Assembly (NCBI RefSeq): GCF_006345805.1
Contig: NC_043011.1
Coordinates: 52,650,464-52,714,463, forward strand
Direction: 5' to 3'
DNA from: Octopus sinensis
Taxonomy: Eukaryota
Length of the DNA stretch: 64,000 nucleotides
Shown here one piece after another: positions 1 to 64,000 of this stretch (the stretch's first letter is position 1; each line of letters opens with the position of its first letter). The notes beneath the pieces were generated by a model. That model had not been told where the DNA came from. It worked only from the letters and a program-made list of their open reading frames with translations, and made no database searches. Position numbers and translations under genes: made by a program.

Positions 1-360
1 GATTAGGACTCAGAATGCATAGAGCCAGAACACAACAAGACATTTGGCCAATGCTCTAATGATTCTGCCATCTTTTACAATGGAATTTATAATTCATCCT
101 TTGAAAATCCACAAATAAAGATTAGTAATTCTACTGAAAGGGTGTAAACAGAATTTGAAATAAGACAAAGTGGTTATTTTAAAGCAGTAGTTACTGAAAA
201 AGAAGTTCACTAAGATGGCTTCTGATTTATCTCTCTACTGTAACCTTAATTCCACAGAACACACTATATGTCGCTTCTAAACATGTCATAAAACCTAAAT
301 TCCGAGAAGTTTCTTAATGTATAAAGTGTGTTGTATTTTCTTTAATGTTTGCTTTTTCAG

Positions 361-721
361 ATTCAGTGAATCAGCGACCATGCCAGATCCTTTCATAAAC
401 ATCATTCCAGACACCTTACCGGAGTCTAGCAGTCCTCAAGACATAGTGACGCAACCAACATCTACAGCTCTGGTCCCAGTAAATGCTGATAAAAGATGGC
501 AATTTGATGGTGGAAGGGTGAAGTCAAATTTTGGCCACGTTTCCTTCTCAAAAGGGAATATGTCGAAAGAAGACAGGAAAAGATTGATGGACATGAAAGA
601 GGAGAGGCATAAGATCAAATTAGAAATTCTCAAACTGGAGAGGGAAATGATTAAGAATAAAATGCAGAGTGGTGATGACACGAGAATCAAACTGATAACT
701 GAAGAAGTTACTTTATCATAA
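361..721 (+). CDS. Probable terminal coding exon of an unidentified plus-strand gene (C-terminal coiled coil)
   Basis: Acceptor tttgctttttcag ends at 360. Open frame FSESATMPDPF...EERHKIKLEILKLEREMIKNK...VTLS to TAA 719-721. U-rich 3' region with AATAAA at 836 and 840. Not repeat-derived as far as I can see. Confidence 0.55.
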
Positions 722-874
722 AACTGAAGATCACTGGTTTATGCTGCTACATTCCAGACTGAATGGCTTTTTTTCTCTTTTTCTTATTTTTCCAAATTTT
801 TGTATAACTTTTTTCTTTTTTATATTTTGATAAATAATAAATAAAATGAAGCATTTGAATTTTTTGATTTATAC

Positions 875-1799
875 ATCATCATCATCATCATCATCGTTTA
901 ACGTCCGCTTTCCATGCTAGCATGGGTTGGACGGTTCAACTGGGGTCTGTGAAGCTGGAAGGCTTCATCAGGCCCAGTCAGATCTGGCAGTGTTTCTACG
1001 GCTGGATGCCCTTCCTAACGCCAACCACTCCGTGAGTGTAGTGGGTGCTTTTTATGTGTCACTGACACAGGTGCCAGACGAGGCTGGCGAACAGCCACGC
1101 TCGGATGGTATTTTTTATGTGCCACCGACACAGGTGCCAGACGAGGCTGGTGAACGGCCACGCTCGGATGGTGTTTTTTATGTGCCACCGACACAGGTGC
1201 CAGACGAGGCTGGCGAACGGCCACGCTCGGATGGTGTTTTTTATGTGCCACCAACACAGGTGCCAGACGAGGCTGGCGAACGGCCACGCTCGGATGGTGC
1301 TTTTTATGTGCCACCGACACAGGTGCCAGACGAGGCTGGCGAATGGCCATGCTCGGATGGTGCTTTTTATGTGCCACCGACACAGGTGCTAGACGAGGCT
1401 GGCGAACGGCCATGCTCGGATGGTGCTTTTTATGTGCCACCGACACAGGTGCCAGATGAGGCTGGCGAACGGCCATGCTCGGATGGTGTTTTTTATGTGC
1501 CACCGACACAGGTGCCAGACGAGGCTGGCGAACGGCCACGCTCGGATGGTGTTTTTTATGTGCCACCGACACAGGTGCCAGACGAGGCTGGCGAACGGCC
1601 ATGCTCGGATGGTGCTTTTTATGTGCCACCGACACAGGTGCTAGACGAGGCTGGCGAATGGCCATGCTCGGATGGTGCTTTTTATGTGCCACCGACACAG
1701 GTGCCAGATGAGGCTGGCGAACGGCCATGCTCGGATGGTGCTTTTTATGTGCCACCGACACAGGTGCTAGATGAGGCTGGCGAACGGCCACGCTCGGAT
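875..1799 (-). mobile_element. 5'-truncated RTE LINE 3' end with (GAT)n tail and expanded 63-bp 3'UTR array
   Basis: catcatcatcgtttaacgtcc tail at 875-905. Body matches the 3' end of the RTE copy at 56812-58611. Confidence 0.85.
1044..1799. repeat. 63-bp minisatellite, 12 copies
   Basis: 21-aa periodicity (VPPTQVPDEAGERPRSDGVFY) repeated 12 times in ORF 927-1823. Confidence 0.95.
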
Positions 1800-2052
1800 T
1801 CTCATAAAAACAAAAATGAATAAATGAAATGAAACAAAGATCAGGGATTTTGTGTCCTTATGGAGGTTGATGAACATGTAGAATGAAAAAAATGCCTGAT
1901 GCTGAAGGTGAAAGATTCAATGCAGTAAAATGATGAAGAAAAACATGGAGAAAGGAGCTGAGCTTATGTTATTAAGTTGTTGGGCTTTACAGAAGAATGG
2001 CAATATGCTATGCTTGAAACCCATCAAATGTATAACAGCAGAGCATACAACA

Positions 2053-2090
2053 ATAGTAGTAGTGGTGGTGGTTGTGGTAGTAGTAGCAGC

Positions 2091-2124
<34 letters not shown>

Positions 2125-2147
2125 TAGTAGTAGTAGTAGTAGTAGTG

Positions 2148-2180
<33 letters not shown>

Positions 2181-2182
2181 TC

Positions 2183-2218
<36 letters not shown>
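2053..2218. repeat. (GTA)n microsatellite
   Basis: Direct reading of sequence. Confidence 0.95.
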
Positions 2219-2754
2219 CTTCCTCTAACAGAGCACAGGATATTGAGCTGATAGGGTTTTCAACACGAAACTGGTAAGAGTCAACTATAAAACTTATAGT
2301 CGCACACATATTGGAAAATATAATCCTAGATGTACTATGCCTGAAATAAATGACAGGATGACCATGGCAAGAACACCTTTGGTCATAGGTTGGCTAGATC
2401 AGTGGAAACCTGGGGTTCAATACCAACCAACCAACCATGAGAGAGATAACTTATTTCAAGTTACCAGTACAAAAGTATGATTTTCATATAACTTGGATAA
2501 TAACACTACTACTGGTAATGTCTATTGTCTATGTAGTATGGGAATCTTTAAAAGTTAACAAATTACATGTCAGTTATACAGTGTTCTTGTTGCTTACTGT
2601 GAACTGTGAACTGTGTAATCAATGATCCTGTATGTAGAACAAAAAAGGCCAGGAAAGACTAAATGTCTTTAGCAATGATGCAACTCACTACAGGTGATAA
2701 GTAGGATATAAGCAGTTGACTTTTAATCTGTGAGGCCAGCACTGATAACATCAG

Positions 2755-2770
2755 CATTATTATAATTATA

Positions 2771-2802
<32 letters not shown>

Positions 2803-3340
2803 GTGAGAGAGCAGTGCATGCCATCAAAGTGACACTGGGGTTAAATATACAAAGCCCAGTATACCCATCATGACTACCCGTCTGATAAGGGTACACCAGG
2901 CACATGCATCACAACCATATGTGCGTGACATGGTGATATATCAGGATAAACAGTGCATGACCTTACAGGTGGGGCCCAGTTAGAATTTTCTTCTGGTCGA
3001 GTAACCCATCCCGCTCAAAAGGTCCCTGAATAAGGGTTGTTTAAGGATGTTGAATGAAACACCCATGTTTCCAGAGGTGAATTATTCAAACCCCAAAGAA
3101 TCCCTCTCAACACATGGCTATGATGCTCCCCCACTACTTCTGCTCGTGATCAGAGATGCACATATCGTCAGCCACTAAAGGACATGCTCAACTGGTTAAC
3201 GTCAAACAACTGACAAGTAAATCTGTGGTATTGAGCAGAATATTTGCTGTAGCCCATCTTTTATACCAAAACAAAACAATGTACATGATAACACTTCCAA
3301 TCAGTTAAGATCAAGCCACTGCCTGGTACTGTATCAGGTC
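2755..3340 (-). mobile_element. Interspersed repeat with (TAA)n tail, family uncertain (possibly R4/Dong-mobilised)
   Basis: (TTA)n run at 2755-2800, followed by a more GC-rich non-coding body that abuts the R4-like remnant. Confidence 0.4.
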
Positions 3341-3344
3341 ATTA

Positions 3345-4850
3345 ATTATTATTATTGTTATTATTTATGCACAACAGATTAGACTGTTGGAAAGAATTCT
3401 GAATATTGGGCTACAAATAACTTAAGATACCAAGAATCTGGAGCTGTACTAAAGTAAGTTTTATGCCTATTTCCTCTATCAATCTGTTCAAATCATTAGG
3501 AATAGTTCCTAATGCACCAGTAACTACAAGGATACATTTTACCCACACTTTCCAAACCCTCTGTAACTCAATGGTTAGGTCCTGCTACTTTATTATTTTC
3601 TCTATATCTCTCATATTGACTTTCTTATCATTTGGAATTGTAAAGTCAATTGCCTGGTACTTTCGATTCTCTCTCTTTACAACTACTAAATCAGGCCTTC
3701 TAGCTTTTATTACTCTGTCAGCCTGCATGTTAAAATCCCACAACATCTTATATTTCTTACTTTCTAGAACTTTACTAGGTTCATGTTCATACCACTTACC
3801 AGTATGGTCAAATCCTAGCTTTCTACACAACTCTGAGGATTATTCTCCCTAGGTTCCTACATTGGGAAACTACCTGATTTTTGTCTGTCTTGGCTTTTAT
3901 CCAGTTAGTCCTCAATGCCTGATCTTATGCTGCTACTAACAAACTTTCTGTCTCCCTCTACAGCCTTCCTTTCTTCAACCACAACTGTGTCTCTCTATTA
4001 CTATTTTCTGCATCTATCTTGGGAAATCTACCATGCAAAGCCTTCTCATGCCAGTCTTTACTCTTTGACTAAACATTTTTTTTTGAGAGAAGATTTAAAT
4101 CTTGTTTCCTCACTGTCCTGTTTCCAGGCTTCTATTCTACTCAAATCTTGTCTGAAAGTCTACACTTTCTTTTCTAATCTCCTTTTCCACATCTGTTTCT
4201 TCCTATTCTTTTCTTGAGGAATACCTAGTCTATTAGTAGCAACTACCTCTCCCACATAAATCAGTAAGTTAGCGTGACCTATATTTTTAGTATGTATCCT
4301 ACTGATAACAACATCTACTTTCCAAGCAATATCCAACTATTTCCTTCTAACCTTTTAACACCTTTTAACTCTGGTAATCTTTTTCTTACTTCTTCGCTCA
4401 TTACTTCCTTCAACTCATCTAAAATCTTCCGATCTTCCTTACTTAAGTTGCTGGTGTCAGTTTTCCCCTTCTGACTGTTATTTTTTTCTTGTAAGCTCTT
4501 CCTTGGCTTCAACAATATCGCTTATACATCTTGCTTAATCCTGGTTTGTGTTGTTTGGCTGTTCTATTTCCTGGCCCTTCTGTTTTAGTTGTCTGGTGAT
4601 ATCTTCTACCTCTAATTCTGTCTTCCACTTATTTCTCCTAATAGCATTAACCTGGTCCACTAGTCTCTGCTCTGTTACATCAAACATACCTTTCTTTAAC
4701 CAAAGTGTTTTAACATATGTTTTCTGTAACCTCTTACTTTGGGTTCAATTTTCAGGTAGCACTGCATCACTATCTTCACATGTCCAATTCTTCCTCATCT
4801 ATTATGTACTGATGCTGTCTTAGAATACTAAACCACTGCTGAGTAAGAGA
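3345..4850 (-). mobile_element. Degenerate R4/Dong-like non-LTR retrotransposon with RLE endonuclease and most of the RT deleted
   Basis: ORF 3585-3830 WYEHEP..LWDFNMQADRVIKARRPDLVVV..IDFTIPND is a PD-(D/E)xK restriction-like endonuclease. C-terminal GALGTIP motif near 3510. N-terminal-like remnants at 4270-4850. Confidence 0.75.
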
Positions 4851-5401
4851 CCTGCCCTTAAAGGTTCAGCTTCATTTATACAGTTATCACTAGAATTTCT
4901 GTGCAAACTCATGTGTCTCATAAACTAAAGTAAGGTAATGTTTGTGTGTGTGTTTTTATTGTGAGAGCATCACCATGCACCTGATGTTTTTTACCTTTGT
5001 TATCATTATCATTATTATTATTATTATTAAGGTGGTGGAAAGTGGCAAGCTGGTAGAACTGTTAGCACACTAAACAAAATGCTTAGCAACATTTCAACAG
5101 TCTTTATGTTCTGTGTTCAAATCCCACTGAGATCAACTTTGCTTTTCATCCTTTTGGGGTCAATGAAGTAAGTACTGGGATCGATGTAATAGAGTAACCC
5201 CTGTGCCCCTAAAAAATGGAAAAAAAAAACTGCTGGCCCTGAACCAAAATTTGAAACCATTATTAAGCTTGCAAAACTGTCAGCATGCTGGATGAAATGT
5301 TTAACTGTATTTCTTCTGGGGTTTTATGTGCTGAGTTCAAATTACACCTCTGCCTTTCATCTTTCAGGGTTGATTAAAAAAAAAGATACCAGCTGAGTAA
5401 T

Positions 5402-5702
5402 GTTGTTGTTGTTTGTTCCTTCTTGAGCAATGCCTGGCTCATAAGGGCTGGTTTCCCAGTTTCATTGGCATATACATTCCTCGCCTGGATGGGACGCCAG
5501 TCCATCACAGGTGAGCTGCTAGATGCATGAGGAAAGAGTGAAAGTTGTGGCGAAAGAGTCAGCAGAAGCTCACCACTACCTTTTGCCCGAGCTGTGTGGA
5601 GCTTAGGTGTTTTGCTCATAAACATCGCCCAGCCTGAGATTCGAACCTGCGATCCCTTGACCATGAGTCCACTGCTCTAACCACTAGGCCATGTGCCTCC
5701 AC
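5402..5702 (-). mobile_element. tRNA-derived SINE
   Basis: Minus-strand head GTGGAGGCACATGGCCTAGTGGTTAGAG (A box)...GGTTCGAATC (B box). Related copy at 45205-45479. Confidence 0.8.
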
Positions 5703-6479
5703 TTTTGAGTAGTGAGTATAGTGAATTATAATAAGTATTGTTACGATCATCATCAATGCTTTAATGTCAGTTCTTCTATACTAGCTGGGTTGTACAGGTC
5801 TGCTGTGCACATATCACAACTTATCTCAATCTCATCTTTATCTCACCAATTCTTCCTACATCTTACTTTGCAATGACTGCCTTCTACTGCATACAGCTCT
5901 TTACTTGTGCTGAGTGAGGAGAAATCGAAGGTGTTGTTTACCAAACAGTGGTAATGATTAATATATGTCTGATTTGAAGGACTATGTAGTTTGTACCATT
6001 ATTTAGCAACTCATGTGGTTCTCCAGGGTACAAATATGGGCTGCCTAGGTTCTCTACACACCCAACCTTGCTAATATAGTTCAAAGGAGAGCAGAGCAGT
6101 TAAGTCTGGCATCATTTGGCTGCACTAGTTTCCAAAATAGTGTAGAACTGAATACCAGGTGGCCTTAGACAGGGAGACTATTTACTAACAGTTGAATATC
6201 TCTAATCCTGGATAGAGATCCATACTAAGCTTTGTCAGACAGAGGGAGCCACATGAGCAGAATTGTTTGTCTTGTGGTATGTTGTCTTAGCAACCATATC
6301 AACATTGAATTGTTACTAAGATGATTTGACAATTTAAATTTGTAGACCGTGGGGCATTTATAGAAGCTCACTGCACATCCAGTGGAGCAGACAAGTTTCA
6401 TTCCAATCTAGTCTTTGCATGACCTCTGCATTCAGGGCCTATGTTTCACTACCATATAGTATTGCTGTTTGTATACATG

Positions 6480-7045
6480 CATCATACAATCTTCCTTTCA
6501 CATAGACAGAGAGAGCTTTGGTTTCCAACAGAGGTAAATGCTCTCTGAAATTTCTCCATCTCATTCTTATTCTAGTGATTACACTTTCCATAAACAATGA
6601 ATGCCCACCTAAACACCAAATTTATCTCTGCACTCACAGTTAACTCTCACCTTACTGACAAAACCTCTGTACATGGCCTGTACAGCTTTCACAAGCCACT
6701 CATCTACCCCTAGCTTCCTCAGAACCAACCATACAACACAGTGTAAGATAAGGTGTTATAGCCCAATTAATTAAGAACAGAATTAGACTAGATGAAATAT
6801 ATATCTCTTCCTTCTCCATGGAATCACTTCCTGTTGACTTGCCCACATAACTTTCATCACTTAGCATGAAACTGCTTCCCTCTCTTCTGTAGCCTACTAA
6901 GTAAATGGGGATCTTAGTCCTGTAATCAAAGGCTTTCTCCAGATCAACAAATGCCAAGTATAATGGCTTTTCTTGCTAAATACTTCTCTTGCAGTTACCT
7001 GATTATAAAAATAGCATCAGTAGTGTTTCTGTCTGGGACAAAGCC
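6480..7045 (-). mobile_element. Degenerate RTE reverse transcriptase fragment
   Basis: FVDLEKAFD motif (ORF 6700-6957), with many stops and frameshifts around it. Confidence 0.65.
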
Positions 7046-7146
7046 AAACTATATTTCATCTAGTCTAACTCTGTTCTTAATTAATTGGGCTATAACCCTC
7101 TATCTTACACTAATCTTGTAATAGTGTATTAAACAATGTATCTTAC

Positions 7147-7250
7147 CTGCTCTGTAATGCTATCTAGTGATGATGTTGCCTCATCATAAGCAATTATGAT
7201 AGGGTCTTTCAAAATAGTCCGAGCAATAGCAACACGTTGTTTCTCTCCTC
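7147..7250 (-). CDS. ABCB7: ABCB7 exon 14 (ABC signature end and Walker B)
   Basis: 104 nt, atag|..|gtaaga. (G)[34 protein letters not shown]. Confidence 0.97.
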
Positions 7251-8314
7251 CTATAAATATAAATTATGAAGATTAGTAAATGAAGATCACAACAGATTTT
7301 TTAAAAATATTTCACTCCATCAACTTTTATTTATTTATTTATCTGTTTATTTATTTCAAAAATGGACAGGACACAAATCTGAACATATTTCAGTTTTATT
7401 AGAATTCCACAGTACAGCATATACTTCCCCATAGTTGCCAAATCTGATTGTCTCTCTTTTCTGACACCTATATGTGTAGGTATACATGTAGGTATATATG
7501 CATATAGTTTTATACATTTACTTATCACTACAATTTCTTATCACTACTTTAACAAATGTGGTGAAGTCTTTGCTTTATTGAAGAAATATAAGACCAAAAC
7601 ACACTCTTAGTTGTAACCCATACATGCCAAAAGAATCAAAATATAAGACAAGTATTTTTTTCCTTCACTGCATAAGTATTTCTAATTAATTCTTTAATGC
7701 ATTCCATATTAATTATGTTAACATGAACTTAACAATTGTTAATATATTAAATATCAAAAACATAATTAATTCTATATAAGAAATTATTCCTCTCCATCAA
7801 CTGTTTTAGCCCAAATAAAGTAACAATTGGATATTAAAAATTACAAACTACTTTACCAAACAACTCAAATGACATAGTATTTAGTCCATATTTAATTAGA
7901 TTACTTGTAATGCAGTTGTCATGGGCATACAAATTACTGAACAGTAAAGTGTTACTAGTTCCTATTCTAAGCTGGCAGCTTAACTGGAACGGGCTGAGTG
8001 TTCTTTATTACTTAAACCAATAATGCATTGCAAATGGCAGAGTCTGAACCTATGAACTCTAAGTCAGTAAATGTAATCTACCAATTCAATCACTGATAAA
8101 TGTCAACCATATTTTTACCAAAAATAGTTTAACCATTTATCTTTAAGTTTACTCTGTCAAATGTAATATATATTTATTCACATTAAAAAAAAAAAAATAA
8201 TCACGTGTCATCTTGTAGCTTCATGATTTCAATGATGTGATTGCTTATCTTTAGGATTACATTGCAGGATAGGTGTGAGAGGCTACATGTGGTAGAATAC
8301 TTGGGTTGTTTATG

Positions 8315-8547
8315 AAGGCGGCGAGCTGGCAGAATCATTAGCACACCGGGCAAAATGCTTAGCGGTATTTCGTCTGCCGTTACGTTCTGAGTTCAAATTC
8401 CGCCAAGGTCGACTTTGCTTTTCATCCTTTCGGGGTCAATAAATTAAGTACCAGTTATGCACTGGGGTCGATGTAATCGACTTAATCTGTTAGTCTGTCC
8501 TTGTTTGTCCCTTCTATGCTTCGCCCCTTGTGGGCAATAAAGAAATA
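8315..8547 (+). mobile_element. tRNA-derived SINE (TTCATCCTTTCGGGGTC central domain) with 21-bp TSD, nested in a TTAA MITE
   Basis: TSD agaatacttgggttgtttatg (8294-8314) and agaatacttgggctatttatg (8548-8568). Confidence 0.85.
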
Positions 8548-8762
8548 AGAATACTTGGGCTATTTATGGCCAGTTTCTTTTATGGCCATGCTGGGGCACT
8601 GCCCTGAAGAATTTTAGTAGAATGAATCAACCCCCAGAATATTTTTTTGAGCTTGGTACTTATTCTATCGGCCTCTTTTGCTGAGCAGCAAAGTTACAGG
8701 AATGTAAACACATCAACACCAGTTGTCAAGCAGTGGTGGGGGACAAACCCAAAGACACGCAT

Positions 8763-9135
8763 ACTCTTTACTCTTTTACTTGTTTCAGTCATTTGACTGT
8801 GGCCATACTGGAGCACCGCCTTTAGTCAAGCATATCGACCCCAGGACTTATTCTTTGTAAGCCTAGTAATTATTCTATCAGTCTCTTTTGCTGAACCGCT
8901 AAGTTACGGGGACATAAACACACCAGCATCGGTTGTCAAGCGATGTTGGGGGGACACACAAACACATATATATGACAGGCTTCTTTCAGTTTCCGTGGAC
9001 CAAATCCACTTACAAGGCTTTGGTTGGCCTGAGGCTATAGTAGAAGACACTTGCCCAAGGTGCCACGCAGTGGGATAGAACCAGGAAACATGTGGTTGGT
9101 AAGCAAGCTACTTACTACACAGTCACTCCTGTGCC
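8763..9135 (-). mobile_element. CORE-type tRNA SINE with (GTAAAAGA)n tail
   Basis: ccttgggcaagtgtctt core and ctcttttactcttttac tail. Same family as 17043-17453. Confidence 0.85.
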
Positions 9136-9353
9136 TATACAATGGGCGTTTTTCAGTTTCTGTCTACCAAACCTACTGAAAAACACTTTGGTCAGTCCGA
9201 GGCTATAGTAGAAGAAAGACACTTGCTCAAGACACAGCAGGACTGAACCCAAAACCATGTGGTTGGGAAGCAAACTTCTTACCACACAGCCATGTCTGCA
9301 CCCATAAATTCTAAAGAGTTAAAAGGTGCAGCAAAAAAAGAACTATTCCATAC

Positions 9354-9528
9354 CTGAAAGCTTCAATCCTCTCTCTCCAACCTGTGTTTCGTATTTCTGA
9401 GGAAACATATCTTCAATGGTTTGATGTAATTCAACCATGCGAGATGCTTCAAAGACTTCTTCTTTTGTGGCATCCAATTTACCATATTGGATATTTTGGT
9501 ATATGGTGTCATGGAACAACACACAATC
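9354..9528 (-). CDS. ABCB7: ABCB7 exon 13
   Basis: 175 nt, tttgcag|..|gtatgg. DCVLFHDTIYQNIQYG...YETQVGERGLKLS(G). Confidence 0.97.
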
Positions 9529-10273
9529 CTGCAAAGGAAAACATACTTGTCAGTCAGTCATCATCATTCTCATCATCACCATCTTCATCATCATCGTTTA
9601 ACGTCCGCTTTCCATGCTAGCGTGGGTTGGACGATTTGAATGAGGACTGGTGAACAAATGGCTGCACCAGGCTCCAATCTGATCTGGCAGAGTTTCTACA
9701 GCTGGATGCCCTTCCTAATGCCAACCACTCTGAGAGTATTATTATTATATCAACAACACCACTACTGTTGTCATCGTCATCAACCTCATCCCTTATGACA
9801 TCTAATACTGACTGTATCAACTATGGCAAATGCCCCCCCCCCCTCTCCCTTCCTCACTTTTATTCATCTTGTAGTACCAAGTGGTCTGAAATGTAACATT
9901 AGTGATGGCTAGAAGGCTTCTAGTTACAAGACTGCTTCATCTTCATTATTATTGCTACTAGCACTGCCACCATACTACCATGGCTATCATCCTCTTCCTT
10001 CTCATCATTATCATCATCACCATCACACTACTATTACTACTAAAACTCCCACCACCAACACTACAATTACTAGCATTCTCACAACTACAACCATCAGTAC
10101 CACAACCACCACTACTACCGTTGTGACTACTAACAACCTCAGCCATCATCATTACTACTACAAATTCAACCAACTTCTTCTTTTTTGCTGCCACTGCCAC
10201 CACTACCACCACCACCACCACCACCACAATCACTATCACAACAATAACCACTAACAAGCAGTTCATTACTTAC

Positions 10274-10403
10274 CTGTGGAACAACACCAATAGCTTTTCT
10301 CAAACTGTCCAACGTGACGGTCTTTACGTCTTGACCATTTATAGAGATGGAACCTTTCTGGGGGTCAAAGAAACGGTACAACAGCCGGACAATTGTAGAC
10401 TTC
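10274..10403 (-). CDS. ABCB7: ABCB7 exon 12 (Walker A end, Q-loop)
   Basis: 130 nt, tctag|..|gtaagt. [17 protein letters not shown]...[10 protein letters not shown]. Confidence 0.97.
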
Positions 10404-11036
10404 CTAGACAAAATAAAAAAAAACCAAATGTTCATGTTTATTTTCCATTAATTATCAATGTATATTAAACAAATACAGAAATTACCAAATACCCACAGGT
10501 AAAATTTAATGTCTTTTACCTTCATACACAGGATTTTGAGTACCTGTTTATAGGATTTTCATTATTCACTTACAGCCCGTAATGACTTTGGGAAATATCG
10601 GAACATTACAATTTCATAATTTTTTATTCTATTCTTTAATGTATTTTAACCCTTTAGGACTTAAACTGGCCACAAATATTCTACCTGTTTTATGTTCAAA
10701 CTGGTCAGATCCAGCCTCTTACACTTACCATACAATGTCATTCTAAAAATAAACAATCACATCAAAATCTTGATCTTGTTATTTTTTTTTATCGCTTAAC
10801 TTTTAACAGCTTCAGATTTCTGTATACACCTTTTTTAACCATTCATATTACTGTTATATCTGAAGTATGGCACAAGATAAACCATTTTTCAGATCACATC
10901 AGAGTTATCTGTACTGGGGTCAATTACATCAACCCCAGTACTCATCTGGTACTTATTTTATCGACCTCGAAAGCAATGAAAGGTAAAGTTGACCTCGGCA
11001 GAATTTGAACTCAGAATGTAAAGATGGACAAAATGC

Positions 11037-11222
11037 ACCACATGACCATACCAGCGCAGTCGTCTCTCTTGCACACCACATCTGATGCTTCTTAGGTCCA
11101 ACTTTTCTCTCAAGGAGCTTACACTCTGTTGAGTATGCAAACTGACATTACACATCCATCGGATCATACTGGTTTCATTCCTTGCGAGCTTATGCATGTC
11201 CTCAGCATTTTGTCCATTTTTA
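11037..11222 (-). mobile_element. RTE LINE fragment (C-terminal part of ORF)
   Basis: EDMHKLARNETSMIRWMCNVS...RLRWYGHV matches the translation of 57530-57700. Confidence 0.85.
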
Positions 11223-11247
11223 TGCTCTGAGTTTAAATTCATTACTT

Positions 11248-11877
11248 TCAAACACAAGTATCATGTGGTAATTGTTCTGTCCAAGTTGCATACATACTCC
11301 CTTGTCAATCTTGTCATTGTAACAACAATAAAGAAGTGACTGGGTTATTAGAGGCCTGCAAACAATGATGTTATCAAACACTAATATCATGTGGTAATTG
11401 TTCTGTCCAAGTTGCATACATACTCCCTTGTCAATCTCGTCATTGCAACAAAAATAAAGAAGTGACTGGGTTATTAGAGGCCTGCCAACAATGATGTTAT
11501 CAAATACAAATATCATGTGGTAATTGTTCTGTCCCAGTTGGATAAATACTCCCTTATCAATCTCGTCATTGCAACAAAAATAAAGAAGTGACTGGGTTAT
11601 TAGAGGCTTACAAACAATGATGATATCAATCACAAATATCATGTGGTAATTGTTCTGTCCAAGTTGCATACATACTCCCTTGTCAATGTCATCATTGCAA
11701 CAAAAATGAAGAAATGACTGGGTTATTAGAGGCCTGCAAACGATGATGATATCAATCACAAATATCATGTGGTAATTGTTCTGTCCCAGTTGCATAAATA
11801 CTCCCTTATCAATCTCAACATTGCAACAAAAATAAAGAAGTGACTGGGTTAACAGAGACTTGCAAATGATGATGTTA
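11248..11877. repeat. 126-bp minisatellite, 5 copies
   Basis: atcatgtggtaattgttctgtcc recurs at 11260, 11386, 11512, 11638 and 11764. Confidence 0.95.
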
Positions 11878-12001
11878 TGTGATACATAAAACAAAAGTCA
11901 AAGGCACTGTCCATTCTCATCTTCTGACTATTTTGTAAAACATTAAAACAAACACTTTAGTCTTTGCATTTCAATATTGATGTATTTATGAGAAAACTTA
12001 C

Positions 12002-12165
12002 CCACTGCCACTACCACCAACGATAGCAATTTTCTTGCCAGTGGGTACAGTGAAAGTCAAGTTGTTAAATATAGCACGTCCGGGGACATACTCAAAGTAG
12101 ACGTCTTGAAATGTTATGGACGAATCTTCTCGAGAAACATCAAGGGTCGGAGCTGTTTCTGCATT
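12002..12165 (-). CDS. ABCB7: ABCB7 exon 11 (start of NBD, Walker A)
   Basis: 164 nt, ttgtag|..|gtaagt. NAETAPTLDV...TFQDVYFEY...GKKIAIVGGSGS(G). Confidence 0.97.
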
Positions 12166-12261
12166 CTACAAAGAAATTAATTCCAAGAAGCATCACCATA
12201 CTGTCACAACTACCATTATCAAAACCACAATCACCTATAACACTATCATCATCACCAACAC

Positions 12262-12438
12262 TACTACTACTACTACTACTGCTGCTGTTACTACTACTAC
12301 TACTGCTGCTGTTACTACTACTACTATTACTGCTGCTGCTGCTGTTACTACTACCACTACTACTACTGCTGCTGCTGCTGTTACTACTACTACTACTACT
12401 ACTACTGCTGCTGTTACTACTACTACTACTGCTGCTGT
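12262..12438. repeat. Compound (ACT)n/(GCT)n microsatellite
   Basis: Direct reading of sequence. Confidence 0.95.
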
Positions 12439-13066
12439 TGTTAAGCAACAAGACGGGTAAGGGTGATTAGGTGATGGTCTAGGGCTTAGTGGCGGGAAAT
12501 CCCAGACCTTGGAAAAAAAAACAAAAAACCTTGGTCATCTTGTTGTAGTCGAGGGCTCTTCGTTGATGCCCGACACCACTGGGAGGTAGCCCTCGAAGTC
12601 GCTGGAAATGGAGATCTCCAGGTCCAAATTCTTGAACGTCCTGCCACTGCTGCTGCTATTAGCATCACTACTACTAATCCATAAGCTATAACTTCACCAG
12701 CAACACCAACAACATCTATGTTATCATCAGTGATTTTTATGTGTTGGTGCCACCTTACAAGCACTGTCCACTTTGTAAGGTGGTTGGTGTTAGGAAGGTC
12801 ATCCAGCTGTAAAACCCATGCCAAAACAGACAGTGAAGCCTGGTGCAGTCTTCTGCCAAGCCAGCCCCTGTCAAACCATTCAATCCATGCCAGCATGGAA
12901 AACAAGTATTAAATGATGATGATGAACACCATCTATATCATTATCAACCTGTCTTCCATCAGCCACTTATTTCATTCCACATGCACCATTTAAGCTCCTT
13001 CTCATATATTCACATCGACACATCATCAACACTGTCATCTCTATCAAAAATGACAAACAGGCTGTA

Positions 13067-14031
13067 CGAGGGGCGTTCAATAAGTAATGCCCCTGACCCA
13101 CTTGCCATTGTTTGATCTAGCTGAAATTTTGCGTGTGCAATTATTGATATCTCTATAGAGTAGGTGGCAAATTACAGCTCTGAACTAATTGGGGTTTCTG
13201 ATTTACAGGTGTTTGAACTGAGTCAAGTGTGAAATGGAGCCTGTTGAGTGTCGAGCAGTGATCTGGTTTTTGTATTTGAAAGGACGCACACCACGGGAGA
13301 CTTTTGATGAAATGAAAGTAACTTATGGTAATGATGCCCCATCATATGACCTTGTAAAACGCTGGCATCGTGGATTCAAACATGGTCGGAACTCGGTGGA
13401 AACAGCTCCCAGATCTGGTCGCCCCCTTCTGCAATTGATGAGGCATCTGTCCGTCAAGTTGAGGCTGCCATTTTGGAACATCGACGCAAACTATTCGCCA
13501 AATAGCCCATGAGGTCAAGATTAGTACCGGGTCTGTGGAAACTATCATTCATGACCATTTGCATATGCAAAAGGTGTCTGCCAGATGGATTTCCAGGTTG
13601 CTCACACCTTTCCAGAAGCAAGAACGCGTCGTGTGCTCGAGGATAAATTTGGAGATGTACCAACTCGCTCCGGTCCACAACTCGCTTGTCGCCAGATCAG
13701 AAGCACAGGCGTATGGCTATGAACTCCTCCCCCATCCCCCTACTTTCCTGACCTTGCACCCTCTGATTTTCACCTCTTTCCAGCCATGAAGTTGTTTTTG
13801 AAAGGAAAGCGTTTCCCAGATGATGCAGCCTTGATTTCTGAAGTCACGTCGTGGTTGGAGGACCAAGCTGGGTCTTCTAAAAAAACGGTCTCCAGAGCTG
13901 TATCAAACGATGGGAGAAATGCGTAACTCTGGGTGGTTCCTATGTAGAGAAAGGCTAATAACTGTGCAATGTTTCGTTACTCTACTGCTATGGGAAGTGG
14001 GTCAGGGGCATTACTTATTGAACGCCCCTCG
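13067..14031 (+). mobile_element. Mariner transposon, internally deleted, with perfect 37-bp TIRs
   Basis: TA|CGAGGGGCGTTCAATAAGTAATGCCCCTGACCCACTT...AAGTGGGTCAGGGGCATTACTTATTGAACGCCCCTCG|TA. Frameshifted transposase MEPVECRAVIWFLYLKG, WISRLLT, HPP-Y-PDLAPSDF. Confidence 0.95.
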
Positions 14032-14130
14032 TACTATTAAAATATTGGATGAAATACCAGCTCAGCTTCTTGCATTCTGGCTTCAAATCCTGCCAAGATC
14101 AACTTCTATCCTTCCATTGACAATAATTAA

Positions 14131-14352
14131 CCCTTTCATTACCCTATTTATTCTGAGATGCTCTGTGTTTTTTTCAATTAATTTTAAATATAACAAAGAA
14201 TTTAGTAAAATAACTTAGTTATCATTCAGCTAGTATTAGGAACATAAATTGTGACTAAGGTTTGGTGGAAGATTTTAATTCAAAACTTATGAAAACAAAA
14301 CATTTGTACTACAGAGCCAGAGCCGGTTTCAGCCGGGTTGGTAACGAAAGGG
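14131..14352. mobile_element. piggyBac-type MITE (TTAA|CCC...GGG|TTAA), family A
   Basis: TTAA|CCCTTTCATTACC...GGTAACGAAAGGG|TTAA. Second copy at 56313-56533. Confidence 0.85.
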
Positions 14353-14758
14353 TTAAGTATCAGTCTAGGATAGTGGGCTTGTTGGATTCTCAGACAGGAT
14401 GCTCTGTGACATTTGTTCGAGCCCTTTGTGTTCTGAGTTCAAATAATACTTGAGTGGTTTCGCCTGGTCCTTGGGAGCCTATAGTGGCATCCACTCTGTT
14501 GCAAGCATTTGGGACAGGTCTCAAATTTGGGATACCTTCTTTCCTCTTGTTAGTCTTGCAGGACCTGTAAATAAGGTGTCAGGAGTACTGCCTTACCCTC
14601 TTTATTAAGCAATTTCGAAAAATAAAACGAAATAGGAAAAGACATTGGTCAATATTTGTTTCTAATATCTAGGCTCCATCAGCCTCAATCCAGTTTTTCC
14701 AAGTTCATCCAATATCACACACTCTATAATCATTCTATAATAACAGACTATAATCATC

Positions 14759-14957
14759 AAAGAGAGAGAGAATAGAGGATAGAGAAGGAAAGAAAGGAGT
14801 AGATGAGAGAGAAAGAGAGAGAGAGAGAGAGAATAGAGGATAGAGAAGGAAAGAAAGAAGTAGATGAGAGAGAGAGAGAGAATTGAGGATAGAGAAGGAA
14901 AGGAGTAGATGAGAGAGAGAGAGAATAGAGGATAGAGAAGGAAAGAAAGGAATAGAT

Positions 14958-14989
<32 letters not shown>

Positions 14990-15138
14990 GATAGAGAAAG
15001 AAAGAAAGGAGTAGATGAGAGAGAGTAAAGGATAGAGAAGGAAAGAAAGGAGTAGATGAGAGAGAGAGAGAGAGAATAGAGGATAGAGAACAAATGAGAA
15101 GAGTAGAGGACAGGGAAGGAAAAAAAAGAGTAGAGGAT

Positions 15139-15178
<40 letters not shown>
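14759..15178. repeat. Polypurine/polypyrimidine compound (GA)n-based tandem repeat
   Basis: Units like GAGAGAGAATAGAGGATAGAGAAGGAAAGAAAGGAGTAGAT. Almost no C on the plus strand. Confidence 0.95.
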
Positions 15179-15181
<3 letters not shown>

Positions 15182-15208
15182 TCATTTGGAAAATATGGAA
15201 ATGTTTAC

Positions 15209-15366
15209 CTTTACAGCAGATTCCAAATTAAGCAAGCTAAACATCGTTTGCATGTCAATGAGAGCCTGCCGGATCTCTCTGTAGACTGATCCCAGAAAGT
15301 TAAGTGGCAAGGATAGCTGGAAAAGCAATCCATTTACCATTACGATATCTCCGACAGTCATTGTGC
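15209..15366 (-). CDS. ABCB7: ABCB7 exon 10
   Basis: 158 nt, ttctag|..|gtaaac. (G)[45 protein letters not shown]. Confidence 0.97.
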
Positions 15367-16698
15367 CTAGAAAATGGGGAAATAATTGTTGTTTTTAGGA
15401 AAAGTGAATAAACGTACGTGTATGTATATCTGTCTGTCTGTCTATCTATCTATCCCTTTATCTAAATTATATATATGTCGTTGTCGTCGTCATCGTCATC
15501 ATTATTTAATGTCCTTTTTTTCCATACTGGTATGTGTTGAGCAGTTTGACAAGAACAGATGAACCAAAAGCCTCTGCTAGATTCTGTCTCCTTTGGCAGT
15601 GTTTCTACAGCTGGATGCCATTCCTAATGCGAACCACTTAACTGAGTGTACTGGGTGCCTTTTCTGTGGCACTGGCACTGGTAAGGTTGTCAAGCACCCA
15701 CAAGATAAGATCCCTCAACTGAGTAGAACACAGACTTAGAGAAATAAGAAACTATGACACACACACATGAGCAAACTGATGTGAAAAAAAATCACACTTG
15801 AATACCAAAGATTGAGAAAAATAAAATTTCATTGAAGCTGAAGAGACTTCACGACTGTTACTCTTTTACTTGTTTCAGTCATTTGACTGTGGCCATGCTG
15901 GAGCACCGCCTTTAGTCGAGCATATCGACCCCAGGACTTATTCTTTGTAAGCCTAGTACTTATTCTATTGGTCTCTTTTGCCGAACCACTAAGTTACGGG
16001 GACGTAAACATGTCAGCATCAGTTGTCAAGCAATGTTGGTGGGGACACTGAGGTGAGTTGAATAAAAATTAAAAACTCAGTAGTGTAAATCCTCTATACT
16101 CATTGGCGCATATTTAGCTGTATGGTGAGAAACTTGCTTCCCAACTATATGGTTTCAGGTTCTAGTCCCACTATGTGGCACCTTGGGCAAGTGTCTTATT
16201 ATAGCCCCCAGGCCGACCAAGCTTTGTAAGTGAATTTGGTAGATGGAAACTGAAAGAAGCCCTGCATGTATGTGTCTCTCTCTAATGACTGAAACAAGTA
16301 AAAGATAAAAGATAGAAATAAGGGTAAAAATTATAAGTAAAATAAGGGCAAATGAGTATCACAGAAAAATCTGGCATATATATGTATATATCTTCTGGTG
16401 TTGCATATTGCCCAATAAATCAGAGCTTTTGTAGAAAAATCCCTTGTGATATTTGTTTCTCCCCAGTTAGAGACAACTCTTTGTCACTCTCATCGCAAAA
16501 ATGTTTTGAACCAGTGACTAGTCATTGGTAAACTATTGTTCACAAAATGCAACAATATGGAATAAATAAGTAATGGCAGTAGTTCAGGTTTGTAAAGACA
16601 GTGGATCAGACAAGGACATAGTAGTAGGGAAAGTCAGTAACAATAAATTTGTTAAGGGATCTGTGAGTGTTCATCTTGTGTAAGTTAAAGGATCTTAC

Positions 16699-16873
16699 CA
16701 TTCAAGACATTTTTACTAGCCAAGTACATAATGGCCGTCAAGCCTACACTGAAGATAGCATTTTGCCCCCAGTTCAGAGCAGCCAAGCTTGTTGTTGTTT
16801 TCAAGGAGGCCTTTTCATATTTGCCCAACAGAATATCATACTTCTGAGCTTCGTACCACTCATTGTTGAAATA
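16699..16873 (-). CDS. ABCB7: ABCB7 exon 9
   Basis: 175 nt, ttccag|..|gtaaga. [13 protein letters not shown]...[21 protein letters not shown]. Confidence 0.97.
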
Positions 16874-17042
16874 CTGGAATAAAGAAATGGTATTTAAAAA
16901 GTTGTAACATGCATACAAATAAATAAATGCATAACACTGATAGACAGATACACCTGCACAACTATTAAGTCACTACATGTCCTCTAATTTTACTGTGATA
17001 CACCATAAAATTGGCAAATTATAATAAACACCTTTTATAATA

Positions 17043-17206
17043 GGCGCAGGAGTGGCTGTGTGGTAAGTAACTTCCTTACCAACCACATGGTTCCGGGTTC
17101 AGTCCCACTGCGTGGCACCTTGGGCAAGTGTCTTCTACTATAGCCTCGGGCCGACCAAGCCTTGTGAGTGGATTTGGTAGACGGAAACTGAAAGAAGCCC
17201 GTCGTA

Positions 17207-17255
<49 letters not shown>

Positions 17256-17453
17256 TTGTCCCCCTAGCATTGCTTGACAACCGATGCTGGTGTGTTTATA
17301 TCTCCGTTACTTAGCGGTTCGGCAAAAGCGACCGATAGAATAAGTACTGGGCTTACAAAAGAATAAGTCCCGGGGTCGAGTTGCTCGATTAAAGGCGGTG
17401 CTCCAGCATGGCCGCAGTCAAATGACTCAAACAAGTAAAAGAGTAAAAAAGAG
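17043..17453 (+). mobile_element. Full-length CORE-type tRNA SINE with internal (TA)n(TG)n
   Basis: GGCGCAGGAGTGGCTGTGTGGTAAG head, GGTTCAGTCCC B box, CCTTGGGCAAGTGTCTT core, GTAAAAGA tail. Resembles the described octopus CORE-SINEs. Confidence 0.88.
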
Positions 17454-17544
17454 TATATCACTTTAGATTCCATGTTTCACTACTTATACTGCAATACAGG
17501 ATCACATGAAAAACACATGCTTAATAATATTCCTCTCTCTATTT

Positions 17545-17778
17545 AAGGCAGTGTGCTGGCAGAATCGTTAGCATGCCGGGCGAAATGCTTAACGGTATTT
17601 CATCTGCCGCTACATTCTGAGTTCAAATTCCGCCAACTTTGTGTTTCATCCTCTCGGGGTCGATTAAATAAGTACCAGTTACGTACTGGGGTCGATGTAA
17701 TCGACTTAATCTATTTGTCTGTCCTTGTTTGTACCTCTTCTTTTTTTTTGCCCCTTGTGGGCAATAAAGAAAGAAATA
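17545..17778 (+). mobile_element. tRNA SINE (same family as 8315-8547)
   Basis: Shared head, central domain and aataaagaaa tail. Confidence 0.85.
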
Positions 17779-18363
17779 TTCTCTCTCTCTCTCTCTCTCT
17801 CTCACCTCACACTAAGTCATTCCCATTAATTATCATACATTATAGACACAGCCCTCATACATTCCATTCAGTAAGTGGATCCTTAACCCTTTAGCATTCA
17901 GATTATCCTGTCAAATGTAATGCTTATTTATTCAGAATTGTTTTGAATTAATCTTGCATTATCTCAGAGCTTCAAGATTTCAATGATGTGGTTGTTTATT
18001 TCAAGAATGACATTTTAGGGTAGGTGTAAGAAACTGGTTATGGCCAGTTTGAACACAAAACAGATCGAATATTTAGGCCAGATATGGCCAGTTTAAATAA
18101 TAACAGCTAATTTTCCCCTCAATACAGTTTCAAACATCTGCAATCTTATAGTCACTCCAGTCAATGTAAATACTCAACCATAAATCATTAAGTGTTAGTC
18201 ATCTACTCTCTTTTCTTAGTCACTTGACTTGCATGAAATAACAGTCAAATTTCTCTCAAAGTCTAACAGTCTCAAAAGGTAACACATTTGACATGCAACC
18301 TTAGATACACTATATATGAAAATAATATGAGATAGTAAGGCTATTTCTCTAACTTATGAAATC

Positions 18364-18625
18364 ACATCATCATCATCGTTTAACGTCCGTTTTCCATGCT
18401 AGCACGGGTTGGACGGTACGACCGGGGTCTGGGAAGCCAGGAGGCTGCACCAAGCTCCAGTCTGATCTGGCAGTGTTTCTACACCTGAATGCCCTTCCTA
18501 ACGCCAACCACTCTGTGAGTATAGTGGGTGCTTTTTATGTTCCACCGGCACAGGTGCCAGGGGAGGCTGGCAGCGGCCACGATCGGTTGGTGCTTTTTAC
18601 ATGCCACCGGCACAGAAGCCAAACA
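18364..18625 (-). mobile_element. RTE 3'-end copy
   Basis: catcatcatcgtttaacgtcc tail plus about 1.5 of the 3'UTR repeat units. Confidence 0.85.
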
Positions 18626-18955
18626 CATACATCATACAAGCCAATGAGAAAGCTTTTCCGTGATCATTCAACCAGACAAAAAAAAAAAGCAGTCAAATTT
18701 CTTTCAGATCACATGCTGATGTTTTATAAAATCAAAGGACATTTTAGTTAATGTATCCCTAGACACCCATAAAAAGACAGGAGGATGGGCCTAGCAGAAA
18801 TGCCTTTGTTAATTTGACTGTTTCATCATAACTGGCCTCAAGCTAAACTACATAGTACAGTGACTATCACATAGCATCACATCTCAGACAGTTAAAATAC
18901 TGTTTCTTCTGTCATTGCAGGTGCCAAACCACTCCATTGATAAATGTCTTCTTAC

Positions 18956-19043
18956 CTTGACAGTTTCATAATTAATCAAAGAATCAATAGCTTTTGTACC
19001 AGCTTCTTGATCAGCTTTGTTCATGAGAACCCGGAATTTTGTT
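18956..19043 (-). CDS. ABCB7: ABCB7 exon 8
   Basis: 88 nt, tttgcag|..|gtaaga. (R)[29 protein letters not shown]. Confidence 0.97.
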
Positions 19044-19919
19044 CTGCAAATGACAGAGAAACAAATTATAAAACCATTATGAGAATACATAAACATTTAC
19101 TTTAGAAACAATCAGTAAAATTATTTATTTTATATACTAAATTATATTTTACAAGCTGTAATAATGTGTAATATAAAAAGCATTTAAACCCAAAGCCAAA
19201 AGAAAGTTTGCATTTAAAATTTAATAAAATATTCCTTCTAATGCTTAAATGTCAAAGTGTGCATAAAAATACTATAAAATATGCTGGTACCATGTAAAAG
19301 TGCTCATGCTTGGGCCACAGTAAAAGCACCCAGCATACAATGTGAAGTGGTTGGCGTTAGGAAGGGCATCCAGATGTAGAAATCCAACCAAATTAGACTA
19401 GAACCTGGTGCAGCTGTCTGGCTTGTCAGCTCTGGTCAAACTGCTCAACCCATGCCAGCACAGAAAATGGATATTAAAAGATGATGGTGATTATAACGAA
19501 TAAATTTTTTCCGGTCTCTGACACCTTGGTGATACAATATTTCAATTTCTTGCTACACACATTCACCCTTATCTAATGCAGGGTAGCCATGAAATCAGCT
19601 TCACAGTAAAACACTTGTTCTTGTCCCCTTATCTTACATTTTAGCCTATCAACACTTAGCATAAAGCCACCTCCCTCACTACTACACTCCACTCAGCTAA
19701 GGGGAGGAGCTTGTCTGACAAGTGTCGGTTCCGTAGTAAATGCACCCAACAGACAATTGTTGGCCTGTGCAGCATTTGAAAAAATTATATGAACAGGTTT
19801 TACATCTGAACAAAACAAATTTTCTCCAGTAAGCCAACATTGAAACAGTCTTTTTTAATGAAAAAAATAAGTCTAGCCAACATCTTAACAATCATCTTAA
19901 TTGTGATAAACAACATATC

Positions 19920-20305
19920 TAGGCAGGTGGTGTGGTAAGTAGCTTGCTTATGAACTACATGGTTCCGGGTTCAGTTCCACTGCGTGGCACCTTGGGCTAG
20001 TGTCTTCTATAATAGGATCAGGCCAACCAAAGCCTTGTGAGTGGATTTGGTAGACGGAAACTGAAAGAAGCTCATCGTATATATGTGTGTATATGAATGT
20101 GTGTTTGTCTCTGACCAACGCTTGACAACCAGTGTTGGTGTTTTTATGTTCCTGTACCTTAGTGGTTCGGCAAAAAAGAGACTGACAGAATAAGTACCAG
20201 GCTTAACAAAAAATAAATAAATAAATACTAAAGTCGATTCATTTGACAAAAAATTCTTCAAGACTGCTCCAGCATGGCTGCAGTCTCATGACTGAAACAG
20301 GTAAA
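19920..20305 (+). mobile_element. CORE-type SINE
   Basis: Family match to 17043-17453. Confidence 0.85.
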
Positions 20306-20391
20306 AGCTATCAGGTGTGAAATCACCAAATGACAAAGTCATTTAGAAGTAATGCTAAACAGAATATGGAGAGATTGATAGTGAAACTTAC

Positions 20392-20480
20392 CTCCATTGC
20401 GTTATAAGAAATGTAAAAACTGCATATGAGCCAATACAACCCAAGGTAACTAAAGTGAACTGTCCCCCACATTTGTAATT
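20392..20480 (-). CDS. ABCB7: ABCB7 exon 7
   Basis: 89 nt, tttacag|..|gtaagt. NYKCGGQFTLVTLGCIGSYAVFTFLITQW(R). Confidence 0.96.
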
Positions 20481-21034
20481 CTGTAAAAATGAAGAAAAGA
20501 CATGTTCAATAATTACATTGAATTTTGGTTTCAAATTTTGGCACAAGGCCAGCAATTTGGGGGGTTGGGTAAGTCAATTACATCAGCCTTAATGCTTAAC
20601 TGGTACTTATTTTATCAACCCTGAAAGGATGAAAGGTAAAGTTAACCTCGGTGGAATTTGAACTCAGAATGTAAAGACAGACAAATGCTGATAAGCATTT
20701 TGCCCAGCATGCAAATGATTCTGCCAGCTCTCTGCCTTATTTACATTTAATATTGCTATCGTTAATGAGTTAATACATCAGATGTTGCTGTTACAAGCCA
20801 ATACGGGAGCCTCTCAGTCGTTATTTGGCTTGCTAGAAATAGCAGTCAAATCTCCCTCAACTTACATACCATTCAGTAGGATTTTATCCAGAAACGATGT
20901 TTGTGAAGCACACCCCTTAACTATTTGCATTTGCTTACTTAAGCTATTATCAATATTCCAGTAATGATTTTATTTCCATTTAACTTAGTCTGTTCTTTAA
21001 AAAGGATACATTAGATGATATAGTCCTAGTAACA

Positions 21035-21490
21035 TTCATCATCATCATCATCATTTAACGTCCGCTTTCCATGCTAGCATGGGTTGGATGATTTGACTGA
21101 GGAATGGCGAACCAGAGGGCTGCACCAGGCTCCAATCTGATCCGGCAGAGTTTCTACAGCTGGATGCCCTTCCTAATGTCAACCACTCCGAGAGTGTAGT
21201 GGGTGCTTTTACGTACCACTGGCACAAATGCCAGTCTGGTGTTACTGGCAACAACCACGCTCGAAATGGTGTTTTTTACGTGCCACCTGCACAGGAGTCA
21301 GTCCAGCGGCACTGGCAACAACCTCGCTCAAATGTTTTGTTCACGTGTCACTGGCACAAGTGCCAGTAAGGCGACACTGGTAATGATCACGCTCACATGG
21401 TGCTTTTTATGTGCCACCAGCATGGAAGCCAGACAGCTGATCTGGCAGTGATCCCGCTCGGATGGAGCTGTTAGTGTTCCACTGGCACGA
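21035..21490 (-). mobile_element. RTE 3'-end copy with several diverged 3'UTR repeat units
   Basis: (CAT)n tail and gtgccac/gtggcac-containing units. Confidence 0.8.
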
Positions 21491-21805
21491 AAAGTTGGAA
21501 TGCTTTTTGTCATAGTTCTATTCAATCACAACTGATATGGAAGTAAACAATGATAGCATGAAGCAAAGTAGCAAGTTAGAAAACCTCTATAAGAAATGAA
21601 AGTAGTAACTCTACTGAGAAGTAATGTTTGTTGTCACTTCAACATGGTTGTTCCGTATGAACTGACGTTACTGCTATTTTTAACCCCAAGAGGAAGTCAC
21701 CTCTAGCTGGTCATCAATGCAATCTGCACTTGATATATATTACAGGCAGGGGAGTGGACTCCTACTATTTTCTAGCAACTTGACAGGACCAGCATAACAT
21801 CTGTT

Positions 21806-22033
21806 TCTTTACTACCCACAAGGGGCTAAACACAGAGGGGACAAATAAGGACAGACAAAGGGATTAAGTCGATTACATCGACCCCAGTGCGTAACTGGTA
21901 CTTATTTAATCGACCCCGAAAGGATGAAAGGCAAAGTCGACCTCGGCGGAATTTGAACTTAGAACGTAGCGGCAGACGAAATACAGCTACATGTTTCGCC
22001 CGGCATGCTAACGTTTCTGCCAGCTCGCCGCCC
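21806..22033 (-). mobile_element. tRNA SINE (8315 family), young copy
   Basis: Closely similar to 27020-27248 and 59985-60198. Confidence 0.85.
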
Positions 22034-23429
22034 TACATAACATCAACATCAGGGAATGTTAAATCCAGTCCTTACACAATTCATGCAAGAATCATTCTCT
22101 ATATATGAAGGTGAGGATTTTGGTGCACCAGTGATTCTCAACCATTTTTTGCCATGGATCCCTTTGATTCCGGTTTTACTCTACTGGACCCCCCATCATC
22201 ATCATCATTGTTTAACATCTGCTTTCCATGCTAGCATGGGTTGGCTGATTCGACCGGGGTCTGGGAAGCCAGGAGACTGCACCTGGCTCCAGTTTGTTGT
22301 AACAGGCAGGGGTTAGAGGTCAACTTTGCTTGTCATTCTTTCAGGGTTGATAAAATAAGTACCAACTGTGCACTGGGGGTCAATGTAATTGACTTACCCC
22401 TCTCCCAATATTGATGGCTCTGTGCCAAAATTTGAAACCATTATCTTTAAATGCTTAATTTCATTCTTCATTCTGCTTTTCTTTCTCTTCCTAACAATCT
22501 AACCATGAAGACAGAATTGCAAATTATAGTTAACTTGATATGGGAACTGTTTTTGCATCTGTTTCCTTGATTCTGTATTTTGTATTTTGATTATGCATGT
22601 GTTCTTGTCTGTCATTATTTCTCTGGATTTAGTTTTGTCAGCAAATTAGTGAAAATAGCACACTGCTTCGGATATTCATTCTTGTACAGAGTCAAATGAC
22701 AGTATGATCTAATGAAGGACTTATTGAAAATCACCTCAAAAATCACATTTTACACTTTTGACAGATGATAGAGATTACACAATATGTTAATCTTATCATG
22801 TCATCAATGCACTGCAGTGTATCAATGTGTGGAAACAATTGTAGCAATTTGAAATAAAGAAAGTAATTCAATCCATTTTCTTTAAGGTGGTGTCCCAGCA
22901 TGACTGTTGTCTAATGACTGAAACAAGTAAAAGAGTAGAAGACCCATTAAGTCAAGCGAAATTATAGATGTGGCAGGTACTGGTGTCAAACAACTGGCAC
23001 CTGTGCCAGTGGCACGTAAAACACCCATTACACTTGTGGAGTGGTCGGCATTAGGAAAGGCATCCAGCCATGGAAACCATGCCAAACCAGACTGAAGTCT
23101 GATGCAACCCCTCAGCTTGCCAGCCCTGGTCAAACTGTCCAACCCATGTCAGCATGGACAATGGACGTTAAATGATGATGATGATATATATATATCTGTA
23201 AACTTATATAATAGACATATAACTATGGCAAATTTACTTATTTCTCTGTTAACTGAAAATAAAATGATGAATAGTTTTAATCAATTTTTAACCCTTATGG
23301 TGGTCTCAGCAGAGATATCTACATAAATTGACCATTCTCAGATAAACAAATAACCAATTCATTTATATACAGATCAAATCTGTTACGTGAGCATGTGTAT
23401 GTATGAGTGTACACACACATATATATATA

Positions 23430-23820
23430 TAGGCTCAGGTGTGACTGTGTGGTAAGAAGCATGGTTCCAGGTTCAGTCCCACTGCATGGCACCTTGAGCA
23501 AGTGTCTTTTGCTAAAGCCTTGAGCCAACCAAAGCCTTGCGAGTGGATTTGTTTGATGGAAACTGAAAGAAGCCCATTGTTTATGTGTGTGTGTGTGTGT
23601 GAAAGTGTGTTTGCATTTGTCCACTTGTTACTGCTTGACAGCCAGTGTTGGTGTGTTTATGTTCCTGTAACATATGCCGTTTGGGAAAAAAAACCCAACA
23701 GAGTAAGTACTAGGCTTTGAAAAAAAAAAGGTACTGGAATCGATTCATTTGACTAAAAATTCTCCAAGTTGGTGCCTCAGCATGGCCATAGTCTAACGAC
23801 TGAAACAAGTAAAAGATAAA
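23430..23820 (+). mobile_element. CORE-type SINE, diverged
   Basis: Family match to 17043-17453. Confidence 0.8.
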
Positions 23821-24013
23821 AGCTATATACACATACACACACAAAACAGGCTTCCACACAGTCGCTATCAACCAAATTTCATTTCCAAAGCATTCTTCAA
23901 CTCAAGGCTATTGCAGGAGAAACCTGACCAAAGTGTTATACAATGGAATCAAACCAATAATTACATGGTTGTTAAAAACCAAACTTATGAAAACTTAAGA
24001 ACATGCCACTTAC

Positions 24014-24095
24014 CAAAATACTACTGACTAAAGCAACTTCAAAGGTCGTGGGTACCACATTGAAGACTAAAGCAGTTAATGTGAAATTGATGCCT
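24014..24095 (-). CDS. ABCB7: ABCB7 exon 6
   Basis: 82 nt, ttatag|..|gtaagt. (R)GINFTLTALVFNVVPTTFEVALVSSIL. Confidence 0.96.
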
Positions 24096-24414
24096 CTATA
24101 ATAAAAAAAAAAGAAGAAAAAAACAAGAATAGAATTACAACAGCTGATGTTTCTGTGGGGGGACCCCCCACCCAGATTTCTGTGTTTCTTCTGTTTAAAT
24201 CAATTTGTTTAAGTTAATATGGGTGGGATGGTTTTGTTAGATCAATTGCTTTTACAGTTCAATATGTGCACTGTCATCTTAATATTTCAAATTCTGCTGA
24301 GGTCAGCTTTGCCTTTTGTTCTTTTGGGGTGGATAAAATAAGTGCCAGTTGAATACTGGATCAATGTCATCAACTATTCTCTTCCCCCAAATTTTAGACC
24401 TTGTGCCTATAGTA

Positions 24415-24955
24415 ATGGTCTGTCCGGAGAGTTCATGCTGATTTATAGAAGCTTACCTTTTGACTTATTTTAGAACATGGTTGAATCCATAAAATAGAAC
24501 ACAGTTTAAGCTATCTTTTCGTGGAAGAAGGTTTATGTTCCTATAACCTATGTTAATTTTGTAACCCTTTAAAATGGAAGATAAGAAAGTTCATTTTTGG
24601 CACTTGATGCTTTGGGAACCAGACAAAAATTGCTGCAGCTCAGCTGGGATGTTACCCCACCCTCCATATTCACCAGATATTGCTCCTTCGGATTTCTACT
24701 TGTTCAGGTCTCTGTAGAATAGTCTTAATGGTAAAAATTTCAATTCCTTGGATGACGTAAAAAAATACCTTGATGAATTCTTTGCCATGAAACCACCTCA
24801 GTTCTCAGAAGGGAGTATTTTCAAGTTAAAGGAAAGATGGAGACGCACTGTGCAACAAAATGGTTCAGATTTGGTTGATTAAAAATGTAATGACAAGTAT
24901 TTATTGACCTTTTTCTTTCCTTTAAAAATCGGCATGAACTTTCTGGACAACCCAA
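24415..24955 (+). mobile_element. Short non-autonomous mariner derivative
   Basis: Degenerate TIRs TA|ATGGTCTGTCCGGAGAGTTCATGC and GCATGAACTTTCTGGACAACCCAA|TA. C-terminal transposase remnant SPDIAPSDFYLFRSL...RWRRTVQQNG. Confidence 0.85.
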
Positions 24956-24963
24956 TAGAAAGG

Positions 24964-25010
<47 letters not shown>

Positions 25011-25692
25011 CAAGGTGATGAACTGACAGAATCATAAGCATGCCAGGTAAAATGCTTAGCAGCACTTCATCCATCTTCACATTCTATTTAAAATTCTGCT
25101 GAGGTCAACTCTGCCTTTCATCCTTTCAGGGTGGATAAAATAAGTACCAGTTTAGCACTGGGGTTAATGTTATCAACTTAACTCCTCCACCCAATTTGCT
25201 GGCCTTCTGTTAAAATTTGAAACCAATATGTGCTCTGTCATCTCTCTCTTGTTCTTCCTATGTCAACTGTGTTATAATCATTATCCTGTTACTGCTTCTC
25301 CTGTTCCTGCTCCCTCTACCCAAAAGAGTAGTGATTCATGTCTAGTCTCTTGTACTCAAATTGTGTCTGTAACTAAAATATTCATATTTACATTAAATAT
25401 GTACCAGAAGCAACAACTTGCTTTAAACAATGGAAACACTGCAAAATAAACAAGTGTTTTGTAACGCAACAGTGTTGAATTCAAGGCCATCTGTTAGCTT
25501 GGAGAAGATTATGGGGAACAACTCCAGAATGTATTCCTCCATCCCCACCATAAGACTATGACCAAAATGGATTTATGGGACTAACTTACAGCACTCTCAC
25601 TCCTCTTCTGCTGACTGAGGTTATTCTGCAATCAAACCCATGGAGTTTACAAGAGGTAAACCTCAATCTATATCAGGGCTAATTGGAGTTAA

Positions 25693-25913
25693 ACCTTTAG
25701 TGTTCGCATTATTCTGCCAAAATTAATCCTTTTTAATCGACATCGTTTTGAACTAATCATGCATTATCTTGTAGCTATGAGATTTTGATGAGGTAGCTGT
25801 TAATTTTTAAAACGATATTGTAGGGCTGGTGTGAGAGACCAGATCTGGCCAGTTTGAACATAAAACAGACAGAATACTTCTGGCCGGATATGGCCGGTTT
25901 AAATGCTAAAGGG
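25693..25913. mobile_element. piggyBac-type MITE, family B
   Basis: TTAA|ACCTTTAGTGTT...AATGCTAAAGGG|TTAA. Other copy at 47238-47437; decayed copies near 8130, 10650, 17885, 30866 and 35425. Confidence 0.8.
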
Positions 25914-26043
25914 TTAAACAATAATCTAACCATAATTTATAGGATATATTATGTCTTAATTTACTTGAATTAAGCTGAAGATGTACAACTAAATATATTC
26001 ACGAAGAAAATTACTTCTTAAGGAAAAGAAAGCTACTACTTAC

Positions 26044-26230
26044 CTGGTTCCTCTGTCGATGGCTTTAGATAAGGCACCTGTCTGGCGACTGAGATGGAAG
26101 TTCAGGTCCAAGTTGTGTAAATGAAGAAATACATTGCGAGCAACTTCTCGTATGGAATTGTGTGATACTTTGGCAAAGACAGCATTGCGGAGTTCATTAA
26201 AGCCACTGGCACCGGCCCGAGCTATACCAT
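26044..26230 (-). CDS. ABCB7: ABCB7 exon 5
   Basis: 187 nt, tcatag|..|gtaagt. (Y)[21 protein letters not shown]...[18 protein letters not shown](R). Confidence 0.97.
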
Positions 26231-26335
26231 CTATGATGAAAGCAAGCAATTATAAGAGACTGAAACAAGTCAATAAAAAACAGTTAATAGAAACAGCTGC
26301 CTCGCAAATAACGGGAGGAAATAAATAAAATTATA

Positions 26336-26618
26336 TCTTTATATATAAAAGTCAAGTTGTGTGTCTGTCTCCTACGATTTAGATTCCTAACTACTCCCAC
26401 ATTTTGCGGTGCAGCGTAACCAAAAGCAGGTATCTTATAGTCGTGATTCATATCGAGCCCTTCTGGGTACGATAAGTCTACGATTTTAAAAATAATTTAC
26501 GATCATTTTTTTTCCATTTTTAATGCATTTTTTTGCTATTTTTTGGCTATAACTCTCTAAAAATGCTTATATAGTTATTTCCCTTACAAACCCGAGCAAC
26601 GCCGGGCGATACTGCTAG
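26336..26618 (+). mobile_element. Non-autonomous Helitron
   Basis: A|TCTTTATATATAAAAG 5' end. Subterminal hairpin CCCGAGCAACGCCGGG at 26591-26606. CTAG|T 3' end. No TSD. Confidence 0.8.
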
Positions 26619-27019
26619 TAACTTATATATGGGTAAAATAATCCTTTCTACTATTTTTTTTTATGCATGAAAAATTACCTTGCAGTGAATATTACGCTTG
26701 GAGACAACCAACAAGTTTACCACAATTCCAACTGGTATTTTGTTTTATTTTTTACCAGTCTAGCATTGACAGAATTGTCAGGATGGAAGGACACACTGTA
26801 ACTGCTATAGAACCTAAACCATCACTAACAAAACTCATACTATAGCAGCGCCAACATCACCATCACTACCATTATGCCAAACATTATGTAACTACCACCC
26901 CTAACATGATACCATACTATTTCCCTACTATTACTACACCCCATGTAACTACACTCACCATATGTCATGCCAGATTACAACCCAACTTCAAAGAGCCCAA
27001 TACCTCCACCTAATACCTA

Positions 27020-27248
27020 TTTCTTTATTACCCACAAGGGGCTAAACACAGAGGGGACAAACAAGGACAGACATAGGTATTAAGTCGATTACATCGACCC
27101 CAGTGCGTAACTGGTACTTAATTTATTGACCCCGAAAGGATGAAAGGCAAAGTCGACCTCGGCGGAATTTGAACTCACAACGTAATGGCAGACGAAATGC
27201 GGCTACACATTTTGCCCCGTGTGCTAACGTTTCTGCCAGCTCGCTGCC
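27020..27248 (-). mobile_element. tRNA SINE (8315 family)
   Basis: Family match. Confidence 0.85.
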
Positions 27249-27508
27249 TTATCCGCCACCTAATACTATCACTGTAAAGAAGCTTACTACAACTCACACT
27301 ACTATCACGCAGAAGAGCCAACCAACACCAAAGGAAGAATCCTACCACTACTATCACCACATAAAATAAGGAGCTATACTACCACCACACTCAAGTGTTC
27401 ACAACCATTGCACCTTACCATTCCATAGTACATTGATAAAAATATAAAACTAAAATGAAAGTGAGATATTTGAAGCTGAAACATCAATAAGACAACTGAC
27501 ATACTTAC

Positions 27509-27638
27509 AGGCAATAATTAATGATGTGGACACAGTGATAATGGTCGAAGGAGCATCAATCAGGCTGAGATATTCCTCTGAGCCATTCAAATTGTCAATG
27601 ATGTATTTGAAAAGAAATGGCACTTGGACCAACAATAG
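27509..27638 (-). CDS. ABCB7: ABCB7 exon 4
   Basis: 130 nt, ctgcag|..|gtaagt. LLLVQVPFLFKYIIDNLN...DAPSTIITVSTSLIIA. Confidence 0.95.
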
Positions 27639-28037
27639 CTGCAGGCAGAAAGACAGAGGGAGGATTATAGACTGATACAGAGAGGACATAAGGTAACAGA
27701 CATAAATAATGATTTCAAGTTTTGGCACAGAGCCAGCATGTTCAGGGCAGTGGGTAAGTCGATTATATTGACCCCAATACTCAACTGGTAATTATTTTAT
27801 CAATCCCATAAAGAATGAAAGACTAAGTTAACCATGGTAGAATTTGAACTCGGGTTGAAATGTTGTTAAGCATTTTGCCTAGCATGATATCGATTCTGTT
27901 AGCTTGCCACACTAAACAGACATATAGACCCAAACTGAAAGTTTAACTTCATTAGCCAAACCATTAACCAAATCCAGTTAGTTCAAGCGTCCCATAAGGA
28001 GGACAAGAAATAGCTTTGGATAATACCCTTCCTTCTC

Positions 28038-28225
28038 ATCATCATCATCGTCGTTTAACGTCCGTTCTCCATGCTAGCATGGGTTGGACGGTTCGACCGG
28101 GGATCTGGGAAGCCAGAAGGCTGCACCAGGCTCCAGTCTTATCTGGCAATGTTTCTACAGCTGGATGCCCTTCCTAACGCCAACCACTCCGTGAGTGTAG
28201 TGGGTGCTTTTTACGTGCCACCTGC
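28038..28225 (-). mobile_element. RTE 3'-end copy, about 40 nt inside intron 3
   Basis: (CAT)n tail and family match. Confidence 0.85.
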
Positions 28226-28267
28226 ACTAAAAAAAAAAAAAAAACAAGAGCTTGTGATAAATCTTAC

Positions 28268-28471
28268 CTTTGAACTGATAAGTAACAAGATGGCAATTGA
28301 AACCCTCACTTTGATGTTCCACTTGCCTTTCGGCCACACATGCTTGCTGATTGCTCTGATGATATCAATTCCAGTCACTTCTTTTGCATTTTTTAAACTG
28401 ATAGAGTTTGTCGATCCAATTGATGCACCGGGATGAAAACATCCTCTCTTTCCAAGGGTCACTGGAAATTG
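28268..28471 (-). CDS. ABCB7: ABCB7 exon 3
   Basis: 204 nt, atacag|..|gtaaga. QFPVTLGKRGCFHPGAS...IIRAISKHVWPKGKWNIKVRVSIAILLLISSK. Confidence 0.93.
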
Positions 28472-28530
28472 CTGTATAGCAAAATAGAAATACATTTTTC
28501 AGCTGATCATAAACCATTCATAATTAGCAT

Positions 28531-28942
28531 TCTTTACTCTCTTTTTACTCTTTACTCTTTTACTTGTTTCAGTCATTTGACTGCGGCCATGCTGGAGCAC
28601 TGCCTTTAATCGAGCAACTCGACCCCGGGACTTATTCTTTGTAAGCCCAGTACTTATTCTATCGGTCTCTTTTGCTGAACCGCTAAGTAACGGGGACATA
28701 AACACACCAGCATCGGTTGTCAAGCAATGCTAGGGGTACAAACACGCACACACACATATATATATATATACACATATATACAACGGGCTTCTTTCAGTTT
28801 CCGTCTACCAAATCCACTCACAAGGCTTTGGTCGGCCCGGGGCTATAGCAGAAGACACTTGCCCAAGGTGCCACGCAGTGGGACTGAACCCGGAACCATG
28901 TGGTTGGTAAACAAGCTACTTACCACACAGCCACTCCTGCAC
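28531..28942 (-). mobile_element. CORE-type SINE, young
   Basis: Family match, CpGs largely intact. Confidence 0.88.
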
Positions 28943-29251
28943 CTTGGTACTTTACATTGGTACTTTATAAAGGACTAACCTTTTTTTTTAAGGAAGGGAT
29001 GTATAGTTGATAGAACAGACAACTTGTATAGAGCTAGTATTACTTTTAAGGGGACAACTTTGATTTATGAATGCAGTAACAAATAAATACCGTAAGAGAT
29101 TTTGTCCAGTAATCTACCAAATCTGGATAGTCACAGCAACAACAACACCACTACCATCAAATATAGTATCCTTTGTCTCATCATTAATCTATCACTTGCT
29201 CCAACCCAAGCTAATATTTAAGACAATCAAGTCAAAGATTTTTATACAAAC

Positions 29252-29335
29252 CCTTTTAAAAAGTTTACTGAACTGTGTAAACAATGAAGACTTCAAAGTC
29301 TTAGGACTTTTCACTTTTCCAGTGGAACCTCTGAC
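29252..29335 (-). CDS. ABCB7: Probable ABCB7 exon 2 (transit-peptide region)
   Basis: 84 nt, tttgcag|..|gtttgt, phase 0/0. VRGSTGKVKSPKTLKSSLFTQFSKLFKR is basic and Ser/Thr-rich. Not a conserved region, so support comes from splice sites and phase only. Confidence 0.65.
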
Positions 29336-29359
29336 CTGCAAATAATAATAATAATAATA

Positions 29360-29394
<35 letters not shown>

Positions 29395-31449
29395 AATGGT
29401 TTCAAATTTTGGAACAAAGCCAGCAAGTTCGGGGTGTGGGGAGTATGTCGATTACATTGACCCCAGTGCTCAACTGGTACTTATACCTTATCAACCCTGA
29501 AAAGATGGAGAGCAAAACTGACCTTGGCAGAATTTGAACTCAGAATGTAAAGATGAATGAAATGCCGCTAAGCATTTTGCCTGGCACAGTAATGATTCTA
29601 CCAGCTGGTCATAAGTGGGCTGGTTACACCTCTGGCATAGGCCACAAGGTTATGGTCTCACTTGAGCTTGCCGAGTCTTCTCAAGCACAGCATATTTCCA
29701 AAGGTCCCGGTCACTAGTCTATATATATATGTATATATATATATATATATACTGGAGAAAGGGAGGGAAAATTGTTTGGAGTGTTTACTTCTGGTCTTTG
29801 GTATTCTGGGAAGAGTACAAGGAGGTAGTGCTTTGAAATACATTGCCACCCGAGCTGAACTCCACTAAAAGCACCCAAGGGCCAGATAGTGGTATCAAGT
29901 CAGGCAGTATCACATGTCTATCACCTCCTTAGAAAAAGGGGAACATTTTCTACATCACATATAACATGACTTCATCATATTAGAAGAGTGACAGGAGGAA
30001 TAATGAGTTTGCAGGATTGATATATTTTGTCTTAACCATAGCAGCAGTAGCAGTAGCAATAGTAGTAATAACTTGTTACTGTTATCAACAGTGCGGTTAG
30101 TATTTTGTGTCAATGATATGAATATTCATACAGTAATCATTTTCTTATCTCATTTAATGAATTATACACATGTTTGTGCAACTAATGTTGCTTTTTTTTT
30201 GTTGCTATAAACTCTGTCCTGTTTATGGCTAATTTTGGGAGGCATTTCAATTTGTTGTGTACACCATGTTTTTATCAACAAGACATGCACACAGAAAAAA
30301 AAAAAACTCAAAAAAAAAACCCCCCAGACCTTAAAGCATTACTCAGTATGAGAAAAATGTTTCCAGCTCTTTTGTAGAACAATCCAAAAAGGAATAATTT
30401 TCTGTCAGTAAGACAGTGGTAATAAACCAAAATTTTGCAAGTTACAATTATAAGAATCCTGTATACTAAACTTTTGAGGGAGGGGCGCTAGTCAATTACA
30501 TCAATCCCAATATTCAACAGGTACTTGTTTCACTGATTCTGAAAAGATGAAACGTAAAGTCAACCTTGGCAGAATTTGAACTCAGAATGTAAAACTGGAA
30601 GAAATGCTTCAAAGGATTTTGCTACTAAGGTCCGCTGTCTTGATAATAATGATGATGATGGTTCCAAATTTGGGCACAAAGCCAGCAATCTTAGGGGAAG
30701 GGATATGTTGATTACATTAACTCTAATGCTTAACTGGTACTTATTTTATCAACCCTGAAAGGATGAAAGGCAAAGTTGACCTCGGTGGAATTTGATTGAA
30801 CCCAGGATGTAAAACTGAAGGAAATGCTACTAAGCGTTTTTCCTGGCATGCTAACAAAAGCAAAACTTATTTATTCACATTGTTTTGCATTAATCAGGTA
30901 ATGTCTCGTAGCTACAAAACTTTGATGATGTAATTATTTAGTTTTAGAATGATATTGTAGAGTAAGGTATGAGAAGCCAAATATGACCAGTTTGAACTAA
31001 AAACAGGTAGAATAATTTACCCAGATATGATTAGTTTAAATGCTAACAGGTTTAATGCTTCTTTCAGTGGCTTGCTGAGGGTTGGTTATGAGTTTTGAGT
31101 GAAGAACAAATCTTTACTTTTCATTCTTTTGAAGTTGATAAAATAAGTACCAGTTAAGAACTGGGAACTAATGTAATTATTTTACCCCTCCCCTAAAAAT
31201 TGCTTGCTATGTGCCAAAATTTGAAACCATGGCAGCAAGCTGGCAGAAACAGCACACAGGACACAGGTCAAAATGCTTCTCAGCATTTCTTATGACTTAA
31301 CATTTCTGAGTTCAGGTTCCATCAAGGTCACCTTTGCTTTTCATCCTTTCAGGATCAATATAATCAACTACCCTCCACCTTCAAAATTCCAGGCCTTGTG
31401 CTTATCATAGAAAGAATTATTATCATCAAAAGCAGATTGTTGAGAATTC

Positions 31450-31840
31450 AGTACAGATGGGCATGACATGTTTGAATGCAAAATAACTGCATTGCAAAAA
31501 TTCTTTTGTGTGTTCAACAAGTGGAGAGGTTTCCTGGTAAAGGAAGACCCATCCTTAGGTATAGGGAGACGTTGAAACAATCACTATAAGCACTACAACT
31601 TAATTTAAGATTTGGGGAAGTTATTGCCTAGATTGATCTGCATGGCATAAAATGTGTCATAATGCATTTAAACAATTTGAGTTGAAGAAACAGAACAATA
31701 AAAGAATTATATCCTGCAATCAACAGACACATTTGTCCAATCCCAAGCAAAATCAAAATCATCATTGTCCTCATTGTGACTTCATAGCAAAGTCCATACC
31801 TGGACTCAAATTACATTCATGCATCCATTGTGAATAAATG
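31450..31840 (+). mobile_element. Degenerate RTE-clade LINE C-terminus with C2H2 finger
   Basis: WESYCLD*SAWHKMCHNAFKQFE...CPHCDFIAKSIPGLKLHSCIH fits the RTE WE..A.DR..WR / CxxC..S..GL..H...H terminus. Confidence 0.6.
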
Positions 31841-34424
31841 CAGCTTCTTTAGTTTTTTAATCCTTTTTTTTTTAAATCTTCTTTCTAAAACTCATTTGTC
31901 AAAATTGTCAGAGGTGACTTTATCAGTTGAGCACTGGGGGGGTCTCAATCCTCCCCAAAATTTCTGACCTTGTGCCAAAGTTTGAAACCATTATTATTAT
32001 TATTATTATGAAGGCAGTGAGCTGGCAGGCTTGTTAGCATGCCAGGAAAAATGCTTAGTAGCATTTCCTTCAGTTTTACATCCTGGGTTCAATCAAATTC
32101 CACCGAGGTCAACTTTGCCTTTCATCCTTTCAGGGTTGATAAAATAAGTACCAGTTAAGCATTAGAGTTAATGTAATCAACATATCCCTTCCCCTTTCAG
32201 GGTTGATAAAACATTAACAGGAACAAGTTATTACTACTATTGCTACTGCTACTACTGCTGCTATGGTTAAGACAAAACATATCCCTTCCCTTTTCAGGTT
32301 GATAAAATAAGTACCAGTAATCTGAATGCTGAAGGGTTAAAGTCCATCATTACTAATCCACTACTACTGCCAAACTGTTAAGATAACTACTACTGGAAAA
32401 GAACACACATCTGCTAAGAATTGAACAACTCAAATCCATCATAGTCCATTTTGTTACCATGTCACATTTTCTGACACCTAAGGCCATCAAATGCCTTCAT
32501 GTCACTATCAGAGAATGATCAAGTGCCATTTTCACTGCTAGGTTGTCAGTCATGATACCTTTTCTAATTTACTTACAAGCTGCTCTTCTAATCTGGGATT
32601 TGAACTTTGAATGCTCTTGAAGCAGCTATCTGATAGAATCATAAGCACACCAGGCAAAATGCTTAGTGGCATTTTGGCTGTCTTTGTGTTCTGAGTTCAA
32701 ATTCTGCTGAGGTTGATGTTGGCTTTCATTCTTTCAGGGTCAATAAAATAAGTACCAGTCAAGCACTGGAGTCGATGCAATTGACTTTCTCCTCCTCTTG
32801 AAAACTGATAGCCCTGTGCTAAAATTTGGGACCATTATCTCTAGTGCTCTTAATTGCCCTATGTTATTTTCAGGCATAATGTATTTATATGCTGTTCCTC
32901 TTTTAAGATGGTAGGGTGTAATCTGAAGGTGATTTAGCTTATAAGTTACATGAAGCAGCAGTAGCAGTAGTCCTCCTGCTGGTAGTGGTGGTGGTAGTGG
33001 CAACAAGTTTTGCTTTAATTTGTTAATCCAAATAGGTTATGCAATATCTGTACTGTCTACAAGTGTCAACATTGACTGTAGTTCTTGTTGAAGTTGTTTA
33101 TTGTTGTTGTTAACACAATAGGTTTTCTTAGAATTTCTCCTACAACAATTCCCGATATATTGCAATGTAAACCAATTAAACACATGTCTATAATACAGTG
33201 TCTCTGCTATTTATAACAAGGTCTATACACGAACTAATGAATGAGAGAGCCTCCATATGGTCACTGGCACGCTGTCAGTTACGATGACACAGGTTCCAGC
33301 TGATCCAATCAATGGAACAGCCTGCTCTTGAAATTAACGTGCAAGTGGCTGAGCACTCCACAGACACATAAACCCTTCATGTAGTTCACAAAGAGATTCA
33401 GCATGACACAATGTGACATGGCCAGCCTTTTGAATTACAGGTACACCTCATTTTTGCCAGCTGGAGCAATGTGAAATAAAGTGTCTTGCTCAAGGTCACA
33501 ATGCACAGCCAGGAATTGAACTCACGATCATACAATTGTGAGTAGATTACCTCAAACACTAAGCCACGTGCCTTCATGGTCACTAGAACTGCTAGAAATA
33601 GAAGCCAAATTACTTTAAGCATATATTACACAGTTTTGAATGGGATAAATGGATACACTGGATAATGTAGTCTGAGACAGTGCCAATTAATTGTGTCAAG
33701 CATAAATCTTTCTCTCCAGACATTCCATAATTGATTATACCAATAAGTTATTAATCCTATTAATTGTTGGATGAAAAGAAAAATGGAGTTGTAATGTATA
33801 TATATTCTAATCTCTGGGCATTGTTAATTAAAAAACTTTTTCAAAAAATGAAACCTAGCTTTGATTCAGACTTGGCACAGCAACTAATAATTATTAGTTG
33901 ACCTAACGATAATAGTTAAAGCTAATCTCTCTCAGGCCCAGTGTTGTGTGAAATCAGCCGTAACCAAACCATATCATGTCACACTCAAGTTATGCATTCA
34001 TAATTTGTTTTACATTTTTAATAGTTTACTAATTGCTATAATTTAAACATTCTTTCACATATTAATAACAAAACTAAATGACATTTCCAGAACCAGTTTT
34101 CCTCTCTGGAGCCAGAATATAAAACTGAACAATTATCTACCCTCTTCAAGACGCAGGTGTAATCCTCATTAGCAAACAACTTATATAGTAAACTGACTAT
34201 TTCAATAAATTGAAATACCTACTTACCATATAACATTTATGGCTGAGTACTTCACAAACGTGTCTTTTTGTAACCATTAGGTAAATTGAGTGTCATAATT
34301 GAAAATGAGCGCAGAGAAATAATTGAAAGAAACCAGTATCCATGTTTTCAAACAACATGGATAAGTACAGGTATATCAAACACCATATAACATAAATTTT
34401 TGATTTATTAAAATTATCTCCACA

Positions 34425-34822
34425 GGTGCAGGCATGTTTGTGTGATAAGAAACTTGCTTCCCAGCCACACGATTCCAGGTTCAGTCCCACTGCATGCCAC
34501 CTTGGGCAAATGTCTTCTGCTATGGTCTTACACTGACCAAAGCCTTGCGAGTGGATTTAGTAGGTGGAAACTGAAAGAAGCCCATCCTATATATATATAT
34601 GTATATGTATCTATGTGTGTGTGTCTTTGTGTTTGTCCTCCACCACTGCTGGACAACTGGTGTTGGTGTGTTTATGTCCCTGTAACTAAGCCGTTTGGTA
34701 AAAGAGATTGATAGAATAAGTACTAGGTTTAAAAAAAAGTCCTGGGGTCGACTTCTCCGACTACAACTCTTCAAGGCAGAGCTCCAGCATGGCTGTAGTC
34801 TAATGACTGAGACAAGTAAAAG
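34425..34822 (+). mobile_element. CORE-type SINE
   Basis: Family match. Confidence 0.8.
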
Positions 34823-36555
34823 AATCCGGAGGATGCTATCAAATGGCAATGAAAACTAGTTCCACACGAAAAGGGAGTGATAATCTAATCTCAGGAATCA
34901 AGAATTCTTCAAAGTTGAGAAGCCATTAAAGAAAAGGACAAGCTTATTTTCTGGAGCTAAGAGGACAGTCATTTATGCATTTTTCTAGCTCAATAGCTGT
35001 TATCAGCACAGCAATTGCCCAACCATATCTCTTGGTGCTTTAAACTACAGCTAGTCCTTCCAATGGTTTTCTAGTTTCTGCCAATTCAATTTCACTTCAC
35101 AAGGCTTCAGTCTGGTAGCACAATGAACACTTCATTCAACCACATCTATATCCCTATATCTATCACACACAGACACACTCTCTCTCTCTCATGCACCACA
35201 TCACAAAATAATTTTAATGTGGAGCTGATTATATAAACTCTATTTCCTTCATTTATGTGATATTTGATTTTTAAAAATTTAGTCTGTTAAGGAAGGGCAA
35301 TGGTTATAACCTTTAAAGGCCATCTCAAGCTGGAAATGCTGTACGTTGGTGGTATTATTCTGAGAAAAATGTAGGCATGGAAAGAATTCCTAAAAGTTGC
35401 ACTTTTAATCATTTAATATGTAATCCTTTAGCATTCAGCTTATTCTCTCAATTGTAATGCTTATTTATTGTTTTGAATTTATCATGTATTATCTCATGGC
35501 TTCAAGATTTTGATAATTAATTTAAGGATAACAATTAAGAAAAAAAAACGAAAGGCTAAAACGAAAGCAAAAACTCAAAACAAAAACAAAACGAATAATT
35601 TTAGACACACGCGTAACAATTAAATTAATTTAACAATTAAGAAAAAAGAAACGAAAGGCTAAAATTTAGGGTGAGGGTTAGTGACAGGATGTTGTCTCAG
35701 TTTTAGGCACAGCAAATGATTTTAGCTCAATAGAGGCCATAGGATTGGTTAAAATTCGAAAAATTAAACTACGTTAAACTTTAAAATTACAATTTTCTCA
35801 AGAAAGCCAAGAGAAAAATTTTTTTTATTTTGACACATTCTACCAGTATACGAAGTTTAAAAGTGTTTAGTTAATTAGAAATTGTGTTGAAAACTGCCGT
35901 TCAAAAGGAAAAGATCCCTGTTTTCTCTTAAAGGGTACATGATCAAGAAACGAGTGCCTTCCTATTTCAGTATTTACAACAGTAGATAATCTGTATATTA
36001 TGATATAGTTTCATTTTTTAATATTTCATTTTATTAACATATAAAGCGCGATAGGCGACGACCGTGGACATTAGGCACAGGTCAACAGGCGACGATCGTG
36101 GCCCAGATAGATGCATTTGATTTAGGGGCGTTTGTTGAAATGTCAGTCAAAAAATAGTTCAACTAATGTCTTTTCAGATGATGTAAAACTTGCCACATTA
36201 TATACTAAGAAGATATTTAAACTATTTTTTGTTTTTTATGTGTGCATGGTAGTTGTCATTTTCATGAAATGTGCTCAGCAGTCCATGCTATGTGAGTGCA
36301 AATCCCAGCGCTTTATGGGTTAAAGCGGCGTGCTGAAGAATCTTTAGCACGCCGGGCTTAGCGGCACTTCGTCTGTATTTACGTTCTGAGTTCAAATTCC
36401 GCCGGAGTTGACTTTGACTTTCATCCTTTCGGGTCGATAAAATAAGTACCAGTTAAACACTGAGGATCGGTTTAATCGACTTAGCCTCTCCCCAAACCTG
36501 TTGGCCTTGTGCCATATATATATATATTATATATATATATATGTGTGTGTGTGTG

Positions 36556-36750
36556 TGCAGGTGGCACGTAAAAAGCACCCACTACACTTACGGAGTGGTT
36601 GGCGTTAGGAAGGGCATCCAGCTGTAGAAACATTGCTAGATAAGACTGGAGCCTGGTGTAGCCATCTGGCTTCCCAGATCCCCGGTCGAACCGTCCAACC
36701 CATGCTAGCTTTGAGAACGGACGTTAAACGATGATGATGATGATGATGAT
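36556..36750 (+). mobile_element. RTE 3'-end copy
   Basis: ggacgttaaacgatgatgat tail. Confidence 0.85.
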
Positions 36751-38585
36751 ATATATATATATATAATTATTAGATAATTTTGGGGTTTTTTTCATAACGG
36801 TGAGAGTGGAAAAATTTGCAATCGAATCCCATCAATTATACAAATGTGAGGAGTGATTTTGGCGAAAATAAGATGCTCATCATATATGAAGTTTTGCATT
36901 ATTTAAAAATGAATATTAATGATTTATCATAAGAGATAAAATTAAATTGAGAGTACTTTCTAATGTTTTTATAAGGTAAAATTAAGAGAAATTATTTCGT
37001 TTTATCTGGCATATAATCCCACAAGAAAAACAATTCCATTTAACTCAATGAAACATTCTAAAGGAAAACTTCTAAATCGAAAGTGAAAGAAATTCACAAA
37101 TGATTAGTTGGAATTCTAAGAAAAGTTTCAAAGGTGAGCTGAAATTACTATCTTAAAACTTTTCCGTCGTTGTTACTCCCACATTAGCATTTGCTCGAGA
37201 TAAACCTCGCAAATACTTGGAGACTAACTATGAGAAAAGTTAACGTAAAGGTTCGAGTCTGAACACGCTGTTTACCAACAGACCTGAAAGTTTTGGCCGC
37301 AAGGAACCTTACCTTCGTTACCCGTTAACTACACAAGATCAGAAGATGCAAGGCTTGTACAGAAGGAAAAAAAATGTTACCTTGGTTGTTGACAGTTAAG
37401 TAACAGACATGAATATTATTATCATATTTTATCTAAAATAATTTCGAAAAAAATCGATGGTCGGCGCTAAGATCCAACCGGATTCACAATCTTAAAAGTT
37501 TATCACCAATTCCTTTCTTTTGAAATATATCGAATAAGCTGTCTTATTTTACTTCCAAAAATTGCATTCTTTACTTATTATTGTGGTGCAGGTGTCTAAT
37601 ATGGGTTCTATCGATTTGTTGTCAACGAATTCTTCAGTTCTTCAAATTTTGAACTATCAAGACATTTACTTTTTTTTATCCTAAAGCTTTACTTTATAGA
37701 AACTCTCATCATAGTGTTTGTTGGATTTTGTTTTCAAACTAGAGTGTTTGAGTTACATTTGGCGAAAATTTTCGTAATAATGTATTTATTTTACCAAAAT
37801 AAAATTCTTCTCTGGCCGCCAAACAATCTATATCAATCACATTATCCAACGTGCCCTTTTATAAAGCGGCAGAATGTAATTTGAAGTAGATTTGGATGTT
37901 TTAACAAGCTCTGCGACCACGATGAAGCTTTTTCGTCGCCCCCAAGTAAACAACACTCAAAGCTTCCCCCCGCTAACATTTTTACGATTCATTAAATTAC
38001 TTCAAGCTAGGTATTCAACCATATCTTAGGGGATAAAATCTGCAGAGAGCGAACTAACAGATCAATACATATAAATAATTCACATGAAAATGAACAGTAA
38101 CGAAGCCGGGTAAATGACAAAGTTCTTCACCTTCAAAGAAAGTGAGAGAAGATAGATAACAGCTTATATAATTTAAAGTGTATACTCTGAATAATCGAGC
38201 TAGAAGCCTATATAGTGAAGTTGTTCTCGATTGCTCATCAAAGTGTTACACCCGTCGTCAAAATAAAAATGTAAACAATTAGAGCTGCTTAACTCGAAGA
38301 ATGATTAACGTGACAGAATCTCGACTTCTCGCTTTTAAATACTTCATCGTATAGTTTGGTAGAGAAAGTTGTTTATTATAAAGGGCAACGTGCCGCAAGA
38401 GAGAGACGAAGACTTAGATTTACAGATTTTTGGGACATCATAGCATTCATTCTCTTTCTCAAGAGCATTGGAGACGTTAGCTTAGAGGTTACGATAGGCA
38501 AACGAAACCGAATTAAGGGATCGGTTTTGATCAGACTTCTACGCAGCACGAAGAAAAAATTTTTAAAAAAATAATTAATTCTCAC

Positions 38586-38741
38586 CATTGGTTTGAACCA
38601 TATTGTCTGGTATGGTTTGTTTCGACAAGATCGCAATAATCTGGTAGCTTGGAAAGCTGATTTCGATTGATTTAGAGAATAAATAAGTTCAGAAGAAATA
38701 CTCCAGTCGATGTGTGCCGAGCGAAATAATGCAGTGGCCAT
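38586..38741 (-). CDS. ABCB7: Probable ABCB7 coding exon 1 (mitochondrial targeting peptide)
   Basis: gagATGG start, 156 nt, phase-0 donor ATG|gtgaga. MATALFRSAHIDWSISSELIYSLNQSKSAFQATRLLRSCRNKPYQTIWFKPM is Arg/Ser/Leu-rich. Lies in a CpG-retaining region. Confidence 0.75.
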
Positions 38742-40146
38742 CTCTGTGGTGCGACACCGTTTGTTACCTCCCTTTGCTTCTCACACATTTAACGAGGGTC
38801 GCTTACAGTCATAAAAAAACATTGCTCTCGAAATACTATTCTAGTTTTCTTAGAAATAAAGAAATGTATCCGCATACAATTGCTTAGATATATATATATA
38901 CATATATATATAAATAGCTAAAAAGATATAATATCATGGTTAAGAAAAAAATTATGAAAATTTTAAAGATTCGTGTTAAAGTTTATTTTCAATGATGTTA
39001 CGACGATCTTCCTTGAAGACGAATTTTAAAGTGAAACTATTACAAGTTTGGATGTTTTTTGTTGGACGGCTCCGCTACGAAATAAGTCGACTTTTTTTTG
39101 CATTTTAATTAATCTTTCTAAGAAAGGATAAAGCTCATTTAGGTGAATGATTAAATACAGGAGTAAATTATTTCAGAAATGTTTGGATAAATGTTTATTT
39201 CACATTACAACACTGCTGACAAGGCGAGGCACTTTAAAGAAATCCCACCACACAATCCATCGACTGAGAAGGCGAGGGTTATATTGTCATTACGAAGCAA
39301 CAAGATCCGCAACACCTCTGATCTGATCAATAGCCAGTATGAATTAACAACAGTTGGATTATTCCAGCCGACCCTGGCCAATTCAACATAGACATATTGT
39401 AATATTTTATTTGTTTAAAAACATCTCCATCGTGAGTTTTTTTTTTGTCTCTTTTTTTTTTTGTTCCCTAACCCAATCTCTATATCCGAATTTTATTTTA
39501 TTAATATTGCTTAAACTATTCGAGAAAACTTGATTAAGTCCATTTATCAGGTTTGCTCAGATGCTTTGCGAAAGGACATGAGACAACATTCTTATTTGTG
39601 GAAGGACAATACTCATACATACTCATTGCGTAAATTTACTAAGGTTAACAATATCCTTTTACTAACCCATTTGAGTCTTATAGGACAGAACGTGTTAAGA
39701 AATGAGAGCTCGAACCAAAAGGACCACAACGCAGTCACCCTTCATTGAACCTTAGCAAAAGGATCGTCCGCTTTTTTCTTTCTTTTTCTTTTTCAGAAAA
39801 GTTTTGCGATAAAATCCTAAAGAAAATCCAGCACCTTGTCGTATATTGTTGTTTGTAGTACCAGACCAGTCTATGATCAGTATAGCTTACGGTCAATAAC
39901 CTCACAACCAGGAAGCGAATTAAAGTAAATCAATAGGACTTGAGATTCTCAGGTAAACTCTGACAGTGGACCCTATCCTTCAATGTAACCGTTCACTATC
40001 TTCTCCACTCAGCCCTTTCTCATTGTAATCACAACAAGCAGCATTCTTCCTTATGATTAGGGTACGATTATATCTGGATTGAGAGTTATTTTAGAAAGAA
40101 AAAATTTGATATTTATTCAAAGTCACACTCTACCAACCAGTAAGGG

Positions 40147-41042
40147 CATACCTATATAAATGTGCCTCCCAGACCAATTTTGTTTCCTCATAACTTTTAG
40201 AAAAATGGATATTTCCCTTCATGAAATTTGGTACAAATACCTTACACACTGTATCGAAATTTCTTGTGAAAATGTTTTCAGAAGCCCGTTTCGGAAAATT
40301 TTTAAATTTTTGTCATAATTTAAAAAGGAAAGTGATTATTTTTAATAATTTTTTTTTTACATATACATAGGCGCAGGAGTGGCTGTGTGGCAAGTAGCTT
40401 GCTTACCAACCACATGGTTCTGGGTTCAGTCCCACTGCGTGGCACCTTGGGCAAGTGTCTTCTACTATATAGCCTCGGGCCGACCAAAGCCTCGTTAGTG
40501 GATTTGGTAGACGGAAACTGAAAGAAGCCCGTCGTATATATGTTTGTGTGACAACCGATGCTGGTGTGTTTACGTCCCCGTAACTTAGCGGTTCGGCAAA
40601 AGACCCCGATAGAATAAGTACTAGGCTTACAAAGAATAAGTCCTGGGGTCGATTTGCTCGACTAAAGGCGGTGCTTCAGCATGGCCGCAGTCAAATGACT
40701 GAAACAAGTAAAAGAGATACCTGTGGAGATTAAGATTATATCGGAATATAATGTAAAAAAAGAATGGTGGGCGAGCACACAATCTTCTTATCACATAACT
40801 ACGCCTGCACCTATATCTTGAAATTTTGAAAAAAAATTATGTGATTGCGTGTCTGTATGTGTATGTTCGTGCCCACAATTTTCTTTTTTTTTTTTTTTTT
40901 AATTTTATATTCTTTTTACATATAATTGTAATCAACACCACCTGAAAAATATATGTAGAAAATTTCATTAAAAAATAAGATCTATTTTTCTGAAAGTTAT
41001 GAAGAAACAAAGTCGTGGTGGCAGCACACTTGTATAGGTATG
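40147..41042. mobile_element. Old DNA transposon/MITE with about 80-bp imperfect TIRs, interrupted by a SINE
   Basis: Left catacctatataaatgtg...cataacttttagaaaaatggat. Right (reverse complement) catacctatacaagtgtg...cataactttcagaaaaatagat. Confidence 0.65.
40370..40716 (+). mobile_element. CORE-type SINE nested in the TIR element
   Basis: Family match, short internal microsatellite. Confidence 0.88.
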
Positions 41043-41811
41043 TTGGATAGTTACTACTGGAATAATTCCAATCATAGGTTTGTTGGATCAGCATTGACCC
41101 AAGATTAAATAATGAAAACTGGGCGATGATAGGCCTCACCATTGTAATTATATCTTGGAGAACGTTCGCCCATAACAGAGGAAAAACTACAAATACACTT
41201 TAGTTTTTATTCAGGACCACAGAATATTTTACCACCTTTACAACTATTAACCCTCTGTAATGTGAGACCCACTTTGATGTACTGCTCTTTTACCTGCTAC
41301 ACAGACATTCTACATTGCATCCAGAAGAGGACTACTTAATTCATTGGCATGAATCACACATTTACAAACTTCAGCCTCTGACCTACAGATATGTTGTTTC
41401 CTCATGCCTTTTTACAGTTACTGCAACTGCTTCTGCTCCTTGGAACTGCTTGGTCTCATACTGCCTCTAGCCGGGCAATCTGAATTTACTTGTCTTTTTT
41501 CCTCATCATCCATATTATATCCAGCCTCTCTAGACCTGCACAAATCACTACCATCAATGCTTTCTTCCTTGAACCCCCCCCCCCTCACCTGGAAATTCAG
41601 TCTCTGTACATGCCTTTCTTACAGTAAGTGACTTGCAGTAATTAATGTGGGATGTTAACAGTATCAGTCTGACTAGTCTGAGAGTCCTCCATCAGCTATG
41701 ACCACAGCCTCGTTCTTGCAGAATAAAATAATTATTTCTAATTTTGAGCATAAAGCCAGCAGTTTTGAGGGGCTGGAAGTTGATTACATCTTCCTCAGTG
41801 TGTGACTAGTG

Positions 41812-42177
41812 GTGGAAGCACTCCGTCCGACGAGGGTTCCGGTTGATCCGAATCAACAGAACAGCCTGCTCGTGAAATTAACGTGTAAGTGGCTGAGCAC
41901 TCCACAGACACGTGTACCCTTAACGTAGTTCTCGGGGATATTCAGAGTGACAAGGCCGGCCCTTTGAAATACAGGTACAACAGAAACAGGAAGTAAGAGT
42001 GAGAGAAAGTTGTGGTGAAAGAGTACAGCAGGGATCACCACCATCCCCTGCCAGAGCCTCGTGGAGCTTTAGGTGTTTTCGCTCAATAAACACTCACAAC
42101 GCCCGGTCTGGGAATCGAAACCGCGATCCTGTGACCGCGAGTCCGCTGCCCTAATCACTGGGCCGTTGCGCCTCCAC
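41812..42177 (-). mobile_element. tRNA-derived SINE
   Basis: Minus-strand head GTGGAGGCGCAACGGCCCAGTGATTAGGG...GGTTTCGATTCC. 3' part shared with 33250-33440. Confidence 0.75.
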
Positions 42178-42432
42178 TTGACTAGTACTTATTTTATCAA
42201 CCTCAAAAAGATAAAAAAGCGAAGTTGACCTTGATAATATTTGAACTCAGAATGTAAAGCTGGAAGAAATGCTGCTAAGCGTGTGTCAGGGTTGATTACC
42301 AGTTTAATTCTCTTCTCTGAATGTTTCTCCTATGTAAGGTCAGCATTGATAATACATTCAGTTATTTACTAATCTTGGTGCCATGTGGTGTTTTGAATTT
42401 TAAGTCACCATTAGTTAACTCCTGAGATCACT

Positions 42433-42827
42433 CTCTTTTACTCTTTTACTTGTTTCAGTCATTTGACTGCGGCCATGTTGGAGCACCGCCTTTAGTCAAG
42501 CAAATCGACCCCGGGACTTATTCTTTGTAAGCCCAGTACTTATTCTATCGGTCTCTTTTGCCGAACCGCTAAGTGACGGGGACGTAAACACACCAGCATC
42601 GGTTGTCAAGCAATTCTAGGGGGACAAACACACACACACAGACATACATATATATACATATATACGACAGGCTTCTTTCAGTTTCCGTCTACCAAATCCA
42701 TTCACAAGGCATTGGTCGGCCCAGGGCTATAGCAGAAGACACTTGCCCAAGATGCCACGCAGTGGGACTGAACCCGGAACCATGTGGTTGGTTAGCAAGC
42801 TACTTACCACACAGCCACTCCTGTGCC
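42433..42827 (-). mobile_element. CORE-type SINE
   Basis: Family match. Confidence 0.88.
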
Positions 42828-43420
42828 TACTCTCTTTAACTTTGAAACACTTTCATATTTTGCATGACAAATGTTAAAAATTACCAAACAAATTTGGGCT
42901 CTCTTCTATATCTTTCTTTCTTTCTTCCCTGTTTGTAAGTTGGTTGTTTGAGGAGAAGCACTACCCAAGATCTTTGCAGGACTTGCAGACTGTTGAGATT
43001 GATATGCATTAGAGAATTTTACAGAAGCATATCATCTTATATCTGATGCTTGGCTTGTTTAGCTAGTGAGCCAAATCACCAAGGGTACCTTCTATATTGT
43101 TCTTTCCTGCAAAAATGTAAGGCCATTAATGTTTTTAAGGGTGGATACTAATTCAGTTGTTGGTACATTTTTGTCTCTCTATGTACACTTTAAATGTTAT
43201 TTAGTCTCTTAGTCTTATGTATGGTTCTGCAAGTTTGGATTTTTATGAGGCAGCAAGCTTCCAGAATTATTAGCACACTGGACAAAATGCTTAGTGGCAT
43301 TTCTTCTAACTCTTTATGGTCTGAGTTCAAATCCCACTGTGGTCAACTAAGAAAACAGTTTCAAAATTTGGCACAAGAACGACAATTTTAGAAGTTAGTT
43401 AATTACACAGCACACAGTAC

Positions 43421-43627
43421 TCTCTTTTACTCTTTTACTTGTTTCAGTCATTTGACTGTGGCCATGCTGGAGCACCGCCTTTAGTCAAGCACATCGACCC
43501 CAGAACTTATTCTTTGTAAGCCTAGTACTTATTCTATCGGTCTCTTTTTGCTGAACCGCTAAGTTACGGGGATGTAAACACACCAGCATCGGTTATCAAG
43601 CGATGTTGGGGGGACAAAAAGACACAA

Positions 43628-43660
<33 letters not shown>

Positions 43661-43832
43661 CATATATACGACAGGCTTCTTTCAGTTTCCATCTACCAAA
43701 TCCACTCACAAGGCTTTGGTCGGCCCGAGGCTATAGTAGAAGACACTTGCCCAAGGTGCCATGCAGTGGGACTGAACCCGGAACCATGTGGTTGGTAAGC
43801 AAGCTACTTACCACACAGCCACTCCTGCGCCT
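43421..43832 (-). mobile_element. CORE-type SINE
   Basis: Family match. Confidence 0.88.
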
Positions 43833-45204
43833 ATCAGTACTTGACTGATACTTTATGCATTCCTTGAAACTGTTCTTTTAGTTAATTTTATGCAACAAGT
43901 GCTTTTTATCACAACTAAATCCCTACATTGATTCACCTGGTTTTTTTTTTTGTAAGTTTTCTATTGTATCATTGAGCACTTAGCCATAAAATCCTAATTT
44001 TCTTTGTATCTTTACACATAACAGTCTCTTACAAATCTCCATCAAAACACTGAACATTACCATGAAATTTATGTTGTTTCGCTAATTTATCATAAAAATT
44101 TTAACAGTGGTCACATGATCATAAAACAGTTATGTATTAGAGTTTAAACTCTAATTTCTAAATCAGAAATCTAGTGCTTCATTAATCTTCACCATTTTCT
44201 TTCATGGAAAATATACATTTTACATAGCAAAGACTCACAAATACTGGGTCTATTCATCAGAATGAAGAACAACTTTTATCTGAAACACCTATCTGCTGTT
44301 CTTATGCAAAGTTTGAACTCACTCTTTGTGGCAGTAGTCCTATAGTATACTCACACACACACAAGTACTAGAGAGCATTCAGGGAAAATCAAACACTTGT
44401 TCATTTGTCAACTGTGTCCCTCTCTCATACATTATGTGTTAATCCCATCTAATTACACGTAACATATTATCCCTATATCCAAGCTTTCTATGGTAACGGA
44501 TCTCTCTGGATCACGGGAGCATATATTCCAAGTTACCTCTTCTACAATAGAAATAACTGGAATTACTTAACACCAATAACTCTATCACTACCAACAAACC
44601 CAATGAAACAGGGTAAAGGAATTTATCCTGGGCTTACATGCCAGCTAAGTGAAATCATGGTCATATGGGTGACATGTGAATGGCACCCATACCAATGACA
44701 TGTAAAAGGCACCCAATACGCTCAGTTGTGGTTGGTATTATGAAGGGCATCCAGCAATTGAAACCAAGCCAAAGTAGACTGAAGCCCAGTACAGCTCTCC
44801 ATCTTATCATCTCCAATCAAACCGTCTAACCCATGCCAGTATGGAAAACGGACACTAAATGATGATGATGATGATTTACTTAAGAAACTAATTCTTCAAA
44901 TGGGTCACTCAACATCTCAGATGCCAAAACCGAATGGGAACCAAGCATGATCAATTTGTGGAACATTACTAAGTGCTGAGAGATTGCAGTTGTGCATACT
45001 ATAATTTAAGCTGATCACTGGCTATTCTAGCAATACTTTCACCCATAATTCACATGAGAAGTGAAATAGATATGATATTGGACTACCAGTTCAAATCTAC
45101 TGGTGGGCATATTGTTGTGTCTTTTAGCCAGACATTTCTTTCTGTTTACCTCAGAGTTCTTAGATGTAGCAGCATAGGTATCACATTATCTGGGGATGTC
45201 ACCT

Positions 45205-45479
45205 GAAACAAGGGCCGGTTTCCTAGTTTCTTGGCGTATAGGTTCCTCACCTGGACGGGATGCCGATCCATCTTAGGTGAGCTGCAAGATGCAGGAGGAA
45301 AGATTGAGAGAAAGTTGTGGCGAAAGAGTCAGCAGAAGTTTCGCTATTACCTTCTGCTGGAGCCATGTGGAGCTTAGGTGTTTCGCTCATAAACACACAC
45401 ATCACACGGTCTGAGATTCGAACCCGCGATCCCTCGACCGCGAGTCCGCTGCTCTAACCACTAGGCCATGTGCCTCCAC
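45205..45479 (-). mobile_element. tRNA-derived SINE (5402 family)
   Basis: Family match with intact A and B boxes. Confidence 0.82.
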
Positions 45480-47237
45480 ACCTGAAATAATAGGCTTGTA
45501 TATTTCCTATCCAGGACAGATAATCTTTTATCTTCTTATCAGAAGGAAGTCTTTTGGTTTTATGTTTCATTTTTACTACACTCCATTTACAAAAGAAATG
45601 GGTCATTCACTAACCTGTAAGATCACATGAGAATCCTTATTTATTCTTACAAGTTACAGTGATGGAAAAATTCCTTCAGTTTGATCAGGGAATTAAAAAC
45701 CTTATTAGAAAAAGTAAAAGTATACAAGTTAGTAAGACATTATGAAATTTGTAATTTTGACAAAGATACACTATTACAGAAACAGAATTTATTTCTGTTG
45801 TATCACTCACCCTACCTTATTTCTGCTGAACATTATTTTTCTACAATTCCTGTCCCTATCCATATTCTTCCTCATTTTCTTTTAATCCTTAACTTGCTAC
45901 AGTGTAAATTGAGAAGTTAACTATTGTTGCTTCATCCAGTTATCCTCAATACCAAGTCAAGGTTATAGACACTGTCACTTCTTTTCAGAGTAAATAATGG
46001 TACCAAGCCACAAAAGGGTCAAATCAAATGGTTTCCAATCACTTTAAATTCAATGTACACTGGAGATCAATGGAAGAATTTTTGGCATACTTTACATGGA
46101 AAATTTAAAAAAAGTAAGAAGCTTGCTTCCCAACTACATGGTTCCGGGTTCAGTCCCATTTCTGCTATAGTCTTGGGCTGACCAAAGCCTTGTGAGTGGA
46201 TTTGGTAGACAGAAACTGAAAGAAGCCTGTCATGTGTATACGTACATATACATATATATGTATATGTGTGTGTTTGTACCCCTATGTTTGATAACCTGTG
46301 TTGGTGTGTTTATATCCCTATAACTTAGTGGTTTGGCAAAAGAGACTGATAAAATACGTACTAGGCTTACAAAAGTAAGTCCTGGGGTTGATTTGTTCAA
46401 CTAAAGCCCTTCGAGGTGGTGCCCCAGCATGGGTGCAGTCAAATGACTGAAACAAATTTAAAAAAAAAACTATTGCTTTGTTTTATTAATCATCCTCATG
46501 TATGAATAAACCATTTTGCAAAATAATTAAGCATTAATATTGATTTTCTAAAGCCTTAAAAAAGTCAGTTTTTGATAATCTACAGAACACTTAGATACCC
46601 CTAGTTACCATTTAAGAACCATTGGTTTATCAATTGTATTGGACCTAGTATGTAATATATGTGGAGGCGTGTGGCTTAGTGTTTAAGGTGTTCAACTCAT
46701 GTTTGTAAGATTGTGGTTTCAATTTCTGGACCGGGCAATGCGTTGTGTTCTTGAGCAATACACTACATTTCACATTGCTCCAGTCCACTCAGCTGGTAAA
46801 AATGAGCAATCCTGCAACGGACCGGTGCCCTATCCAGGTGGGGAATATCTGTGCCATGAAAATGACCCTTATGAGTCAGTATGACTTGAGAAGGTAACTT
46901 TGCTTTTTACCTTTAGTATATAACATACATTTTTCTTTTACGATCTACAAATGTATAACAGATTCCATCTTGATAAAATACAACACTCAAGCTGGTGGAT
47001 ATGCCTAAACTACTTCAAAGTAATCATTTAGTGACTCTAACCATTCCTGGCAATCCAATACTTTTCTTAGAATAAATAAACTACAACTTCAGTTTTTTAA
47101 TCAGTTGTTTCACATTATTTTCATGTAATTACCTTGGTGAACAGTAGAAGGGCAAACAAGACATTTAGTTACAAGTTCAAATCCTGCCTGTCAGGTGGGA
47201 CAAGACAAATACCAGTCATGTACTGGGGTTCCCTTAA

Positions 47238-47437
47238 CCCTTTAGTGTTCGCATTATTCTGCCAAAATTAATCCTTTTTTATCCACATTGTTTTGAACTA
47301 ATCATGCATTACCTTGTAGCTATGAGGTACCTGTTAATTTTTTAAACAATATTGTAGGGTTGGTGTGAGAGACCAGATAGGGCTAGTTTGAACATAAAAC
47401 AGGTAGAATATTTTTGGCCGGTTTAAATGCTAAAGGG
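47238..47437. mobile_element. piggyBac-type MITE, family B
   Basis: TTAA|CCCTTTAGTGTT...AATGCTAAAGGG|TTAA. Confidence 0.82.
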
Positions 47438-47769
47438 TTAAATCAGTTTTTCTCTTCAAAAAATTATCTTGTGACATTATATGGTTATGTGGCATGTTTG
47501 CCTCCCTACCACATGGTTTTGGATTCAGTCCCACAGTGTGGCACCTTGGGTAAGTGTCTTTTACCACAGTCCCATGCCAACCAAAGTCTTGTGAATGGAA
47601 ATGGAGAGAAGCCTGTCGTATATGTTTGAATGTGTGCATGTTATTGTCTACCTTGTCATTTTCATTGTAATCACACTGTGTATGTCTGCTTGTCTGTCCT
47701 TGTAATTGTCCCCTCTGTGGCCAATAAAAGAAAATTGTGTTATTGTCTACTTGTCTTGATATTTTTTAG

Positions 47770-48013
47770 TCCGGTGGCACGTAAAATGCACCAATCCGAT
47801 CGTGGCCGTTGCTAGCCTCACCTGGCACCTGTGCAGGTGGCACGTAAAAAGCACCCACTACACTCACGGAGTGGTTGGTGTTAGGAAGGGCATCCAGCTG
47901 TAGAAACACTGTCAGATCAGACTGGAGCCTGGTGCAGCCCCTGGCTTCCCAGATCTCCGATCGAACCGTTCAACCTATGCTAGCATGGAGAACGGACGTT
48001 AAACGATGATGAT
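47770..48013 (+). mobile_element. RTE 3'-end copy
   Basis: Family match with (GAT)n tail. Confidence 0.85.
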
Positions 48014-48544
48014 GTGAGAGTCAGTCATGCAAGTGGAGTCTTTCATTTTCAATTGTCCAAGACATGTCTGGTCATGGGGAATTATTACCTTACTTGGAAA
48101 CAGGAAGGGCAACTGGCAGTAGAAAATCTGGCCCAACAAATTCAATCCAACCCTTGCAAACATGGAAAAATAAATGTCAAAATGATTTTACTTCAATATC
48201 TGGAACTTTGCATGTAGTTAAAGGCCACTATTTTGAGAACCATTGAGACAAAAGTTAACTTAATCAACAATGTTCTGTGCTATTGAAGAACATTTAAGTC
48301 TTTGATCTCAGCATTTGCATATTTATTGGGACAGAGAAACAGAATTCCTAAATATGTTGATCTAAACAATAGAAGAGTAAATGTGCTGATGGTACTGACT
48401 AAGTGTTCTCGGCAAGCTCCATATAATTTTTTTTCTTCACCATACAGTGACCCATGCAAGTAGGGAAAAGTGGACACTAAAACGATGATGAGAGGTTATG
48501 GGCATTCAGTATACAGTTCCTCTGGAAATATTGAGTGAATAATT

Positions 48545-49565
48545 AGATGAATTTCAACTGCTACGAGTTGGTTGTTGGATGTATAGATATATGTTTATGA
48601 TTGTAAAAGGATCTGGAAAGTGATATGGTCAAAGCAAGAATACCTAATCTTAAAACATTGTTTGCACTGAAAAAAAGCTTATAATATTCATGTATTAAGA
48701 AGTGTTGTCTTACTACGGTTAGGAAATTCCTGGCTATGTTCAGAGTAACATCCAAGTTATAGGGTGGATATAGATTGTTAAACTAGGTAAATCCACACAC
48801 TGCCTTGTTTTCACTGCTATGAAATCCTTTGATAGCAGCAGCGCTTCAGTTCCATTTACCTAATCATGAAGTACTAATGGAGTTAAGAGATAATAGCAAG
48901 ATTACACTTGGTAACCATTGGCAGTTTGCAGTTGGAGGGGTTAATTAATCTACATTTAGTATTTGGAGAGGAGAGTGTACATGTAGTCCCTAAAACTAGT
49001 GTAAAAGCGTGGTGATATGCATGAAGATTAATTCATCTTGTGTTTATTGAACTGTATACAGAAAGACTGGGTTTTTCAGGGTGTTTTTTTTTTTGTGTGT
49101 GTGATATTATTTGTTGGGACCTTGGCTTTTTTTTTCTGTTAATATATGAACACTGAGGTATTACTTGAAGGATTTTCTAACATTATCCAAAGTGTTTTGG
49201 AAGGAATTGTGTGAGATGATATTTTTTAATAGGTTAGTTTTGAAATGTTCCAGATCTTTGATTTGAGGTGGGTGAACTTCCAGGTTTTAAATCCACCCAC
49301 TGTTCTGTTTTCAGTACCATGAAATTATTTGAAAACAGCAGTACTCCAGTTCCATTTATCTAATCATGTAGTACTTCAAATGCAGTTAATATATAATAGC
49401 AAGATTACACTTAATAACCTTTGACAATTTACAGTTGGATGTCCTCAGTAATACTCATAAAATAAGGTTTTCCACTGTATGTGCTTGATAACACTTTCCA
49501 TTTCCTCAATTGAATGTATTAGGCAGAGTTTCCTGGATGATAGCCGTATATTCTTGGAATGAAAG
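48545..49565 (-). mobile_element. Degenerate Penelope-like element with RT core deleted
   Basis: Minus-strand KNIRLSSRKLCLIHSIEEMESVIKHIQWKTLFY resembles the PLE N-terminus KNIP....ESVIKRMRWKA. Also GFKT..PPQ.KDLEHF and YPPYNLDVTLNIARNFLTVVRQHF, resembling NPP.S.NV.TNIG..FL..I.KHF. Confidence 0.7.
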
Positions 49566-50689
49566 AAAAAAAAAGGAAAGGGGGAGGTTACTTTATCTTC
49601 AACTATTTATTCTCGATTTGTAACAACTTCTTTAAGTAAAAAATCTATCTACAGATCTGTAAGCTTACACTACCGAAACATGTCTATAGTTGACACTGGC
49701 TTGCAAATAAAAAAATTTTGAAAAACACAGAATTCTCTCTGAAAGGAAATTAACTGGAGAAGTTTTTTAATGACTTAAAGAATTATCTCCCTTCTTCTTT
49801 GTTGCTGAAAAATCTCCACCAATTTTTTTCTTCTAACTTTAAAATATAATTCGTTTTCGAGCACTCACTTATTTATATGTATCGGCATAAGATATAAAAG
49901 TTACCGAGAAATAAAAGGGTGTCGCTCTCAGTGTTAGAAATGCGACTACGACACTATTATTTGGCCATCCACACATATTGCTGTGTAAAGCAAACAAGTC
50001 ACATTTCATCATTAAAAAAAAAAAATATTAATATAGACACAGTGGATGATGTCCTAGATTATATACTTCGTATTAAAATTAGATAGAATGGCTTTGGCTG
50101 GAATACCTTTGGTCGTAAATCTGGTCGATTAGGATTAATACTCCTGGAAGTTATTTAACAACAATATACAACCACCTTACACGAGGAACGGTAATGGTTT
50201 AAATTAACCAGTCTGACGAGGTTTGAAAGGAAAGCCGGTGTCTTTAATAATTGATAGAACCTCACAACAGCCGTTTCTCTCTACTCGGAAACTTTTTTTA
50301 TTGCGTGTTAAATAGCAATGTTTTAAATGATCGATTAAAAGTGAAGATGATGTATCCAGAATTTGTGAATATCCATCATTCTTCCAGCTTTCGTTTATCT
50401 TTTTGCTTTTTTTTTTAAGTAAATAAAGATGGGTTTATGGTAAAGAGTGAGTGAGCAATGCCGTTTTTATTTGACTTTTTATACGTGTGTATATATCGTG
50501 TATATTTATTCATATAACGTTTTTTTGTTACAGATATGTTATATAACAATTAAATCAAGGAAAACTCGTGATCACCATTTAAAATACATGTGTTTTATTC
50601 ACTTTCGTGCATGGACAGCTTAATTCATTTTAAGTATAACCGGTTGTTTAGGATACGTGGCTATTTAAATCACATGGAGAGTAATTGAG

Positions 50690-50970
50690 TACGTAGACGA
50701 GACTAAGAGAGGTGGTGAGATGGCGGGGGCGACGTCGAGAGAATGTTTGAATGAAACAGTGTAAGAGGGAGGAAGAGAGTGCTAGATATCATCATCATCA
50801 TCATAAGCAGCAGCAGTATAGTCTATTCACATATCGCGCGCGCGCACATCCCCCGTCTCCACCATCGTCTTTACCACTAGAGTACGATTCTCCGTCACTG
50901 TCTTCCCTTCCCCGTCGACGGGGAAATTTGTCAAGACAAGCGTCAGTGTCTTTATGGCAAGCGTGCTACC
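50690..50970 (+). promoter_or_regulatory. CpG-rich promoter/5'UTR of UPRT
   Basis: High CpG density, a YY1-like gagATGGCGG at about 50720 and a (CG)5 run at about 50836, directly before the strong Kozak gctaccATGG. Confidence 0.5.
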
Positions 50971-51092
50971 ATGGAGCCAGACCTTATTCAAACTGCCCCC
51001 TGTATTGTAAAAGATGAAGAATACGGACCGCAACTAAAAGTTTTGAAAAATACTAACAATATCAAAGAACTGCAGACGTTTTTACGCGATAA
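50971..51092 (+). CDS. UPRT: Uracil phosphoribosyltransferase homolog, first coding exon
   Basis: accATGG start after an in-frame stop at 50878. MEPDLIQTAPCIVKDEEYGPQLKVLKNTNNIKELQTFLRDK matches animal UPRT (human IGAQLKLLPMNDQIRELQTIIRDK). Phase-2 donor AA|gtaaga. Exon 2 not found in window. Confidence 0.88.
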
Positions 51093-51703
51093 GTAAGATT
51101 CTCTTTTTTTTTTTTTTCTGTTAACCTTCTATCTTTGTAATTATACGGGAAGTAGCGAATTCCATTGTAAAAAATCTCAAGGCCAGTTTTTTTTTATTTA
51201 AAAAAAATCTATAGAGAATCGATGATAATATTACTGTCTCGAATTGGATTCGAACTCAGAACTGCGAGAAGCGAAATTGTTAAAATGTTAAAACATTTAA
51301 CTCTGCGCTTTACTATTTGTGTTTGTTTAAAATTAATTTGAAGATAATTGCATTTTTTATGAGTCGAGAACTAAGTCAATTTCTTGCAAGGTTTCCCAAT
51401 TAACTAGTTGAATCGAATCGAAGCGATGTAATAATTATATATATATATATATATATATAAAGTATGAACGGTCTTCCGATGGGTGAAAGAAAACCCGATC
51501 AAGCGGGTTTTGTATGGCGAAACCCGTGAGAATCATTTAATTAGTTTCAGCATTTAATCTGCACCTCTTTTTATTTACGTATGTGTAAAACAAAAACTTT
51601 GGCATTCTTCAAAATTCACGCATGTGTTTGAAGTATTTATTGCTTCTAAGCTTGATGGGGGTCGAAAGATTAAGCGAGTATCTTTAGATTAAACTTAAGA
51701 TAA

Positions 51704-51741
<38 letters not shown>

Positions 51742-52079
51742 ACTACGAATATTTTAATTAGGATGTTAGATCTCTTTATGCTTAAATTTTAGCGCCATTC
51801 AACCTTTTTTATTTCGCATCATCGAGAATCTGGTCTTTATATATATTTCTACCTCCATTTATCTGACTGCAATAACTGTTTTTGTTGCGGGTGGTGGTTG
51901 GGGGTCGTAAATTTTTGAATTTTATTTCATATTGTGACATAATATCGTAGAGGTGAAGTTAAGGAATTTATAATTCAAGGTAAAAAAAAAGGAAAAAACA
52001 TGTAGACACACACACAACACACACATTCTTCGATAAATACCTACTTCCAGCTATGACCATCACATGGTATTTGCCAATC

Positions 52080-52415
52080 AAATTCCGCCGAGGTCGACTT
52101 TGCCTTTCATCCTTTCGGGGTCGATAAATTAAGTACCAGTTACGCACTGGGGTCGATGTAATCGACTTAATACCTATGTCTGTCCTTGTTTGTCCCTTCT
52201 ATGTTTAGCCCCTTGTGGGTAATAAAGAAATAGGTATTTCATGTCTTAATATTCTGAGTTCAAATTCCGCCGAGGTCGACTTTGCCTTTCATCCTTTCGA
52301 GGTCGATAAATTAAGTACCAGTTACGCACTGGAGTCGATGTAATCGACTTAAAACCTATGTCTGTCCTTGTTTGTCCCCTCTGTGTTTAGCCCCTTGTGT
52401 GTAATAAAGAAATAA
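52080..52415 (+). mobile_element. Head-to-tail dimer of 5'-truncated SINEs (8315 family)
   Basis: Two consecutive aattccgccgaggtcgac...aataaagaaata blocks. Confidence 0.85.
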
Positions 52416-55400
52416 GTATTTACCAGACCGTGTTGCTTACCAGAAGTGAATTATATAATGTAGCCATCGTTTTTTAAAGGTGTTACGATGTGATTCGAAG
52501 GAAATGTGGCTTATTTCTAGAAGATCGACATCCCCCCATGTGTGTGTGTATCAGACATTTCTTTGATTGCTTAATCACAACAACAGAAATCGTGTCCTTG
52601 TGATATTTTGAGAGTTACTTTATCTGTGTGTGAACTCTGAAAATATAACAAGGAAGATGTATATTTCTTCCGTTTTGATGATTAAGCTATTAAAGGAATA
52701 TCTATATATATATTTAAAAAAAACCCTATTGTTTGTGTTTTACGTTTTATAAAAACTGTTCATCTTCTTCAACACATGCACGAACGTGTGTGTGTGTGTA
52801 ATTTTATCCGCTTTTAGTAGCTTAAGCCGGATTGTTTATATTTTCTTTTGCAATTTGATAAGAAGGAAGTTCTTTTCGTGTGAATCCAGTAGACCAGAAA
52901 ATCAAAATATAAGGCTGATGGTGAAAGCAATTGTCGATGACTCCTGTTTCTATCAGAAATCTCAATTTTGTTCTTTTCTTTTTTTAGCCCCTAGACAATC
53001 GTGATCGAGCAGTCTTCTATTATTATATTTTTTGCTTCTTTTTGTGTATAAGAGACATCATTGCTTTGTTTATTCTTCAATTAAAACAATAAGTCGGTGC
53101 GATTAGAGGGAGATTTGGCTACTGGTTAGCGACCACCACGTTGGACAGCCTGTCTTTTATATTTGTCTGTCTGAGACAAGTCATTATGCTATATCAGTTT
53201 ATGATTGGTAGTTTTAAATGGATTCATTAATACCAGGGGGTCTTTAAAATGCGTAACTAATTTAATTACCCCCTTCCACTTCCATTATGTTCGGGTTTAA
53301 CCCTATTTTCCCCATTTTCCACTGCCTTTCTCGTTTCATACCGTTTTCATAAAACTGTTTCTTTTGTTATATATATATATATATATATCAATCAATAATA
53401 AAAGGGTAAAATCAATTAATTATTAATTAATTTCACCAAGTAGTGTATCTGGGAGACTTTTCTTATAGTAGTAGAAATGGCTAAAAAACTTTTTGGCTGC
53501 TATTTCTAAAAGTTTCAGTATGTGGTTAAAGTAAATTATTTTACTGAGCCCTAATTATATAACGTAATATATATATATATAATTATGGCGGTGCCCCAGC
53601 ATGGCCACAACTCGTGAGCTGAAACTAGAATCAATCAATCATATATATATATATATTATATATATATATATATATGAGAGAGATATAAGTATGAAGACAA
53701 CTCCCTAGCCTTTGTTAAAGAATGATAAGGGCCTGAGGTAAAGATTACGTACACCACCCATTTTCGGCCTAACAATGACCCTTACCCTAAACACCGGGCG
53801 CACGTATTCTTTACTTTTGCCGCGAAATATGTGCTGTTAGCTTGTGTCTTCATTCATTGTTCGTTTTGCAATTTAATTAAGACTTCCTCAGATTACGTTC
53901 GTTTCTTCGATTTTTACAAAATTTTCATCTGATATCTGCCGCAATATTCCCCCCCCCCCCACACTTAACATCGTAACTTTGATCCAAGAGGAAAATACTG
54001 TTCTTAAATTCTATAAACTGCTTTTTGAAGTGTAATTATAAACTGTTTACTTTTTTGATAGACAATGAATAGTGTTAGATGGCAATGTTCGATGCTCTGT
54101 ACATAGTAATATAAATATATATATATTACACAATTGTACAGTACACGTGGCTAATCGACCTGGTAGAAATAGCAGCCAAATATCCACACCCTACCATCGT
54201 TAAAAAAAAAAGGATGATATGGTCCTAAAAAATGACTAGATAGCACTTGGACGGAATGTCTACTGCGTCAGGACTGACCTGGAACCAAATGCATATGGTG
54301 CTGTTTTGTGGATCACTTCATAGTCTCTGACATGTCTCTTATTGCCGACATTAAAATATTTAAAGAATTATTCGTCTTTGTCGGCATGTAGTGTATATAT
54401 ATATTTATTTAGGTTATATTTTGTCTTCCGTGTATTACTTCTGCTTTTTTTTAGTTTTTGCCTGAACAAAGGCATTTTTTTTTACCTTGGATATTCGGTG
54501 GCTGAGATGAAATTACAGTTTTAAATACCTTATAATGTTTTAGCTAATGATAACGTTGACAAAAATAAAATGAATGAAAATCATAAACTTTAAACTTATT
54601 GTAGAAAGCTTTTTTTACTAATAATAATTCTTATCATTAACATTAAAACTGACATGTTTGATCTTTGTTTATTCTGCCGATCACTTATCAAATGCCGATC
54701 GCTTCGTATTAACAGGTGGTCTCTCTTACGAACTCTGATAGTCATTCTTTTCTTTAGATCGGCAGGTCAGTATCCTCTTATGGCAGTTGTTTCGATACTA
54801 CACTGGTTTATCAATAATCATAATTTTACTCGGTTCCATTTCGTTGGTTAGCTGCAGATTTAGTAGGAAAATAAACTAATCATATTTTAGGACTGATAGC
54901 TTCTGTACACCGTTCTTTGTGTGTATGTATACACACAACAGCCCTTTTTTTTTATCTGGTTAGAAAGTAATAAAAATTGGAGGAATCATTGGAATGTTGA
55001 ACGAAAGGATTAAGTAAAAATCCCACCCTAATCAATCCGCCTCTCAGCTTTGTAGGGTCGATTGATGTGTATGCGTTATGTGGGTGGATGTACATCAAAT
55101 CAAAGGGAACTGCTATGCAGTTAATTAGTCTACTGAAAATAGCAATCAAATCACAGTGTCATCTTAAAAGAAGGCCAAGTTTGATAATGTAACCGTAGAT
55201 GATACGCCGGAGTAATTGCTAAAATAGTTTTTTTTTTTATCTACGATCAACTAATATATAATCCAAATAAAAAGACAGAGTTTAGCACATCGTTAATGAC
55301 CAGTTACAATTGTTTTAAACACCATTGCATGTTAAAGTACCATGTGAAAAGTTATGTGATTGCAGTTTTAAAGTTAAGAGTACCCCTTCGTCAGACTTGC

Positions 55401-55470
55401 ATCAAAGGATGGACTCTTATATTGTTCACAAAGTATGAGCACACCTTTTGATGCAAGTCTGAAGTGCCTC

Positions 55471-55620
55471 TCTTTCTTATCAGCTTAATATCTGATGTGG
55501 CCCCTATTTAGGGCCACCGATATTAAACTGATATTTAGAACGAGGCGAAGAGTTAGGGACTTGCTCCACCTTTGCCACGGGTTGGTCTGGTATAGCAGTA
55601 CTTCTAGGATTCAGCCCATC
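55471..55620 (+). pseudogene. 5'-truncated U2 snRNA copy
   Basis: TTCTTATCAGCTTAATATCTGAT (stem IIa), GTGGCCC/GGGCCAC (IIb), CTTGCTCC, CTGGTATAGCAGTAC (stem-loop IV). Stem I and the GUAGUA branch-pairing sequence are missing. Sm site reads ATATTTA. Confidence 0.85.
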
Positions 55621-56312
55621 TCCCACCGGGAGATAAAAATAAACTAATATTTAAATACTTTGCAGTAATTAGTTATGTCCTAAGTAGAAATCCCATTGAA
55701 TTTAAGTTTGTTCTTCATTATTTTTTTTATTACTTGCTGGATGGAGGAAGGGGAAGAGCTCATGGCCCTCAATAGGACTTCCTTGACCAGTGATATTGAT
55801 ACTATTAATGTTCCTCTTAAATCTTCATAAGTCATACCTACAAGAAAGACATGAGCAAAGAGGGAATTCTAGAGTTCCAACATTCTGCTAAAGAAGGACT
55901 AAGCATTGTGATTTGTGCAGGGCCTATGGAGGTGGTGGTGGGGAGAATAAACTCAACAGGAATGATGAGAGGAGGAGAGTTAGCTGGGTCAGCAATGCCT
56001 GAGTAGTGATGACACGAGCCCAATTAGTTACAAGGAGCAGAGGCCATTATAGTAGCAGTTGTCAAGGTAGAAAGGGGAGTCAAAGTACCTGTAAGCCAGA
56101 GGAAGGAGTGTCTGTGAGCAAATTTGTGTAGATTTCATATATGGCTTCAAGGTTGCCAGTGAATTATATAATGGGAGTTTATTCCGTCAACTACTCATCC
56201 ACCTCTAATTTGTGGCTTTCAGACAGTGTAAGAAAACATCAATATAAGTACTGACATATTACTAAAGATTCTTTGAAATGTGCCAAGTTCTTCACTTTTT
56301 TTTTTTCATTAA

Positions 56313-56533
56313 CCCCTTCGTTACTGTATTTATTTTGAGATGCTCTGTATTTCTTTCAATTACTTTAAATATAACAAAGAATTTAGTAAAATAACTTAGT
56401 TGTCATTCAGCTAGTGTTAGGAACATAAATTGTGACTAAGGTTTGGTGGGAGATTTTAATTCAAAACTTATGAAAACAAGACATTTGTAATACAGAGCCA
56501 GAGCTGGTTTCAGCCGGGTTGGTAATGAAAGGG
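56313..56533. mobile_element. piggyBac-type MITE, family A
   Basis: TTAA|CCCCTTCGTTAC...GGTAATGAAAGGG|TTAA. Confidence 0.85.
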
Positions 56534-56811
56534 TTAAACTCCTTCCCAGTTCAATAATAAAGCTTCAATAGTTTGATACCATTCAAACCAGTCCTTAGTA
56601 AGTTGCTGTACTTTGTCCCTTGTAAAATGCATTCCTCTCAGCTCACCTTCAGCTGTTCTTTGCCCATCCAGGTTTTTACTTTCTAGGTGCTATCTATCTT
56701 AATACTACCGTTGGTATTCTCTCTCAGTCCATTCTGAATATGTGGCCTAACCACCGGCATTTTATTTCAAGGCCATCAGTTTTGCAATACATCTAATCAT
56801 TTGTTACTTAG

Positions 56812-58611
56812 TTGTACACAGAAGAATTCAAAGTAGAGGTTGGGGTCCACCAGGGTTCAATACTCAGCCCCCTCTTATTTATCATAGTCCTCCAGGCAAT
56901 TACGGAGGAATTCAAGACAGGTTGTCCCTGGGAGCTCCTCTACGCTGACGACCTTGCTCTTATTGCTGAGTCACTATCAGAGCTGGAGGAGAAGTTCCAG
57001 TGTGGAAGGAGGGTTTAGAATCGAGGGGCCTTAGAGTCAACCTAGCTAAAACCAAAGTACTAATAAGTAGGAAGGTAGACAATCCACAAATGTCTTCAGG
57101 AAGATGGCCCTGCTCGATCTGTAGAAAAGGTGTAGGTAGAAACTCTATAAGATGTACCCAGTGTAAGCTATGGACACATAAGAGGTGCAGCAATGTCAAA
57201 GGTAGGCTAACTGGGAAGATAGTTTTTGTTTGTGGCAGATGCTCAGGAGCATTAACCTCCGAAAATCTGCAGAAAATAACTTCCGTCACTTTCCAAGGGG
57301 AAAAACTAGAAGTAGTTGATAGCTTCCGTTATCTAGGTGACCAAGTCAGTAGTGGGGGTGGGTGCGCTGAAAGTGTAACTGCTAGAATAAGAATAGCCTG
57401 GGCAAAGTTTAGGGAGCTCTTACCTCTGCTGGTGACTAAAGGCCTCTCACTCAGAGTAAAAGGCAGACTGTATGATGCGTGTGTACGAACAGCCATGCTA
57501 CATGGCAGTGAAACATGGGCCGTGACTGCCGAGGACATGCGTAAGCTCGTGAGGAATGAAGCCAGTATGCTGCGATGGATGTGTAATGTCAGTGTGCATG
57601 CTCGACAGAGCGTTAGCACCTAGAGAGAAATGTTGTACCTAAGAGGCATCAGTTGTGGTGTGCAAGAGAGACAATTGCGCTGGTATGGCCATGTGGCGAG
57701 AATGGATGAAGATAGGTGTGTGAGAAAGTGCCAATCCTTAGCAGTTGAGGGAACCCGTGGAAGAGGTAGACCCAGGAAAACCTGGGACAAGGTGGTGAAG
57801 CACGACCTTCGAACTTTAGGCCTCACTGAGGAAATGACCAGCGACCGAGACCTTTGGAAATATTCTGTACGTGAGAAGACCAGGCAGGACAAGTGAGCCC
57901 AGCCCACTTATGAATGCCTTTCCTCCCTTGGACACAAAGACCTGTTGAGGCAAGCGAAGTCGATATAGAACCTCATCCGACGACAGGCACCCATGCCAAC
58001 CCCTTTTGCTTGCGAAGACATGTTGGGGCAAGCGAAATCGAAATCGAATTGAACCAGCCAGGATCCCTGGTCTGGTGGTACGTAAAAAGCACTATCCGAC
58101 TCGTGGCCTATGCCAGCGCCGCCTCCACTGGCTTCCGGGCCGGTGGCACGTAAAATACACCAATCTGACCATACGACAGGCACCCATGCCAACCCCCTTT
58201 GCTTGCGAAGACATGTTGGGGCAAGCGAAATCGAAATCGAATTGAACCAGCCAGGATCCCTGGTCTGGTGGTACGTAAAAAGCACTATCCGACTCGTGGC
58301 GTAAAAAGCACTGTCCGACTCGTGGCCGATGCCAGCACCGCCTCGTCTGGCTTCCGTGCCGGTGGCACATAAAATACACCAATCCGACCGTGGCCGTTGC
58401 CAGCCTCGCCTGGCACCTGTGCAGGTGGCACGTAAAAAGCACCCACTACACTCACGGAGTGGTTGGCGTTAGGAAGGGCATCCAGCTGTAGAAACACTGC
58501 CAGATAAGACTGGAGCCTGGTGCAGCCTTCTGGCTTCCCAGATCCCCGGTTGAACCGTCCAACCCATGCTAGCATGGAGAACGGACGTTAAACGATGATG
58601 ATGATGATGAT
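56812..58611 (+). mobile_element. 5'-truncated RTE-clade LINE (RT C-terminal half, 3'UTR, (GAT)n tail)
   Basis: VGVHQGSILSPLLF, LLYADDLAL, FRYLGD, WAKFREL, RLRWYGHV, RGRGRPRKTW. Frameshifts near 57000 and 57630, stop at 57621. Confidence 0.95.
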
Positions 58612-59254
58612 TGACCCAGAACATGTGGCAAATTTTCCTCTGGCACTTGCTATGAAACACATTGATCTTGTGTCTTTTATCACATTAGGACAGATTTGAC
58701 ATTACTGATGTAGAAAATATATTTTGCCCAATAACTATATTACACTAGACTTCCACATTGACTGAACCCTGGTGAATGCCACACAGCCTTTGGTATGTCT
58801 TGCTTGAATACCTTTTGTTTTTACCCCATTGATCTTGCAGATAAGGCTTCCTAGTTATGTAAAGCCCTCCTCATAGCCTAGTGGTTCACTTTTGGTGCAA
58901 GCTTGTTAGAATTTATGAACTTGGCTTGTGTTTTTAAAGTATTGTTATAACTTGTCTGCTGTGCATAATTGTTTGACCATCCAGTTTTCTCCTGTAGGTG
59001 ATTTCTTTGTTAGGAAAAGGCTGCCAGTTAAGATCTAAAGCATCTACTGGATTCTTTTGTCTTACATTTGACTGAATTGATAAGAAGTTGGAAGTGGATC
59101 AGGGAGAAGATAAAAATACTGTTGCACATCAGGTTCCTTATTGTGCTCATTGACAAGAAGACAGTGTCTTGTCAAAGATCACACTTCATTCAAAATAGCT
59201 ATAGAATAAACAATGACAGTTTTCTTAAGGATTCCATATGACCTCAAAATCTTT

Positions 59255-59610
59255 GGCTGTGTGGTAAGTAGCTTGTTTACCAACCACATAGTTCCAGGTT
59301 CAGTCCCACTGCATGGCACCTTGGGCAAGTGTCTTCTGCTATAGCCTCAGGCTGACCAAAGCCTTGTGAGTGGATTTGGTAGACGGAAACTGAAAGAAGC
59401 CTGTTGTGTATATATATTTGTGTGTCTGTGTTTGTCCCCCCCCCACCATCGCTTGACAACTGATGTTGATATGTTTATGTCCCCATAACTTAGCAGTTCA
59501 GCAAAAAGAGACCATAGACTTACAAAGAATAAGTTCTGGGGTTGATTTATTCGACTAAAGGCAGTGCTCCAGCATGACCACAGTCAAATGACTGAAATAA
59601 GTAAAAGAAT
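59255..59610 (+). mobile_element. CORE-type SINE
   Basis: Family match. Confidence 0.85.
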
Positions 59611-59984
59611 GTCTTTCTGAGGTACAGTGTCAAAAATCCTGAAGTTTATGAAATTGATGTATAATAGGACATTCTACTCAAGATATTGGTTTCAAATGTT
59701 GGCACAAGGCCAGCAATTTCAAGGCACTTGGTAAGTTGATTACTTCAGCCTTAGTGGTCAACTAGTACTTATTTTATTGACCCTAAAAGGATGAAAGGTC
59801 TGGTTAAACTCAACGTAAAGATGGACAAACTACCACTAAACATTTTGCCCATCACAGTAACAATTCTGCCAGCTTGCTGCCTTTATGTATGACTGTCACA
59901 ACAAAAAAATTTCAACCTTTCCAATTCATTACATACAATGAATTGTTCTCCAGTTGTGACCTTCCTGTCTTTTTATACCTATTT

Positions 59985-60198
59985 CTTTATTATCCACAAG
60001 GGGCTAAACATAGAGGGGACAAACAAGGACAGACATAGGTATTAAGTCGATTACATCGACCCCAGTGCGTAACTGGTACTTATTTAATCGACCCCGAAAG
60101 GATGAATGGCAAAGTCGAACTCACAACGTAACGCAGACGAAATACCACTTAGCATTTCGCCCGGCGTGCTAACGTTTCTTCCAGCTCGCCGCCTTATA
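59985..60198 (-). mobile_element. tRNA SINE (8315 family)
   Basis: Family match with a small internal deletion. Confidence 0.85.
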
Positions 60199-60229
60199 TA
60201 ATTCAGATGTTCTGTTTTTTTTATACCTA

Positions 60230-60267
<38 letters not shown>

Positions 60268-60278
60268 ATGCATACATA

Positions 60279-61703
60279 CAGGGTGTGTAAGGTATTTGAG
60301 GACATACTTTTTGGGGTCATTACTGCATTTTTTTGCTAACTCTGTATAATCTTTGTTTCAGGAAATAATAACGGCAGGCCCTCAGCTTACTCAAGAAATG
60401 ACGATGCATGCTGTTATTTTGGTTATAAAGGCTAAGCTTAGTGATTTAGAAATATCTCAATTATTAAAAGTTGCCAGATCTTTCATCTACAAATTTTGTA
60501 AAGAGCTAGAGACTGAAGATGGAAATGTATCACCAGTATCAGAACATAAAAAGCATTCTAAACGCTCTGAAACCGTCAGAACATCTGAATTTATCCAGCA
60601 AGTTCTACAGACCATTGATTACAATCCCAGAGAGTCCATGAGGTCAGTTGCAAAAGAACTTCATGTGTCAGAAGGAATAGTCAGAAATGTTGTCCACAAA
60701 AACATCAGATATAGTCTTAAATGATGAGGAAAGGTCAATTTGTAAGAAAAAGCGAAAGAAAATCACTACATCAGATCTAAAAGGCTTTTAAACTGAAAAA
60801 TCCAGTAGAAAATTTGATTTGGTGTTTACTCAAATGAGAAAAACTTCGACCAAGATCAGAAAGTTAACTAAAGAGATGACAGATGGTTCTGAAGTTCCAA
60901 GTGTTATGCATACAAAATTTCCTGCAACTGTCCTGGCTTTAGGGGTTGTCAGCAATAAAGGATGTGATGCCTCTTGACTTCTTTCCATAAGGCCTTAGAG
61001 TTAACTCTGCCACCTACATTGAGACCTTGGAAATTATTGTTAAACCCTGGATAGACAGTGTATGCAATGGAAGGCCATATGTGTTTCAGTAAGACTCTGC
61101 ACTATCACTCATAGCTCTACTAACACAGGAATGGATGGCTGAAAATTTTCACAATCACATAACCCCTGACATTTGGCCTCCTAATTCCCCAGATCTCAAT
61201 CCATTGGACTAATACATGTGGGGCAGTTGTTGAGAAAGAGATGTCAATGAACATACCCATAATAACAAAAGCTGCCATAGTCAGAGTAATGTTCAGAATG
61301 TGCAGGTGGCACGTAAAAAGCACTCACTACACTCACGGAGTGGTTGGCGTTAGGAAGGGCATCCAGCTGTAGAAACACTGCCAGATAAGACTGGAGCCCT
61401 GGTGCAGCCTTCTGGCTTCCCAGGTCCCCAGTCGAACCGTCCAACACATGCTAGCATGGAGAACGGACGTTAAACGATGATGATGATGATGAACCAGGAC
61501 TACTGGATTCTACAATGTAGATGATTTAAATCTCATATAGAAGCAGTTGTTGCAGCTGAAGGTGGCTTTATTGAATAACATTATAGAAAAGAAGGTTTAT
61601 TTTTATCCTCATAGCATTTTTTGATAAATAAAGTTATTATCTGTTATTATATATTTGTTTTGTTATAAACATAAATCTGTCCTCAAATGTCTTACACACC
61701 CTG
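60279..61703 (+). mobile_element. Tc1/mariner-superfamily transposon, probably DD37D (maT), inactivated
   Basis: TA|CAGGGTGTGTAAGGTATTTGAGGACA and TGTCCTCAAATGTCTTACACACCCTG|TA (24/26). Motifs S(N)EKNFDQDQKVN, FQ*DSA, WPPNSPDLNPLD. Confidence 0.88.
61300..61491 (+). mobile_element. RTE 3'-end copy nested in the maT transposase
   Basis: Interrupts AAIVRVM...NQD; (GAT)n tail fused to atgaacc. Confidence 0.88.
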
Positions 61704-61715
61704 TATATATATATA

Positions 61716-62110
61716 GGCACAGGCATGGCTGTGTGGTAAGAAGCTTGCTTCCCAACCACATGGTTCCAGGTTCAGTTCCACTGCATGGCACCTTGAGCAA
61801 AAGTCTTCTACCATAACCTTGAGCCAACTAAAAACTTGTGATTGGATTTGGTAGATGGAAACTGAAAGAATCTCATCATATATGTATATATTTTTGCGTC
61901 TGTGTTTGTCCCTCAGAACCACTTGACAACCGGTGTTGGTGTGTTTATGTCTCTGTAACTAAGTGGTTTGGTTAAAGAGACCAATAGAATAAGTACTAAG
62001 CTGAACAAAAAATAAGTACTGGGGTTGATTCATTCGACTAAAAAAAATATTCTTCAAGGTGGTACCCCAGTATGGCCACAATCTAATGACTGAAACAAGT
62101 ATAAGATAAA
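61716..62110 (+). mobile_element. CORE-type SINE, diverged
   Basis: Family match. Confidence 0.8.
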
Positions 62111-62819
62111 GATATCATTACATCCTCTTGTGCATCTTTTATTTATGATGACAGATATTATCTGATAGAAATTTGCCTGCTGGCCCTGTCAAGTTCAGTG
62201 ACCTGTAGAGGCTTCCTCGTGGCTCAAATCAAACGTATTTATAGATGAAACTGTTTTATGGTTATAAAAGCCTACACCCCGAGTTGAGTTGGATCCCAGA
62301 TAGATGGTGTTACTTAAATGCTCTAGTTATTTTTACTTGTGTAATGAATATCATAGAAGTAAGTAGTTAAATGTTCAGTGATGTTATGTATTTTGTCATG
62401 TCGTATTTGGTTGTGTGGTATTTACCGTATAAGGGGTGTTGTATGCTTGTCTGGTGATGTTGTTAACATGTCTTGTGTAGTAATTAAGGTATAGGTTTTG
62501 CTGTCTAGTCTCTAATAATTAGAAGCTGTTGTTGGCAAAATAAACTTGGCTAGTGTAGAACATCTTTAATTTGGTAGTATTTATTAGATTGTGGTTAATT
62601 AATCCTAAACGTCTCTAGAATCACATCTTTCCATCCGTAGACAATGATAATAACCTCCCAGTTGTAGATTCTTCTCAGACCACACTTCATTCATATTGTA
62701 TTGTTAACGTTGTGTTTCACTGCTGTGCCCAATTTTATCTGATTTACAACATTAACCAAAATATACTTGAAGCATCAAGAGTATCACACAAAGTCAGAAG
62801 TGAAGTACTATAATGATTC

Positions 62820-63615
62820 CATCCTATCTATCTATCTAACCGCTCAGTCGAAGTTGACTCTCGGTTACTCGTTGGATCAGTATCCTCCAGTCAGTTCTAT
62901 CCTGGGCCACTTCTTTCAGATTGGCTATGTCCATTCCGGTATCACCCTTGATGGTGTCAAGCAGGCGGGTTCTTGGTTGGCCTCTTCCTCTCTTGCCACT
63001 GACCATTCCGAGCATGATGTCCTTCGTGTCCTCCAGTCAGTTCTATCCTGGGCCACTTCTTTCAGATTGGCTATGTCCATTCTGGTATCACTCTTGATGG
63101 TGTCAAGCCAGCGGGTTCTTGGTCGGCTTCTTCCTCTCTTGCCACTGACCATTCCGAGCATGATGTCCTTCGTGTCCTCCAGTCAGTTCTATCCTGGGCC
63201 GCTTCTTTCAGATTGGCTATGTCCATTCTGGTATCACTCTTGATGGTGTCAAGCCAGCGGGTTCTCGGTCGGCCTCTTCCTCTCTTGCCACTGACCATTC
63301 CGAGCATGATGTCCTTCGTGTCCTCCAGTCAGTTCTATCCTGGGCCACTTCTTTCAGATTGGCTATGTCCATTCTGGTATCACTCTTGATGGTGTCAAGC
63401 CAGCGGGTTCTCGGTCGGCTTCTTCCTCTCTTGCCACTGACCATTCCGAGCATGATGTCCTTCGTGTCCTCCAGTCAGTTCTATCCTGGACCGCTTCTTT
63501 CAGATTGGCTATGTCCATTCTGGTATCACTCTTGATGGTGTCAAGCCAGCGGGTTCTCGGTCGGCCTCTTCCTCTCTTGCCACTGACCATTCCGAGCATG
63601 ATGTCCTTCTCCTTT
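62820..63615 (-). mobile_element. BovB-like RTE 3' end with a 146-bp segment tandemly repeated about 5 times
   Basis: KDIMLGMVSGKRGRGRPRTRWLDTI...QDRTDWR then ILIQRVTESQLRLSG* and a (GATA)n tail. Units start at 62885, 63031, 63177, 63323 and 63469. Confidence 0.85.
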
Positions 63616-64000
63616 ACAGGACAGAAATCGATGATAGAGGAAGAGATTAGAGTTTTTTCCTTTACATTATAGACTTCCTCACTTTCTTCTAAATGAATGT
63701 CAACAAGATTAGTGCAATTTATGTAATGTTGCATGCTTCAGGACTGGATGACCAATGCAGTCTTATGTGGTACAGTCATCATTTAACATTCGTTTTCCAT
63801 GCTGGCATGGGTTGGTTTGATGGGCTGGCTAGGTAGAAGACTGCACCAGGTTTGACTCTTTTGGCAGGGTTTTTCCAGCTGGATGTCCTTCCTAACACCA
63901 GCCACCTTACAGGGTGGACTAAGTCATACAGGAAATTAAGAGACAATATGTATAATTCGAACAGAAGCTGTAAAACTACTGACCTATTAGGTTTACAGTA

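Follow-up and report, generated by a model that had tools for sequence, protein, structure and literature searches.

A probable derived 1.17-kb inversion with an inverted SINE duplication and templated filler in the putative first intron of octopus ABCB7

Inserts made by polymerase-theta end joining typically range from a few to about 30 nt, their templates lying no more than some tens of bases from the break. In the Drosophila melanogaster group inverted duplications were found at the breakpoints of 17 of 29 inversions, with lengths between 46 bp and 1.9 kb and a median of 321 bp (Ranz et al. 2007, PMC1885836). In the human germline and in tumours inverted templated insertions with microhomology and multi-part switching have been described and attributed to MMBIR, for which the search signature is an insertion of at least 10 bp with its template within 100 bp (Osia et al. 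2021, PMC8421209). At the RNA level editing in metazoans falls mainly on repeat pairs that are young and have diverged little, Octopus bimaculoides being included among the species studied (Zhang et al. 2023, PMC9989829).

In the present analysis a locus of Octopus sinensis was characterized in a stretch of 64,000 nucleotides of contig NC_043011.1, the whole of which is designated as the window, and the features of the locus are collected in Table 1. The integrity of two transposable elements supports the reading of this sequence as derived, with a 1.17-kb segment inverted, 165 bp of breakpoint sequence duplicated in inverted orientation, and templated filler added. Like the Drosophila inversions (PMC1885836), the locus carries the sequence of one breakpoint at both inversion ends in inverted orientation (165 nt, identical at 164/165, which is within the range found there), together with a second breakpoint that is simple; unlike them, the octopus inversion is 1.17 kb long rather than cytologically visible, and part of a SINE, not a gene, is duplicated. 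A joint with a 122-nt multi-part templated filler, as found in the octopus, is not predicted by the staggered-break model of the same study (PMC1885836).

Table 1. Features of the locus and of the putative ABCB7 exons, in window coordinates
Feature	Position	Strand	Basis or remark
Putative ABCB7 exon 2, QFPVTLGK…ILLLISSK	28268..28471	-	ORF; phmmer; splice sites and phase
Template, single-copy, AGC/AGT-rich tract	30019..30084	+	source of the inverted copy at the right junction
SINE tail (…AAGATTGCTGGCTTTGTGCCCAAATTTGGAACCAT(CAT)n(TAT)n)	30640..30692	-	left copy only; MAFFT; reconstruction aligned end to end
Left arm, SINE body copy B'	30693..30857	-	164/165 complementary to 32031-32195; 165 nt
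Left-junction filler AA, 2 nt (putative)	30858..30859		MITE and SINE alignments
MITE remainder, family positions from about 28 up to the right end (TTAA)	30860..31055	+	blastn and MAFFT
Rest of the flipped segment, non-repeat sequence and older SINE fragments	31056..32007		putative orientation, from the split elements
SINE head (ATGAAGGCAGTGAGCTGGCAGGC)	32008..32030	+	right copy only; MAFFT alignment
Right arm, SINE body copy B	32031..32195	+	165 nt; partner of the left arm
Filler piece 1, re-copied SINE interior	32196..32211	+	equals 32129-32144, reverse complement of 30744-30759
CAT, 3 nt with no assignable template	32212..32214		exact-match parse
Filler piece 2, inverted copy of 30025-30084	32215..32277	+	blastn and base-by-base alignment
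Filler piece 3, second "SINE end + SINE interior" junction	32278..32297	+	compare 32181-32200
Filler piece 4, SINE interior GTTGATAAAATAAGTACCAGT	32298..32318	+	equals 32135-32155, exact over 21 nt
MITE left terminus (TTAACCCTTCAGCATTCAGATTA)	32318..32340	-	inverted relative to the remainder; family alignment
Candidate ABCB7 exon 1, 52 codons, ATG to GTGAG donor	38586..38741	-	putative

The SINE was compared by MAFFT alignment of 13 copies. In the right copy the head is followed by the body and the family tail is lost after 32195; the left copy, on the minus strand, consists of body and tail, with unrelated sequence at the expected position of the head. Aligned to full-length copies, either of them alone stops short, and the joined element of 241 nt runs end to end (for the copy c20738, positions 8-220 against 4-222). 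The proposal of the initial annotation, that a single SINE was split with its head on the right and its tail on the left only, is therefore upheld by both the 13-copy alignment and the joined element's full length. The reconstructed SINE is bordered on one side by the (TTA)n tail of an older SINE and on the other by a further SINE's head. A target-site duplication of the SINE was considered as a third proof of the ancestral order and was uninformative, any duplication being hidden in simple repeats. The tRNA origin of the SINE is presumed; in this region ARAGORN found nothing, and the Rfam search for structured RNA gave sub-threshold chance hits only.

The single mismatch between the arms is located at 30836, where the left arm has G and the reverse-complemented right arm has A, and TCAA, a private 4-nt insertion in the alignment of SINE copies, is common to both. 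The identity of the right SINE copy to the 29 other SINE matches in the window is 71–86%, and apart from the arms no inverted pair lying within 5 kb in the 64-kb window reaches both 92% identity and 100 nt. The arms are read as a duplication of one diverged SINE copy, and the earlier description of the arms as inverted, matching at 164/165 nt and well diverged from the SINE family, is in agreement with these values. "Recent", when applied to the inversion, means roughly 0.02–4.7 My.

The same arms could be ascribed, with no inversion at all, to a pair of SINE insertions, independent of each other and oppositely oriented, one truncated at its 5' end and the other at its 3' end, which were gene-converted or belong to a very young subfamily. 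The 5' truncation of SINEs is common, and young families with 96–98% identical dispersed copies are present in the window, for example 28036-28227 and 58419-58610. However, the remaining copies in the window do not exceed 86% identity to the arms, the identity of the arms ends exactly at complementary truncation points, and a 5'-truncated SINE inserted in the MITE should have MITE sequence on both sides, which is absent. Since this explanation also leaves unaccounted for both the templated filler and the splitting of the MITE at the same two junctions, it is considered extremely improbable, and independent insertion and gene conversion alike were rejected on these grounds. NAHR between pre-existing inverted repeats was also rejected as the sole cause, because the copies are complementary truncations of one element; it may have acted only as a second step.

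The other split element belongs to a family with at least 5 copies in the window, including the split one, of about 190–225 nt each, whose ends are TTAACCCTT[C/T]AGCATT on the left and AATGCTAA[A/C]AGG(G)TTTAA on the right. Being multi-copy, short and non-coding, with TTAA-ended inverted repeats, this element is a TTAA-target MITE, putatively piggyBac-like. Its terminus, 32318-32340 on the minus strand, agrees with that of the family in 22/23 positions, where 0 matches are expected by chance, and its remainder was compared with the copies 17883-18106, 25732-25917, and 47274-47443, the first of which is contiguous across the split point. The MITE is thus split into parts of opposite orientation, as was initially claimed, with the correction that the remainder, which had been placed from 30866, probably starts at 30860 according to the alignment with family copies. 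About 4 nt of the MITE are missing.

When 30858-32030 is un-flipped in silico, the full 241-nt SINE and a MITE lacking about 4 nt are obtained together. Because one flip repairs two unrelated elements, the segment appears to be reversed relative to the ancestral order. Older SINE fragments are found inside it (31112-31230, 31225-31420, and the tail 31957-32007), and a Pfam scan of a 61-aa ORF in the flipped segment gave no family.

The filler at the right junction totals 122 nt. Piece 1 was entered via a 3-nt microhomology, CCT, and 32193-32211 equals SINE positions 32126-32144 at 19/19. Piece 2 differs from 30084-30025, base by base, by 1 substitution and one 3-nt insertion, and blastn aligns 32215-32283 to 30084-30019 with 64/69 identical positions (E=6e-22). 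Compared with 32181-32200, piece 3 has one C>T and one G lost; the longer stretch 32276-32307 copies 32179-32211, which spans the junction between arm and filler. Around piece 4 the match extends over 32297-32318, equal to SINE positions 32134-32155 (22/22). Since the junction of SINE end to SINE interior occurs twice, the newly made DNA itself appears to have been re-copied. This parse agrees with the first description of the junction as built of SINE pieces copied a second time and of 30025-30084 in inverted copy, the latter with 1 substitution and 1 trinucleotide slip.

All five copied pieces, that is, the SINE body copy B and the four filler pieces, agree in polarity, being inverted with respect to 30019-30857, and the templates of the template switches, at least 6 in number, all lie inside 30019-30857 or in the inverted copy thereof. 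Microhomology is seen as GTTGATAA (8 nt), common to the SINE piece and 30082-30089 and offset by an 8-nt patch, as AA.ATATC (7/8) where the copying returns to the SINE, and as T/TAA at the MITE; the exceptions are the left junction with its 2-nt filler and the template-less CAT (3 nt). A signature of error-prone synthesis was also considered and gained no support, since the excess of differences in the filler (4 in about 120 nt versus 1 in 165 arm nt) is non-significant (Fisher p=0.17), so that, as against MMBIR, point mutations near the octopus joints are not significantly enriched.

These junctions also bear on the possibility of an assembly artefact, in which the spacer between the near-identical 165-bp arms was mis-oriented or the whole junction is chimeric. 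A 164/165 inverted repeat does make the orientation of the spacer ambiguous in short-read graphs, and the locus is represented by one assembled sequence; however, there are no Ns or gaps in the window and no second structure of this kind in the 64 kb, while a patchwork of templated pieces of 16–63 nt with microhomology is a signature of repair and atypical of assemblers. The artefact is accordingly judged improbable, and the inverted duplication and the filler stay real even if the spacer is mis-oriented.

A complex mutation by serial template switching in the putative ABCB7 intron 1, with the flip in the same event or later, is probably the right explanation of the locus. The derived inversion by serial template switching was already put forward in the initial annotation, and it fits everything that could be tested, including the repair of both elements, the duplicated arms, the templated filler, and the apparent microhomology at most switches. 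Template-switch or snap-back synthesis from a single MITE break is favoured because all five pieces are inverted and come from one strand of 30019-30857, and no more than about 4 nt separates the point of entry in the MITE from the point of exit, suggesting one initiating lesion there. The mechanism that we favour is serial template switching of either the MMBIR/FoSTeS kind or the long snap-back end-joining kind.

From the anatomy and the templating, which are read directly, we infer the break site, the order of the jumps, and the kind of enzyme. The ancestral order would have been the left flank, a complete SINE on the minus strand (tail-body-head), old repeats over about 0.95 kb, a complete TTAA MITE, likewise on the minus strand, and the right flank. 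The initiating break would have occurred inside the MITE, about 23–27 nt from its left end, and repair synthesis would have jumped repeatedly, mostly at microhomologies, along one strand 1.2–2.3 kb leftward, copying in turn the 165-nt SINE body, 16 nt of SINE interior, 63 nt of the single-copy sequence 30025-30084, 20 nt repeating the junction just made, and 21 nt of SINE interior, before rejoining to the other side of the MITE break. In the product the 1.17-kb interval bounded by the SINE body on one side and the break in the MITE on the other (30858-32030) would be flipped, the SINE body would stand at both ends as a 165-bp inverted repeat, fillers of 2 nt on the left and 122 nt on the right would remain, and about 4 nt of the MITE would be lost; the flip may belong to the same event as the copying or to a later exchange between the two new arms.

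A strictly two-step course is conceivable, and we hold it as a tentative second choice. Here repair of the MITE break would have inserted 289 nt of templated, inverted sequence (TT, SINE body, and filler), leaving the SINE intact, and the 1.17-kb spacer would have been flipped later via homologous exchange or replication template switching between the 165-bp arms; as a corollary, the locus could be a polymorphic flip-flop. In accordance with this, un-flipping of 30858-32030 yields an intact SINE and a MITE with one compact insertion and about 4 nt lost, all inserted pieces have snap-back polarity, and the 164/165 arms are long enough for homologous exchange. However, two events are needed where one suffices, the sequence bears no crossover mark, and the final sequence is identical to that of the one-step model, and hence two steps are not favoured.

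Serial template switching finds parallels in both of the repair pathways mentioned. As in polymerase-theta snap-back joining, the octopus inserts are inverted and of the same strand, the microhomologies are short, and the nascent junction 32181-32200 was re-copied at 32278-32297; such re-copying of fresh junction sequence suggests repeated cycles of annealing, extension, and dissociation. The sizes are, however, outside those of polymerase theta, with pieces of 165 and 63 nt and templates 1.2–2.2 kb away. With MMBIR/FoSTeS the locus shares inverted copies of nearby templates, multi-part insertions, apparent microhomology or near-homology at the switches, and products of the "in-place inversion" type, but it departs from the MMBIR signature by templates up to about 2.2 kb away, pieces of 16–165 nt, and a 2-nt untemplated filler (PMC8421209).

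The layout of the locus, whose second breakpoint is near-blunt, also corresponds to the Drosophila scenario of one staggered and one simple break, in which 165 bp falls within the range of 46 bp to 1.9 kb (PMC1885836). For the octopus this would mean a cut-and-paste inversion, with nicks 165 nt apart around the SINE body that were filled in, a second double-strand break in the MITE, re-ligation of the fragment in reversed orientation by end joining, and a 122-nt filler made by polymerase-theta-type synthesis. Such a course requires two simultaneous lesions 1.2 kb apart and 165 bp unwound, and alone it fails to explain why the filler pieces are all inverted and of the same strand as the duplication template, which makes it rather unlikely.

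Regarding the gene context, the putative exon 2 was matched by phmmer to the human ABCB7 chains 7vgf and 23pi (E=1.7e-4). The candidate exon 1, which lies in a region of high CpG observed/expected ratio, gave no family in the Pfam scan and is without homology support. Both exons possess consensus splice sites with matching phase 0, which places the locus in the putative ABCB7 intron 1; the same position had been assigned initially, and the minus-strand exons with their phase-compatible splice sites speak for it. A protein search with the concatenated ABCB7 exon translations returned non-cephalopod relatives only, the best of them from a gastropod with 70% identity; exact-product look-ups of two ORFs, one of which spans the left junction, found no record, and no relative turned up when metagenomes were scanned with the exon 2 peptide.

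Since ABCB7 lies on the minus strand, a stem between the arms is predicted to form in its unspliced RNA. When a minus-strand segment of 1701 nt is folded to minimum free energy, 163/165 cognate arm pairs are formed, with a stem energy of -303 kcal/mol, and the predicted structure in unspliced ABCB7 RNA is a 165-bp stem with one C·A mismatch and a 1.17-kb loop. Of the 165-bp perfect pre-mRNA duplex originally suggested, the length holds for the predicted stem and the perfection does not, the arms matching at 164/165. The presence of both arms in one transcript would follow from the putative intron 1 position, the minus-strand exons, and the splice sites. On this prediction the stem is a plausible target of ADAR hyper-editing. 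It resembles the paired intronic repeats edited by ADAR (PMC9989829) in having two inverted copies in one putative transcription unit with predicted intramolecular pairing, but differs from them in that the octopus pair comes from local duplication, not from two transpositions, and its editing is a prediction only. The arms are 99% identical versus 72–85% for ordinary SINE pairs in the window. A long RNA hairpin in the unspliced transcript is the only effect of the inversion that is likely.

In summary, the event is a clear but ordinary case of a known mutation class which is well described in flies and humans; the inversion is intronic and touches no exon, and its importance is illustrative, not conceptual. 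Two old transposons serve here as built-in markers of the ancestral order, making the rearrangement readable step by step, and the locus illustrates that a near-perfect intragenic inverted repeat can arise by DNA repair or replication, without two transposon insertions. In a cephalopod-type genome about 12% of the DNA consists of SINEs and RNA is edited extensively, and in such SINE-rich, heavily editing genomes events of this kind could add unusually strong dsRNA substrates. A much bolder hypothesis, which at present seems a long shot, is that long-range snap-back or template-switch repair regularly supplies octopus genes dense in SINEs with near-perfect hairpins in their introns, the ABCB7 stem being young, maybe polymorphic and flipping, and hyper-edited or diced as RNA. 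If true, it would offer a direct view of how new dsRNA substrates originate by a route other than transposition in a lineage renowned for its RNA editing.

Repeat scanning of the region reported the two arms of the locus, the inverted SINE bodies listed in the table, as 165 nt each and 99% complementary, and scripted comparison placed their sole mismatch at 30836. When the SINE family was matched across the whole window, 29 further copies or fragments showed only 71-86% identity to the right copy, so the arms are not typical of a young SINE family, in agreement with the initial annotation, which had described near-identical inverted arms diverged from their family. Whole-window self-comparison revealed no second inverted pair with at least 92% identity over at least 100 nt and at most 5 kb apart; in other repeat families copies reached 96-98% identity, and therefore the high arm identity is no proof by itself.

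More informative is the structure of the SINE itself. In a MAFFT alignment of 13 copies the right copy possesses head and body and departs from the family consensus past 32195, and the minus-strand left copy possesses body and tail, with unrelated sequence at the expected head position. A TCAA insertion is common to the left and right copies and private to both arms. The right head and body joined to the left tail make a 241-nt element; its alignment with full-length copies runs from one end to the other, whereas that of either half stops short; the proposal that one SINE had been split in two is thus well founded. Once the ancestral order is reconstructed, three SINEs in one orientation follow each other head to tail (31957-32007; 32008-32195 plus 30640-30692; 30495-30639), each having landed at its predecessor's A/T-rich tail or edge, and therefore any target-site duplication is hidden.

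The second split element is a MITE with at least four other copies in the window. The match of its left terminus was reached in 0 of 100 shuffles at equal stringency, copy 17883-18106 is uninterrupted across the split point, and comparison with the family shows a loss of only about 4 nt at the split. The claimed separation of the MITE ends onto opposite strands stands, with the refinement that the remainder probably begins at 30860 and that AA at 30858-30859 is probably filler. A single flip of 30858-32030 makes the SINE whole again and the MITE nearly so; the repair of two unrelated elements by one operation strongly supports a derived origin of today's order, as had been suggested. Judged from its sequence, the locus is an inversion with one breakpoint duplicated in inverted orientation and the second near-blunt. 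Of 29 Drosophila inversions, 17 are reported to have this layout (PMC1885836). The assembly may have put the spacer, the flipped segment, between two identical arms in the wrong orientation; however, such an error would leave the inverted duplication and the filler standing.

Features of the locus and other elements of the window
Feature	Positions	Strand	Description
Present layout			left flank, tail-body / AA / MITE remainder, spacer, head-body / filler / MITE end, right flank
Left arm	30693-30857	-	SINE body
Right arm	32031-32195	+	SINE body
SINE head	32008-32030	+	ATGAAGGCAGTGAGCTGGCAGGC; on right copy, family alignment
SINE tail	30640-30692	-	on left copy, family alignment
MITE remainder	30860-31055		short family with TTAA-bearing inverted ends
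MITE left terminus	32318-32340	opposite to remainder	22/23 positions match family
Filler piece	32196-32211		SINE interior copied again; entry via 3-nt CCT overlap
Filler piece	32212-32214		CAT, no assigned template; outside the four copied pieces
Filler piece	32215-32277		reverse complement of 30084-30025; 1 substitution and one 3-nt slip in AGC/AGT tract
Filler piece	32278-32297		repeat of the odd SINE end to SINE interior junction of 32181-32200, 2 changes
Filler piece	32298-32318		SINE interior once more; MITE end next
Candidate ABCB7 exon 1	ATG 38741, GTGAG donor after 38586	-	window of high CpG observed/expected
Dispersed repeat, ~190 nt	28036-28227, 58419-58610, 61300-61492, 36555-36746, 47831-48020		young family, 93-98% identical; ORF-like reading …LDALPNANHSVSVVGAFYVPPAQVPGEAG…
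63-nt array	1044-1799		GC-rich, ~12 units, 92-96% alike; several frames open
146-nt array	62880-63609		5 units, 94-98% alike; minus strand encodes MLGMVSGKRGRSRPRTRWLDTIKSDTRMDIANLKE… in each
CpG-rich region	50250-51500		AT-rich, CpG observed/expected 1.1-1.9 (window maximum), promoter-like
Mariner/Mos1-type remnant	13234-13512	+	transposase N-terminus in ABCB7 intron; Pfam HTH_48, E=3e-10
GC-rich block	57000-58600		retroelement-like ORFs
Direct repeat, 128 nt	57980-58107, 58173-58300		99.2% identity
61-aa ORF	31652-31837	+	in flipped spacer; Cys/His-rich motif at end (…HHCPHCDFIAKSIPGLKLHSCIHCE)
224-aa ORF	11220-11894	-	~5 tandem 44-48-aa units (…NNYHMIFVIDIIIVCKPLITQSLLYFCCNDEIDKGV…); tandem DNA repeat in ABCB7 intron

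The 122-nt filler of the right junction (32196-32317) was parsed to its whole length into pieces, which bears out the earlier description of a patchwork of SINE fragments and an inverted unique segment. Flanking the switch to 30084 are 8 nt, GTTGATAA, over which the SINE piece and 30082-30089 are identical, and AA.ATATC is common to both sides of the switch back to the SINE; the apparent excess of filler errors over the arms did not reach significance (p=0.17). One and the same strand of 30019-30857 is copied, in inverted form, in the duplicated body and in each of the four filler pieces, a junction formed within the event was re-copied in turn, and about 4 nt separate the MITE entry and exit points, which suits an origin of the whole event in one lesion there. 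These three features argue for copying over cut-and-paste. The layout is also compatible with a staggered break, which leaves the common polarity of the filler unexplained. Under copying, a break in the MITE would be followed by extension of its 3' end on the strand to the left, with serial template switching guided mostly by microhomology. An MMBIR/FoSTeS-like mechanism, with which the template switching of the filler is comparable (PMC8421209), or a long form of snap-back end joining is favoured, which supports the serial template switching proposed in the initial annotation. Plain snap-back may first have produced an intact SINE with a 289-nt insertion in the MITE, after which the flip would require exchange between both new arms, or switching at a fork could yield the inversion directly; the two routes are not separable, because the final sequence is the same by either.

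A recent study of Octopus vulgaris repeats (Jukes-Cantor distances of 0.09 for 25 My and 0.2 for 56 My; PMC13282606) implies a rate of about 0.0036 per site per My, at which one substitution per 165 nt of arm dates the duplication to about 0.8 My (Poisson range 0.02-4.7 My), an apparent age that gene conversion between the arms could bring below the true one.

Minus-strand ORFs of the window include clear ABCB7 segments, which retrieved ABCB7/ATM1-family proteins in database search, and ORF 28211-28495 matches the beginning of human ABCB7 structure chains. The candidate exon 1 joins acceptor 28472/28471 in phase 0. Since exons, splice sites and phase agree, the locus would lie, as previously placed, within the 10.1-kb intron 1 of ABCB7, with the minus strand as transcript. 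No cephalopod counterpart was obtained by protein search, exact-product look-ups of the ORFs or metagenome scan. The CpG-rich region, where a clear coding exon was not recognised, precedes the candidate exon 1 by about 12 kb on the upstream side.

Several other repeats were recorded in the window. One copy of the ~190-nt family sits in intron 2, with 41 nt between it and the inferred exon 2 upstream, and the family has sequence kinship with the 63-nt array, whose Pfam hits were dismissed as low-complexity noise. The product of the 146-nt units looks like a repeated retroelement-derived tail, and Pfam scan assigned the array no family. In the GC-rich block a PHD finger is matched weakly (E=4e-5), slightly short of the Pfam cut-off. 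The 61-aa ORF gave no Pfam match in the scan; its motif resembles those that terminate some retroelement ORFs.

The event adds a neat case, in non-coding sequence, to a well-known class of complex rearrangements. When 1701 nt of minus-strand RNA were folded, 163 of the 165 arm positions paired with their cognate partners in a predicted stem of about -303 kcal/mol; the long pre-mRNA duplex of the initial annotation is retained, but owing to one C·A mismatch it is not perfect. Many weaker inverted SINE pairs are already present in the same intron according to the repeat scan. Because nearby inverted repeat copies form the double-stranded RNA that receives most A-to-I editing in animals, an octopus among them, and young copies are the most heavily edited (PMC9989829), it is a reasonable prediction that the stem is an ADAR target.

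Follow-up and report, generated by a model that had tools for sequence, protein, structure and literature searches.

The divergent arrangement of ABCB7 and a UPRT homolog in the genome of Octopus sinensis raises the question of how old this neighborhood is and what has held the two genes together. ABCB7 is the mitochondrial iron-sulfur exporter. The animal UPRT homolog is poorly understood and, to our knowledge, has no clearly established enzymatic role, and we know of no pathway that the two products have in common. Hundreds of conserved 5′–5′ microsyntenic pairs are known. We asked of the window, that is, the whole 64,000-nucleotide stretch of octopus DNA analyzed here, what the two genes are, what lies between them, and whether the same pair occurs in other animals.

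ABCB7 lies on the minus strand. Its exon 1 (38741-38586) starts with an ATG at 38741, comprises 52 codons (156 nt), ends at a gtgag donor in phase 0, and joins exon 2 in frame at 28471. The following exons were located by tblastn with ABCB7 homologues and splice-site chaining: exons 2 to 5 at 28471-28268, 27638-27509, 26230-26044, and 24095-24014; exons 6 to 9 at 20480-20392, 19043-18956, 16873-16699, and 15366-15209; and exons 10 to 13 at 12165-12002, 10403-10274, 9528-9354, and 7250-7147. The chained partial model of 13 exons has AG/GT at all junctions and an uninterrupted 614-aa frame, and it starts exactly at the minus-strand ATG that the initial annotation had assigned to ABCB7. The last coding exons with the C-terminal tail are absent within the window, the 3′ end of the gene lying past its left edge.

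The 614-aa model carries a Walker A motif (GGSGSGKST), a signature motif (LSGGEKQR), and a Walker B motif, all located after the transmembrane region, and shows the half-transporter layout, with a single transmembrane domain (PF00664) preceding a single nucleotide-binding domain (PF00005). A protein search, which returned fragmentary models, found PF00664 in all of the ABCB7 homologues and PF00005 in some of them. Human ABCB7 and the octopus model shared 58% identity over 430 aa. When the octopus protein was searched against the PDB, the top match was human ABCB7 with 334 bits, followed by plant ATM3 (276 bits) and yeast Atm1 (240 bits), whereas the paralogue ABCB6 scored just 138-140 bits, and neither ABCB8 nor ABCB10 appeared in the list of 60 matches. 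Judged by sequence similarity, the octopus minus-strand gene is nearer to ABCB7/Atm1 than to the paralogues ABCB6, ABCB8, and ABCB10. Exon 1 encodes a 52-aa, Arg/Ser-rich, and poorly conserved N terminus that is presumed to be a mitochondrial presequence; a Pfam search with these 52 residues alone, a query too short for the purpose, returned no domain. Exon 1 of the scallop (Pecten) ABCB7 also has 156 nt and phase 0, and the ends of the exon match in octopus and scallop, with MA.AL... at the start and ...QT.W.K.P at the close.

On the plus strand, exon 1 of the UPRT homolog (50971-51093) begins with an ATG at 50971 and contains 41 codons followed by a gtaag donor. It is the single UPRT exon inside the window; intron 1 extends for more than 12.9 kb, and the remaining gene lies past the right edge. 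Its 41 residues agree at every position with residues 1-41 of the Octopus protein P0122 (221 aa), whose sole significant domain is PF14681 (UPRTase, residues 27-206) and which is 65% identical to a hominid UPRT. This match to a stand-alone protein confirmed the earlier naming of the gene that starts at 50971 as UPRT. Exon 1 of the cuttlefish UPRT is 71% identical to that of octopus in DNA and 68% in protein, and the MEPDLIQ start of the octopus protein is common to nemertean and annelid orthologues. Queried alone, the 41-aa exon was too short to return a Pfam domain, and it found no match among database proteins up to ~1.75 times its own length.

The possibility that the plus-strand exon belongs to a UCK/UCKL1-type paralog, which would have undone the pair, was also checked. 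Apart from its lone PF14681 domain, P0122 has no uridine-kinase domain, and no kinase-like ORF occurs upstream of the UPRT exon. Aligned to Toxoplasma UPRT, P0122 shows gaps of 7 and 2 residues in the C-terminal uracil-binding loop, a region encoded outside the window, where the animal-type shortened HPVAP..HFGQKYFGT replaces YIVPGIGDFGDRYFGT; the hominid sequence has this motif as well. Given the missing uridine-kinase domain and the animal-type loop, the plus-strand exon is therefore not UCK/UCKL1.

Neighbor look-ups from the UPRT side in eight other species found, in seven of them, an ABCB7 that lies upstream of UPRT and diverges from it on the other strand, as in the octopus window. The spacer was 282 bp in the sea star Acanthaster planci, 326 bp in the scallop Pecten maximus, 343 bp in the amphioxus Branchiostoma lanceolatum, 1,641 bp in the sea spider Nymphon striatum, 2,012 bp in the teleost Collichthys lucidus, and 2,863 bp in the annelid Capitella teleta; in a second annelid, Dimorphilus gyrociliatus, the divergent ABCB7 lies 4.4 kb away with two genes inserted between. 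In most aligned exons, the ABC genes neighboring UPRT shared 55-84% identity with human ABCB7, and identity was lower in the weakly conserved N-terminal part. No ABCB7 exon was present in the 10-kb flank upstream of cuttlefish UPRT, a flank that an octopus-like spacing of 12.2 kb would exceed. The two unrelated protein families are thus adjacent in Annelida, Mollusca (Bivalvia and Cephalopoda), Arthropoda (Pycnogonida), Echinodermata, Cephalochordata, and Vertebrata. Because the divergent pair occurs across protostome and deuterostome phyla, it originated at least as early as the bilaterian ancestor, as the initial annotation had proposed. Nor is the pair unlinked in intermediate lineages, given its presence in the seven species named above.

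For human, we take ABCB7 and UPRT to be divergently oriented with a spacer of ~100 kb. The octopus locus resembles human Xq13.3, where the same orthologues are adjacent and the spacer is enlarged relative to invertebrates, and Collichthys resembles it further in having a DHHC gene just downstream of UPRT (cf. ZDHHC15). The adjacency of the human genes, which the initial annotation had stated, was borne out by published human, sheep, and turkey gene lists, all with the order NEXMIF-ABCB7-UPRT-ZDHHC15. The adjacency is not indispensable, however: Drosophila ABCB7 has different neighbors (PMC13647128), the butterfly Maniola has a tandem ABCB7-like duplication without an adjoining UPRT, and Dimorphilus has the interrupted pair. 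The limpet Patella caerulea was considered as a further unlinked case, with an ABCB7 fragment (P0063) on a 43.5-Mb contig and UPRT (P0154) on an 18.4-Mb contig, but this reading was dropped, as P0063 is a partial and odd model and a full-length ABCB7 would escape a search limited by protein length. The Patella gene model on the ABCB7 side spans 145 kb.

In octopus, the spacer between the two ATGs (38742-50970) is 12,229 bp long and holds no recognizable gene. Repeats shared with other parts of the window account for 3,319 bp, or 27%, of it and occur in at least 14 pieces, among them 40358-40716, 42001-42282, 42430-42829, 43418-43856, 44681-44875, 46113-46473, and 47769-48014. A 1-kb sliding profile of CpG observed/expected (o/e), for which the window median was 0.39, reached about 1 or more at only two places. 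One CpG-rich island (35500-39500, o/e 0.98-1.21) spans the 5′ end of ABCB7 and the start of its intron 1, and the other (49500-52500, o/e 0.95-1.59) spans the 5′ end of UPRT. The two 5′ ends hence sit in distinct islands ~10 kb apart, and CpG-depleted, partly repeat-bearing DNA at 41-49.5 kb (o/e 0.14-0.61) separates them. From their CpG content, both islands are inferred to be putative unmethylated promoter regions.

Gene pairs that share a bidirectional promoter, as Adachi and Lieber are said to have described them in 2002, lie head-to-head and less than 1 kb apart. The sea star, scallop, and amphioxus loci fall in this range, with 282-343 bp between start codons, and such short ABCB7-UPRT spacers would probably act as bidirectional promoters. 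The octopus locus, unlike these, exceeds the 1-kb distance and has two separate islands; it is most aptly viewed as a bidirectional pair that has since been split, in which the ancestral promoter appears to have been divided so that each gene kept one island. The proposal that shared cis-regulation maintains the linkage fared differently at the two kinds of locus. It is plausible for spacers of ~300 bp, but in octopus the islands are separate, and neither conserved non-coding DNA nor a shared motif was found: a blastn comparison of the octopus spacer with the 10 kb upstream of cuttlefish UPRT matched UPRT exon 1 only, and among the transcription factor motifs sought (NRF1, GABP/ETS, YY1, Sp1, CRE, CCAAT, and E-box) none recurred consistently across the short spacers and the promoter-proximal DNA of octopus. 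Promoter sharing no longer explains retention in octopus, where the spacer is 12 kb.

The pair agrees in most respects with the conserved ancestral microsyntenic pairs (CAMPs), non-paralogous genes that are adjacent across many phyla (Irimia et al. 2012, PMC3514665; e.g., HSPD1-HSPE1). Conserved ancient pairs were reported there to be enriched in 5′–5′ orientation and short spacers, and ABCB7-UPRT keeps the 5′–5′ orientation at all seven positive loci and in the octopus window, with spacers that are very short in most species, which would suit a bidirectional promoter. It differs from HSPD1-HSPE1 in that no functional relation between its two products is known, and the octopus spacer is 12 kb versus <1 kb. 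ABCB7-UPRT is not named in the main text of that paper, the two gene names are absent from the supplementary files searched for Schmidbaur 2022 (PMC9023564) and Robert 2022, and we found no paper that describes the pair, mentions a bidirectional promoter for ABCB7, or connects microsynteny with the UPRT homolog.

Taken together, we consider it likely that the octopus locus is an inherited bilaterian 5′–5′ pair with an ancestrally compact bidirectional promoter, the spacer of which expanded in octopus. The ancestral state would most likely have been such a promoter with ~0.3 kb between start codons. A break there would harm the promoter of at least one of two broadly needed genes, and because of this damage the pair would have been kept over a span exceeding 500 million years. 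Octopus has the orientation and adjacency unchanged, but its spacer would have grown ~40-fold to 12.2 kb through SINE-like repeats and other unclassified DNA, leaving each gene with its own CpG-rich, presumably unmethylated island and CpG-depleted DNA between.

Neutral inertia, without regulatory or functional coupling, is a possible but rather doubtful alternative. A spacer of a few hundred bp is a tiny target for breakpoints, and the 12 kb of octopus would simply not have been hit yet. The very short spacers in most lineages fit this explanation, as do the loss or interruption of the pair without obvious consequence in Drosophila, Maniola, and Dimorphilus, the lack of a conserved non-coding element or shared motif in the comparisons above, and two products without a known common pathway. 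Inertia accounts less readily for the strict 5′–5′ orientation, which each of the eight lineages that have the pair has kept, even the teleost and octopus, whose spacers are enlarged, for the finding that such pairs occur above neutral expectation genome-wide (Irimia et al. 2012, PMC3514665), and for the persistence of the pair in octopus though coleoid genomes are heavily rearranged. We infer that selection, rather than inertia, probably holds the pair together in octopus. The initial annotation had stressed the survival of the linkage in a reshuffled cephalopod genome; the pair was indeed kept, but its survival is less remarkable than it seemed, since metazoan microsyntenies are retained in coleoids, with 275 in Euprymna versus 216 in scallop (Schmidbaur et al. 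2022, PMC9023564). ABCB7-UPRT is like the ancient microsyntenic blocks described in that work, in which an old linkage is kept and the intergenic space is larger than in new cephalopod blocks.

It is unlikely that octopus, and those vertebrates that have large spacers, keep the two genes linked through a long-range regulatory block, with enhancers in or beyond the partner gene or a single constrained chromatin domain. Such a block would explain why the linkage outlasts a 12-kb spacer in octopus and is also kept in mammals, where the gene order comes from published papers and the spacer is large. Unlike in a genomic regulatory block, however, neither gene is a developmental regulator, octopus and cuttlefish share no conserved non-coding arrays in the comparable region (10 kb upstream of cuttlefish UPRT), and the middle of the octopus spacer is CpG-depleted and consists partly of repeats.

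Still less probable, in our judgment, is that the 12.2-kb spacer hides an unrecognized gene (a lineage-specific ORF, a lncRNA, or a small RNA), so that ABCB7 and UPRT are not truly adjacent. Some 70% of the spacer is unclassified DNA with no second copy in the window, novel non-coding transcripts and very short or novel genes escape detection from sequence alone, and the two inserted genes of Dimorphilus provide a precedent. Against this, the spacer lacks a third CpG-rich island, its ORFs of at least 40 aa (obvious SINE-derived ORFs left aside) contained no Pfam domain, and tRNA and Rfam family searches of 38742-50970 gave zero matches. With 27% repeats and no match in these scans, the statement that only repeats are recognizable between the two genes stands, and no other gene was detected there. 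Finally, it is next to impossible that octopus and vertebrates each brought ABCB7 and UPRT together independently. The one general point in favor of such convergence is that many new gene neighborhoods arose in coleoid genomes (Schmidbaur et al. 2022, PMC9023564); against it, the two genes are paired in identical orientation in annelids, a bivalve, a chelicerate, an echinoderm, a cephalochordate, and a teleost.

ABCB7-UPRT is a clean and easily checked ancient divergent pair that extends from annelids and molluscs to vertebrates, a solid but ordinary case. Current views are unchanged by it, because many such pairs are known and cephalopods roughly match a scallop in the retention of ancient microsynteny (PMC9023564); the pair type itself is familiar, and the oddity of octopus is a spacer swollen to 12 kb. 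For the poorly understood animal UPRT homolog, the pair offers a lead of the "guilt by association" kind. It would be a long shot that a coupling of more than 500 million years reflects a functional link between ABCB7 and UPRT, for example co-regulated action on uridine-containing substrates with sulfur or iron-sulfur species that mitochondria export, and that the linkage is even older than Bilateria, a speculation that draws its sole support from the strict conservation of the divergent arrangement. Sea star, scallop, and amphioxus have a spacer of ~300 bp, whereas in octopus 12 kb of inserted DNA splits it; this contrast amounts to a natural experiment and makes the locus a convenient test case for telling apart a shared promoter, a longer-range constraint, and inertia as the reason why neighboring genes stay together.

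The window consists of animal DNA with a high AT content and many repeats. Searching it by tblastn with ABCB7 homologues identified twelve conserved ABCB7 exons on the minus strand, running from 28.5 kb down to 7.1 kb, with the last coding exons outside the window past its left edge. Adding the exon 1 proposed by the initial annotation gave a 13-exon model with a frame open over 614 codons, AG/GT at all junctions, gtaag at the majority of donors, and the Walker A, ABC signature and Walker B motifs. Human ABCB7 and the octopus model are 58% identical over 430 residues. When solved structures were ranked against the model, human ABCB7 scored highest (334 bits), followed by plant ATM3 and fungal Atm1, whereas ABCB6 structures scored far lower, at only 138-140 bits. 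Exon 1 (38741-38586, minus strand; 156 nt) begins with an ATG in good context, and its closing gtgag donor (phase 0) connects in frame with the phase-0 acceptor of exon 2. It could not be confirmed by similarity because the N-terminal protein region is fast-evolving. Scallop ABCB7 exon 1 is likewise 156 nt and phase 0, and the two exons have similar ends (MAGAL...QTAWIKLP against MATAL...QTIWFKPM). These features, together with a CpG-rich region around the exon, bear out the placement of ABCB7 on the minus strand with its ATG at 38741. A mariner/Mos1-type transposase remnant (13222-13509, plus strand; HTH_48, E = 3.5e-10) lies between ABCB7 exons 9 and 10, and a neighbouring ORF (13463-13786) seems to continue it in a different frame.

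Exon 1 (50971-51093, plus strand) is the sole UPRT exon within the window. A chimeric query, composed of its 41 residues and roughly 100 residues from the human core, retrieved 120 proteins; all carried PF14681, and every descriptive name among them was uracil phosphoribosyltransferase or its homolog. The human-core part of the query was identical to the core of Pan paniscus UPRT (P0159). The second match was the Octopus UPRT protein P0122 (221 aa), the first 41 residues of which are exactly those encoded by the window exon. P0122 is 65% identical to hominid UPRT, contains a single UPRTase domain (residues 27-206) and, as indicated by alignment to the Toxoplasma enzyme, shows the shortened C-terminal loop typical of animal UPRT. 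The uridine-kinase part was absent from P0122, and UCKL1 was therefore excluded as the identity of the plus-strand exon. Its assignment to UPRT, and not to a UCK/UCKL1-type paralog, thus held. UPRT intron 1 contains the single Rfam match of the window, a complete U2 spliceosomal snRNA sequence that is either a gene or a pseudogene (55441-55624, plus strand; RF00004, 82.7 bits, covering model positions 1-192 in full).

In octopus, the ABCB7 and UPRT ATGs are 12,229 bp apart. No Pfam match was obtained in six frames for spacer ORFs of at least 40 codons, obvious SINE-derived ORFs being excluded from the scan, and neither a tRNA nor an Rfam family was found in the spacer, in agreement with the earlier view that no recognisable gene intervenes. 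Repeats recurring elsewhere in the window make up approximately 27% of the spacer, and the rest is unclassified. A SINE-like interspersed repeat that contains a TA/CA microsatellite accounts for a large share of the repeats recognised in the spacer and the ABCB7 introns. It occurs in many copies on both strands, for example on the ABCB7 side (17038-17476, 20010-20285, 23322-23717, 28502-28975 and 34296-34855), in the spacer (40323-40675, 42588-42874, 43526-43845 and 46070-46309) and in the right part (59350-59583 and 61695-61958); the spurious ORFs within it encode THQHRLSS... or ...CPRCHAVGLNPEPCGW. Four tandem arrays in the window are well preserved: 63 bp x 12 (1044-1799, 95% matches), whose unit has a dispersed relative near 21.2 kb, 47.8 kb and 58 kb; 126 bp x 5 (11248-11878); 182 bp x 1.9 (52078-52421); and 146 bp x 5 (62883-63609, 97% matches). 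An ORF at 56970-57893 (plus strand) with a PHD-finger match (E = 3e-5) continues into a conserved tail, RLRWYGHV..., which recurs at 10961-11260 (minus strand) and in the 146-bp array region; this sequence probably represents the 3′ portion of a retrotransposon.

The median CpG observed/expected ratio of the window is 0.39, and just two regions attain about 1 or more, one around ABCB7 exon 1 (35.5-39.5 kb) and the other around UPRT exon 1 (49.5-52.5 kb), while the intervening 41-49.5 kb is as CpG-depleted as the rest of the window. Judged by composition, the two regions appear to be separate, historically unmethylated promoter islands, which would support both exon 1 calls and argue against a single core promoter common to the two genes in octopus. 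No conserved non-coding sequence was found between the octopus spacer and the 10 kb upstream of cuttlefish UPRT.

UPRT-side neighbours were surveyed in fetched loci comprising the UPRT gene and 10 kb on each side. An ABC_membrane gene lies directly upstream of UPRT on the opposite strand in all six species tabulated, the annotated coding starts being 282 bp apart in the sea star Acanthaster planci, 326 bp in the scallop Pecten maximus, 343 bp in the amphioxus Branchiostoma lanceolatum, 1,641 bp in the sea spider Nymphon striatum, 2,012 bp in the teleost Collichthys lucidus and 2,863 bp in the annelid Capitella teleta. ABC_tran is also present in five of these upstream genes, the exception being the truncated amphioxus model. 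By tblastn, the neighbouring ABC genes are 55-84% identical to human ABCB7 over most aligned exons and less so in the weakly conserved N-terminal part. In Dimorphilus, a highly compact annelid, ABCB7 lies 4.4 kb upstream of UPRT, with SIAH-like and DNAJC28-like genes inserted. Linkage in intermediate lineages was thereby confirmed, a divergent ABCB7-like neighbour occurring in seven species, with two intervening genes in Dimorphilus. The public annotation of the Dimorphilus gyrociliatus locus (CAJFCJ010000021.1, 837-9672, minus strand) presents three genes as a single 1,322-aa product, namely the SIAH-like ORF (8485-9498), the DNAJC28-like gene (8060-8401 and 6439-7089) and ABCB7 (from near 5543 towards lower coordinates). 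Downstream of UPRT the teleost has a DHHC gene, comparable to ZDHHC15 in mammals, and published papers on human, sheep and turkey list the genes as NEXMIF-ABCB7-UPRT-ZDHHC15. Nothing was seen in the 10 kb upstream of cuttlefish UPRT, a flank shorter than the octopus spacing. Drosophila has lost the pair, ABCB7 being flanked by CG13926/Ogdh2 and GC/nSyb (PMC13647128), and no UPRT was found near the ABCB7-like locus of the butterfly Maniola hyperantus (LR761652.1). This locus (10001-27568, plus strand) holds two ABCB7-like copies in tandem, with tblastn matches to human ABCB7 at 12.1-20.2 kb and again at 24.6-26.8 kb; upstream of it lie a HORMA-domain gene and a 457-aa gene that lacks annotation.

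The head-to-head arrangement, seen in the scallop, annelids, sea spider, sea star, amphioxus and teleost, is common to spiralians, one ecdysozoan and three lineages of deuterostomes. By parsimony it goes back to the bilaterian ancestor, as initially proposed. Its retention in a cephalopod is not exceptional, since 275 ancient microsyntenies are kept in Euprymna versus 216 in a scallop (Schmidbaur et al. 2022, PMC9023564). We consider an inherited ancient gene pair the likely explanation of the octopus arrangement, and within it we lean, with less assurance, towards a split bidirectional promoter. Start codons of divergent genes that lie about 300 bp apart are a bidirectional-promoter signature. 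Most simply, ancestral ABCB7 and UPRT would have used one common bidirectional promoter, and chromosome breaks within it would have been selected against; insertions would then have separated its halves in octopus and, independently, in vertebrates (the divergent human genes lie about 100 kb from each other), and each gene would have been left with an island of its own. Among conserved ancient pairs, 5′-5′ orientation and short spacers are enriched (Irimia et al. 2012, PMC3514665). No shared motif was found among the short spacers and the octopus promoter-proximal regions. The octopus pair may remain under constraint or may simply have escaped breakage so far. It is improbable that the poorly understood animal UPRT homolog is functionally coupled to the ABCB7 export pathway, or that the pair arose before Bilateria.

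The octopus locus is not a genomic regulatory block, and its start codons lie too far apart for a bidirectional-promoter pair; by its defining features it qualifies as a conserved ancestral microsyntenic pair. Our literature search, which lay outside the supplementary list of Irimia et al., found no paper naming ABCB7 and UPRT as a conserved pair, and they may already be within a published list of pairs. ABCB7-UPRT is a well-documented addition to the known conserved microsyntenic pairs.
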